Positions 1-64,000 of a stretch of DNA of 64,000 bases are shown one piece after another (the first letter of the stretch is position 1; every line of letters starts with the position of its first letter). The DNA comes from Styela clava (Eukaryota), in assembly GCF_964204865.1 (NCBI RefSeq), contig NC_135256.1, forward strand, positions 13,268,001 to 13,332,000, read 5' to 3'. Under the pieces are notes generated by a model. The model worked only from the letters and a program-made list of their open reading frames with translations. It had not been told where the DNA came from and ran no database searches. Made by a program: the position numbers and the translations under genes.

Positions 1-607
1 CCAGAGATATAGTTTTTACCTAAATTTGAATATTTCTCGCAAATAAGCTTACCTTACCTTAATTGCAATGTTCAGGAAATGTTTTCTATGTTTCATTGAC
101 ACAAACTCTATAAGGAACAAATATTGTTTATTATGGAGCAAGTGACATAAATGTACCTATTGATACCAAGCAAATATATTAGTGTAGATCTACAAGACTA
201 ACATTATCTGGAGTCGAAAACATAATGTGACAACATACTGATGAGATTGAAAACAATGTCAGACTATTTGTGCAGTGAATCTCTTATCAGAATAGAATAA
301 TATGCCCTTAGTAATGTATTATACATAAGATATGAAACATAAAATATGTAAGAACTTGGATAAAATACTCTTTTCACATTTGCTTCAATTCCATGCTTGC
401 AGGCTTTTATTAATTTTTGATTCAATATTGAAGTTGCGCATGATTCACAATTTTTCTGACAATATTGTATACCGGTATATATTATTTATTGCAACCTCCA
501 TTTGTTATGGTCAATTGTTTTCACCTGATGATATCATTTCTTGATTATTTGTTTTTTCTAGGAAACACCTCCATGATATAATAAACTAAATTGTCATCGC
601 AACTAAG

Positions 608-2239
608 ATGGCTGATGTAGAAGATGAAGATTCATGGTTGTACGGTGATTCTACTAAAGAAAAATCAGAACCACCTGATTCAGGAAATACAAATGTAAAT
701 GAAAAACCATTATCAAAAATTGAAAATGAAGTCCAAGAAAAAATGGATCATGAGCCGGCTCCTGCTTTAGAGGTACCTGTCATTGAAAATGGAAAGGCGC
801 CGGTAATTAAGCTTGACAATCAAGCTCTACCTGCTAAAGAAATTGCCGCTAAAAATGAGGATGACGACGAAGATTCAGATGATGATGTACAAGTTACGAT
901 TGGAGAAATCACAACTGGTGGAACACCTGGGAATTTTCCAGCCCAAGGACTGAGTAGAACTTTCTATAGGAATCCAGTTCCTGTACCTACAAAACCTACA
1001 GTGACAAAAGGCTTGGATATGCAGGCTCCAGGTGATATCAACGGTACTCCAGTTATGGAGACAAATATAGACTTGCTTGATGACAAACCATGGCGCAAGC
1101 CAGGAGCTGACATTTCTGATTATTTCAATTACGGGTTTAATGAAGATACCTGGAAGCAATACTGCGATAAACAAAAGAAATTTCGAGGACAATTAGATAA
1201 CATGCCTGTTATATCACTGCCTTTACCAAAACCTATCCAGAATGGTACCACAAGTTTGTTTAGCACCCCACCATATGTTCCTTTGGCCAAATTTGAAAAT
1301 ACTGTCAGAAACATATCAACTTTGCAATTTAGTAGAAGGAAAGAAGATGAGCTGTTAGCGGCCTCTGCGGCAGCCGCAGCTGCCACAGCTGTACAAAATC
1401 AGTCACAAAATGCCACACCTGTCCCATCGTCAATTCCTCCAAGTTCTGCAACTCAAGTATTTTTGTCTCAGATGAGGCAGCCAATCGCCGGGACTTTGCC
1501 CAATGCCCCTTTGCCATTCCCACCCATAAATCCCAATCAACCACCACCAGGTATGCCTATTGGTGTCCCTCCACCGTTTATGATGTCTAATGTTCCTCCG
1601 CCTGGAATCCCTCCACCAGGCGTTGGTCCACCGCCAGATTATTTACAATCAGCACCTCCTGGATATCCGCCAGGGTTTCAACCCCCAGTCACACACACTG
1701 TGCCCCCTCCTTTATTTGGTCAACAAGATGGTGGCGATCCTTACAATCAATACTCAGAAGATCGGCATAGGAGACCCTCGGATAGTGAAACAGATCGACA
1801 TAGTGAAGATGATGGCCGATACAGGAGAGAGCGGGGAAGTAGTTCCAGAAGAGATTACGACCGTGATAGATATAGAGATAGAAGGGATTACAGAGATAGC
1901 AGACCTCGGGATAGAGATCGTGATCGAGACAGAGATCGTGACCGCGATAGGGAAAGAGATCGTGATCGTGACCGAGAAAAGGATAGAGATCGTGATAAAG
2001 ACAGAGACCGAGATAAAGATCGTGACCGCGATAGGGGGCATGAAAGAGAGAGCAGCAGTTCAAGAAGATATCGAGACGACAGCCCATCCCGACATAAATC
2101 ATCGCGCAGAAAGCATGAAGATGATGACAGGCATTCAAGCAAACATAAAAAGGCAAAAAAGCATAAGCACAAAGATAAAGACTCTGATGCTCCTCCTGGA
2201 ACTGATGAAGTTAATGGCAATGAGGAGGTCGAAAAGTGA
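608..2239 (+). CDS. FIP1L1: Pre-mRNA 3'-end-processing factor FIP1 (543 aa, single coding exon)
   Basis: Fip1 motif DKPWRKPGADISDYFNYGFNEDTWKQYC; acidic N-terminus with WLYG; Pro-rich middle; RD/RE dipeptide tract and basic C-terminus. Splice acceptor (ttttttctag) at 560-561; AATAAA near 2652. Confidence 0.95.
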   Translation: MADVEDEDSWLYGDSTKEKSEPPDSGNTNVNEKPLSKIENEVQEKMDHEPAPALEVPVIENGKAPVIKLDNQALPAKEIAAKNEDDDEDSDDDVQVTIGEITTGGTPGNFPAQGLSRTFYRNPVPVPTKPTVTKGLDMQAPGDINGTPVMETNIDLLDDKPWRKPGADISDYFNYGFNEDTWKQYCDKQKKFRGQLDNMPVISLPLPKPIQNGTTSLFSTPPYVPLAKFENTVRNISTLQFSRRKEDELLAASAAAAAATAVQNQSQNATPVPSSIPPSSATQVFLSQMRQPIAGTLPNAPLPFPPINPNQPPPGMPIGVPPPFMMSNVPPPGIPPPGVGPPPDYLQSAPPGYPPGFQPPVTHTVPPPLFGQQDGGDPYNQYSEDRHRRPSDSETDRHSEDDGRYRRERGSSSRRDYDRDRYRDRRDYRDSRPRDRDRDRDRDRDRDRERDRDRDREKDRDRDKDRDRDKDRDRDRGHERESSSSRRYRDDSPSRHKSSRRKHEDDDRHSSKHKKAKKHKHKDKDSDAPPGTDEVNGNEEVEK

Positions 2240-4066
2240 ACTACTCTGTGAATATTATTGAAAGACCTTATAATTCCGATTGCGGTTATTATGCCAACAC
2301 TCCGGTTTTACTGAGATAACAACTGATGCATATATTTGAACATGCAGATCAAATATGATGAACATACGGAGACGGTCTCTTTAGAAATTCAATACTTCAG
2401 CAACCATATTTTCTGATAATGTTGTTTAATAATCATTTATTGAAAAAATGTCATTGAAACAAAAAAATTTAAATAGGTTTTAATTCATATTTTGTGAATA
2501 GTTAGTTATTCATGTGAATGGCTCGAGGATTTTGAGGACTGTTTTTGAAGATTTTGTTCTGGAGTACATTTGAAATTGATCACCCCTCTTAACCTGAGGT
2601 AGAGTGGAGATGAGTAGAAATCGCAATTACCATAACGTTATGTGTGTGTGTAATAAATACCATTGTAAAGGGATGAAATAAGACTGGGAGCTCATGAGTA
2701 CATATGCTGCCACTTACCCAGCTTCCTAACTAGTTACTTTGGTGTACTACACATTGCTACTGTCGAAGGTCCCTACTAATTTTAAATCTCTCCATGCATG
2801 CAATATGTAAATTATGGTGCGAAGACATTAATTCATTTATACTTAGTAAGTGGAGTCCAATTTGTGTAATTGCTGAAAAATATGGCATTCGAAAAGGTTT
2901 TGAATTGAATTTGAAAACGTTTCAAAATATTAGTGAAAACTATGGACAGAAATGCAATGCCTTTGCCACATTTGTCATTAAATTCCCTATGTTTAATGTA
3001 TCGCTTGGGTTACCTATTTGCACATTCTCTTGTGAAGAATATTGTACCTGAATAGGTTTAATCAGCTGTAGAAATTCTCTCACGACTGTTTGGTCTTCTC
3101 AAGTTCGAAAGCGACAATTTTAAATAATTCTTTCAGGATTCAATCAATTTTGAAAAATACAATATTAAAATATATACTTTAGGATGTCTGTAGAAATGGT
3201 CGTTTTGGGAGGTGGTGTGGGTTATATTATGGAGTGGAATTGCTCTCCTGAAAACTTGTCAAGTAAAGTTTATATCTTTTAACCGGTGCCAAAGTTACCG
3301 AAGTAAGGTACGCAAGCTGATCATCAAGAAAGCAGCGACGCCCACGGCTGGGATTTCCAAATGAAAGGTAAATGGATCGTGCTCCCTTTATGTACAATTT
3401 TCTAATAATATTGGCATACTTGTATAAATCTCATTCAAGAGTTTTGAAGGTGGGGGACACGTGTTAGTCACTCTACCAAATTACCTTAGGCAAGTTATGG
3501 CTCCTGCCACGGAAACGCCGCCAAACTATTATCGCTATTTTGAATTAACGGTGCTTGAAATTCAATAGTTATTATACCTCTCCACCAGAACGTAGTTTTA
3601 TTGGGAGCGGTGCCTTATTATATTTAGTATTGTGTCTCCAAAAAGTTTGGTGATTTTCAACGTGCTACATTGAACATTATCACCACGCGAACGCGGCCCC
3701 CTCGCCTAGTGTGAAAACTACATGTAAATTACAAATTAGCTTTTTCGGGACGTGGAGAGAGACAGTTCCAGAAAGGCACGGCGAAACGGCCGTGTGTTCA
3801 AAAAGAGATTATCCGACCTTCAAATCGGGGAACAATACAAACATATACATATAAAATGTACAAGTTTCCACATGAAAATATCACAAAGTAATCCGCTACT
3901 TAAAAAAAAAGCATTCAGACCGTGGTAATCGTTAGCGTCATGAATAAAAGGTCCAAACGAAATTATCTGGCTGTAGTTCCAAATCTTGCGCAATTCGGCT
4001 TTTACAATCCAGCGGCACTATTCTGGAGATTCTTTTCCTTCCCAGTTGTTGAAATTGAAAATAACT

Positions 4067-4226
4067 GGCTCGGCGGTGTGGCGCATCGTGCTAAGCTTGA
4101 GGATTGCGATCGCCAACGCACCTCTGATTATTCCGCATGGGTTTGCAGGTTCGAATCCCACGCGGGGATAGGTATGTGCGAGAAAATTGCTGGACTCCTC
4201 GTCGCTGTAAGGTGGTTCACGTAACC
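4067..4226 (+). mobile_element. tRNA-derived SINE, 5' half (truncated by a hAT-type MITE end at 4227)
   Basis: A-box-like GTGGCGCATCGTG and B-box GGTTCGAATCC (4148-4158); homologous to the full copy at 33977-34316 (-). Confidence 0.8.
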
Positions 4227-4911
4227 TAGTGGTTCTTAACCTTTCCGAGAACCCATGCACTATTCGGCATGCTCCCGCCGAACCCCATCGTACTGAACGG
4301 TTCAAATTAGGAGCCCAATCCTAACTTAATAACGGGGAAACTATGTTCGTGCTAGCTAAAAGGAAATGAACATTATGGTTTAACCCTAGATACCAATCAG
4401 ACATGTGGAAATAGCAATCGTTTTGTCACAATAGTGCCGCGACAGGAAGAGCAGATTTTTTTCTTTTATTAGTTGTGCGAATGAAAAAGCGGAAAACGGA
4501 TAAAAAAAAATAGCAACTTTGAAAATCCAAAAGATGATAATATGCCTCAAAAACGTTTGTAGTTCAAGTCATTCGGTTCTCAAACTCCAAACTGCATTGA
4601 AATGTGGATAAAAGCTTTTGCCAATTATTTTATGATGATAACTTCCAGAAAAGCTCTGCAATTAAGTATTACTTGTCACAAATTGATCACCTAGTAATAT
4701 TCAAACTCGTTCTGATTTTGCATTCATTTATGTACAATTTACTGCCAATATTCAATTTATCCGTAAAACTTAGTTTATTAATTTTATTAGTACGGTAGAT
4801 TACGGATATTCAGCTCAAGAATCCTTGCTTGTCAAAACAACCGAAAAGATATTTTAAGGTCATAAGCAGAAAGCACCTAAAAGCGCTATCATAGATTAGA
4901 TAGGTACAAAC

Positions 4912-6123
4912 TAGAGATGTACCGATACCACTTTTGCCGCCGATACCGATACCAGCTAAAAACGCCGATACCGATACCGATACTACAAAAAAGCCGATAT
5001 TACCGATATTCCGATACCGATACTATGTAATTATTAACTATTGTAAGGCAGACGGGTTAAAACAATGGTCTTTAAGCGTTGTTCATAGTACACATTGTTT
5101 CAGATCGAAAAAAAAGATATATATATCACATAATATGAAATTAATGTTTGGTATCCATATGCTGTAACTGATTAAGATACATTGTACAGTAACGCTAGTA
5201 ATCTCGGTGTTCAATTAGAAAACTCATAAGCCGGGATGTCCAATTTGAATTTAATGTTAATATCGCGAGCTTCGAATATCGTTGTTCGTGTTTAAAAGAA
5301 TATCGAATATCACCCACACATTCTAGCGCCGCCGTCCTACGTTCAAATTAAAAGCATTTTACAAATATTTAATTTAGTGGCTAATCGTAATCGTCGACGC
5401 AATAAGTCAAAGCCAACATGAAAGAATATCAATCAGCATCGACAAAAAGAAGGCCCACCGATAACCGTTGAGGATGTTTTTTTACTTCACTATTTTATAA
5501 TATTTTACTATTGCTATCCTATATTTTGAGACAGTCTAGGGCTAGGCGGTCAAGTCAATATATATATTTATGAAGAAATCGTGTAGCTAAGCAGAATTAA
5601 AATTAATACCTGTGTAGTGGGATTATTGTGCGGAATTTAGTTTATCGATGTCGACGGACTAAATGACACTCGTACTTGACGACAAACAGTCAGAATTTAT
5701 ACCCGTGCCAAAAGTCCATGTGCCGTTAATAAGGAAGGACCCCAATTCCACTGTATGATTTAAAACTGGGCGCCTAGTTGCTTTTTGTTATGTGCTGTGT
5801 TGATATATTTCTTCATAAAAACTATGTAATATTAAAAATGTCAATATAAAAATTTGACAGCGAAAATAGCCAAATTAGTTGAGCTAGTTTAGCTGACAAA
5901 TAGCTAAAAACACGTGAATCCTATTCTCTCGCAGGGGTGGGGACATGTATGGCTCATAGCTCACGATCTCTCCAGACAAAAATAAATTAAAAAGTAGTAT
6001 TCCAACTTATCTTTTAAAACATTCTGGACCATATCAAAAAGGTAAATATATCGGTAATATCGGCCTTAATCTAACCGATACATGGCCGATACTGAAAAAG
6101 TGGCCGATACCGATACATCTCTA
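4912..6123. mobile_element. Non-autonomous hAT (Ac-like) element
   Basis: TIR TAGAGATGTA...TACATCTCTA; perfect 8-bp TSD GTACAAAC (4904-4911 and 6124-6131); subterminal CCGATA repeats at both ends. Confidence 0.9.
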
Positions 6124-6154
6124 GTACAAACACCAAAGCGCGCGACGTCAGTGA

Positions 6155-6463
6155 AGATATTCGTTTTCAATGAAACGTACTAGAATCTACGAACATTGAC
6201 GGTCCACTGAAGCTTATATCTGCGATATGCACAAAAACAAAATAGCAGATACGTCTGTGGAGATATGCGTTTTCAATGAAACGTACTAGAATCTACAAAC
6301 ATTGACGGTCCACTGAAGCTTATATCTGCGATATGCACAAAAACAAAATAGCAGATACGTCTGTGGAGATATGCGTTTTCAATGAAACGTACTAGAATCC
6401 ACAAACAATGACGGTCCACTGAAGCTTATATCTGCGATATGCACAAAAACAAAATAGCAGATA
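6155..6463. repeat. Tandem repeat, 106-bp unit, about 2.9 near-identical copies
   Basis: CGTTTTCAATGAAACGTACTAGAATC recurs at 6162, 6268 and 6374. Confidence 0.95.
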
Positions 6464-7151
6464 CTGCACTTTCGATTTTATATCTGCACCACTACACCTA
6501 CTGCGAAAATCGAGTGAATTTTCAATACAGCATTAATATGCGTTATAAATCATACTCCACCTGAATCTTTTATTATATTACCCAATAAATCTCTGGTAGT
6601 CAGCAGAGTCAGAGACATTTGACAAGTAATTGAAGAACTTGACTAGAGTAGCAGAAACACCACTTTTGCGTCACAAGAAACATAGATCATGTGCTGGCCA
6701 CCCTGCGGCTGTTTGAACGGAGGGGAATAGAGAGCATGAATGAATGAAGTGGGCTTGCTGCCCCAATAGTCAGTAACCCATATAGCTTTTTTAACCTTTC
6801 CTGACAAATAGAACTGTCAAAAAGATTGTAATTCAAGCTTACCTAAGGGTGAATCAAAGTCAAATACAACTTGGAAGTTCAACCATGGAAATCGGTCTTT
6901 GTTGCAGTCACTTTTGCCTACATCACTTATCTTATCATTCTCCCGCTAAACCATAGTATATTATAGAATATCATCAAAATATTACAAAAACTAGGTTCCA
7001 AAAATTGCAAGTATTAAAGCACATAATGCATTTTAATTTATATAATGTGGGCAATACAGCAGCAGTTTAAACAATATTATTGTCATGCCATACCCACTAG
7101 AAAAAATACGAATGAAATATTAGCAGTGGATTTCAATCTAGATCAAAATGG

Positions 7152-9734
7152 TCATCCATTCATTCCTGACGGACTATTGGTGGGGGTTGAGTTACTGTCA
7201 GCTAATGACAAAGGAGGTGTTACAGTGGAGCATCTCAAAGCAGCTGGGGCAGAAGAATAGCTATTAATGCTATGGTTACTGTCCAGATCAAAATCCGGAA
7301 GCAAATCTGACAGATCAGACACTTCTGATAATTTTTCATCATTTGGTTCCTTTTCTGGACATTGAGGATGACTTGCAGTTAGATATTCTTTAGTCAGCTG
7401 CGTTGTTTTTGATACTGTTGGCTTCATTGGTGAAAATCTGTGTTTTTCTTTAAATGAGGAATACCCCGATAGACGATATTGACGTTTCTGAGGATAAGAT
7501 GAAAACTTCTTTGTGGAGGAATATGTTCTTGATACCATGCCATACGAATGAGAATTATCCACAAATGACTTGACACTGTGTCTTTTTGCAATAGCATTGC
7601 TTCCACCTGGTCTGGGTGTACCTTGGTAAACCATTTGATGATTTTTGCAGCCATCTGTCACAATATAAATGCTGCAAGTGTTAGCTGGTGCTATGACTTG
7701 AATCATCTGTTGTTGTGATTTATCAGGCACTACAGATATACCACCATTAGGCAATATTTGTGGATGGAATTGCAATGGTGTTTCATTTACTGGATGAGGG
7801 TAGATCATTTGCGGTTTGCCACCAAACATATTTCCCATATGATGCTGTTGTGCGGGACGTGACATTGGCTCTGCTGATGTTGATTGAACAGTGTTATTAC
7901 ATTTTTCAATTACCGTATTGTGACAATGATTTGTGGTTGTATTCGGTGAATTCGAATTATCATATTCTGGAACAACTATAGTTTCATCATCTTCATGTGC
8001 GAAAAAAATTTCTATTGGCATTTCATCTGCGATAGCAACAGTTTCCTCATTTACCACTGTAGACAGTTGGCTTTTATCTGTATTTAATGGATCCGTCACA
8101 GATTGTCTTTCCCAAAAAACCATATGGATCTCACCAGCAGGTATTTTTGGTTGTCTGCTTTGCCATTTACATGAAGGACTTTTTAAATCATCGAAGCAAA
8201 GCCATTTGTTTGCTTTAATATCTCTAATCCAAGTAATAAAATGCTTAAATGGTGACAAAACATAGCGCACAATAGCAAAAACACAGTATAAATAACCTTG
8301 TATAGCAAAGTCTAGCACACGTAAATTTGAGTGGGGCAGTCCTTTTTGAAAATGAAATGCTAGGCACGCGGGCAAATGTTCCATTAATATGGATGTTTCT
8401 CCTGAAGGAGAGTTGCATTCGAAACAATTGCGTTGAAACCTTGCATTCAGTGGATGGAAATCGGAGCAAACTTTAGGAAATGATAATATATGATTATGTG
8501 ACCTTCTTGCCCGCCTATGTCCACAATTTTCACATTGAAATTCCCATATCATATTGACTTTAAATAAGTCTGCTGTTGCCTCACTGGTTTTTAGCACCAA
8601 TGGTAGCATTTCAAACAAACTCTGAAACTCACCAATTTCAAATGAAGTATTTCGTTTTAACAGTTCTAATAAATCCTGCCTTACACGACCCAATTTTTGA
8701 CATAATGATATGACTACAGCGTCATCATTATTCCCATTGTTCGTTTGATGTATTTGATAAGCTTGCTGGCATACATCATAAGTCATAATTATCCTTTTGA
8801 GTACAGACTTATCAGCAGATTTTGATAAGTTCAAAGATGCTCTGGTGTTTACACTGCTCACTAATATTTGCAAAATAGCATCAAGCCAACAAGAGTTTTG
8901 TTCATTAATCCATTGTAACAGTTCACCATGGACAGGTGGACGAGAAAGTTTTTCAACAATATCCAATTGCTCTTCTTCATCTTCAGGTTTCACAGTATAT
9001 TCAGTATTTGTTTGACTAGAATAAATCATTACCTCAACTGAATCATCATCACTGGTCCCTGTGACAGTATCAATATCCATGACAGGATCAAATTCATTGT
9101 CAAATTGGATGTCACTTTCCCCTATTTCAGTTGAACCAGGAACAGAAATAACATTATTATTGGATGGTAATTTTGTATTATTGTCGCAAGTATTTTCGAC
9201 ATCAGCTTGCATGTCTGGAGCATTGATTGGAAAGTTCTCATGTGGATTAATATCCATTTCGATGGCATCATTTTTGATGTCAGACTCAATTTTATTGATA
9301 ATAATATCTTTTTTAACATCATTGACTATTTGCATAGATTGATTTTGAAATGTTGGTGTAGAAAAATCAAGTAGTGTATCCAAGTCAAATTCTTCGAAAA
9401 ATGTAGAATAACCACTAGATTTTCGAGACTTTCTACTCGATGCAGGAGGATTCTGTTCACTTGCTACAGGAAGAACAGAAGCATCTCGCTTGAATACGAA
9501 AGACTCAACAACATTGTCTTCTTTTAGTGGATAAGGGCATGTTGCAACAGGGCATAGACGTATTGCTTCTTCAAAGTTGATTTGAAAATCAGCGAGAACA
9601 GACTCTTTTCCATCTTGCAAACAACTTGGACAAAGAGTATAATTAAAATCCTGACTTTTCAAATTTGATTTTGCAGTGGAGGTAAAAATAGATCCCAAGT
9701 CAGCGCTAAACGAGTCTTCATTTGGCAGATGCAT
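7152..9734 (-). CDS. USPL1: SUMO-specific isopeptidase USPL1 (860 aa, single coding exon)
   Basis: N-terminal CPSC...INFEEAIRLC...CPYPL domain; catalytic Cys box QWINEQNSCWLDAIL; CxxC zinc pairs; His/Asp box HFITW...WLCFDDLK; EIHMVFWER. All match recalled USPL1 motifs. Confidence 0.9.
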   Translation of the reverse strand: MHLPNEDSFSADLGSIFTSTAKSNLKSQDFNYTLCPSCLQDGKESVLADFQINFEEAIRLCPVATCPYPLKEDNVVESFVFKRDASVLPVASEQNPPASSRKSRKSSGYSTFFEEFDLDTLLDFSTPTFQNQSMQIVNDVKKDIIINKIESDIKNDAIEMDINPHENFPINAPDMQADVENTCDNNTKLPSNNNVISVPGSTEIGESDIQFDNEFDPVMDIDTVTGTSDDDSVEVMIYSSQTNTEYTVKPEDEEEQLDIVEKLSRPPVHGELLQWINEQNSCWLDAILQILVSSVNTRASLNLSKSADKSVLKRIIMTYDVCQQAYQIHQTNNGNNDDAVVISLCQKLGRVRQDLLELLKRNTSFEIGEFQSLFEMLPLVLKTSEATADLFKVNMIWEFQCENCGHRRARRSHNHILSFPKVCSDFHPLNARFQRNCFECNSPSGETSILMEHLPACLAFHFQKGLPHSNLRVLDFAIQGYLYCVFAIVRYVLSPFKHFITWIRDIKANKWLCFDDLKSPSCKWQSRQPKIPAGEIHMVFWERQSVTDPLNTDKSQLSTVVNEETVAIADEMPIEIFFAHEDDETIVVPEYDNSNSPNTTTNHCHNTVIEKCNNTVQSTSAEPMSRPAQQHHMGNMFGGKPQMIYPHPVNETPLQFHPQILPNGGISVVPDKSQQQMIQVIAPANTCSIYIVTDGCKNHQMVYQGTPRPGGSNAIAKRHSVKSFVDNSHSYGMVSRTYSSTKKFSSYPQKRQYRLSGYSSFKEKHRFSPMKPTVSKTTQLTKEYLTASHPQCPEKEPNDEKLSEVSDLSDLLPDFDLDSNHSINSYSSAPAALRCSTVTPPLSLADSNSTPTNSPSGMNG

Positions 9735-9795
9735 ATCTGTTAAAGCTTCTCCTCAGGGACCAGCTTCATCTGAAAAAATAGAGTAAGTATATAAA

Positions 9796-10239
9796 GGGTC
9801 TCATGTAGTTTCGTACCTAACATACTTCTAGTGGACGTAGCATGACAATTTTTTTCACGTATCAATCCTAACCCCCACCTGACTACACCATCCAAAAATG
9901 ACGTCAACACGACGTCACAGTGACGTAATAAAAGCCTTCAAACTGTACGAACTGCCAACCAAGACGCGCAAACGAGCACCCGAAATCGAACAGTTATTTC
10001 TCTCGTTTTCTCGTCGAAACGATTCCGATAGAAGAGAGATCGATAATGTCAGTCAGTTGTTTATCGTCGGCGCCAATGCCATTTCGGGCGATTGTACGTA
10101 TATTTGGCAAGCTCTATGACGTGATTGTGATGTCGTAGTGACGGATGGCGTAGTCAGATAGGGGTTAGGATTGACATATCAAAATATTGTTATGCCACGC
10201 TCACTAGAAGTACGATAGGTACGAAAGTACACGAGACCC
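9796..10239. mobile_element. Largely palindromic MITE in the putative USPL1 5'-UTR intron
   Basis: GGGTCTCATGTAGTTTCGTACCTA... is inverted to ...TAGGTACGAAAGTACACGAGACCC; imperfect complementarity extends over more than 150 bp. Confidence 0.85.
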
Positions 10240-10924
10240 GTACATAAATGTCTGAATGCTTCAGATCAGTACAATTGCAGAGTAGTGTGCAAAGCATTCG
10301 CAATGTAGGAAGCCAGTAATGCTGTAAAAAAACTTTAAAAGTTATGGCAGTATGGCTGCCATAGGGCAGTAGGGCATTAATAAAATTAGAAAAAAGAGAG
10401 AAGCTTGAGATAAATTAGCCTATATGGTAACCGAAAAAAAAAATAATGCTTAGCTCATTAGTTATTCCCATAACTTGCTCGAGAAATAGTTTACTGGTGA
10501 CTTCAGGAAGCTTACAGAACAAAAACTGACCTGAACTCTTTGGAAGAAATCACATGTGGAACGTCCTCGAATCGTTCAGCAAAACGCCGCGAAAACGCAA
10601 TAAAAGCGATCGTGTTGCGCGGAGTCAAATTCTAATCTAAACTATTAAATAATATCGATAATTTTTATAGAGTTAGACTATAATGAAAACAATGAAAAAC
10701 AGTATAAAACAATATCGATGATTTTTATAGAAGTAGCCCAATTTACACATTGTTTTGTGTTGGCCAGTATGCAAGACCGTTGAAGGTCATCAAGGCTCCT
10801 GACCAATTTAACACTGTTATTGATTAAGAAGTCGGAATTAATTGTCACAATATAAATATAAAAAAGACGGAGACGGACGGACGGTATAATCATAGTTAAT
10901 ATTCAGTAAACTATGGTATAATAT

Positions 10925-11540
10925 GTTTCCAAGAGCATCGACTTCCTTGTTTACTTCGTAACATTGGCCGATCAACAAGAAGCAAAAAGTGACGTACCAA
11001 TGAGACTTTTCGCATCCGCTCAGACACTTTTATCACTCGGACAGATTTTCAGGCATGGTTGTAAACATTACCACGTTTTCGGATTCTATTTGTAAGTTTT
11101 TGGTTGTGTTTCGGAAATTAAAGTATGAATTAAAAAATTTAATGATCATTTTGTCTGCTCAAAAGTTTCAGTTTAATTACAGTAATCAAAAATTAGTCCA
11201 AAATAGCTGTGGTAGACTAAGCTGAAATTCTCTACTGGTACTTTCAAATAAACAGGTTGTTGAGTGTTTTGAATTAGAAGACGTGGTTGTAAACATCACC
11301 TCGTTTTCGCGTTTTTGAATTTTATTTGTTAGTTTTTGGTTGTGTTTCGGAAATTCAAGTATAAACTTAAAAATTCGATGATCATTTTGTTCGCTCAAAA
11401 GTCTGCTTTCAAATAAACAGGAAAAATATACCCCAGTTTACAGGCGCAAACTCGCGAATCAACTCATAAAATAAGCATCAAAAATGTTACAATGGTAAAG
11501 CATAGGAAGAATTTTTCAGGGGATCAAAGGTCGGGGAAAC
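10925..11540. repeat. Dispersed repeat family (further copies ~23092-23360, ~41814-42296, fragment ~36470-36595 inverted)
   Basis: Shared TTCCTTGTTTACTTCGT...GCATCCGCTCAGACACTTT block; ends resemble TTTCC...GGGAAA; this copy has an internal duplication at ~11060-11400. Confidence 0.8.
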
Positions 11541-12130
11541 GTCCAATGGAAGTCATGCGTAAACAGCATAAAATAAACAAAATTTATTACTACGCAAAAA
11601 ACAGATCCTTTTCTAGTAGTTAATCATTATGGCATGAAAAAAAAAAGTTCAGGTAGCAGTCGGTTTGCTTTTACCTAAGACCGTGGCTCCCAACCTTTGG
11701 CGTTGAATTCCTCCCTTCTTCTATTTTGGGACTCACCCTCACTTTGATTGTTCAATTTGTAATTGACCCTTAGTTATATGTGCAAGTTGCACTCTTGTTT
11801 TCGTAGAGTTCCAGTCTATATAGTAATGTGTGCATAAATGCCGTAAGTAAAATAGTATATAATAATGATAATAATAAAGAACTAAAGAATATTAGTAGTA
11901 GCCTACTACAGCAATACCAAAGTCGAAGCAAAATGCCACCTAAAAAACGGAGGAATTCTTCCTTGGTTGGGAAACGTTTTATGAATATATAAATGTTAAG
12001 GTTAAATAGTATTTTAAAGTTATTCGTTCTAGCTCCGTACAATAACGTTTTGTCTGACGGATTATATAGCAATATATGATAAAAGTTTTATCAATGTTGT
12101 ATGACGTGCCATCGACGTATGACTATTAGC

Positions 12131-12635
12131 CAGTGGCGTAGCAATATTCTCGTGACCCCCCCCCCGCAAAAATATTTCGTGAAAATGACCCTAAAAACTC
12201 TCGGACATAAGCTAAAACAACGCTCTTTTTATTTCGTCAAAAAGCAAAAATGTCGCTATTAAAAGCCAACGGTAACCTAAAATTTGTCGTTCATCTTGGT
12301 TACTTCAATATTTTCATACGTGCTTCCTCTTCTGCCATTTTTCTGCGTTTCTGTGCGCCACTGAGAGATTTTGCTTTCGACATTATTCTGACAGCCTTTG
12401 TAATTTTGCCGGTGCGATCAAACCAAACCACAAGATGCCGAAAATCGACGACTTCTTGGCATTGTTACGTAACAAAAAGATTTGAGCAGAACGAACATCA
12501 ACGTTATAAGATGTGCATTACTGGTTTTGCAATGCAGCTTTTGATTTTGCGGCTTAAATTTCTAAATTCTAACCGCTTGGGCCCCTTTGCGCTGTGGGCC
12601 CTCCCGCGGCCGCGGGGGTGGATGCTACGCCACTG
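12131..12635. mobile_element. MITE with 8-bp TSD (hAT-type)
   Basis: TIR CAGTGGCGTAGCA...TGCTACGCCACTG; perfect TSD CTATTAGC (12123-12130 and 12636-12643). A related end occurs at ~60013. Confidence 0.92.
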
Positions 12636-13147
12636 CTATTAGCTATTTGTATGTATGTATGCCATTTCTGACGGTCAGATAGGCTATTAGCTATTTCGGA
12701 CGGTCTGTTTCTAGCTTGGTTTCTAGACATCACTATAACGATGTGTCTGTGATTATGTCACATTTACGTCGGTGCGCAAACCTATCAAAAGGTTCGCAAG
12801 TAGGAATTATACCAGAAAATTTGGACTTATTTCTGTAGCCCGATCCAGGATCAATATAAATGAAATCCTGGTATTTCAAAAAGATAATTTTTGCGATCAC
12901 GCGCGTAATAACAAGACAATTCTATGAAACACTCGAAACTAATGAGCATGTCGTAATTCAGTGGTTCCCGACTTTTTAAATACTACGGACCCTTTTAGAA
13001 ATTTTCTGAAAACTGTGGACTCATTTAAAAAAAAGTCCATACCAGGGATGGCAAATCATTGACTCGCGGATCACAAAGTGACCTACCATGTTTACCAGTG
13101 ACCCGCCAAGTCACGAACTAAGGCATATATCATACTAACATTTTATT

Positions 13148-16013
13148 AACAAGAGAGCTATGCTCAAATATTTGGACACGTAAAGTCACATAACTTTGAT
13201 GACGTCATAGCGAAAAAAAAGTAATAGCCTTCTGGAGAAAATTTTTATCTTTAACCACTGAAAATTTTAAAGCAATTGGTCCAGTATTCGAAGAGAAAAG
13301 CGACTTTTTAAAAACGTGTCAAAGAACAAGAACAACAACAACAACATAATATTGAAACGATCGTTATGTCCACTACGTGTCCAAAAAAAGATGAGAGCTG
13401 AATTCACGGCGGCACCGGTACCTAACGTAGGTGCGGTACTGAGTTAGCAGTCAGCCAGCATCTTACCTGTACACTGTAGGCCATATAGGTAATTGATCAC
13501 AGAACAGTTGTTCCCTTGCAAATTTTATGTTGTTTACACTTTAGGACAGATAATTGATCACAGAACAATTCTTCCCTTTCAAATTTTATGTTGTTTCCAG
13601 TAGACTCTCATCAGAATAAACAAATATAGTAGGCTACAAGTGCTACAACGCTTGCATTACTGCACTGGTAGGACCGTGAAAGAATAAGTTACGGTAATTT
13701 CATTGTGGTAAGACACCGGTACCGGCACCAGTACCAGTATCGTACTTACGTACTGAGCTACCAGTACCGGTTAGCAGTCAGCCAGCATCTTACCTGTACA
13801 CTGTAGGCCATATACGGTAATTGATCACAGAACAGTTGTTTCCTTGCAAATTTTATGTTGTTTACACTTTAGGACAGATAATTGATCACAGAACAATTCT
13901 TCCCTTTCAAATTTTATGTTGTTTCCAGTAGACTCTCATCAAAATAAACAAATATAGTAGGCTACAAGTGCTACAACGCTTGCATTACTGCACTGGTAGG
14001 ATCGTGAAAGAATAAGTTACGGTAATTTCATTGTGGTAAGACACCGGTACCGGCACCAGTACCAGTATCGTACTTACGTACTGAGCTACCAGTACCGGTA
14101 CCGAACCTGTAGGTCTGATATTCCGTTCCGCATACGATAGGCTATAAAACTTGCATTGCAGCATTAGTAATACCGCGGAAGGAATAAGTCAATTTCACTG
14201 CGTTACGGTACCGGTATGGCAACTTACCAGTACCGACCTACAGTAGCTGTAGTACTGAGCAAGACAATTGATCGCGAAACCGCTTGAAATAAGTGTAAAA
14301 CAGTGTTCCCATGAGTAAAAATAAATACCGCGAAATTTTGTATGAAATATCATATCTCATAGGATTCATATAAAATTTAAGAATAAATAAAAGTAATAGC
14401 CTTCTGGGGAAAAATATAATCTTTACTCACTGAAAATTTCAAAGCAATTGGTCCAGTAATCAACGAGAAAAGCGATTTTTTCATAACGATACCAAGAAGA
14501 AGACAAATAAGAACAAGAACAACAAAAATACCAAAACGATCGTTATGTCCACTAACGTGTCCAATAATAAAACCTGCCTTAATTCAATCTAACAAGAGAG
14601 CAATGCTCAAATATATGGACACGCAGAACAATTCCCCAAAAATCATATGCGGTGACCAACGACTAACATACCGACGGTGACTTACCAGTACCTGTATCGG
14701 GGTACCGTGACGGTACAGGGACTGTCATAGATATTTTAGGTCCTGTGACAATTGAAACATCAGTTGAAATATCTCGTGATATGAGTCAATTATGTACCGT
14801 ATTATCGGATCAGGTACCGAACCACAGTCAAACATTTCACATAAAAACGATACTAAATAACATGCGTCAACTTAACACCAGCCGAATCGGGGTACAATTT
14901 TTGGTACAGTGACTGTCATAGCCGTTTAGGGCTGATGGACAATTCGAATACACGGACAACTCACCAGGCCTAGGGTGGTGTAGCCAGTCTGCGGACAATT
15001 TCATTCAAACCGCTATAAAACAAAAACCAATATATCTAACCCGTTAATTTTTTCACCGTGGGTGCATTGGCGGCATTTATTCTACACGCTAAACCTCGTA
15101 TTAACTTTCTACGACAAAGGGTTGAAGCTATACAAATCCCCAAAGTACGGCACTCGAAAGACGTATTTGCGACCGAACAACCAGTGTGCGACCACGGATT
15201 TCAAGCCTTGATCATCGTTTATGCTGCGTCGAGACTATCGCATACGCAGCCATACAGCAATCAAACAGACAAAACACGGTGGTCGCAAATTGTTGGTCTT
15301 GTGACAGCGTGAAAACATTGGGCTTCTAATTGCATTTCTGACCGTCATATATTTCAAGAACACGGTTATTTCGAACAAAACTCGTTAAATTATAAACAAA
15401 GCACCACATCACAGCAATCAAACAGACGAAAACACGGTGGCCGCAAATTGGTTGACAAAGATATTATCGACGTATCGGAAATGCACACCCCCTATTCCCC
15501 CTCCTTCAAATGTAGAAACGCGAAACTTTCAAATATGGTTAAAAGAAACACAACTCTACCCACCTGACAAGTTTCATCTTTTTATTTCTCATATTTGTAT
15601 GGATTTTCAAGCTTTTGACAGCTACGAGTTAGTTCAGTGTCACCGCGCTGTGTTACGGTACCAGAACTTCTCTATCTTTAGAAGGTCCTGTCTTGTGACA
15701 GCGTGAATTGAAATTGAAAGATGGTCCGTTGGACACAAAATGGCGTCCGATATCCGTAGAACGTTTAGTGACGTCATAGCAAACAAAAACAAATCTTACA
15801 GAGCTAACAGAAATATTTGAAATAAATAAAAGTAATAGCCTTCTGGAGAAAAATTTCATCTTCAACCACTGAAAATTTCAAAGCAATTAGTCCAGTAATC
15901 AAAGAGAAAAGCGACTTTTTAAAAACGTGTCAAAGAACAAGAACAAGAATAAGAACAAGAACAACAACAACAACATAATATTGAAACGATCGTTATGTCC
16001 ACTACGTGTCCAA
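13148..16013 (-). mobile_element. Head-to-tail array of three Helentron-associated (HINE-like) elements, family A
   Basis: Units 13148-13383, ~13384-14563 and 14591-16012 share a ~170-bp end block with an AAC/AAGAAC microsatellite ending in CGTGTCCA. The opposite end has TGGACACG (subterminal IR) and a GAGC-N3-GCTC hairpin next to AACAAG; this end is degenerate in unit 2. No TSD. Confidence 0.7.
13443..14099. repeat. Tandem duplication of a ~327-bp unit inside the HINE array
   Basis: GTTAGCAGTCAGCCAGCATCTTACC at 13443 and 13770; each unit carries an internal ~60-bp direct repeat (TAATTGATCACAGAACA...). Confidence 0.92.
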
Positions 16014-16414
16014 CAATATGTGAAGTACTATTTTATAGTAGGCCTATACCCGGGCTTGGATTTACCAATACAAAGAGTAGGCTGAAGCCCAAGGACGTTG
16101 AGCCGCTGGTTCGAGAATTTAATCGGTTTGAAATTTTATAAAACTGATATTGGTTTATTTTTTTTATCAGATACGGTCGAAAAAAATGAATTTGACTAAT
16201 TTTGAAAAATTCTTCCCCTTTAACTTTGAAACAAAAGATATTAAGTTAATCGAACAGTTTTACCCTAACAGTGCATTTATTTATTTTTTAAAGAATAAGC
16301 AAATATCAATCTATAGCTCTACCAATTTATCTAAGCGTTTTCACACAATTTAAGAATTCATTCATGACGTATTTATATCCTATTAGCTCCGCAAAACCTC
16401 CGTTTGTTTCACGA

Positions 16415-16618
16415 GGTTCCATTACATTTGAACCCACGTACATTTGAACCCATGACAATTGCACATGCATGCTATTGCACATATGAAAATTTTTTTTGTT
16501 CTACGGATAGTTGAACCCATACTAACCCTAACCCATGGGTTTTAGCACCCGAATATAGATTGAACCCGCGGATATACACGTGGGTTCAAATGTACATGGG
16601 TTCAAATGTACGGTCACC
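16415..16618. mobile_element. Short MITE with 9-bp TSD (Mutator-like)
   Basis: TACATTTGAACCCA repeats inverted at the two ends; perfect flanking duplication GTTTCACGA (16406-16414 and 16619-16627); internal CTAACCCTAACCC. Confidence 0.8.
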
Positions 16619-18928
16619 GTTTCACGATGATTGGCTTTTAATGGACGCGCGCTGCTTTTGCATCATAACATCCAAGTACATTCCCCCTAATCTCGGGTAC
16701 TAACAATTAGTTTTCCGCAATCATGACAAATCGAAAAAAATTACATATGAAGTCAAGTAGGCTACATGATGAATCTTGGGCTTACTTGAGTGTGTATTGC
16801 ACTTAGAGACATTAAAGGTCTTGGCTCACAGCTCTTTAAAAAAATGAATTGTGGCGTCAATATGAGAAGTACAGAGATCTGTCTGTCGATTTTCTTTCTA
16901 AATGTCAAAAAAAATACGCTGACTAGACTTTTTTGAAGAGAAAGAACATGGGGTTGGGCAAAATGGAATTAATCGTCCAGCTTCATGTGGAGGGTATCTT
17001 ACTCGCATTGTAAAGCAGTACGCATACTACCTTTTCTTATGATTATGCGATTTATCTGTTAATTTTTTTTTTAAAACTCGTCCTGTTACAGCGATTCGCA
17101 GTAGAAAGTGCATAAGCCCTAAACCAAGAGGGTGTGTTTTTGGGTATGCTACTTTGCAGCTTATTGTTTTCCCGCTTACAATGTCGTTTGGAAAGCGAAT
17201 TCTTTTAAACCTAAATATACGAAACCTGAACTAACAATGGGGAAAGATGGTAGTGACTTTAAATGCAGTTGGAAATTGATCGAAAAATATTTCGAAGATC
17301 TTTTGAAATCATAAAAATATTTGCCCTAGCATTATGAACGTATTTCAGTTATTCATATTCATGAATTTCCTAAAATCGAGAAGCAGAAACGCCAAGGATT
17401 ATGAGACGACTTGCAGAAGAGATGCAAAATCATGTTTCTCGTTGATGCAGATATTGTTTAAATATCTATGACCCACTGCCTTCTATTCCATATAATATAA
17501 TTTTTGCCCAATTCATTAAAAAAGGTTCGCCATCTCCGTCTATACTATTGCGTACAAGCGGCCTCAACCAGAATCAATGTTTCTCATCGAAACAATACAC
17601 AGAAACCGCTTTGAGGGCAAAATTAAAAACAGAAACACCCGTCAAAAAGAATCCAGTATTTTTTAAATGTGGCAGAAAGTCACCAAGTACTTGCCAACAT
17701 TCCGAACACATGAGCCACAGGGGATGAATATTAAGAAAGTTTAGATTAGGTATAAATCTTTCATTCATTGTTTAAATCATTTATTGTACTCAATGTTTTT
17801 CTCAGAATTGGATCACACATGACCAGACATAACATAACGTATATATTTACGCATCAACAGAACAAAAATCACCAAATTATAATTGACAAACAGACGACTT
17901 TTCTGGCCTGCATTATTCAATGCTGGAAAACACAAAACACCATTTTGATTTGGACTTTAATTGTTAAACATAAAACAAAGAGATCTCATCAATGATCTTT
18001 CATTTCAGTCACCCGATGTTATTTAATCAAGAATTCGTCGAATTTATTTATTATTTAACATGCGTAACTCACTTAGTTTAACACTGATTGTTTAAATATG
18101 CATGAAACTGTTTTTCTTGTTATAGTTGAACTATAAGGAAGTTGTCTGAAGAAGTCGTTACAAAAACGTTACATTACAGGTATATATTTGTGTTAGCGTG
18201 CAGCAAGATTCTTGAATCACTTAAAATATTCATCGTTAATCTCGCTACAGCATCCTTGTATTATATTCATACAGATCAACCGGCACAAAAGATTAGAAGA
18301 AGGATATAAGTAGTTAGTCCCACAGAAACCAAATCATAAAAAAAGACAGCGCAAAAATACAAACGTGTCGGGTTGTGACTAATCTCCCGCAGAAAAATAA
18401 CATACATAATAAGTTCATGTATATATTATATAATAAGTTTTTGCAAATTTTTTCCGTTAAATAGTTTTTAGTTAAATTTTCATTACACTATATATTATTT
18501 GAAATATAATTTCAGAATAAAATAATTTTTGATCGCCTATCATCTATTATTCCTCGCTTGTCATCAGATCTTTTGTGACCATGTTTACCTTAAATAAGTT
18601 TAACGTGGCTTTAAAAGATAAATATTTTAACGTCTTGTAGAAGATTGTGTTACAGTCGGTATTAAATTAGTTCTTGTCATGACGGTTCATACGCTTGTCA
18701 AGTTTTGCCATATTCCATCTATTTTTCATCAGTTTACTTTGAAATCCCACGAGAATAAAGTGAAATATACCCTAGATGACAAAATGATCTTTAATTGATC
18801 CGGACAAGCGAAGAGTGGGTTAGTGTCGTACCTCCAGACGACAAAGTTTAGTCTGCGTGGCTCCGTGGTTAGAAAAACATGCGAATATTCTTAACTGCTC
18901 GTTTCAACGTAAAGTGAAAGGTATTTTC

Positions 18929-21900
18929 ATGGATCTTAAAGCTATTTCCGATTTTCACCAAGGCCTGATTTACTCATCGAAGACGATGGAGAAAAATATC
19001 CGTCGGGACTGCTTGGGACATAATTATAATGGATATCTCATCGACCAAGGAATCAAAACTGGTGTTGCCGTTGCACCAACAAAGACAGTACGTTTTGTTG
19101 TATACACCTTGGTATTTTGCGTCGTTTCAACGGCAGTTACCACATGCGTGGTGGTATATCTAGGTGGGTATATATAAACGTTTAATTGTTTATAAAGGAC
19201 TTGAAACAGTGGTACTTTTTGGGTCGAAATGACTAAATTGAGGTTTGGACGGACGTGGATGCAGAAAACTAATTGTCACTCGTCATTATTTATGAACGCA
19301 TGGTATTTCCGAGGTTGAAATATCGAAACATATCCGTCGATGCACTCGTGGCGAACACGACATTACCAAATGTTACAATTTTATGGAGCTTAAAATTATT
19401 GATACATATACCCATTTATCATTTTAGACCCGTTTGTTCAAAATAATAATAAAGTGTTATGTCAATGACGTCATTCAGAAAATCTTCTTTGCAAAATGGG
19501 ACGCATGTGACGTCAAAGTTATTGTTCTCATTCTTTATGATAGTTTCGAATTTCATGATGGCTGACATTGATGAAAGCTGGAGTGAGCCTGAAATGAAAA
19601 CAACTTTATAAAATAAAATTTATAGTTCAGATATTTCAATTGAATAAGGTTTAAAAATGAAATTAAATTTAAATCAAGTGAGAAGTTGTACGAAAATTTA
19701 CACAATTTACTTCAGCAGTCGCACAAATGCTTTGTCATGGGCCCGTGGGTGGTAGTTTGCTCGTCCCCTTCTATTAGACGATCATTTGCATATTTTGTAA
19801 AACAATTGCTAAGTATATATAAACAGGACCTCTACTTTATTAAATCTTCAATACAGCGCGATAAACATTAGTCGTCATATAAATGCCTTTCCCTCTTCCA
19901 GAGATCGCACCGTGGTGATCCAATACGAGTTATAGTAAAATGAACTGCCCAAAATCATTTTAACAAAAAATATTTAGTTATCTTATGTTATGAAATCAAC
20001 ATAAAGTTTATGGAATATTTTGCTAAATCTATCTTTCAAGTATTTCAGTTTTTTCTTTATCATTTTAATTTGGATTTCCAGGAATTGAAAATTCTAAAAG
20101 AGAAATGGAATGTCGACAATTGCAACAAAACTTGGATTTCCTCAAACAAAGGTTACCCGTTGCAGAAGATGGTATAATAACCAAATCGATGTCAAAGAGT
20201 ACCGTTAGTTTATCTGTGCCGAATCGCAGCAATGAAAGAACATCACAGCAAACCTTTAAAGCAAACAGAAGAAGGAAATCGCCAAAACGAAATACAAGGA
20301 AAAAACTATCTAAGATGAAATTTAATATTTGGAGGTTATTTGTTTTGTTATTCGCTAATATGAATACTTAATAATAATAATAATAGAACAAGGCTAACAT
20401 ATGTGGACTTAACTTAACTACGTCAAAGTGCCTAACTTTGGATGAAATTACCCATTTGTCCAACACATTCCTCCAAGATACCCTCGTTTCACAAGCAAAT
20501 ATTGTGTTTGGTTCATATTGTATTTAAATATCGAGATAATCTTAAAGGTTGGAACGTACCCGAATTTATTCGACGGGAGGACGACAGGCAAGCGTGACGG
20601 AGGTGGTCACGCTTGACGAAATGAAAAAGTTGCAGAGGAGGTTTCCTTCCTCCAACAAAAACAGTCACCCAACAACATGACTAACAGAAATAATAACGAA
20701 TTAACATTACGCTTCATATAGACACTTTGTGTCCAATAATAACGATGATCTTACTACGGATTCAGAATTAAGATCTTGAATGTCGTCACTAAAACGTACT
20801 GTTGATATTACGGGAGACAGAATGACGCATACGATTTCGGAAGTTTATTCGCTTTATGTATGATCCTTTTGTGGTGCCACTACGATCATCTACGCAAAAT
20901 TTTTGTCAAAGTAAAACAATGGAAATATTTTGTAATTTGCTGAAGCGCCGTTTACAATTTTTAACGTTTGTTTTAATGAAGATTGGCTTTCGTTAAACCC
21001 TTTACGGAAAATTACGACTGGCATTGCAGGGGAACTTTATGGCCGAATCCGATCATGGATATATGTCATATATTCAAGCGAAACATCGCTTTAGCTTAGT
21101 ATCTTGGTTCCGCATGCGCCGAAGTTGAAGGTCAATGTATGAATGAAGGTCCAGTGGGAATAATTGAATGCTGTTTTGCAGTATCTTAGCAATCACAAAC
21201 CGTCGCTATAACAACTTGAACTTACCGTGACACAAAATTCAATAAATAAGTAAGAGTAGGCCTATACCCGACGATCCCAAATACATGACTGGATAGAACA
21301 AACGTATCTTATCAAAGCCGATCCGATCATCATAAAACATATAGCAAATTGACAAAGATAGTTTGAAATATTGAAATAAATTAGCCTTTATAAAAAATTT
21401 TTTTTATTTTTCCTCATCTAGGGGGCAGGTATATCATTGCTATCGGAAAACAGATGGTATATTATATAAATTTACACTAGGAAATGTTAAAATTATCCAC
21501 TTCATATTCGACAGTGAGGATTCTTCTGGTTCAATTGCTTCCGATGTTCGTAGATGTTTAGCTAGAATACAGAATCTCGAAGAACACCAAACCGAACTCA
21601 AAAATTCTCAAAGATTTTTACGGGAACAAATGGAACGTCGCCTAGCAAATGTTGAGAACCTAGTCCACAAGAAGAGTGAAAATAAAAGTAATATAATATA
21701 TTCAAACACAAATACAAAGTCGCAACAAATTTACCTCTTTTATATGATATAATATCTGTTAATTAAAACTATAAAGATATTGTCCTAACCAATGCTATGT
21801 AATCCCTCCGAGATATGTTATTTTTTTAATTTTTGGGAACTTTCCTCAATCAAAAATACATTGAACAATGTGAACTTAAATTGAATTTTGCCCATGGTTA

Positions 21901-22648
21901 TTGCGTAATTTGCTATGTTGTATAGTTTCTTTTTATTCATCATAAACTGAATAATTTGTAGTAGTAATAATAAAGAGGCGCAGGTCAATCAGCCGCAGCC
22001 GTTGAGAAACACTGCGTTGTGTATATTTGAGAGATATGTTCTCATTTTGATTGATTGTAATTATAATATAATAAAACCATGAACTATATATAATTATATA
22101 TCATATATTGTACAACATGATATTCGAATCCACGTGTTCGGCATTCCTGGCCTTTATACAGTGCATGGATTTTTTTTTTCATTTTTTTTTCTTTTTCAGA
22201 ACGTCTACCCGCGTTTTCCTCAATACTTTCTGGTAGGCTGACTCTTGAAAGTCATGAAATTCGCAACTACGACCTGACAAGACTTCTTCATTTTGATCAC
22301 GTGCTCATGAACGAAGGATCTGGTTACGACAACTCATCCGGCCAATTTGTTTGCCCACTAAAGGGAATGTATATTTTTCACCTTTTAGTCACGGTGACCA
22401 ACGAGAATACGGTTTCCGACAAAACTGTTCCAATGAGCAAGTGTACCATATCAATTGAAAACAATGGAGTGAGCGTAATTCAATCAAAGGCAGATAATGT
22501 GAGAAAATCAAACTTTATCGGTTACGAAACAATCAACCTCATCCTGGTTAAACGAATAAATAAAGACGACGTTGTTCAGACATTTGTGAAAGGTGGCTGC
22601 ATTGGTATGAAGAATTCCTATTTCCAGGGGTATTATTTGCGACATTGA
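18929..22648 (+). CDS. Type II transmembrane, coiled-coil, C1q-domain protein (~369 aa); exons 18929-19163, 20082-20334, 21515-21687, 22200-22648
   Basis: GT-AG junctions join in phase (1,2,1). TM segment FVVYTLVFCVVSTAVTTCVVVYL; coiled-coil exon 3; gC1q motifs PAFS...FDHVLMNEGSGYDNSSGQFVCPLKGMYIF and FQGYYL. Start codon uncertain. Confidence 0.8.
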
Positions 22649-23425
22649 CACGATAGAAACCATATTCAAAAAAGAAACAAATCTACTTTCCAAGTTTGTG
22701 TGACCGTTATATATTGTGCTTACCATATTTTATCGACGATGAAAAGTTTTTAAATGCACATGGTTACATATAATGCGAATGAATTACTGGACGAAATTAA
22801 GAATATTCCGACACATTGAATCGTCGCATATTTAATTCGTAAATTGGTAAAAAGAGGAATGTATCGCTATGTCATTTTCTCTTTGTGCGAGTAAGTGAAC
22901 ACGGCACAACAGTTTTGAACAAAGTAAAAAGCTAACTCTCGTTTGGTGTTCGATGGATGGATGCACGAAGATCGTTGCGCCGGACGAATGGCGGAAATTC
23001 GCCCGGCGCGCTGCCCCCGAAATCTGTTGACCATTGTGTAGTTTCAATAACACATCATGAAACGTTCACTTCTAATGAAAGTCGAGTTTTATGACGACAA
23101 TTTTTTGTCATAAACTCGACCTCAATGAAAGTTTCCCTGAGGATCCATTTCCTTGTTTATTTCGGTAACAACAACAAAAATCAGCAATAAGTTAACAATG
23201 ACTAGCAGCACTCGGTTTATTGTTTTGAAACGAAATGGTAGTTTTAAGCATGTGAGCTAGTTTGTAAGCGCCAACTCTTCAAAACATCTTAAAATCAGCG
23301 TTGAAAATGTTGTAATGATAAAGTATAGGGAGGATCTTTCAGAGGTTAAGAGTCGGCGAAACGTCCATTAGCTTGTATAACCCAAAAATGGCATCTCTAC
23401 CGAACACTTGTATCTATTTTTCATG

Positions 23426-23741
23426 ACTTATCGATTTTAATCGGTAAGTATGTTGATGGGTATTTGTCTGTCTGTCTGTCTGTCTGTATGTCGGTTTGTC
23501 TGTTAGATGCACGCGATATCTCACGAAAGCGAGATTGAATCTGCTCCAGATTTTGCATGTGCATTCATCTTATCTCGGACCAGAAGCCTATTGATTTTGG
23601 GCGAATTATGTCGTATAATTAGCGAGTTATTAATTAATTAGTGATGGGACACAAGGTGTCACTGTGGAGTAAGAGCGCTGTTTTGGGGGATCCCTTAACT
23701 TTCGATCGATAAGTCTTCGGTCTCTGACCGATATTCTCGTT
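23426..23741 (+). mobile_element. HINE/DINE-1-like Helentron derivative, family B
   Basis: Subterminal IRs ACTTATCGAT / ATCGATAAGT; (GTCT)n microsatellite near the 5' end; 3' hairpin TCGGTC-TCT-GACCGA; second copy at 61836-62217. Confidence 0.8.
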
Positions 23742-26700
23742 ATCGTATCTTTCAAATCAGGCTTCAAATGGCGGGAACGAAAAATGTGATACTGGAGGCA
23801 CTAGCGAAGACGCGCATAAGATCATACTAAATTGAACATGGCTTTAAGTGGAACCAAGACATTCGAGATATCTGAGGTGTATAACAAATATAGGTTTCAT
23901 ATACAGTAGAAACTAGAAAAAGCTTCCGAAACGAATTAATTTCGTAGGTAGAAAATTGAGTCAAAATTCCGTAAGAAAGGACGCATTCCACCCGTAAATG
24001 CCTTAATCCATTCTAAGCCCCCACAAAACTAGGATATAATACTTGTATAAATTAAAATAATGGTTAAAACCCGTAACAAATACATGTTAGAATTAGATTA
24101 CTGCATAATAAATATTAAAGATACACATGGAAAGAAGAAAGATAAGAGAAATGACGGGTAAAAACTACGAACAGTATGTTTGTTTACCTTTATTGTTGGC
24201 CGACTAGATTAGGCTAAGCGAAGACCGTGGAGCGTGGGAGGACGGCGATTGAAGGAAAGGACGGCGTTAAAAGCTGAGATAGAGCGTAATGTACAAAAAA
24301 GAGCACACGGACATAAAATTTAAAATTAGAGTTTACTCTTTTTCATTTTGCTTTTGTTTTGATTTTCCGTTTATTTTTTTGCTCACGAAACCATTCGTTG
24401 ATTCAGAAAAACGCAAATGTTATCACGCCGTCATCATATTCAAATGAGTGAACCAGATTCCCAAATTTCTATCCACCAATGATGGAGAATTAAGATCGTA
24501 AATCGTAATTTATTCAACTTTACACTTTGAGACGTTCCTGGTATTTGCAGATGATATGTGTACAGAGCGCAAGAACATAAAACCAGTACCGTACGCAAAT
24601 TGGTTCCACATTGATACCTGGTTTACCAATTGACAAATTAACCTTAAGTCGTAAAGTTACGGACTTGCGCAAGGTCTGCGAGACGACACATTTCAGGGTT
24701 TAACTAAATTTGATGTCTATCAAACGATAACCGTTTGAATTATCCCATTTCATGTTGAAGGACCCCACAGAATATGTTAACGTGCGCTAAAATTTTACAA
24801 TCCAACTCAGTTCATATGACTTACATCTTTTATTTAATTTATTCCCTGTAATAGAGAAAACATGAAGTTATTTACATTATTTTAAGCACGTGTTATCAAA
24901 ATAATATCCTAAAACATGGTTTCTGGCTGCAGTTTGCTTAAATAAGTCGGTAGTTTGCGAGAGCTACCATACGATTTTTTATCAATCTGAACTGGTGTTA
25001 ATCTATATATATATATCAGTAAATTTAAGGAATGTTGTTCATTTTCACCGAAACTGATTACAATTGCAATTCTGCTAATTTCCAACGCCTGTGTAGTGCT
25101 TTTATTCTGGATGGAACATGATGTAAATGTATTTTGTTAATGTGGATAGCGAACTTCGCAGGCAACAGAGAGAACCAACGTCAAACTGATGATCGGTCGC
25201 TATTCAAATATTTCAACAATCTCTATTCTTGATTATCACATCTTTGAAACAATGTTAAAAAAAACGGATAAAAAAAATGTGATTAGGACCCATTATCGAC
25301 CAAAATAAACAATATGACTTTGAGTAAAACAAAGACATTGCGGGGCACCTGTTCATATAACCTATCGATTCTTCACGTAAAAGATTCCTATTATTCGCAT
25401 TAACGATTCCTTGTTTAATGATTTTAATTTTGTAAATTGAATTTATGAATCAAAAGATTCTTGCCTTGAGTTACAACAGTTTTCGCATTACATTATCATT
25501 TTATTTTTATTACTTAATTTATTTTAAAATAAGAGTTCTCCATGTACAATTTTAAATTTCCTTTTTCTGAAATTATTAAAACCGGAAATCTGAATTGCTA
25601 AAACGCAATCATTTTGAGCTCTTATGAATCTTGGGTTAACACACGAAAAGTCCATTTTGTGACATGTACAAAATATATTTTAATTTGAATAGTTAGGACA
25701 ACTTAAGTAAAATTTAACTTATTGATTCAGATTAATTGAAAATATATTTCAAGGATTTTTGCTGTAACATTTTCCGATAATACAGTTAAATTTAAATGAA
25801 ATATAACTTTTAAGTGAAGATTTATGTTAACATAAACGACATATCACGGCTTTATTTTTAGAGCATCTATCGTGAATAACATTGTCATTAAATGCTTTTC
25901 AGGTTCTGATAAAAAAAATGACCAGATGGAATGTCTTTAAATCCCATAATCGACCAAAACAGCGGATAGCTTGACCCTTACTTTCTCACGACTTTTTGAA
26001 CACCACTAGCGCGAAACGAAGTGAACAGTCCAAGGTAAAAATTGGATGAATGGTATTAATAACCGGTAGACCTCGATATTCGCTCTAACATGTTGGGTCA
26101 ATCACAATAGCATGCTGTCCTATAATTTGGAGCATCTTTTCCAATCAAAGAATTTGGAATTCGGCTTCTTTTGCATTTTGGCTTCTACCATCAAGGCGGC
26201 CATTTCAATCCAAATCGGATGTACATCATTCGGTAATATTTCAATGTTATATTAGCATGGTTTCATTTCTTGTCAAGTTGCTTTATCCAGATAATCATTT
26301 ATCGACTCCAACAACATTGCGTTGCCTTGGCGACGCAAGCTGAAAATGTTTCCCCGCCGCTTCGATTTTGGAAGATAGTAAAGTGACTAACGTTGGAAGA
26401 TAGCAGAAATTCTAGAGCGCGTTCATTTGGTGAATGTGTGGATGGGAAATTGGTACGATGGCTTATTTATATGACGAACTGGAGAATTTGATCGATAGAG
26501 TTGTTAAATTACCAGGGCTAGTTTTGATATCAGAATATAGGGCTGTACAGCTGTAGGGTTTGAATTCCCGTTGCAATAGAGTACTTACTGATTTTGTACA
26601 GTTGTAGTTCATCATTTTGTTCTTTGAAGGGTCTGCAGTTTCTTGAATTTGGATCGTGTTTGTTTGTTTTTAATTTTGTCATTTTTTGCCATAGTAGTCC

Positions 26701-27064
26701 CAAGTTCAAAGAAAATTATCTATCTATTTATCTAAGGTACCAGTACTGCAGTAGTCTATGAATGAATTTAAAAAACGAATAAAACATAGTATTCAATAAC
26801 AATTGTAAATTGAGTAAATAATTAAAACTGGAGATATTCAAAATATTTTACTCTATGGTTGGAGTGATGGAACTTATTTTTTCTAACTTTTCGAACATGT
26901 TGGTTTACAGGTTGCTGGTTTTTTTTACCAGTTATTATCAGTCATGTAACTCATTATTCCACAAATTCTTGATTATTGATGGATTACACGAATATGTATG
27001 GAACATTAACTTTCTAGTATATTTCACCTACATAACATTTGCTTGTTGATGCTTATTGAAAGAT

Positions 27065-30037
27065 ATGGGATGTGGATCCAGCAAGAGTGTCACAACTAAA
27101 AGTGGAACAGGTGATATTCCTAAAACTGTTGAACACAAAACTGATTCAGAAAATTTACAGACAGTACCAGAAGTCACTGAAAATGCCAAAATCAGTAACA
27201 AGGTTGCAGATAATACTGAAGTTTACAGGGATACAGAAGAATTAAATCAGTGTAATGCTGTAAATCAAAATCAAGAGGAGAATAGAGAACAAATACTGGA
27301 TCCCAAGCATAAAGATGCAGAAGAATCACTAACTCCTGCTCATTCATTTGCTTCTGATGATCTTGAAAATTTAGAAGATACTCTTGCTGATGAAACCGTG
27401 TTGAATGTATTACAAAACATCCAATCATTAAATGCAAAACCTGAAAATGTTGAAATTAAAAGCAAGACATCATCTCAAAAGCATGTGGAATTCGATTTGA
27501 GTCCACAGCTTGAGAGTCTCTCTGACAATGAATCAACCAACGTATCAACACCAATTCCAAGTGCTCAACCAGTCGATGGAAAACTGCCTGCTAACAATTT
27601 AAAAAACTCTGAAATCTTTTTCAATGCCTTGCATAAAGCATGCTCTGTGGCAGATAACAGTCAATTGCCAATATTAGCAGTACAAAGTGATTTGCTTAGA
27701 CTTGATCGCACGTTTTATTGCTTCAAAGGTGCCGATTTACTTATTGATATCACAAGCAAAATGAGTAATTTGTGCATTTTAGATCTGCATGGTGGACAAT
27801 GTGGACCTGTTGCATTCCGAGCAATTGTTAATGCTTTAATCAATGACCATCATATCAGGAACCTAAATTTATCAGACAATTTAGCAAACCCAGAATGTTC
27901 TGAGATGTTGGGGCAGCTTCTTTCAAAAAATACAACCCTTCAACATTTGAATGTGTCTGGAAACTTGCTTGGTAAAGATGCATTCTCGAGATATGTTGGC
28001 ACTGCATTACAAGAAAACTCATCTTTGAAGTCTTTAGATCTATCCAGCTGTGGTGCAACAGATTTACACTGCCTTTGTGAATCATTGAGAAATTCAACCT
28101 GTTCAGCAATGTCCACACTAATTGCCAGTCATAATCAGATAACTGATGGTCATCAATTTGCAATTGACCTGTCTTTAATACTTGAGAATGCAAATTGTGA
28201 ATTAAAATTTTTGGATGTTACTAATACTAATATATCAAGCTCAGGAATGAATGCTATTGTGGCATGTCTCAAAAATAATCAAACGCTAGAAAAGATGCTT
28301 ATTGGGCAAAATTCAATCGCTGATGTTGTCAGGCTTGGTGAGTTTATTGTAAATGCAGCTACTCATGATTGTTTGCAAGAAATTTCATTGAATAAAACTA
28401 AAATTGAAGGAGATTCATCAGAAAACATCGAAATACTTATGAATGATAAAGAAACAAGTACTTTGACCCATATTGGTATTGCGGACTGTGGGCTAACTGA
28501 TACTTTTCTCCAAAAACTTGCTTCTTGTCTAGACGGCAAGCTTTCAAAACTCGAATATTTGGATATATCTAACAACAATGACCTCAGCATTGATTGTATT
28601 AAACTTTTTGACAAAATGTGCAAAGGAAGTTTGAAATCTCTAAAAATTGCATTGCTGGAAAAGTTGGATGGGATATCCTCAATAATTTCACAATTTTCCA
28701 GCTTAGTCACAATTGATTTTACAAGATCAAGGATAAGTCCAACAGAGCTCAATAATATTTCATCAACATGTCAGCAAACATTTCAGAGCATTACTTTAAA
28801 TGGTGTCAAGCTGAGTGGAACTCCAGCTCTCAAATCCGTTATGACTGCTAACTGCTTTTCATCTCTCTCCTTTATCAGCTTATCTGGGTGTCAACTCAAT
28901 GATGCAGATTCTCAACCCATATATGATGCAATCAAGTCTCCTAAAGTCCCAATAGAGCAAATAGACCTTTCTGTAAATAGATTATCAAGTATATTCCTTT
29001 CCGGACTTACAGAGGCATTATTAGTACACGACTCCCATTCGTTAACAGACCTTAACTTGGCTAATAATGACATCGATGACTCTGGTTTGATATGTTTGAC
29101 AAAAATTTGGCAAACCTCCTCACATACATCCACACTGGAAAACATTAATCTGTCTTGCAATTCCATATCTGCGTCGTCTATTGTCAACTTTTTCAGTATT
29201 TTCAAAGCTCAAAGGTTTAATCTTAATGTTCTTGATTTGAGAAATCAAAATGAACCTTTTGGCGAAGAAGATATTACAGTTTTAGCTTCGACTCTAGAAG
29301 AAGTCTTTTTCAAACAAGGCACTGCTTCACAGAATGTTCATTTTACTATTGCTTTGTGTGGATTAGGGGGAACAGATGTGCCCCAGTTTTGCTTGCTTGA
29401 TTCTTCAGCCATACAAACTGATTTTGGAAATTTACGCAAAACTGCAATAACTTTAAATGATGTATTACAAATTGGTAAAGGACTAAGGATTCTAAATGAA
29501 GGCGATTCAAGAAACTCACCATATAATCTCAGTATAAAAGCATGGAATAACATTATTGGCTCTGATGCACCTAAATGGGCTTCAGTGACAACAGAGCTCG
29601 AGAAATCTGTATATATTAGTCATACTCCTGGCACGGTGACACAGCAGCGACTGCAAGGAACATTGGAAATGGATGCTGACTGTGAGGTAAAAGACATATT
29701 CCTGGTAAAAGATCCAATTATGAGAAAACCAACTGGGGCAGCATGGGTCCTGTTTGAAAATAAAATGTCAAAAAATAATGCTATTAAGTGGTATACATCA
29801 GGATATGCGCAGATGTATGGGACTCCATTTTTGATTAGTGAAATACCTGTTTGTATATCTGATGAAACAACAAATGCAGAATCACTCGCAAAACAGGACA
29901 TTGCGGCTCGAGAACTTGAAGAGAAAAAGAAGCAGGAATTAGATAGGCGTATGATGGAGGAGAATGAACAATTAGCTGCTGAACGTGCTCAATACCGTGC
30001 TGCCCATCCAGCTTACCAAGGTGGCAGAATATCCTAA
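27065..30037 (+). CDS. RNI-like leucine-rich-repeat protein with N-terminal MGCGSSK acylation motif and C-terminal RRM-like domain (990 aa, single coding exon)
   Basis: Long open frame; repeated LxxLxLSxNxl units (e.g. IRNLNLSDN, LQHLNVSGNLLG, LTDLNLANNDIDDSG). The likely ATG is 27065, 2 nt after an AG; the ORF track start at 27056 is a TTG. Confidence 0.85.
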   Translation: MGCGSSKSVTTKSGTGDIPKTVEHKTDSENLQTVPEVTENAKISNKVADNTEVYRDTEELNQCNAVNQNQEENREQILDPKHKDAEESLTPAHSFASDDLENLEDTLADETVLNVLQNIQSLNAKPENVEIKSKTSSQKHVEFDLSPQLESLSDNESTNVSTPIPSAQPVDGKLPANNLKNSEIFFNALHKACSVADNSQLPILAVQSDLLRLDRTFYCFKGADLLIDITSKMSNLCILDLHGGQCGPVAFRAIVNALINDHHIRNLNLSDNLANPECSEMLGQLLSKNTTLQHLNVSGNLLGKDAFSRYVGTALQENSSLKSLDLSSCGATDLHCLCESLRNSTCSAMSTLIASHNQITDGHQFAIDLSLILENANCELKFLDVTNTNISSSGMNAIVACLKNNQTLEKMLIGQNSIADVVRLGEFIVNAATHDCLQEISLNKTKIEGDSSENIEILMNDKETSTLTHIGIADCGLTDTFLQKLASCLDGKLSKLEYLDISNNNDLSIDCIKLFDKMCKGSLKSLKIALLEKLDGISSIISQFSSLVTIDFTRSRISPTELNNISSTCQQTFQSITLNGVKLSGTPALKSVMTANCFSSLSFISLSGCQLNDADSQPIYDAIKSPKVPIEQIDLSVNRLSSIFLSGLTEALLVHDSHSLTDLNLANNDIDDSGLICLTKIWQTSSHTSTLENINLSCNSISASSIVNFFSIFKAQRFNLNVLDLRNQNEPFGEEDITVLASTLEEVFFKQGTASQNVHFTIALCGLGGTDVPQFCLLDSSAIQTDFGNLRKTAITLNDVLQIGKGLRILNEGDSRNSPYNLSIKAWNNIIGSDAPKWASVTTELEKSVYISHTPGTVTQQRLQGTLEMDADCEVKDIFLVKDPIMRKPTGAAWVLFENKMSKNNAIKWYTSGYAQMYGTPFLISEIPVCISDETTNAESLAKQDIAARELEEKKKQELDRRMMEENEQLAAERAQYRAAHPAYQGGRIS

Positions 30038-31806
30038 ATCTTCAATATATTACTGTTTTTTACTATGTGTACATATATGTATTTCTCCAAGATGAATTTT
30101 AATGGCATACAACTAAGTGGCCTTTTATTGCTATAAATAAACCAACTGTGATTTATAGATCAATATTTTTCATATTGCTTGGACTTGCCAAAAATACTGT
30201 TTTATTTATCTAAAATTTGAGCTTTTCAATACAAATATTATATGTAAAAGTGTTGGTGTGGATGATTTATCGAAATACGAGCATTAAAACAGACAGCATA
30301 CAGTACTGATCAGTTAAATAAATATTATAATATACTTTAATTGCAGAAATGTCACTTGCAACTAGGAATTAATATATTAAAGTCTTCACAGTTTTCGAAC
30401 CAGGAAAGTCGATTTCGTTCCGGTTTAGGGATAAATTCGTTATTTCAACTAAAATTTATAAAAAGACTAAAAACTGCTTATATCGAAATTCTCCAAATTC
30501 ATAAATTAGATCGATAAAGGACCCGTTGTAATTATACAACAGATGCCAACCAAAAATATAATTGGATCGATGACACCAGATGCTAATTAGTATTCCAACC
30601 CGAATCGATAACCCTAATGGAATCGATATCACCATACGCACATACGTATAAAAGGTTTCGATTGGATATTTGGGGGTAAGGTATTGAAGAAGTCATGTAT
30701 TGAGAGGTCTTGTACTAGGAGTCGAATCTTCTTGATAAGTGTCGTCTCGTTTCTCGATGTCGTCATGTCTTAACAATCTTCTGTATTCTGTGTCTACAAC
30801 ATTAAACTACATCTACAACGTCAAAACGTGTACTTCATTGGCTAAACCCGTAATTTTGTTTGGAGGGGGGCGGTTGTTCCAATACAATTCCTTTTGGCAT
30901 TCTTTAAAACGCGACACTCAATGGAACAAAAAAATCATATAACAGAAATGACTGAAAATGAGCAAAACTTAAGAATAAAGTTTATGTAACGCAAGTTCAC
31001 CAAAAATTACACAACTAATATTACTTTTAAAAAGTCTCGATGAGCAGCAATGACAGGCATCTCATATGATAGAAAAGTGAAGCATTCTTACTAATCAAAA
31101 CAATTACAATAAGTTGATAGTGTGCCAACCGAATCAACGAGTTTGAGTAAGAATTAGATGTGATTGAAGAGAATGCAAACACTCCTACATGCAGATACCA
31201 AAATTGGAAAGAATCCGAATTGCATGTAAGAAATTATAATGAAGTTTTCCACAGATGTAGAATGAACGAGGCAATTCATTGCTTTAAATGAAACTATTTG
31301 TTTACTAGTATCACTTCATTGATCCGAACGTTTTTTAACACACACAAAAAATTTTCACCACTGACAGATTGACTATTATCATATATACAGTACAGTACAT
31401 GTATTTATCTCGTTTAGGTTCCGTTTTTAGAGTTGTGTGTATGAGGCATTGATCTTCGGTGCCCTTACAAATGTAGAAAGTCGTTGCTTTGAGTTTTAAA
31501 TCATGCTGCACAAAATTCAAAATTCTAATTTACCGACTGATACTGCCTGCATTCACTCGCAGAATCTGGGTCGTAATATTTTACTGTGTTCCCAGTGCAG
31601 TTGCTTTAGCCGTGTGCGGCCACCTAAGTTACAACACCCGGGGAATACCCGAGGAAACTTTTGATTTAAGTCAAGTCAAGTTTAGGCGAGACCGCGGACG
31701 TACCGTAACCGGGATAGGAAATAGCGTACACTGGTAGAGGTGCTTTGACTTGATATAGTCCTTTAGATCGCTAGTATAGTTTTATAGATTAGCTCGATTA
31801 TTGTCA

Positions 31807-34800
31807 ATGGGGGTTTTACAACGTGCTATAAACATCACATTTGCATATTTGGCAATTTGTTTTATTGGAAGCATATGGCTCGCCCATAAGTCATATGAAT
31901 TTCATCTGAGTGAAGTTGAAGTTGTTGCCCAAGATTGGTCTGGTGAGTCTATTATTAAATCTATACTCATTTAATCTTATATCTATGAATCACGAAAATT
32001 GTGCATGTCAATCTAAATGGTATATCGAGCAAATTATTATAGTATTTGACGTGACCATCTTTTCTTCTTTGTTTGAGGTGAAATGGGGCGGACTTCGAAG
32101 GCCGGGGACACTGACCAATCAGCAATAAGTCAACATTCCATTTGGAAATTATGGAGCCCATCACACATATATGAGCATGGTTATAAATATTGCCTCATTT
32201 TTGTGCATTTTCAAGTTATTTTTCAATTCTTATTTTGTATTCCCAGGAGCTTTAGTTAAGTTGCAGTAATTATAAATTTTCCTCCAAAAATGATGTGATA
32301 GACTAGGGTGAAAGTAGCTATCAGTACCGTACCTTAAGCGGCCCATGGTTGAATATTTTTATGAAAAATGATGGTTTTGATCATGTAAACCAGTTTGTAA
32401 GTACCAAAACACTCTCAAAGTAAGCATCAGTTTTGCAATAGTAAAGTATAGAAATAATTTTTCTGCGGTCAAGGGCCAATTTCGCAAAAGTAAAGTATAG
32501 GGAGAATTTTTCTGCGGCCAAGGGCCAGGGAATCAAATATTATTATTGGATGGATGAACCACAAAAAAATAATATAGCAGGAAATGCATTGCCATTAAAA
32601 AGGGCAAAAATCTGAAAATAATCTATTGAAGAAATAATTTAAATTCTTACGTGGCAAATTAATTATGCCTATGTTAAGAAATTAATTCAAAATTAAGGAA
32701 TAATTGAATATTATTAGAACTGTGTTTTGATACAGCATAAGTACTATTATTTTTGCTGTACTTATGTACATACATACTTTTATATTTTCAGAAAGTCCCC
32801 TAAAAACGCCATCTGTCGTGATATCTGAATCTATCGAAGGTATTCGTCAACAATTTATGAAAAAACATGAACAAGTTTTGACTGAAAACAAATTCCCTGC
32901 TTTGCAACTGAGCACAGGTATTTTATATGATATTTATAGAACAGGGATCAGCAAACTGTGGCCCTCGAACAAATGGCCCTTGCCCCAATATAATATGTGT
33001 ATATTTATGTCGTAACAATGACTTTTGTACGGTGTTTGTGTTGAATAAGTGGAGAAAGTACATGCTAGTTGTATCATATGTTAATTGTTAGTTTAGTTTA
33101 TCCATCAAAATTAGCTTTAGAATATCTGGGAAATGTAGGTTGTCGTTATCGATGAGGATTGATTAGCCGAACCAACTGTAAGAGCGCCATATTGGCCCAG
33201 TGGAACACAAAGTAAGTGTGTATGTTTGGCCCAGTAGTACATAAAGTTTCTCAACCACTGTTGTATGTATATATATATATATCACACTTTCTAAGAAAAT
33301 GCATAGATAGAGTAATATTGTAGAATGTAGATATTGAATCAGCAATTTTCATTCCAGAAAAAGCAGCATCAGACAGATAACCCAATATAGTTATTGCTGT
33401 AGTACATCTGACAGAGTAGACACTTTGATAGAGATGGTGGTACCATATTTCAAGAGTCAAATGAGGTCAGATAAGAATGTGAGCAAAGGTCACTGGTTGA
33501 AAGTCATTAATTGCTGAGCAGTTAGAGCAGGGTGGTTCAAAGTTGATAGCCTCGCGGGCCACACTATTATTTTGGATGTGTTCGCGGGCCACAAGAGTGT
33601 AGCTTATAAATAACGGCAGATTGATTGAATACAGAATTTTACCAAATTTGAGATACGGGAGGGTAATTACTAAATTTTCTGACATATAGGCAACATTTTT
33701 TGTTAAACCGTTTGTGCTGATTGCGAAAAACCACCCAGCAGGAATTATATTGTTCGGCCATAACATTAATATGTAGTTATCAGGCATAGCCAACCTAGGC
33801 TAATAAATTCTTCATTCGATTTTCAGTTATTTATGAAGCCTTTTGTTTAGCATATACATTTTGCTAGCATATATTCCCGACCCAAAAGATAGAAAAAGCC
33901 AGTTAACAAATCAGACTAGCCAAGCACATTATTCAACTTCGCTGGTTGCCTCAGCTAGCCATAACACTAGTCAATTAGGATAGGATAGGATTTACATATT
34001 CATCCAGGGGAGAGGAAAGTTGATAAGACGGCTCAATCATATGGTGAACCACGGCCTCTCGTCCGGTTACCAGTCCAGGTCGGGTATGGGATTAGTTAGC
34101 CAGTTATTTGTTTTCGGAAGTATGGACTTGATGGTGGAGGAAGCCGTTTTCGACCAGCGGTTACGTGAACCACCCTACGGCGGCGAGCAGTCCAGCAATC
34201 CTCTCGCACATGATCAGCCTTGCATGGGATTCGAACCTGCGAACCCACGAAGGGTAATCAGAGATGCGGGGGCGAGCGTATTCCTAACGTTGAGCACGAT
34301 GCGCCACACCGCCGACCAATTCAGTGATATTAGTGATGTAACAATATGTCAAAAGATTTTTCTGGTTATTTTTATGACGAAACAACACCAAATTTTGTTT
34401 TGTTCGATTTTTTGTTTACCCTCTCGCAATGGCAACTCGGGCCATAGATAATGAAGCACATGTGGCCCGCAGGCCTGGTTTGGACCACCCTGAGATAGAG
34501 TCACATTAAGAGATGATTGTTGAATATAATAAAATCTAGAAATAGAAATTATAATATATTGAATTCAAACGATCAAATTCCTATCAGAAAGAATGTTGGA
34601 CAAGTAAATCTTATGTTTTGAATTTTGTACTGGTATTGGAAACTCGATTCATATAATTGGAAACTTGATTTATACAATAGGGGGGGGGTGGATGACGATC
34701 TGAAGCAACTGAATAAACTGATTAGACCCAAACATTGTGAACATGTTGTTGAATTGTTTATATATCTTATTTGACGTTACTTGATATTGTTATCATGATT

Positions 34801-37800
34801 GTTTCAGAGATTCACTCTCTGTATAATTATCTTGTGTTCATTGACTTTTCTGATGATCGACACTGATATATAACTTCAACATTACAGGGGGTATTCATGG
34901 ATTAGTTCACTTGCTGTATGGATCATTATCTGAATTCCTCATTGTATATCATGCTCCATTACAGACAAGTGGCAGCAGTGGTAAGCATCTTATATGCATA
35001 TATGATCAAAAATATTTAAAAGTAATAATATCAATTTAAATTGTCGATATAGTTGAAATATTTTGCGCAAATTGTTAACAATAATAGACTCTTAGAAAAG
35101 AATCAATTTTCAGTTTTAAATATGATAAATTTTATTTACATCGTTTTCAATATGATATATCAGGAATAACAATTTATAGAAATCTTGACCACCTCTAAAA
35201 TATTCGCATCCTAACTTATGGTGATTTCAAAACTCCAGGATGTGACAATAATTAGCTACCTGTAACTGTTCATGTACTTAGGTATGTAAATCTTTACTTT
35301 AAGTCAGGGGTCACCAAACTTTTTTGACCGCGGGCCGGATATGACTCAAATTGTGTTGAAACGGGCTGGATGAATATTTTTGTCAATGCAATACAATAAA
35401 TTCACAAATGTGGGGAATATCGCAGAATATAGATCGAGAACATTCTAGTGAAAAAAATTAACATGATTTCCATATCGAGACAACTATCCTGAGTTTAGAT
35501 GTTATCAAAACGTTGCTGTCATGAATTAGAAATGTTATAAAATCCGCGGCCAAAAATGTACGCATCACATCTGCTAGGTACCGTTACGTCGTGTTGAAAT
35601 ACCGCTTATAAAAACGACTGCCTGCTGTAGCTTGGAATTCTATGAAATTTTGACATAATTTAGATAAAATAAACAACTATTATCTGGTATTTGATTTTCT
35701 CATTAGCGCATAAATTTCCCAACATTCGACGCTTTCAAAAATTACGCTCCAGTTATACGTAGCGCAAATTAATGATATTGTCTATGGACACCAATAAAAT
35801 TTATATGGACGTGTGTATTTCTTTCCTAACTTGATACAATTTTTATGAAGTTCGTACAATCAAAACATCGTTAATTATTACCCACAATGAACCACTGTCA
35901 AACTATCATGCACTCCAGCGTTTATTTACGACGATCTTTTGGCGGTGTCAATGACCGTTGCCAGAATAAAATCCTGAAATAGTCTCAATATACCATAGAT
36001 GTGACGCACAACGAAAGATTAGTGATTGATATGTGTTATTTTTCCATATTTAGTTCAGTTCTTATCAAAAAAGTAATACAATCATTATGGAAAAAATTGG
36101 CCTGTCGGGCGGTACTAAAATTCCGATATCTCCGTTATTTCTTGACCGTTTATTATAAACTTGGTAGTGTTTTCTATTTTTACTCAGATCTTTCCACTGG
36201 AGCAGTTTTTATTTAAATCGGATGAACTTTAATTTTTTTGTAACATACCTACATGAATATCCGCATTAAAGCAGTACAAAAGTTAGTGTGGCTTTTGAAA
36301 TTGAAGCAGTAGGCGAGGGATTACAGTACTGTTAGCACAAAATGCACATTCGACGTTTATTTTAGCACAAAAAACAAACAGTTCCGTCGAAAGCACGCGC
36401 CACGAGTGTTCAAGTGTATCGCAGAAAACGTTACTGCTGGTAGCATTCAAAGTTGCAAAAACGAAGTTTTGTTTACAACCACGACTGAAAATCTGTCAGG
36501 GTGACAAAAGTGTCTGAGCGGATGCGGAAAGGCCTATTATTACGTCACTTTTTTGCATCTTGCCAATTGGCCAATGTTACGAAATAAACAAGGACGACGA
36601 CGCTAGTGAAAATCTCCCTTTGAAAAAAATTTAGCCATTTCTGTGTGTTATTGCAGACCGGATAAAATGACGCCGCGGGCCGGATAAAATGACGTCGCGG
36701 GCCGGATTCGGCCCGCGGGCCGTAGTTTGGTGACCCCTGCTTTAAGTGGCAATACAAGGTGATGATTTGTAACAGTGAGTGAAGTACCATTCTTTGCCAA
36801 TACTGTATTATTTTCATTCCAGGGCGTCATCTCATAACAATGTCAATTACTGTATTGCAAGGAAGTGTGAAAGTAGTGAATGAAAGAACTGGAAAATATG
36901 TTCAATATAGTACAAGTGTGTATGACAAAATAGTTCAGTAAGAGTCTAAAACGACTCCATGTATCTGCAAAATAGTACCCGAATCACAAAAATCAAATTC
37001 TTTACATTGCTTATTGAGTATACAATTTTATGAGATGCTTTTTCCCAACCATCAATTTAGAAAAGCACTGTACAAATGACCACTGATCCACTATTTATAA
37101 GGACTGGAATCTTTTCTTCTCAGCTCTGGCTGCTAATTTTTTACACTCTGGGTGCGATGGAGAGCATGGTGTTTGAACCCTAGTGTTGTAGTAGGCGATG
37201 CTAGAGCGGTCAAGTCCAACGGTCTAACCACAAGTCCATGATTAAACTTCGTACTCTTTGTGTCCATCCTTTCATTTACCCACCATAAACGATCACCTCC
37301 ACTAGTTAATTTCTTGTTTTTGAAACTTAAGTGTAACAAAAATGAATCGCTTGTATATTTTTTGATTACCGATGCATATTGCAAGTTACTGTGATGAAAT
37401 TCTCTGTTCCAGATGCTAATTACACCCACCACAATGGTGAGAGGACCTTTGTTGAATTGGAAGAAAACACTATTCTTGTAGTCTATGGTAGAGGATTAGT
37501 TCCTATGACTATGGGGTACTGGTTATGTGATAGCCTAATCAGTTCAGCAGATCCAGCAACTGCATTTTTTGCCATCTACTATTACTTTCAAGGTTTGTAT
37601 GTTGTTTATTATCATGGCATTTATATCATACATATTATTTAATATCTTTTCTTTATACAGCTATATACTCCAGTCTCACTTTAAAAGAATTTTTCATTTC
37701 ACTGTACAACGACTTATGGATGTTAGCATCAGAAGGACTGGCATCCCTTCCCATTTTGTTGAACGACATGCAAACATACGTAACATCCGTATCAGGCACT

Positions 37801-37851
37801 ATCTCAAACATTTTCCAAAGTAGAAGTAAGTCCATTATGACAGATGCATAA
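31807..37851 (+). CDS. Divergent sigma-1 receptor/ERG2 family protein (272 aa); exons 31807-31942, 32792-32917, 34888-34980, 36823-36915, 37413-37592, 37661-37851
   Basis: Hand-spliced; all introns GT-AG, phase 1. N-terminal TM then WLAHKSYEF; GGIHGLVHLLYGSLSEF, SGSSGRH, HHNGERTFVEL and YGRGLVPMT align without gaps to recalled human SIGMAR1 (GGWMGAMCLLHASLSEY, GHSGRY, HGPGEATAVEW, EYGRGVIPST). The 93-nt exon matches human exon 3. Confidence 0.88.
33528..34492. mobile_element. hAT MITE in intron 2 of the sigma-1-like gene, carrying a nested SINE
   Basis: TIR CAGGGTGGT...ACCACCCTG; TSD AGTTAGAG / AGATAGAG; SINE-free homolog at 46323-46808 in the opposite orientation. Confidence 0.88.
33977..34316 (-). 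mobile_element. Full-length tRNA-derived SINE with (ATCCT)n tail
   Basis: A/B boxes on the minus strand; 3' tandem ATCCT; flanking CAATT duplication (33972-33976 and 34317-34321). Other fragments at 4067-4226, 48589-48728 and ~57540-57603. Confidence 0.88.
35305..36739. mobile_element. Non-autonomous hAT element in intron 3 of the sigma-1-like gene
   Basis: TIR CAGGGGTCACCAAACT...AGTTTGGTGACCCCTG; perfect TSD CTTTAAGT; subterminal GCGGGCCG repeats. Confidence 0.93.
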
Positions 37852-38321
37852 ATAATCAGCTTGATATAGGATTGCGGGTTAGAGTAATCTGTGAGAGTGA
37901 GTTGTCAAATTTAGCAATTGTCAACCACGATTTTCCTATTTCAATTAAAAAATATACCATATGTAAGCCATTTTTCTATTATGATTTAGTCATTTAACAC
38001 CTCAGTGCATATTGTTTGTCTAACATTTTTATCTTTCATTGTATTTTTACACTAATTTTTCATCACAAGATTAAAAAAATATTGACTGACCGATGGCGAT
38101 GATACTTCTTATATCAAAACTTTGATACCTGCGAAGTTATGTGTTTCTTATGCTATGAAATAAATAACCGGGCCTGCTCAACTTATGCCAAGACTCAACA
38201 AACCCTGTTTACACCGAAATTACTACACATATTACACGTCTTTCACAATTTATTTCAAAAATAGAATATATAAATTCAACTGATTGAAAAATTTGAACCA
38301 CCTCATTAGATATGGCTCCGG

Positions 38322-41191
38322 TCACCATAATCCTTTTCCCCAGCTATGGTAAAGCAAGGTAACATGTCTTTTAAAGGGTTCTACAATCAAATATGCAAAG
38401 TTCTGTATATGATCACCACTTGATGGGTATAATATTGTCCCTTCCTCATCCTGTATTAAACAAAATGTTGATCAGCTTCTTTCAGGGGTTTTAATTTGGG
38501 GTGCGGGATAATGATTTGAGTTGTTCTCAGAATAATTCCAATCAAACTTATCATATCTTACTGAGACAAACTTTACCAGCCAATTTAACGCCAATCACAC
38601 TACATTGAACACATATTATTAATGTTTCTACCACTTTTATGTTGATGACCCAGACTTTTCATGCTAGCGATTGATGGGCATTTAAATATCAAGTGCTAGA
38701 TTTGAACCTTTTTGCTTACTTTTTGATAATGATGACATACATTTAAAAATATGCATTTTCTACTGAGATATAATAATTTCAAAAATATGCCATGCAGATA
38801 TTCAAGACCTAATTAGCTAATTGACAGATGATATACTAACCTTAGCTGTTATCTTGAAAACTTTTGATACAATTTTTATTTCATTTGTACTTGAATCTTT
38901 TTGTACACTAATTTGTAAAGAATAAAGCTACATCAATTCCTTTATTTCACACTGAAAAATTTCTGGGACAATAACAAGCATAGTTTGGGACAAGGACAGT
39001 CTGAATCCATGTTAGCAGGAGTCATCTGCATATAGTTTTGGTACGGGTAATAAATATTATGGTCACACTAATAATTCATCAGTGGTTTATATGGACTACA
39101 GACTTGTAAAGTGTTCTATTCAATTGAGTTAAATGTTCATTACAGTGTTCACTTTTGTTTATATCGTGATTTTGAAATCATATTGAATGTTTCCCCGACC
39201 TTTTGACCCCAAGAAATTAGCTTAAACTTATTTTAAGACTATTTTTGCGAGTTGGCATCACATGTCCAAACAATCATTTTGATTCCATATATACAACCAC
39301 CTGCCATTTTAGTCTAGTCCTACAAGGCTGCAGAACACATTTTCAGAAGGTGCTCGAGGAAATATTTAATATCTCCCTAATTTTTAAATTAGACAGATGA
39401 TCACACTGTAAGTGTATCTTCTCCCTACATCTACAAATATGTGAAAATGATAATAATTTACACAACAGACCTCACACAGTCTTTGTACAAGGATTTTGTG
39501 ACTTCATAATATGGTTCTATCATATCTTCATATTGACATATCGGTCCGCCAATGCAAATGTGAGAAAACATTCTAAATAAAAATTCTGATCTTTCTTCAT
39601 CAGAGTAACTTTCAAAATTGTCAGAATCTTCCAGTAGAAGCATCTGAAAATATAACAGTTCCTGTGAGAATAGTTTTCAGAAATGATTGTTAACTTTACA
39701 CCTTCAACTTCAGAATTTTGTTGATGCTTCAGCACATTTTTGTTATTGCCATCCATGAATAATGTTTTGATGGATACCATAAACTCTAGGTTGAAAACAA
39801 ACGTTGATTCCCCTCTAGCTCCAAGAAAATCTAATTTCAATAACAAAAATTTTGACCTTTTTTATCACTCAAAGAAGACCTAAAATTCTGAATCCTGAGA
39901 GCTTAAACATAAGACTAAGTGAAAATATATTCGACTTCATAGACATTTATTACAATTATGATGACAGGACTTTAGATTCAGCTAGTTAGTATTTTTATTC
40001 TGAGGAAAAAGAAACAAGCTTTCAAGATTTAGTTGTTTTAAACAATTAATTCTACATCATAGTATTCATTGAAGTGGACACGATGGCATAATAGTTAGTA
40101 AATGTTTGTATTTGAGGCTACTTGTTTCTATTTCTGGTTTATCAAGCATTTCTGAGTAAATTCGACTGGTAGCATGAAAATTCCAAGAGTTTAATCCATT
40201 CAAATACATAGCAGCCCATCCATTTTTGTTTAGATGATTGTGTGTGATAAAGAATCACTTAAAAGTCATGTTATTTAAGCCTAGTCTAATCAAAAATGCA
40301 AATTAATAAATTGTTTACTTTTCGAAGTTCATCAGAAATTGTTATTCCTTCATGAAATTCATCAAAACATTTTGATATGTGTCCACTTTCTCGTACAATG
40401 TTGTACTCCTTCAACCGATTAAAAAAATCCATGGACAGCTGGGTGCAAGGTACTTCTTCAACATCAACCGATGAGACTTTTGTTACTAGAGGAAAAAAAC
40501 TGGATGTTTAACTTTTGTACACAAGTATTGCTACTGAGTTACAATACATACCTAGTGGGCTCCAACTTCCAGATGTATTCATGCATTGAATGATTGATAG
40601 TACTTCGCTGTCATTCATGAAGTCCTGTTGGGAATACAATTTAGAAATGCAAAAGTATTAAAAATGAAGCAACAATCCTAAATATGCTTACCAGGCAAAA
40701 TTTGTCTTTAGCATAAGCTGGAAATTGTTTATCAAATGAAAAGGTCCATGCCCGGAGTCTATCCAGAAGATACCTGCATATATATATAATATCTTTTTTC
40801 ATATGTTAATAGATTGAAAAATAATGTATGTCTGTCTACTAACAGATGTTCAATGACAACCATAATAACAGTAACACATTATAATTTTACTGGATTTATA
40901 AGGAATCACTGGATCAAGGAAAACATGTTACAAGCCGGTTTTAATCTGCATTTATAATCCGATTCAGATCGTTGCTATTGGAACCTCTCTGAATGAACAA
41001 TATGATCGTGTATCTTGGCATTCAAACTATTGAAATACGGTTAGAAAGAGTAGTTTTTTAAGGTAGCGATACGGTAATATACGAATCGGTATTTCATACC
41101 ATTTCTCTAAATACACTTTAAAATCCTTGTTTAACAATGTGCTGAGCTTCTTTGAAATAACTTTGAACTTGTGGGAATGTTCTGACTCCAT
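38322..41191 (-). CDS. CFAP300: Cilia- and flagella-associated protein 300 (C11orf70); exons 41191-41100, 40773-40692, 40624-40552, 40485-40319, 39643-39471, 38907-38841, 38450-38322
   Basis: Spliced product contains VPCTQLSMDFFNRL, ISDELRKMLLLEDSD, EFLFRMFSHICIGGPICQYED and NFAYLIVEPFKRHV, which match C11orf70; phases are consistent. An alternative in-frame ATG lies at 41203. Confidence 0.92.
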
Positions 41192-41338
41192 GCCATTAAA
41201 CATTATCACGTAACTGCCCAAACAAAGAAGGTCGAAAGTTAGCTAACCTTCTTAGACAGGCGAGCGTCTCTAGTTTCCGTTTGAAAAATGTAGCAACCAG
41301 CGTACTCCGCGCGAGGCGATCACGAGCTACAATTGTAC

Positions 41339-41360
41339 CAGAGCCATTATATAAGCTCTG
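41339..41360. mobile_element. 22-bp near-palindrome with 7-bp flanking duplication
   Basis: ATTGTAC-[CAGAGCCATTATATAAGCTCTG]-ATTGTAC. Confidence 0.75.
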
Positions 41361-41455
41361 ATTGTACCATGGGCTCAGTGGCGGTGATACCAGGACCAGA
41401 CATGAAAATGGGGTAACTAACAAAACAACTTATCAGGGCAGATCGTCACAATTTC

Positions 41456-41479
41456 CAGAGCCATTATATAATGGCTCTG
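41456..41479. mobile_element. Perfect 24-bp palindrome with 7-bp flanking duplication
   Basis: CAATTTC-[CAGAGCCATTATATAATGGCTCTG]-CAATTTC. Confidence 0.8.
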
Positions 41480-43801
41480 CAATTTCCGCTGCCATAACGA
41501 CTAACATACCTGTATTTTGCACGGGTTTGCACATTTTTCTGCGAAAAGGATCGCATAAATCAGAGTTTCGCGACCGGGGAGGAATTTTGTTGTTTCCGGG
41601 GAGGAAATTTAGCGGTCATGCGACGAGAAAACAGAAATATTACTTTCTAATAGACGTATTTTTACAAACATTGTTTATTTATTTTTAAAATTATTGTGAC
41701 ACATATATTTGATCACACAATGGTATTCAAAAGGCGGAGTACGAGTGCGCCAAACGCTAGCTACAGATTTTTGAAAAATTACACAAATGACTGATCGATT
41801 TTATGCATGCACCTTTCCCTGAGCATCGACTTCCTTGTTTACTTCGTGACATTGGCCAATCAGCAAGATGCAAAAAGTGACGTAACAATGCTCCGATTTC
41901 GCATCCGCTCAGACACTTTTCTCACTCAGACAGATTTTCAGGCGTGGTCGTAAACATTACCTCGTTTTCGCGTTTTTGAACTCTATCCGTTAGCTTTCAG
42001 TTTTGGAAATTCAAATATAAATCAGATAATTCAATGATCACTCTGTCTTCTTAGGAGTTTTAATTTAATTGCAGTAATAAAAAATTAGTGAAGAAATAGC
42101 TGTGATAGACTAGGCTAAAATTCTTTACTGATATTTTCAAAAAACAGATTGTTGTATACAATGAATCATAATGATGGTTTGAAACAAATAGTCCATTTTA
42201 CAGGCCTCAATTCCCGAAACCACTCTTAAAATAAGCCCCGAAAGTTTGCAATGGTTAAGTATAGAAAGAATTTTTCGGGAGTCAAAGGTCCCAAAGACGA
42301 AGAAAAAGTTTTAAAATCGCCAAAAAGAATTGGAATATATTAAAATAAAAAGGTAGGGGACCGTTGGCATGAATCGTCGTCATGATGGGTGGTATTCATG
42401 ACCTGTGGACGTGGTAATTCACGACTCCTTCACTTGAACCAACGCTTTGGGAACAACTGACTGCTCCACTTAACTAATACTAGATCAGTTCGTGAATTGC
42501 CATATTGTTATTCAGTAATACCAGTTTTCCCAACTGCCAGGGTTGCCATATCGTGCTTATTTCTAAGATTTGTGCTTATTTTCTAGCCAGCGTCTTATAA
42601 AGTAACGGTGTTCTTATTTTTGAATTGGGTAATTATTTAGTCTTAGAAACAGTGATGACTTGTCAAAAGGGCAAGAGTTATGTTCACCCACAATACTACA
42701 ACAAAACACAAGAATTTTGCAAGAAGCATTGCGTGAAACCTGAGTTTGTAGACTTTAGAGATAGCGTGTGGCTGTGACTATGGTTGGGATTAAGGGACAG
42801 GTTTTTGAAATCCCAAGATCGGGATATCCAGGGATTGAGACGTATAAGCCTGGGATTTTCCGGGATTAAGTGAAAAATTGAAACAACTTGCATGACAATA
42901 AAATCACGTATTTGTTTCATGTAATACCGACGCAGAAATATTAGAGCATCTAGGGCAGTGGTTCCCAACCTTTTTTTATATATCGTGGCACACTATTTAG
43001 CTTTTAAATAGTCGCGGCACACAAAACATGAACATTTTCTACCCATAAAGAGTGCAATAGTCGAACGTGAACGAACAAATGGGTAATAGTTCCCAATATT
43101 AGAACTGTTTTCTTACAGTTGCTTCGGAGCACCTCACATTATTGTAAAAGTTGCGCGGTCGCACGGGTGATACGTGGTCTTTAAACGCACCGCTGATCAC
43201 GCGCTTCGATCCACGCTCCCCCATGTTATTATCACATGTATTCTCATTTTTTCATAACCTAATTCATTTTTGTTCAAATTAAATATGTTTCTCCCATTGC
43301 CAAAATCGATCAATAGTGTTATTGTCGGCATTTGCGAGAGAGGTGAAAGCGGCAAACAAACCGTATTTCATTACAACAATTAATTATTATCGCTAAAAAC
43401 GCTAAATAGTTTTAAAGTAGTTATAAATAATTTTCACAGAGAGAGTCATTTAACATTCGTCAGCCAGAAAAACAAGCATTGCAACAATATTAGAAACATA
43501 CAACTTCAACCGCAAAGCTATTCGGTATAGACTGGGAGGAGCGATACGACCATACATACACACGGTCATCAGAGTCAGCACCCTCCATCACATCTTTTCG
43601 TATCTTTTCACGTTATAAATTTCGTGCAAGACCCGAGCATAATTTGATGGCAAAAAACGGGAACGCTAATGTCGAAAACTGCGATGGAAACTACGTTTTT
43701 CATCAACATTTGTCAGCTTTCCCGAATGGAAAACAACACTTTTTCTTTTCATCAGTTGTACATCGGAAGGGAATTGAGTGGAAATTACATGTTTGCATAA
43801 T

Positions 43802-44601
43802 TCGTCACGCTAATACCCGAATTGCGTAAGTCATTTTTAGCAATTTTGAGAAAAACGTAAAAAACTTCCTAATGATATTGTTATGCCATTGATTGCCATG
43901 GTTCAATTTTTTGATCGTAGCCGGATTTAAGTTAATTTGTATGACGCAGTTATGTGACACGATAATGGCGCACTGTGACTTCGGCAGAAATGTGGGTATG
44001 ACTTGGGGACATACGCAATTTTGCAACTTGACTATATGCACCAGTCCTGAAAACTAAACATTCCAAAAACAAATGTAATTCTCAGTATCTACGATGTCTA
44101 ATCCCCAAAATAGCTAATCTGTTTCAATTACATTATTTTTTATGTTTAAAAAAATATATTTCATCAATATAACACGCTCTGCACACCCACCGAAATAAGA
44201 CTAAGATTGAATATAAAGATTAAAACAGCAATGCACTCAATATAAAAGCCAACCATGGCGAATTGGACTCGGACAGTAAATATCACAAAGGCACGATCAC
44301 AAAGCAAATTTATAAGCGCTAAGCTAGAATCTAAGATGCAAACACCTAAAAATATTTCGCCGACGTTATTTTGCCTTTGTGACGTCACAATAGTCCTGCG
44401 GTAACAATGAAAATTCATTATGACGAAACAATTGCACAAATGTGCATGTCATACGAAATCTCCATTTTTATGGGTTTCGGAATTCTTAAAATAAAATCTG
44501 AGTTAACAGACAGATGCGCAGCATTACATAAATACCTATTTTATGAAAAAAACTTGAAATCGCCAAAAATGACTTACGCAATTCGGTTATCAGCCTGACG
44601 A
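43802..44601. mobile_element. Non-autonomous TIR element
   Basis: ~36-bp imperfect TIR TCGTCACGCTAATACCCGAATTGCGTAAGTCATTTT / AAAATGACTTACGCAATTCGGTTATCAGCCTGACGA; no clear TSD. Confidence 0.75.
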
Positions 44602-47190
44602 TATGGAGATGAACAAGTAAAAAGCATATAGACAGTGTTGAATTTCGTTTATTAATTGTCATAAGAACATAAAATTTTTCTATGATGGCTTCTGAAAAAA
44701 TTAATAATATACAATTTTCAATTCTCAGTAATCTTCGGACCCAAACTAAATTTAGGAAAAATGTTCAGATATCATTATATTGCCAAGCATTAATTTTCAT
44801 CAGCAAATAGCTGTTATTTTTATGCAAACGCATATTAAATCGATATCGATTATATTTTTCAAGTTCTAGAACGGAATAACTATCAATTAAATGAAATTTA
44901 TATCAATTCCTATGAAGCGTTGATATACCTTTCCCCCGACTTGGCCGTATCTGAACATACAGCTGTTTCCATCAAAGTTAGACTGTTGTCTATATTCTAT
45001 AACGACAAGTCGTGCATAAATGTATTCATGCTGTATCCTTCCTTGATAACCATTTCTGTTCAATTTAAATAAACGTGCTATGTTTTACTATTATGCTGAT
45101 TACCTTCAAAATTGTACGGCAATAAAGCAATAACAAAAGAGCATTGTGTGATATATTATTTGCATTCTAGCTATAGGAAAATGTTTATTTCGGCCAAGCA
45201 CTATTTTACTAAAACCGATTAGGTGATATAATCCAACAAACATATATATATATATATATATATCAGAGGGTTCCAAGTAGGTCACTGTATTAGATGTATG
45301 CATACATGAATGTTTGTTTTTATCAAATTTAATTTTGTAATGCAGGATTATGATCTGAAACTTTAGTCAAGATGGTGTATTTTCATATTCCGTTTAATTT
45401 AAGAGTTCCCTGTACGTAATTGGAAACAAAGTGAACTTAAGGATCGTTTTGCGAAATTCCTATTGTTGTTATTGGTCTTGTTGTTTTAGCAATTATATTT
45501 TCGTCTTGTATCGGGTGTGTTGCTTACGTCATCGTAACTCAGTGATTAGATTAGTTAATTTGTCATGACTGGTCTAACTCCACATTTATTGAAACCCCGG
45601 TGCTCAGTGTTTCAAAAAGAAGCCAATTGTCAAATATATGGACGTGAAAATCGAATGAGTATGCGTCGAATCGATTCTGCGCCAAACCAGCAACATTGGT
45701 ACCACCAAGTGCTGAAAACATCGCTGAACAAGTCCGACAAAATGCCACGTAATATCATAGTAATACGCACCTGAATCTCATCGGGTTGAGCGTAAAGTTG
45801 AAAATGAAATTGTATTACCATCCTAGCGTCTTCTTCTTTACTTCAAGTACTAGGAATCTACAATTGATAGGCTGTGGGAAGAAACAATTTTCCACAACAA
45901 CGATTACACCAGGCAACCAACAAGACCAAGTGGTTTATGATTCATGCATCCATATCAGTCGTAGGCCCCGGAGCGCCTTCATAATAATTCATTCTTACCT
46001 AATTAATACCGATTATTAGAGATATATACAAGAAAACACTGCTTTTATTCAATTGTTTTGTATGTCAGGGATCATAGACCTAAATAGAAACGGCAAATAA
46101 AACTGGGCCTTATGGTTTATTTTAGATTTATTGATGGAAATGACAGTTGTCCCTTTATTGCTGAAACTCAAATTATATCGCTATTGTACACGCAGCTAGA
46201 ATGTAAATAAAATATAAAAACAATGCTCTTTTGTTATTGCTTTATTGCCGTACAATTCTACAAACAAAGATTATTAACAAAATAAAAATGAAATGTATAT
46301 TTAAATTGAATAGAATAGGACTCAGGGTGGTCCAAACCCAGGCCCGCGGGGCACATGTGGCCCGCCGCTTCATTATCTGTGGCCCGCGTCACATTCGGAG
46401 AGTAATCAAAAAATCGCATTCCGTGTTGTTTCGTAATAAAATTAATCAGAAAAATCTTTTGATTGCAAAATCTATTGTTACATCACTAATGTCACTGCAT
46501 TGACTAGTGTTATGGCCAGCTGAGGCCACCAGCGAAGTTGAATGATGTGCTTGGCAGTCTAAATTATTATCTGGCTTTCCAATTTTTTGGTCGGGAATAT
46601 AGGCTAACAAAATAGGCATCATAGAAAACTAAAAATCGAACGCGGATTCTATTAGCCTTGGATGGCTATCTCTGATAACTATGTGTTTGCATAATAAAAG
46701 TGTTTGTTTTGTATTGCACTGGTTACCTATTCTTGGCACCATTGTGGCCCGCGAACAATGCAAAAATAAATTTGTGGCCCGCGGAGCCCACAACCTCGGA
46801 CCACCCTGGCATAGGTTATCAAGGAAAGATCAGTAGAATACATTTATATTACGAACTATGGCTTGTCGTTATAGACAACGGCCTGACTTTGAAGGAAACA
46901 GCTGTCTGTTCAGATAGAACCAAGTCGATAAGAAAAGTATATAAACGCTCAATATAAATTGATATACATTTCATTTAATTGATAGTTATTTCGTTCTTGA
47001 GCTTGAAAAAAACGCTAGACAATTTATTGATTTCAAAACATTTTCCCTAAGAATAATAATTGGGTCCAAAGATTCCAGAAGAATTGGAAATTGTAGATAT
47101 CTTTCAGATAACTCATAGAAAGAAAGGTTTATGTTCTTAAAAAAATTAATTCAACATTGCCTATGAGCTTTTTACTTTTCCATATTCGAA
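44602..47190. repeat. Diverged inverted duplication: arms ~44602-45175 and ~46190-47190 (right arm interrupted by MITE 46323-46808)
   Basis: Collinear reverse-complement blocks, e.g. GTACGGCAATAAAGCAATAACAAAAGAGCATTG (~45115) vs ~46221, and GAATAACTATCAATTAAATGAAAT (~44874) vs ~46968. Confidence 0.85.
46323..46808. mobile_element. hAT MITE, same family as 33528-34492
   Basis: TIR CAGGGTGGTCC...GGACCACCCTG; internal homology to the 33528 copy. Confidence 0.85.
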
Positions 47191-47230
47191 TCCCTCCATT
47201 CATCTTCATGTCCAAACGTGTAATTTCTAC

Positions 47231-48139
47231 TCAATTCACTTCAGATGTAAAACTGATGAAAGGGAAAAGTGTAGTTCTCCACTCGGGAAAGCTGATAAGA
47301 ATCATCAAAATGTTGATGAAAAACGTAGTTTCCATCGCACTTTTTGCAATAAGCGTTCCCGCAACGACAACTAAAACATAAGCAGCAGTATCGCTGACAC
47401 AACATACCAGAGTGGTTATGAAGGCTCTCTGTAGCATAGGTGTCAAATTGTCAGCTGCTCTACCAATGTTTTTTTGATGCTGACGTAGCGGATGGAGGAA
47501 AAGTCCCAGAATCATAATTTGCATTGCAATGGATGACAAACCCATTATAAACATTGGTATCTGTATTGGGATACTCAACTTGACTACCTCGCATCCTGTT
47601 TGAGTAACCTTGGCTGAACAGGTGAGAGCGACGATTAATCTACTCAAAGGGGGAACAACTACAGCTAGAAAGAATACAACTATACTCAATATGCGAGTAG
47701 CATAATTAATTGAATGTTGCATGGCAGGAATGCTGTGGATTATTCGATGTCTAATTCAAAACGTCAAATAGGTGAAAGTTACACCACCCGCTTCGAACAT
47801 GATTTTCCACTTTTTTTGAAAATTGCAAAATTCCGGGTAGTACAGATCGACCAAAATTTTTCCAAGCCAGCCAGCCAGATAATGAATGTTGCAAATAGCG
47901 ACGAATAAAAAACGTGATATTTTAATCCATTTTTTCATTTTTTTACCGACACTTTCGGTAGCGCTGCTCGGTTCATCTCCGTCTTTGCACATATCAATTA
48001 TTAGCATTACCGTAATGTAGGTCGTAGCGACGAAATATCCAACCGAAAGGCAAACTGATGAAGTCCAAATTGCCAAGGTATATTCCTTTAACACCAAACC
48101 TTCATATTCTATTTCCGAGATATTTGTTGAAAAATTCAT
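47231..48139 (-). pseudogene. Intronless orphan multi-pass (7TM/GPCR-like) gene with one in-frame TGA at 47758-47756
   Basis: ORFs 47756..48145 and 47231..47722 are in the same frame (303 codons from ATG 48139); N-terminal NxS sequons (MNFSTNIS); about 7 hydrophobic segments; Cys before TM3 and in ECL2. Confidence 0.75.
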
Positions 48140-49321
48140 TCCCAAGTCTTAGAAATAGAACTGCAATTATGTCTACTTTCCGTTGGGCGAATACTGAATA
48201 TTTTCTATTGACTATTATATATATATCGTGTTGAGAATCAATTGAATTGCATTTTGATCATGGGTTTCGTATTGAAGTTTGTCTTTGTTATACATATTTT
48301 TCTGCCAAGATAAGAGTAACAAAAGAAAATAATAGGATTTAATATAATATTGACTGCAATCAATATGTTGACGTATGTGATTTTCATATGTTGGGCTAGC
48401 TTCGGTCGCAGTGGTATGCAATTTTCAAATGAAATCTCAAAATAATACTTCACATAAATCGTTACCTTCTAATTTCAATTCGTTCATTCGTTCTTATGTG
48501 GGCTCAAATCATTGATCTGCCGCATGTTCATAATTTAATTTTAAGAGTCATATTTGAATTTTACGTCGCATTTTCATATCACCAATTCGGGATAGGATAA
48601 ACATTTTTATCTCCGGGGAAAGAAAAAAGTTACAGCGGCTTAATCACATGGTGAACCATTGCCATGCCATACCATGATTAGTTAGCCAATTATTTGTTTC
48701 ATATACATGGACTTGATGATGGAGGAAGATCATCAGTGGTTCTTAACCTTTATGAGCCTGCCAAACCCCTACGCTATTCCGCAAGCTCCTGTCGAACCCC
48801 AAATTTTTGAACTAAGAGCGCAACCTAAACTTGTTAAGGATAAGCTCTTTTTGTACAAATTTATAGAAAATTCGACCGCCTTCAATTGATAGAATATGAA
48901 ATCGTTGCCTTTGATTGTTTTTTTTTCGGGTTAAATTTGAAGGACATGCTTTGTGAAAAGAGTATCAACCCTTGGTTTCGCCATTGGTTGTGGCAGAATA
49001 AATTGCAGTAAACTTTACTTATTCATTAGATTTATAAATGACACTTCTGCTGCTGTTTTTCGGTGCCCAACTGTGAGATACGGGGCTTCGCTTCAAAAAG
49101 AACAATACTCATTATCATTTTCGCATTGGAGTCACTTTCAGTTGAGCAGGTAAAGCCATACTGCACATAGTCATCAGACCAAGTTCTTTTCTTGGATAAC
49201 ATATTTTACGAAAAATATTCCTCGGAATTACAAAGACTTTTTGTAGAAAGAATCGTTGAACCACTCTGAAAATGCAATCTTAGACACCAATACGCCGTGT
49301 CGAAATGAACATTGTTAGAAA

Positions 49322-49726
49322 GAGCTGGGTTGGGCATTTTCGATTACCTGAATATTTCAAAATCGAATATTTGTTTCGAATCGAATCTCGAATACTTGGG
49401 AGTCAATGGGAGATATGTAATTGTATGCGATTTTTTTTTCTGTAATTGGTCAACAAATGAATTACTGAAAACATAGAATACATCATTAAGGCCAATTGCA
49501 CAGCGTTCACACACAAATTGAAACGCTTATTTATCAATAACTCACTACAGAAAATAGTCATATGTCAGAATGGCATTGAAAAAATATGGCTAGAATAAAA
49601 AAATGGGTATTTCACCTCTAGCATTGGCGGATAGTAATAATCAAGATGACGGAAATTCGAAATTTTGCTCTGAACTAATTCGAATAATTTATTATTCGAG
49701 TATTCGATTCGAAGAGCCCGGCCCTA
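49322..49726. mobile_element. Degenerate hAT-type MITE with subterminal TCGAAT repeats
   Basis: GGGTTGGGC...GCCCGGCCCTA ends; clusters of TCGAAT/ATTCGA at both ends. Confidence 0.6.
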
Positions 49727-51201
49727 CTCCTTGGCAAAAAGTTTTTATGTTGTTATAAAAGTTGTGCCAATGGAAAGGGAAAAACGGCGAAAGCAAAATG
49801 GCAACATTGGTGATCCAGAATTTGAGATACTGTATCGAAAACAATAGTGGCTCAAGCGTAAATATATACTACTACGGCTCAAGTCATACAGTAGGCCTAT
49901 ATATTTACGGTCATACACATCATATATTTCAACCTGCCGTCGGATGGATATAAAAGCATTTACCTATTGTTTCACAGAAAGAGAGAAACGATATGTAAAA
50001 GCGGGTAAGCGCTATATTAAGGTCGTTGACGAGTGATGATATTTTTGCTCAAAGTTCCGCCATGAAATATTCTGTTCTGGAAATTCTATATATCTTTCAG
50101 TGAAATTCAAACGTGCCCTCATTTGTCATTCATTTATGTGCACTTATTATATATATTCAACTTGTCCATAAAATTGAGCTACGTTTTATTAGTAGGTGAA
50201 AATAACATGTCTTTCACGCATATATTCTGGTGGCGATTCCGGATTTATGAAAAAATCGGGAGTGCGGAAGAGACTCGTGCATGAACTTTTTCTTATGTTC
50301 ATTCTGCGTTTCTTCCGCTGTTAAGTACCCCTCGCAAAATATTCTTTTAACAATCGTGCTTTTTTTTAGCTCTAGGTAGATGGTAACCCTGATAGTCATT
50401 CCTTTATTTTCTATCCTATAATCATTTCATCGGTGCGTCCGTGATTATGTGAACGATGACGTTTTTCTTTTCTAATTCAAAACACGAAAATTACACCTCA
50501 GATGGGCTTTCCTCCACTTCCGGGCGACGTCACACATTGCATATGGTACCTTCAATCACAAGTTTTCATCAACTATACCGTATTTATCATTCTTGGCCGT
50601 ATCGTTCCCTCTAGTTTTTACCAAAAACGTTGTTGTTTTTTGTATGTATACTTCCATTTACTTGTTTTTGGTTGACAAATTTTATCTAATGTGTACTATG
50701 ACTAGTTGCTGCGGAAAACGCAACCCTGCTCATACATACATTCTGTTCTTACAAGCTTGCATATGAGACATCAATTCAACGCCATACTGAAGTGTGAACT
50801 TTATTGCACAACTGACTTTAAACAAGAAATGAACTTGAAAACTATCACAGACAAGTATATTTGTATAAAAAGCCTATTATAAATGTCAAGTTAGTTGAAT
50901 AGTATGGAAACTATTCATCAGGAAAAGTCATTTAATCCTTGTCAATTTTCAACAAATTAGTACCAGTAATGGAAAATTGCATGAAAAATCAGTATTGCCA
51001 AATAGCTCAGTTATTGAAAAGTTAATTATTATTCTTGAAGGAATGAAGATTGGAGCAAATGCTTATTAATAAGAAAATGTCCTAGTAAACCCAAACTTAT
51101 CTGAATAGATTTTAAGGAAATAATATAACAATATGAAAGAACAAAAATATATCTGTGACCATGACAATAACTGCAACATTCAGATATTCATTATTAGGTT
51201 T

Positions 51202-51564
51202 TCATCTGAAATCATCCGCACTGAACATTCCTTTCGCTCGCCTCAATATAGAGTCTTTTGATGGATCGTATGGTGAATCCTTAGATGGAATTTCAAGAAT
51301 TGTTGGTATGGGTTCATCATGAGCATCTATAATGTACCGTACAACTTCAGCAATTGTTTGGCTAATGAGTACAATTGCAATGTCTCGGCGGCTGAGGAAT
51401 GTCTTCATCTGGTCTTCAATTTCAGAACTGGGAGTATCTTTATCTACAACCATAAAATTTGGTTGTCTTGTTTTGTTGAGTTCACCAATTCCACCAAGGA
51501 GAAATCCTGTGCATGTGTCTTCATCTGCAATCACTGCAAGTAACTTCCCTTTAGCCGCTGCCAT
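51202..51564 (-). CDS. ATP6V1F: V-type proton ATPase subunit F (120 aa, single coding exon)
   Basis: [22 protein letters not shown]...[30 protein letters not shown], highly similar to metazoan ATP6V1F. Confidence 0.97.
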
Positions 51565-51596
51565 GATTACTTTTATTTAACCGTATTATCAATAAT

Positions 51597-51623
51597 CTGT
51601 AAACATAAAGCAATAGTTTTATT
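51597..51623 (-). promoter_or_regulatory. Poly(A) signal directly followed by a splice acceptor (putative operon boundary)
   Basis: Minus strand reads AATAAA(51623-51618)-actattgctttatgtttacAG(51598-51597), then 32 nt to the ATP6V1F ATG. Confidence 0.6.
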
Positions 51624-51827
51624 GCTAATAATACATGGTGACCCATGTTCAAACTCTTTAAATGTTTCAAATAGGAAAAGTATGGCACCAGTATGAATAC
51701 AAATGAGGGAATACCAGTGATAAGAAAAGATAATTAAAATTATGTTTCAATTTTAATTGCATACTTGCATCATATGCTATTGATCTTACGTTTACTATAC
51801 GAGACATCGCATTGGCCAAAAACAAAC

Positions 51828-52781
51828 TCAGCTTAACTTGATTAATCCATAATCAATAAGCTTTTGCACTTTATCTGTCATATTAGGATTATTAATCAAT
51901 TTTCTTATTGAATCAGATTCATTTGTATCAGATAATATCTCTGCAATGTCTGTGTTTTCTTTTGCCCTACTATGTAACAGATTCGATGTGTTGCGAGCTT
52001 CATAGTCTTTATTTAAGCATCTGTGATATGCTTCTGTTACTTCTTTTACATTTGGATCAAGTTCAAGTGCTTTTTGATATGCATCCATAGCTTTGTCATA
52101 TTCACATAATGATTCTAAAGCCGCTCCTTTATAAATGTAACCTTTCACAAGACTGGCATCCTTTTTAACACATTCCTCACAATCTTCCACAGCTTTATCA
52201 TATTGAAGCAATGTCATATGAACTGCAGCTTTTGTCAAATATGTTTTGGCATCATCGGGATTACGTTTGATTGCTTCTGTGAAATGATTCAGAGCCTTTT
52301 CAAAATTTTTAGCTGCAAATTCATCACAGCCCTTTGAATATTCTTCTTGAGCAAGTTCAGGGTTGATGTATGCCAGTCTTTCCACTTCTTCTATTTCTTT
52401 TTCACATTGGACTAACTTCTCCATAACATCCGAGGATTTATTTTTTGATAAAGATATAGCAAAGAAGTGCTTGGCCTCAGAATGATTTTTTTCTTTCATA
52501 TAAGAACTTCCAATACGGCCATATGCTTTGGCAATTAGTGCTATGTCTGCACCATGGTTTTGTCCCACATCCACAGCTTTCAAGCAATTTTCTCTGCACT
52601 TTTCAAGCTCGCCTTGTTCATAATACACTGCAGCTTTATTTGTGAAAAATATAGCATTTGTCGCATCAAGTATGATAGCTCTATCATAGCATTCCAGAGC
52701 TTTTTTAAAGGCCCTTTTCTTATAGAATGAATTGCCCATATCCTTTTCTGCTATGGCAAGATCTGCATCATTATCTGCCAT
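51828..52781 (-). CDS. STIP1/Hop-like co-chaperone, TPR2A-TPR2B-partial DP2 only (317 aa, single coding exon)
   Basis: EKDMGNSFYKK, IAKAYGRIG, ERLAYINPELA, TEAIKRNPDDAK and KVQKLIDYGLI align to the C-terminal ~320 aa of STIP1; ATG at 52781 follows an acceptor at 52804-52803. Confidence 0.88.
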   Translation of the reverse strand: MADNDADLAIAEKDMGNSFYKKRAFKKALECYDRAIILDATNAIFFTNKAAVYYEQGELEKCRENCLKAVDVGQNHGADIALIAKAYGRIGSSYMKEKNHSEAKHFFAISLSKNKSSDVMEKLVQCEKEIEEVERLAYINPELAQEEYSKGCDEFAAKNFEKALNHFTEAIKRNPDDAKTYLTKAAVHMTLLQYDKAVEDCEECVKKDASLVKGYIYKGAALESLCEYDKAMDAYQKALELDPNVKEVTEAYHRCLNKDYEARNTSNLLHSRAKENTDIAEILSDTNESDSIRKLINNPNMTDKVQKLIDYGLIKLS

Positions 52782-53964
52782 GATTATCTTATAGAAATGT
52801 GACTGAAACACCAATGCCGTTATCACAAATTAATGAAAAGCCAATAGTACATTTGTGTATCTAAAATATTACTACACAAACTTAAAGGAAGAGTATTATA
52901 AATGTAACCATGGAAACTGTGGTAAGAATAAACTGGTTGCTGATTTGTTGTTAAGCTACCAACTCAGCAACACAACTGAAAATATTTGGTTTTTCTCGTA
53001 TGTTATTCTGAGTCATACACACCTTGTAACAATGCATTGGGCGGAGCGCAAACACACCTGTAGCAAAGCATGAAGCATAAACTTTTGACATTTACTATAG
53101 CAATAGCCGCAATCTTTACACAATGCTTGAATGCCTATATCAGTATAGGCTATAGGAAACACACGAGAAACACTATTTTTCAACACGAAATACAAATTGT
53201 ATATTGCTGACGGACCAAATAAGTTAATAGTTTGGCTAAAAATATTTTAGCCAATCTAGAAAATTTATTTTTCCAAGTTATAATATTGAATTTCAAGCCT
53301 GAACTGCGATCTTTATATGAAGTAACGTTACCCTACTTCTCAGTAAATTGCATTAGCAGTGCCGTATATTCTAACTCTGCAAATAGACTTAATTATACGT
53401 CAAAAATTGGGAAAAATTTGATTTAATACCTAAAAAAATCTAAATTTAAATGAATACAAGAATAGCAGTAGCAAGATTGAAACAAATATCTCTGCTGCTT
53501 TTAAATTTGTAGATACTGACAAAACCCAGTTATCCTGAATTTTGAATACTTCCAACTATTTAAAGATATTTTTTCTTGGGTTAGATTAATGGAGAAAAAA
53601 TACATAACTTTAAACAGGTCTACACTCTCAGACTGCACAATTCATAAATGCAGAAATGTCTGAATGTAGCTTAGCTAGATTGTATTATCAAGATATGTAC
53701 CGTACCGGTAGGACTAAATAATACTGTTTTTTGAAAGTTCTAGCCTAATCAACTAAAACTTGATTCCCTTGTGAGCCTGACGATCGCCGGGAAATCCACG
53801 TTGGTCATGTGATAGACAAAGCAAGACGTCAATGCTCAAATATGATAACACTACGATTCTATGACTAGCGCCGGTTGCGCAAAACGACCAGGACAAACGT
53901 GACGCCGGCGGGTGCTGCTGCGCTTGACGAAACAAGAGCGCAACGCACAAATGTAGACTTAAGA

Positions 53965-54250
53965 ACAGCATAAAAGCTATGCTCAAATATATGGACACGT
54001 TTACCGATTTCAAGAAAAGCAACAACATTTAGCATCAGTTACCGTATAGCCTAACAATGAATGCAAGCTCCGCTTTTACGAGACAGTCACGAGTTAGTTC
54101 AGTGTCATCGCGCTACGTTACGGTACCGGAACTGCACTATCTTTAGAGGTTCCTGTCTTGTGACAGCGAACACAAGTTAGGACATGCATTGGTAACGTCA
54201 TAAGCGCTTGTGTGACGTCACACCCGCCATTTTAGGTCCAGAGTTCTACC
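53965..54250 (-). mobile_element. HINE family A fragment
   Basis: GCTATGCTCAAATATATGGACACG end; 54088-54168 matches internal sequence 15625-15703 of the third array unit. Confidence 0.65.
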
Positions 54251-56836
54251 GCTATATGAACCTAACCGTGATTATATCCCTCTTCGGGGCCCTTTATCTT
54301 TTACCAGTGGGAAAAATCTGATATTTGGTGAAAGCAATACGTTTAGGTCATATATGATAAATTTTTGAAAATTTTCGACACTCCGACTCCCTGGGGGGAT
54401 TTACTGGATGTTGCACTAGTGCAATTTCTGCCCGGAAAAGACTAATTCCAAGATATCACATGTATGATGTTCAATCTGCAATACTTTGTAACATGACCAG
54501 AATATGTACTACGATGGTGGAAAATATTAATGGGAGTGTCAAACTTATTTCATGGCTCAATTCAAAACTTCAATTATGAATAAAAGGCGCATTAAAATGT
54601 AAACAAATGTTAATATAGATCATGTTTTTGCACTCTATGTAGTTTCGCAAATCAAAATATTTAGAAAATGCATATGAGTTGTCTCTTGACACTTTCGTTT
54701 ACCTATTTCTCTGAAATTATCCTGAAACTTTGAATTTCCATATATATTAAAATGCAAGAATATAGAAAATCTAGATTTAACATCGAAATAATTTTGCATT
54801 TACCTGCTGTTACGTATTTCATCGGAGAAAGACTTTTTAGCGTGAAAGTCATTTTGATTACGCTACGCTGCGAAAAATTAGAAACCAAGTTTTTTGGTAG
54901 CAGAAAAATCTTTGGCAATTTGTGTGTTTATTTACATTTTTACGATTTCGATATTTTTTGGACTGTATGTGTTCTCTTTCTACTTCAGACTTTCGTTTGA
55001 ATTTATCGACCGACCCTGCCCCCACTCTGGAAGACACTATAAAAAAAACACTGCCATCGGTAGTTTTCTGCAGCATTTGTGTTCAGACAAATTCCGTTTT
55101 TGTGTATACATTTATTGTTTTGCTCCATATTTAGTTTAGATTGGTTTATGAGTAGATTGCAATATGTTTATGGTGTTGTCAAAAATTCGGAGCAAGAGAA
55201 AAAACTGTGCTCCCTCGAACGTTGAATTAGGTTCTGTTTGTCTGGGTGAACGGCGCCGCCCTCGGACTTTCAAAACACGACTAAGTTCCAACTTTGGATT
55301 TGTTTTTAGATTGCTATTGTCTGTCCATATAAATTCCAACAGTCAAAATGCTGAAATGGTCTGATTTTTTAGGCTCGAAATCTTAGCTACATAAATATCG
55401 TTCTAGAAATTACGTGTTTCATCAAGATCAGCCTCATCATATTCATAATTGTAAGTCTCAATTGCCTCTTTATCTGAAAGTGTGGCATTAGAAATACGCG
55501 TTAATTCAACGCAATTTCTGCAAATATTTTACCCGTCGGCATATTTACAATCGTTCTGCTAGATCGCTGAAAATACAAAATCTAAATCAATCTGAGACAC
55601 TTCTCTATTATTTCAACCCCGTATTTATGGCTAAAATACTTGGATTTTATTTGGTTTCAATCTGAAACATATCACTCGTGCATACTTTATTTCACGCTTT
55701 CTGAATCTTCTGTTTACAACAAAATTATCGGAAGCCAAATTTTCCCCTACTCGGCAAATTCTCATAATACTGCATTCTAATAAACCTGATTGTACCTTAT
55801 ATGACATAGGAAACTCATAATCTACGTTATCTTCTCAATAAGCCAACATAAATGACAAAACTAAACAGACGAATATTAGCTAATTTAACAACCAAAATCC
55901 ACTTCTGAGGGAAGATGTTGCACCTATGCTACACCAATTTTAAACCACGCCCTCGTAAAACCACATAAATCGTTCGAGGTTGCAATCAGTTTGTAAATCT
56001 TGTGTATACACTATTTTTTTGCCCCGTGCAGAGATTTGACGAATTTGGTGTACAAGAATTGGAATAGTTGCTTAAAATATGACCATGGTTCACCAGCCCA
56101 ACACGACCACCGGAGACAGCCTCTTGCAAGAGACGCTTGCAGCGTCATCAGGCGGCGGCAATGCAAAAGAGCAGTAGTGCATCGAACCAACTAGGTACCA
56201 CAGTAATACGCTGAGTAGAAAAAAGCATTCTACGGCAGAAATGTGGGTGATAGCTAGTTTACAATATGTTGTTGCATACGTGTTACAGCTCGCAAACTCG
56301 CCCTGTTCATTGATGACTGATCGAAATATTTGCTGGAGGACGTGTAGAATTTGATAAAAGTGAACAAATAATTGTGAAAATGAAGATACAGTCTGTCCTG
56401 CAAATGACCAAGATGATGTGACAACTTCCTTGACGAAAGTCTGGAATCCACAGGTAAAGCAGCAATATCTGTTCACAGTGCAACTGAGAAACACAAGGCT
56501 CTGCTCAAGAAATTAATCAAACCAATCTATAAATAACTTTGTCAAGAATCAATGATTATACAAGGGCTATCTCAATACATGCAAGCATTTTCAAATCAAT
56601 TAGGAGCAAATACCTACTAAACAATGTAACTGAATGTCACGATGTAACAACACTATTTGAAAAAGTATTCAAAAAATTCACAAGAATTAGAGCAAATGTT
56701 TACGCAAAGTACTGCAGCCAAAATATTAACAACAAGATGGACAATAGGACTCATGGAATACGAAAACAATTGAAGAAACACAGCAGCTAAAACGAAGATT
56801 ATGATAGCCTATATATGTGATTACAGTCAAGTTTCG

Positions 56837-57071
56837 GTACCCCTGAAGTATGCGTACCAAGAAAGGAGGACACCGGAACGCTCGTACTATGTGTACTACG
56901 TTAGGGTTAGGCCATAATTTTATTCCAATTTTCTTTATTTAGTTCCATTACAAGTTCAGGAACTAACCAAGTGAGTTTTGTAGTATTTGTACCTAAAATT
57001 ATGGCCTAACCTGGTACACATACTATATGTTCCGTTGTCCGTCATCTTGGTACACATATTTCTGAAGTACC
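56837..57071. mobile_element. Palindromic MITE
   Basis: GGTAC...AAGTATGCGTACCAAGA...GGTTAGGCCATAATTTTA inverted to TAAAATTATGGCCTAACC...TCTTGGTACACATATTT...GTACC; fragments at ~60220-60280 and ~60937-60970. Confidence 0.8.
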
Positions 57072-57602
57072 CAAGTTTGTTTCTCAATAATCGATAGAAA
57101 TACAAATTATTATTATAATTACTAATGTGATTTAACACTGAATATCGAGTTATGTTAATAGTGGTATTGATGTTTTTTAAGGCTTTGTGAGTGGTTTTTA
57201 GCTGGGGTAAAGGCAATTTAGGTTCTATCACGTGGACATTGCTACATATTTCTTTTTCTTTGCTGCTTTTCAATCAACTGGAGCACCGATGGATTCTCAG
57301 CCCCGCGACCTGCAAAATATGCATCTTTTAAACTGAAAATCTTTTGGCGATTCATTCAATATTTAGGGTGAGGCCCCACGGCAGGGGTCGGTAACCTTTT
57401 GTCGTTCACGGGCTATAATTAAGGGGTGCAAGTCATTGGTGGGCCGCACATATTATTAGAAAGTTGAAAACTGAACGGATGATACTCTTTATAAAAAAAA
57501 TCGAGCAGTGATACATTTCTCGAAAAGAATATAGATTCATTAGGAATACGCACGCCCCCGGACATCTGATACCCCTACATGGGTTCGCAGGTTCGGATCC
57601 CA

Positions 57603-59044
57603 TGTTCCTTAGAAATTTAGTAACAAATATTGCCTTGTTCCCACTTCCAAAAGCTGCACGTTTTACAGAAAAAACGCATTTACTACAATAAATATGTGTT
57701 ACCATCTGTTCTATTTTCTCTTCTTTTCCGGTATCATGGGCCAATGGACGCAGACTTCTGCATGACGTAACAATCAAATTAGTCAGCTGTAGGTGGATCC
57801 CCAGTGGTCGGATGAATATCAGATGTACTACTACTGCTCGCTTTTGCGTTGAGTAGCCTTTCCATAGTTTTTTTTTTTTAGTTATTATTAGTTCAGCTAT
57901 TCTAAGGAGGTGTTGAAAAGTATAAGTAAGTTGTTAAACACTTGTATATCCTTACCATAAATAGCAATTTTAGTTGAGTACTAGCTCATAAGGCGTTGTT
58001 AAATAGGTACGGTAACTCCAAGGAAGGCTAGACCTAGAATAATATGTCACAAACATTGATATTTTCTAGCTTGCATGAAATGTTTATGATTAATTTAATG
58101 ACTCTTCTTGACTATTCAGCAACTTATACTACTATATAGGCCACAGCATAATTGGAAATTAATGGCTGTTTCTGTAATGCACGGTTGTGTGAAAGAGAAG
58201 AAAATAATCAATTTTACTAATGTCGGTTGGTCTAAATCTAAATTCATAGAGTCGACAAGAACCTGGGAAGCAATGATAAGTTATGCCGGAGTGGAAAGAA
58301 AGTAGCATTGGACACGATTGAGAGGTGAGAAATCAAGTTGTAGACAGACAGTTGATGTTTAAAAATATAGTCTATAGTCCATACTCATACCGTCATAGGG
58401 CATTTCGAGGTCACTCGCGACTTCTGTCACACAATTAAAGTATTTTTTGTTGTATTTTTTGTTACATTTGTGTTAGTGTGCTGTAGGGCTCTCGAATGGC
58501 ATAGTTCCTATGTATGTATTGTAAACTTATGGTAATTGAATTTCCGGGAACCTCTTATATTCAATTTCGCATCAGGATTGTGGAACAAGCTGTAATGCGT
58601 TCAGTATAGCCTATTCATTTCCACACAAAACTGAAGAATTTATTTAGTTACCAGATGTTCGCTACGAAACTCATTTTCTGGGCGTTTTCAAGGCTTCGTC
58701 TCACGGCCCATATCCGTGGTAAGAATCTACAAGTGTTTAATAACTTACTTATACATTTTTCATCAACGTCTTAGCATAACTTAACTAATAATAACTAAAC
58801 AGCGCTATGGAAAGGCTGCCCAACTCAACGCAAGATCGAGCAGTAATAACTAATATTCATCCGCTCGCTAACAGCTGATTCAATTGTTACGTCATGCAGA
58901 AGTCATTGTTCATTGCCGAAAATGTAGAGAATATAGGACAGATCGCAGCACATATTTCTTGTAGTAAAAGCGTCTTTTCCGTAAAACGTGCAACTTTTGG
59001 AAGTGGGAAGAAGGCAATATTCGTTACTAAATTTTTAGGGAACA
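57603..59044. mobile_element. Long-TIR (foldback-like) element, arms ~57603-57960 and ~58714-59044
   Basis: ~350-bp inverted arms, e.g. AATATTGCCTTGTTCCCACTTCCAAAAG vs CTTTTGGAAGTGGGAAGAAGGCAATATT. Confidence 0.8.
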
Positions 59045-59133
59045 TTTTAAAATCATTTTCAGGTAGTTACCTGATGTGCCCTACGAAACTCACTTTCTAG
59101 GCGTTTTTCAGGGCCTCGGCTCGCGGCCTATAT

Positions 59134-59867
59134 ATGATGAGTTATCAATGCACTATAGAAATCCTAATAGTAGGATATATATTGATATTAGGACAAAATG
59201 TATTTATAATGTCAATTTTGGCACTGAATTCTTGGCAGAGTGTGATGGCTACAGCAGAAAGATGTTTGTCCATGCTTGAAGAAGCCCTTGATCAAGTTAA
59301 AAAGCGACTTCCTGGATCAAGAAATTTCTGAGTATTGTTGAAGAACAACAGTAGCCTACAGGAAATTGTCTTTTATCGATTGGAAAGAAGAAAAACAATT
59401 TAAAGAAACTGAGCTACCCCGGGACACAGAGCAGTTTATGAAGACTCCACAATTTGAAGAACTTGTTACATTTGTACTTACTTGCCTCGTAAAACTATTA
59501 GCAATGCCGTTGTGGAGAGGGTGTTCACTTTATCAACTTGCATAAAAACTAAAGCAAGAAATAGACTTCAATTGTGTCTGTTAGAGGTAGTCATCAGAAT
59601 TAGAGCAGGACTCCTATCTTGCAACAAGAGCCGCAGGGAATTTGTTCTTTTAACTAAAATGTTGAATAGATTCAATGCTGACTTGTTATATTGTACGAAA
59701 TTCTCCATTGAATCTGTCAGCAATGAAAAGGGGAAAACATTTTAAAATATTTTATTTGATAATTTTACAGTTTCTTCATAAAGTTGGTGCTTAGTAAAAT
59801 GTTTGGTTTTTTCTGGCTTTTTTGTTTTTTGACATGGCTTTTTTCATCGCTGGAATCTGGCAACCCA
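59134..59867 (+). pseudogene. Decayed hAT transposase C-terminus and 3' end
   Basis: SNAVVERVFTL...IKTKARNRL resembles the hAT dimerisation motif; followed by TGGCTTTTT repeats and a CTGGCAACCC terminus. Confidence 0.75.
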
Positions 59868-61835
59868 AATGCGGAACCTTTTCATTGAATGACATTTTCT
59901 TCAGAAACTTTAGATCATAGCAATTTGATGGATCAATCAATAACCGATTTGGAGTTTCTGTAATCTAATGTACACGATTACATTTTGTGGTCATTTGGAG
60001 CATAGCCACGCCCAGCGGCGTAGCCAGGGGGGTGGTTTAGTGGGTCGACCCCCCCCCCCCCCCCTTTTGAAATGTAAAAAAATACAATCATTTTTTTGTA
60101 GCTTGAAATGCTTTTTAGACCCCCAACACTGCTAAAAACATGTGTATTCCAGCGTTCGATCGGACGCGCTAGCAGTTTCGATTTAACTTGGCACCAAAAT
60201 GGCGCACTACCTGAACAATAACCTGTTACACATACTATGTTCAGCTTGTACGCCATCTTGGTTCACGTACTTCTGGATTATCCAAACGGCAGTATTTATG
60301 ACACTTAACGCATTTAAATATATTTAAAAAAAATAATCATATCAATATGGCAAATTTATTATGATTGCTGGAGAAGTGTATGCAAATAGTTGAATATTCG
60401 CGGAAGGAAAATATCAAGTGATAACGTGTTTGCTATGGAGCTTAAAGATTGGGATAGGTTATTCTGGAAGAGAAATTTTATTCCTTGGGATTTTGTTCCG
60501 AAACCTCACAAGTGAGTAAAATACCGATTGGCGGATTAAGCGACATTGCCCTATAACATTACACGACCCCCTAAGTTTATGAGTATATTCTTTATAATTG
60601 CATGCTTTTACATTCCAGATAAACTTGTAGTAAAAGAGTCGGGGGTTTCCGATATTTCGTGTGGTAAAATAATGTAGAAGCTGCGTCAATTTTGTTGAGT
60701 TTTAAAGTATATATAGCGTTTTGTGGAAAGTTTACACAAGTTCTAAATATTCGATATATGTATACTGACTGATATGTAGGTTTGTTATGTATGAGGATAT
60801 TTACAATGAACCGTGTGTTGACGGGTTCTCAGTTTTTTATTTCATTCAAAATAGTGTCGTATATGGCCGTCATTGCATATGAAATATTGTTGAACCATAA
60901 TAGGTCGGTGAGTTGCGCAATTTGTGAGTTTCTTAGATCAAGATGGCGTTCTATTACATGATGGTACACATAAAATTGAGCATCGGTAATGCTGTGTGAT
61001 GTACTTCCTATTAGCTTAATAGTATTGGATCAACAACTTGAAAATACATTTTATATTTAGCGTGAATGTGGTTTAAAAACGAGCGACTTCAGGATTCATA
61101 ATTTGCCTCGTGTTATATCGGTACCTCAATAGTTTACCTTAATGTTGTATCTGAACCCTGCGTTTGTCAATACATTTATCTTTTGAATGTCTTGTTTTGT
61201 AAACATGGTTTGGGTGCGTTGCAATTTCGTGACTAGATTTAGTCCTTGCGGTCGTCTTTCTCGGCGACATCCTATTGTGATCGATTCCAAGTATGCACAC
61301 TTTACGACTGAATTTATGGTTCTTTAGTATTTCATTTAAGCCTCCACGAGATTTGTGAATTATCTTTTTGTAGAATGCGGCGATATTAATTGCTGTTGAC
61401 AAATTAACAAGTGATAGATATAAGTAGCTTTGGAAACTATTAGCTTTATAATGAGCTACACATCAAATTGACTGACGGTTGTCTACGATTCATAATCTGT
61501 CCATAATGTCAGACAATAATCTACTGCTCAAGTTTAACTTTGCACTTCAAAGCAAACTACACTTACAACAACCGATATCAACCGTCCTTAATACCATTCA
61601 AAGGTCTCGAAATTTTGTTTTTGACCACAACAAAGTATGTTGTTGGTTAGTTACCCAACTTTATATCTGTCGATCCAAAGATTTTGAAGTATCATATATA
61701 TCTTCAGAATTTTTGACGCTTACCATTTACATGAAGTCGACTTAGTTTTATACTTATGAATTTTTAAAAACCGCTCCAGCGAATTCGATCGCAGTTGGAA
61801 AATGACCTTTGATGACGTAGTACTGTGAACTCATT

Positions 61836-62217
61836 ACTTATCGATCCCGGTCGGTAAGTATGTTGATAGGTATTTATCTGTCCGTTTGTCTGTTAGACAC
61901 TTTCGTATGTTACGCGATATCTCACGAAAGTGACGTTGAATCTGCTCCAAATTTTGCATGTACATTCATCATATCTCGGCTATTGATTTTGGTTGAATTA
62001 TGTCGTATAATTAGCGAGTTATTAATTAATTAGTGATGGGACACGCGGTGTCGCTATTGAGTCAGAGGGAGGGAATCGAAACCGCAGTTACTGTTTTGGG
62101 GATCCCCTAACTTCCGTCGCTGCAAACGATTGTGTGCGTAACAATGCCCTGTCTGCGATGTGGAGCGTTTACATGCGGGGGATCGATAAGTCGGCGGTCT
62201 CCGATCGCTGTCTAGTT
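61836..62217 (+). mobile_element. HINE/DINE-1-like element, family B, second copy
   Basis: Same subterminal IRs and body as 23426-23741, with extra internal sequence. Confidence 0.8.
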
Positions 62218-63023
62218 TCAGAACTTGCCTCCCTCACGCATTCGCGAGTATGGTGTTTGAATTTTGTTTGCCGAAATTTTGTTTTGCAATTGCCGAAACA
62301 ATTTTGATACCAATGTTCATGCTATTTTGGGATACTTAAAGCAGCATTCTATGCGTTTTACCTTTTAATGAAGAGGTGCAAAGGAACTGATGATCAGAGG
62401 ATTATATAAATTTTGTTTGTGGGAGGGACCGTGAATGATTACATTCATAACATAAGTTAACTGATCACCTTGTGGATTTTGAAACCAAAGTTTTTTTTAA
62501 ATCCCAATGATTCACTTGAACACTGAAGTACGTGCCATTTTTCGTGTGGGTACTCCCAAGCCTACTCGTTATGGAATGATAGTTCAAAAACCTTCCAAAT
62601 AACGACATGGAACCTTGTAATCCTATCTACTGCAGCGTCAGTCTGTTAAATGTTGTTCTAAAAGCATAAATAACAATCCGACTGTCAAAAATATCACCAA
62701 CGAAAGATGTTTTTGGCGTCAAAAAAACAAGATAGATGCTGAAAATACCCTTTTTATAAGTGTATAGAATCTGCTATTTTATGTATTAGCAAACGAATAA
62801 ATGAAATGTGCTCCGACGCACGATATTTTAATGAATATCGCCATTATTTAGTTCGTCCGCCTCGTGGGCACAAAACAGGGGCCATAAACAGTCCTCAATA
62901 CAGAACTGTTGATCATTGATTATAAATATCATTTGGTTGAAAAATCTGAAGTATAATTGCAATTGCTGAAACGAGTGCGTATGTGGACACCGCAGCCTTG
63001 GATATTTTGGGAATGCTATAAAG

Positions 63024-63900
63024 CAGCGGTTCCCAACCTTTCTACCCTGGCGGACCGGTAAAATTAGATTAAATGTACTCGCGGACCGGCAAAAATTGAA
63101 ATGCCCGTAACAGAAAAGAATAACATATATTTGCGTATTATAATGCAATGTCGGGCACTCAATATGCTTCTAGACAAAAAAGCACACTTTAAAACATTTC
63201 ACACGAAGAATAACTATCAAATAATGTGCCGACCAAAAATTACAAATGAGTGAAACATAAAATAATACCATATATTTGCGTAATGAAATGCAGTGCTGGG
63301 CACCCATTATGCGTGAGAAAGGCACGCATTAAATTCTCACATTAAAATAATGCACAATTAACTTCTGTGAAAATTTTGCTGCTGTTTCGTTTCCAATACA
63401 AGATTGCGAACGAGGCAAAGAAGTTTTTGCAACACGTAGCTCTGCAGCCGCGTGCAGCCGATTTCCCTGCCTCGTTTTAATCAAAGTGAGGTTTTAATTG
63501 AATCGAGTGATGAGAATGTTTTTTCGCATACCGCAGTAACTGGCTGAAAAGACGGACCACAGTTTGATTGCTCGATTACTTGGCGATGGGTATTCGTTAT
63601 CAAGAGATATCTAAAATTGTGATAAGTAATTCTTTTTCAATCTGAACTGTAAAGAAGAATCACAATTTTAATCAAGCCTTTTCTTTTTCATTGGGTTCAT
63701 AATATTAATCCCTCTGCAGTTAATCGACGTCTCAAACGGAATGAATTTGCATTACAATGACAAAGTCGTCGATAACTTGGCGACAAGCTCAAAATCCTAC
63801 TGTGTCTGGAAAAGATCTCTGCGGCTCATGCTTTTTTTGCGTGTATCGCGTGACCACCTGTGGGGTCGCAACAAGTTCATATCTTACTGGATTAATATAC
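63024..63900 (-). mobile_element. Decayed Buster/Charlie-type hAT element
   Basis: End CAGCGGTTCCCAACC at 63024; broken minus-strand frames read F*ISLDNEYP...CEKTFSSL...IKTRQGNRL...ELRVA, the Buster-like C-terminus. Inner boundary approximate. Confidence 0.7.
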
Positions 63901-64000
63901 TGTTCTTGACTGTTTTCTAGTTTAAACAAGGAGATATCCATTACGTTTCATATGAATGGTCATATTAATCAGGAAAAGCACGCAGAACAGAAAAGGCACG

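What the first reader, a model, noticed from the sequence alone, without database searches (positions are those of the whole stretch)
31807..37851. Intact sigma-1 receptor homolog lacking the entire canonical ligand-binding triad
Seen: an open 272-aa spliced frame whose core aligns without gaps to SIGMAR1. In human numbering Y103->F (SLSEF), D126->I (TMSITV) and E172->V (ILVVYGRG); also W89->I and W164->L. E102, R119, H154 and YGRG are retained, extra His residues appear (positions 90, 94, 120, 155), and a sixth exon adds a ~50-aa C-terminal extension. Established: E172 is the counter-ion for cationic sigma-1 ligands, H-bonded by Y103 and D126, and the equivalent acids are needed for ERG2 sterol isomerase activity. 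Inference: concerted loss in a preserved fold points to a non-canonical paralog with an apolar pocket (neutral sterol/lipid binder, ligand-independent chaperone or regulatory partner of canonical sigma-1). The gene is invisible in the ORF track.
Basis: partly seen in the sequence, partly recalled or inferred. Interest (0 to 1): 0.8.

Follow-up and report, generated by a model that had tools for sequence, protein, structure and literature searches.

The report
Sea-squirt sigma-1 receptor lacking binding acids
This sea-squirt gene is the animal's only sigma-1 receptor, and in it and in other sea squirts the acidic residues that hold drug-like ligands in the vertebrate receptor are replaced by greasy ones, which makes it a natural test of what this protein does without them.

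Summary
Window 31807-37851 (+) carries a spliced, transcribed ERG2/Sigma1R-family gene of Styela clava. Four of its five introns are confirmed by GT..AG joints in contigs of three RNA-like studies. It aligns gap-free with solved sigma-1 receptors and has Phe, Ile and Val at human Y103, D126 and E172.

Three whole-genome searches find no other family member, so this is the sole sigma-1 gene, not a paralog or partner of a canonical copy. The same replacements occur in all five full-length ascidian proteins examined (four named species plus one unnamed) and in four exon fragments. All 20 vertebrates examined keep the acids. The loss is therefore old and the gene is maintained.

Ascidians also share new Tyr97, Tyr107 and His120 and a helical C-terminal extension.

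Most likely it is an ER-membrane sigma-1 scaffold that no longer binds cationic ligands but keeps a hydrophobic barrel. This is a new variant of a known kind. I found no paper on it. Binding, an outgroup test and dN/dS remain undone.

The parts
31807..31942 (+). Exon 1: start codon, N-terminal transmembrane helix, start of the helical linker (residues 1-45 plus 1 base).
   Evidence: Translation. Donor GTGAGT. AF2 helix 2-27. RNA-like contigs reach it (bin 31880-32079; X3 5c row).
32078..32179 (+). Exon 1b: 102 nt, in frame (phase 1), 34 codons.
   Evidence: Open frame. Sites TTTGAG|..|GTTATA. depth at 32127 is X2 103.2 and X3 37.5, against intron values at 32196 of 28.3 and 4.0. The X3 5c row 31944>32105 has the same depth (37.5) as the exon 2-5 joints. 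X2 has a joint 32179>32797. Positions 32108-32200 have 3 further genomic copies at 74-75% identity.
32792..32917 (+). Exon 2: helical linker. It carries a polymorphic in-frame 6-nt insertion after 32822.
   Evidence: Joint 32917>34888 in X1, X2, X3 and not X10. The 274-aa allele P0021 has 2 extra residues here.
34888..34980 (+). Exon 3: GGxxG motif and barrel strands with E102 and the Y103 position.
   Evidence: Pfam PF04622 E 9e-6, profile positions 80-109..
34935..34937 (+). Codon TTC = Phe at human Tyr103.
   Evidence: Sequence. Alignments.
36823..36915 (+). Exon 4: GRH...MSITV strands (R119 kept, Y120H, D126I).
   Evidence: Joints 34980>36823 and 36915>37413..
36846..36848 (+). Codon ATT = Ile at human Asp126.
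   Evidence: Sequence..
37413..37592 (+). Exon 5: last barrel strands, VVYGRG, and the membrane-facing helices alpha4 and alpha5.
   Evidence: Pfam E 9.5e-8. 5hk1_A E 1.5e-7, gap-free.
37481..37483 (+). Codon GTC = Val at human Glu172.
   Evidence: Sequence. Gap-free alignment..
37661..37851 (+). Exon 6: end of alpha5 plus a C-terminal extension shared by ascidians; stop TAA at 37849-37851. The 3'UTR runs on beyond 37879.
   Evidence: Joint 37592>37661. Contigs X1 record 7 and X2 record 22 (849 nt) read through the internal GTAAGT at 37826 and past 37879. The extension aligns among 5 ascidians. Predicted helix 215-271 has block pLDDT 48-75.

Best explanation
This is the single-copy Styela clava ortholog of the vertebrate sigma-1 receptor (SIGMAR1, ERG2/Sigma1R family). 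It is an ER-type membrane protein with one N-terminal transmembrane helix, a cupin-like beta-barrel and C-terminal membrane-adjacent helices. In ascidians the Glu172/Asp126/Tyr103 unit that anchors cationic ligands is replaced by Val or Leu, Ile or Val, and Phe or Ile. The water-filled polar end of the barrel is largely filled with aliphatic side chains. The fold, the GGxxG oligomerisation motif, and E102, R119, R175, D195 and Y206 are kept. Inferred: the protein no longer binds classical amine sigma-1 ligands with high affinity and cannot act as a sterol isomerase. It would work as an oligomeric ER-membrane scaffold or chaperone. Its still hydrophobic barrel would either hold a neutral lipid or sterol or stay empty. 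The ascidian-specific C-terminal helix would add membrane or partner contacts. Shown: gene structure, transcription, single copy, fold, the residue states and their conservation in ascidians. Inferred: ligand loss, neutral-lipid binding and scaffold function.
For: Family and fold:
- PF04622 hits exons 3 and 5.
- P0001 matches Xenopus and human sigma-1 at E 1.3e-21 and 2.1e-19.
- The AF2 model has pLDDT 80.9 and pTM 0.71. Its best Foldseek hits are sigma-1 structures, E 1e-20, TM 0.86 to 7w2b_A.

Single copy:
- 2 of 14 PF04622 matches pass the cut-off, and both lie in this gene.
- The lamprey protein gives 2 of 2 matches here.
- The Ciona protein gives 2 matches here; the other 2 have E>5.

Transcription: four GT..AG joints in 3 of 3 RNA-like runs from three studies and in 0 of 1 DNA-like run.

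Conservation:
- Position 172 is V, V, V, V, L in 5 of 5 full-length ascidian proteins, and I, V, V, V in 4 of 4 exon fragments.
- Position 126 is I, V, V, V, V. Position 103 is F, I, F, F, F.
- All 20 vertebrates examined have E, D and Y.
- 17 columns are invariant in both clades, among them G87, G88, G91, E102, R119, R175, D195 and Y206.

Functional precedent:
- Asp126 and Glu172 mutants lose ligand binding (review PMC8293995 citing Seth 2001; passages read).
- Xenopus E169A binds progesterone unchanged (Kd 0.94 vs 0.98 uM) through hydrophobic contacts (PMC11224282; passages read).
- At the 14 hydrophobic contact positions listed in PMC8913746, Styela differs at 13. Of these, 12 stay hydrophobic or aromatic.
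Against: - No binding or activity data exist.
- The pocket geometry of the model could not be inspected, because the tools give no coordinates.
- Ascidian sequences are very divergent: 28-45% identity between the four lineages other than the two Ciona species, and tree branches of 2.5-4.8 changes per column against a median terminal branch of 0.12 over all 27 rows. Constraint may therefore be weak outside the scaffold residues.
- All five ascidians share new polar residues Tyr97, Tyr107 and His120. This fits a re-specified site at least as well as an empty or purely apolar one.
- Ancestral polarity rests on vertebrates only; no amphioxus, echinoderm, placozoan or fungal sequence was obtained.
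- The 'RNA' label of runs X1-X3 is the tool's guess.
- The major transcript seems to carry exon 1b, so the 272-aa form that was modelled may be the minor one.
- Only ascidians were named among the relatives; no thaliacean or appendicularian was.
Confidence: 0.7

Rival explanations
1. Re-specified receptor. The ascidian protein still binds a ligand, but through a new polar anchor formed by the clade-invariant Tyr97, Tyr107 and His120 in a re-lined barrel. That would give it a different, non-cationic ligand class.
For: 4 columns are invariant in both clades with different residues: L65F, H97Y, F107Y and Y120H. Positions 107 and 120 are listed ligand contacts in Xenopus sigma-1. 13 of 14 contact positions are changed, yet the barrel is kept. 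That looks like remodelling rather than decay.
Against: No structure was inspected, so it is unknown whether the three side chains converge. Position 97 is not in the contact lists I read. No candidate ligand was tested.
Confidence: 0.17
2. One reading: an extra, non-canonical paralog that coexists with and regulates a canonical sigma-1 receptor.
For: None found. It rested on the expectation that a canonical copy exists.
Against: The genome-wide six-frame searches with PF04622, a lamprey canonical protein and the Ciona protein find only this locus. In the word searches each named ascidian species appears with one gene: Styela as two alleles (P0001, P0021), and one protein cluster each for C. 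intestinalis, C. savignyi and Clavelina.
Confidence: 0.03
3. Decaying or functionless copy. The acids were lost because the gene is no longer under selection.
For: Branches are very long and identity among ascidians is low. The polymorphisms shown include 4 non-synonymous against 3 synonymous changes in the table, plus 2 synonymous ones read from a joint row.
Against: Frames are intact in 5 of 5 ascidian proteins of 253-272 aa. The transcripts are spliced in three studies. Both indel polymorphisms are in frame: +6 nt in exon 2 and +9 nt in exon 1b. Scaffold residues and a shared C-terminal extension are conserved. The core of the model has block-mean pLDDT of 86-93.
Confidence: 0.04
4. Alignment artefact. 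An acidic residue sits at the functional position after a register shift.
For: Styela has Glu at 163, 165 and 166 in the hairpin just before the strand.
Against: The alignment is gap-free and anchored by the invariant YGRG/GRG, P179 and G157 on both sides. The hairpin Glu residues are not conserved: Ciona has K, S and G there. No position other than E102 and D195 is acidic in all five ascidians.
Confidence: 0.03

Closest known systems
Vertebrate sigma-1 receptor (SIGMAR1; structures 5HK1 human, 7W2B/8W4B Xenopus)
   Same: Pfam family and fold (TM 0.86). Single N-terminal TM helix, cupin-like barrel and alpha4/alpha5 helices. GGxxG motif, E102, R119, YGRG, D195 and Y206.
   Different: E172V, D126I and Y103F. 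13 of 14 hydrophobic ligand contacts are changed. 40 residues that are invariant in vertebrates are absent from all ascidians. There is a 49-residue C-terminal extension and an extra 34-codon exon in the main transcript.
Tunicate sigma-1 receptor as used in Baeken et al. 2025 (iScience, PMC12398221; Phallusia mammillata)
   Same: The same kind of protein, treated there as the most basal deuterostome ortholog. It is described as having lost LIR motifs and carrying unique terminal motifs (passages read).
   Different: In that paper's main text the terms E172, Glu172 and D126 have 0 occurrences. The loss of the ligand-binding acids is not discussed. I did not obtain the Phallusia sequence, and the paper's supplements were not readable.
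Engineered sigma-1 mutants at D126/E172 (Seth 2001, via PMC8293995) and Xenopus E169A (PMC11224282)
   Same: They show what removing the carboxylate does: loss of amine-ligand binding, weaker DHEAS binding (Kd 18 to 456 uM) and unchanged progesterone binding.
   Different: Those are single laboratory mutations in a canonical background. Here the change is natural, multiple and old, and it comes with a re-lined pocket.
Fungal ERG2 sterol C8-C7 isomerase
   Same: The same Pfam family. One public Styela record is even named 'protein erg2 homolog'.
   Different: No ERG2 sequence was compared here. Without the acids an isomerase role is unlikely.

Membership tests
ERG2/Sigma1R family (Pfam PF04622) | Profile match above the curated cut-off (21 bits) | tested here: met
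   Exon 3 scores 25.6 bits and exon 5 scores 32.1 bits. The genome search gives 38.5 and 29.1 bits. PF04622.19 is precomputed on P0001.
ERG2/Sigma1R family (Pfam PF04622) | Fold: one N-terminal TM helix, a cupin-like beta-barrel and two C-terminal membrane-facing helices | tested here: met
   The AF2 model has helix 2-27, ten strands over 83-177 and helices 179-213. Foldseek gives E 1e-20 and TM 0.86 to 7w2b_A.
Canonical sigma-1 receptor (pharmacological sense) | Glu172 carboxylate that pairs with the ligand amine | tested here: not met
   Val in Styela. V, V, V, L in four other ascidians.
Canonical sigma-1 receptor (pharmacological sense) | Asp126 and Tyr103 supporting Glu172 | tested here: not met
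   Ile and Phe in Styela. Val and Phe or Ile in the other ascidians.
Canonical sigma-1 receptor (pharmacological sense) | GGxxG (87-91) oligomerisation motif, and E102 | tested here: met
   G87, G88, G91 and E102 are invariant in 27 of 27 sequences.
Canonical sigma-1 receptor (pharmacological sense) | High-affinity binding of (+)-pentazocine or haloperidol | not testable with these tools
   Needs a binding assay.
SIGMAR1 orthology group | Single-copy gene that groups with vertebrate SIGMAR1 to the exclusion of other family branches | tested here: inconclusive
   Single copy is shown. Apart from five long multi-stretch proteins that I did not fetch, the hits to exon 5 outside the ascidian-type group are vertebrate-type sigma-1. 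The tree has no outgroup, so it shows only a tunicate/vertebrate split at 100/99 support.
ERG2 sterol C8-C7 isomerase | Catalytic acidic residues and isomerase activity | not tested
   No ERG2 sequence was obtained. The acids at the sigma-1 positions are absent. Activity needs yeast erg2 complementation.

The most novel reading that the evidence does not exclude
Ascidian sigma-1 is not ligand-dead but re-specified. The clade-invariant Tyr97, Tyr107 and His120 would form a new polar anchor in a re-lined barrel. That anchor would recognise a non-cationic lipid, for example a dietary or sulfated sterol. The animal's genome shows no detectable squalene epoxidase or EBP, and only a sub-threshold lanosterol-synthase match. 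If so, the sigma-1 fold is an evolvable lipid sensor, and the Glu/Asp pair of other animals is tied to endogenous sterol or sphingoid metabolism rather than to the chaperone function itself.
Probability: 0.17. Interest if true: 0.7.

Novelty: new variant of a known kind. Interest (0 to 1): 0.5.

Why it matters
Sigma-1 is a drug target. Its endogenous ligand is still debated, as is the link between ligand binding and chaperone function. Here an old animal lineage keeps the gene as its only copy, expresses it and keeps the fold and oligomerisation motif, yet has replaced the whole amine-binding unit. That is a natural separation-of-function allele. It can show which sigma-1 roles need no cationic ligand. 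It also offers a comparison set for pocket engineering and, in Ciona, a tractable organism for rescue experiments with canonical and acid-less receptors. It also warns that proteins annotated 'sigma non-opioid intracellular receptor 1-like' in tunicates should not be assumed to bind sigma ligands.

Tried and rejected
**Searches that led nowhere**
- Exon-wise PDB searches with exons 3 and 4 gave nothing at E<=10. The peptides are too short.
- The word search cannot see full-length kin of a 59-aa exon because of its length window. I therefore went straight to the big search with exon 5.
- The word search with a mixed alignment (A1) was flooded by vertebrates. Of 550 hits, 120 were listed: 2 Styela records, and the rest vertebrate or unnamed. 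It gave no invertebrate outgroup.
- A tunicate-only alignment (A3) gave 4 proteins among 2736 candidates.

**Closed or unavailable sources**
I got no coding DNA of relatives, so there is no dN/dS and no exon structure or species for the unnamed relatives.
- The Schmidt 2016 and Schmidt & Kruse 2019 papers are not held. The ERG2 statement and the original structural description are therefore cited only through other papers or from recall.

**Not in print, as far as searched**
- Searches found one paper that uses a tunicate sigma-1 (PMC12398221). Its main text has no occurrence of E172, Glu172 or D126.
- Supplements are closed. Supplementary Fig. 3 of PMC11224282 (a species alignment) and the supplements of PMC12398221 might show tunicate residues.
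- Searches on tunicate sterol synthesis gave nothing usable.

**Other points**
- Rejected readings: paralog, pseudogene and register shift (see rivals).
- ARAGORN found no tRNA in the high-copy repeat of intron 2.
- Five long multi-stretch hits (P0003, P0006, P0008, P0010, P0014) were not fetched. I took them for repeat matches without checking.
Full report
**What is there**

Reading the window and translating by reference gives six exons on the + strand: 31807-31942, 32792-32917, 34888-34980, 36823-36915, 37413-37592 and 37661-37851. Every intron is GT..AG and phase 1.

- Pfam's ERG2_Sigma1R model (PF04622, cut-off 21 bits) hits 2 of the 6 exon peptides: exon 3 at 25.6 bits (E 9e-6) and exon 5 at 32.1 bits (E 9.5e-8). 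The other four give nothing at E<=10.
- Exon 5 alone aligns without a gap to human sigma-1 (5hk1_A, E 1.5e-7). The chain is numbered native+4. The alignment puts Val at Glu172, Leu at Trp164 and His at His154.
- Exons 3 and 4 alone are too short for a PDB hit.

**Identity of the gene**

A word search cannot find full-length relatives of a 59-residue query, so I gave exon 5 to the exhaustive search. It returned 20 proteins at E<=0.001:
- one 272-aa protein (P0001), 100% identical over the exon;
- six proteins with the same Val/Ile-for-Glu motif (P0002, P0004, P0005, P0007, P0009, P0011);
- eight vertebrate-type sequences with WMVEYGRG;
- five long multi-stretch proteins that I did not examine.

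P0001 contains the six exon translations in order. NCBI names it 'sigma non-opioid intracellular receptor 1-like isoform X2 [Styela clava]'. A 274-aa allele (P0021, 'protein erg2 homolog') differs by five substitutions and a two-residue insertion. So the organism is the ascidian Styela clava, and automatic annotation already holds the gene. All later full-length work used this stored protein by id.

P0001 aligns to Xenopus sigma-1 at E 1.3e-21, gap-free from about residue 75 to 212. I aligned it with a 223-aa mammalian receptor whose numbering equals the human one in this region.
- Changed: W89I, M90H, C94H, Y103F, Y120H, D126I, W164L and E172V.
- Retained: E102, R119, H154 and YGRG.
- The protein is 49 residues longer at the C-terminus.

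**Transcription and gene structure**

I laid contigs of three RNA-like runs from three studies (X1-X3) and one DNA-like run (X10) on 31880-37879.
- They show the GT..AG joints 32917>34888, 34980>36823, 36915>37413 and 37592>37661 in 3 of 3 RNA-like runs and 0 of 1 DNA-like run.
- Several intron bins have zero depth in X1-X3, while X10 covers all 30 bins.
- The RNA label is the tool's guess, but this pattern is that of spliced transcripts.
- Exon 6 is read through its internal GTAAGT (37826) and beyond 37879, so it is terminal.

There is an extra exon at 32078-32179: 102 nt, phase 1, with no stop. It has exon-level depth, while the flanking intron does not. At 32127 the depth is X2 103.2 and X3 37.5. 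At 32196 it is 28.3 and 4.0. At 32049 it is 45.4 and 0. The X3 row that spans exon 1 to this exon has the same depth (37.5) as the X3 exon 2-5 joints. It carries an allele that is 9 nt longer and still in frame. A direct exon 1 to exon 2 joint was not among the rows shown (78 joints were not listed). The main product may therefore have 306 residues rather than 272. The insert falls after residue 45, at the end of model helix 34-46 and next to the 47-55 loop. Two thirds of the exon resembles three other genomic places at 74-75% identity, which suggests an exonised repeat.

**Single copy**

In the 377-Mb assembly, the Pfam model finds 14 matches at E<=10. Only 2 pass the cut-off, and both are exons of this gene. 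The other 12 have E 0.56-1.8 and lie in long open frames. A lamprey canonical sigma-1 finds 2 of 2 matches here. The Ciona protein finds two here and two more at E>5. There is no canonical partner.

**Relatives**

A tunicate-only profile search added Ciona savignyi and Clavelina lepadiformis to Ciona intestinalis and an unnamed transcript. In five full-length ascidian proteins:

| Human position | Ascidian residues |
|---|---|
| 172 | V, V, V, V, L |
| 126 | I, V, V, V, V |
| 103 | F, I, F, F, F |

Four exon fragments have I, V, V, V at 172. All 20 vertebrates in alignment A5, lamprey included, have E, D and Y.

Column counts:
- 33 columns are invariant among the five ascidians and 94 among the vertebrates.
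- 17 are shared, including G87, G88, G91, E102, R119, R175, P179, D195 and Y206.
- 4 are fixed differently: L65F, H97Y, F107Y and Y120H.
- 40 vertebrate-invariant residues are absent from all five ascidians.

The C-terminal extension aligns among the ascidians. A tree separates tunicates from vertebrates at 100/99 support, with very long tunicate branches of 2.5-4.8 changes per column. It has no outgroup and so says nothing about the root.

**Fold**

AlphaFold2 on the 27-row alignment gives pLDDT 80.9 and pTM 0.71. The model has a TM helix at 2-27, a ten-strand barrel at 83-177, helices at 179-213 and a long low-confidence C-terminal helix. Foldseek's top hits are sigma-1 structures (E 1e-20; 7w2b_A TM 0.86, rmsd 2.9), followed at a distance by other cupins.

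**How it likely works**

Three papers (passages read) bear on this.
- Asp126 and Glu172 are needed for high-affinity ligand binding (PMC8293995).
- All synthetic ligands place an amine on Glu172. Progesterone binds Xenopus sigma-1 by hydrophobic contacts alone and is unaffected by E169A. A 'polar zone' (S114, Y117, D123, Q132, H151, T157, E169 in Xenopus numbering) holds water at the far end of the barrel (PMC11224282).
- PMC8913746 lists 14 hydrophobic contact residues.

Mapped onto Styela, 13 of those 14 contacts differ, and 12 of the 13 remain hydrophobic or aromatic. Of the seven polar-zone positions, D126, Q135 and E172 become Ile, Val and Val, and Y120 becomes His.

I infer that the protein has lost amine recognition and keeps a hydrophobic barrel on an intact oligomeric membrane scaffold. 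It would act either ligand-free or with a neutral lipid or sterol. The shared Tyr97, Tyr107 and His120 leave open a re-specified polar site. I keep that as the main rival and as the novel case.

**Weaknesses**
- I could not obtain non-chordate or fungal sequences, so the direction of change rests on the vertebrate sister group and on papers calling the acids 'highly conserved'.
There is therefore no dN/dS.
- The polymorphisms shown are too few, and the list is incomplete. The table gives 4 non-synonymous and 3 synonymous changes. A further 2 synonymous changes are read from a joint row. There are also two in-frame indels.
- Model coordinates cannot be inspected with these tools.

**Novelty**

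The sequences are public and auto-named. One 2025 paper uses a tunicate (Phallusia) sigma-1 as outgroup and notes its lost LIR motifs, but its main text never mentions E172 or D126. Seven literature searches found no description of the loss. Supplements were closed.

I rate it a new variant of a known kind, with interest 0.5.

Noticed in passing
whole genome G000: Six-frame Pfam searches find no EBP/EXPERA domain (PF05241) and no squalene epoxidase (PF08491). For lanosterol synthase (PF13243) there is only a sub-threshold 22-bit match. ERG4_ERG24 sterol reductases (PF01222) are found at two loci. Styela clava may be unable to make sterols. Exon-wise searches can miss genes, and I found no paper on this.
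   Followed up: partly
window 33880-34480 (intron 2): Extremely high-copy repeat. Summed contig depth in the DNA-like run is 133,000-237,000, against about 18 for unique sequence. It is also abundant in the RNA-like runs. It holds a 143-aa open frame at 34020-34451. ARAGORN finds no tRNA.
   Followed up: partly
window 35299-36745 (intron 3): A roughly 1.45-kb element bounded by 22-nt terminal inverted repeats that are 91% complementary, next to TTAA-like flanks. It is repeated in the genome: DNA-run depth is 4,500-17,000. It looks like a non-autonomous DNA transposon.
   Followed up: partly
window 32822 and 32080-32104: Two in-frame length polymorphisms in coding sequence. One is +6 nt in exon 2, seen in run X2 and in the 274-aa public allele. 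The other is an allele of exon 1b with 34 letters in place of 25, seen in run X3. Heterozygosity is high; intron contigs differ by about 3%.
   Followed up: partly
window 31923-32106: Contigs in X1 and X2 run unspliced across the exon 1 donor into exon 1b (X2 depth 45.4). Retaining intron 1a meets a stop at 31972-31974. An ATG at 32083 in exon 1b is in frame with exon 2. An N-terminally different product without the TM helix is therefore conceivable.
   Followed up: no
window 27056-30037: An intronless 993-aa open frame with leucine-rich-repeat-like sequence lies about 1.8 kb upstream on the same strand.
   Followed up: no
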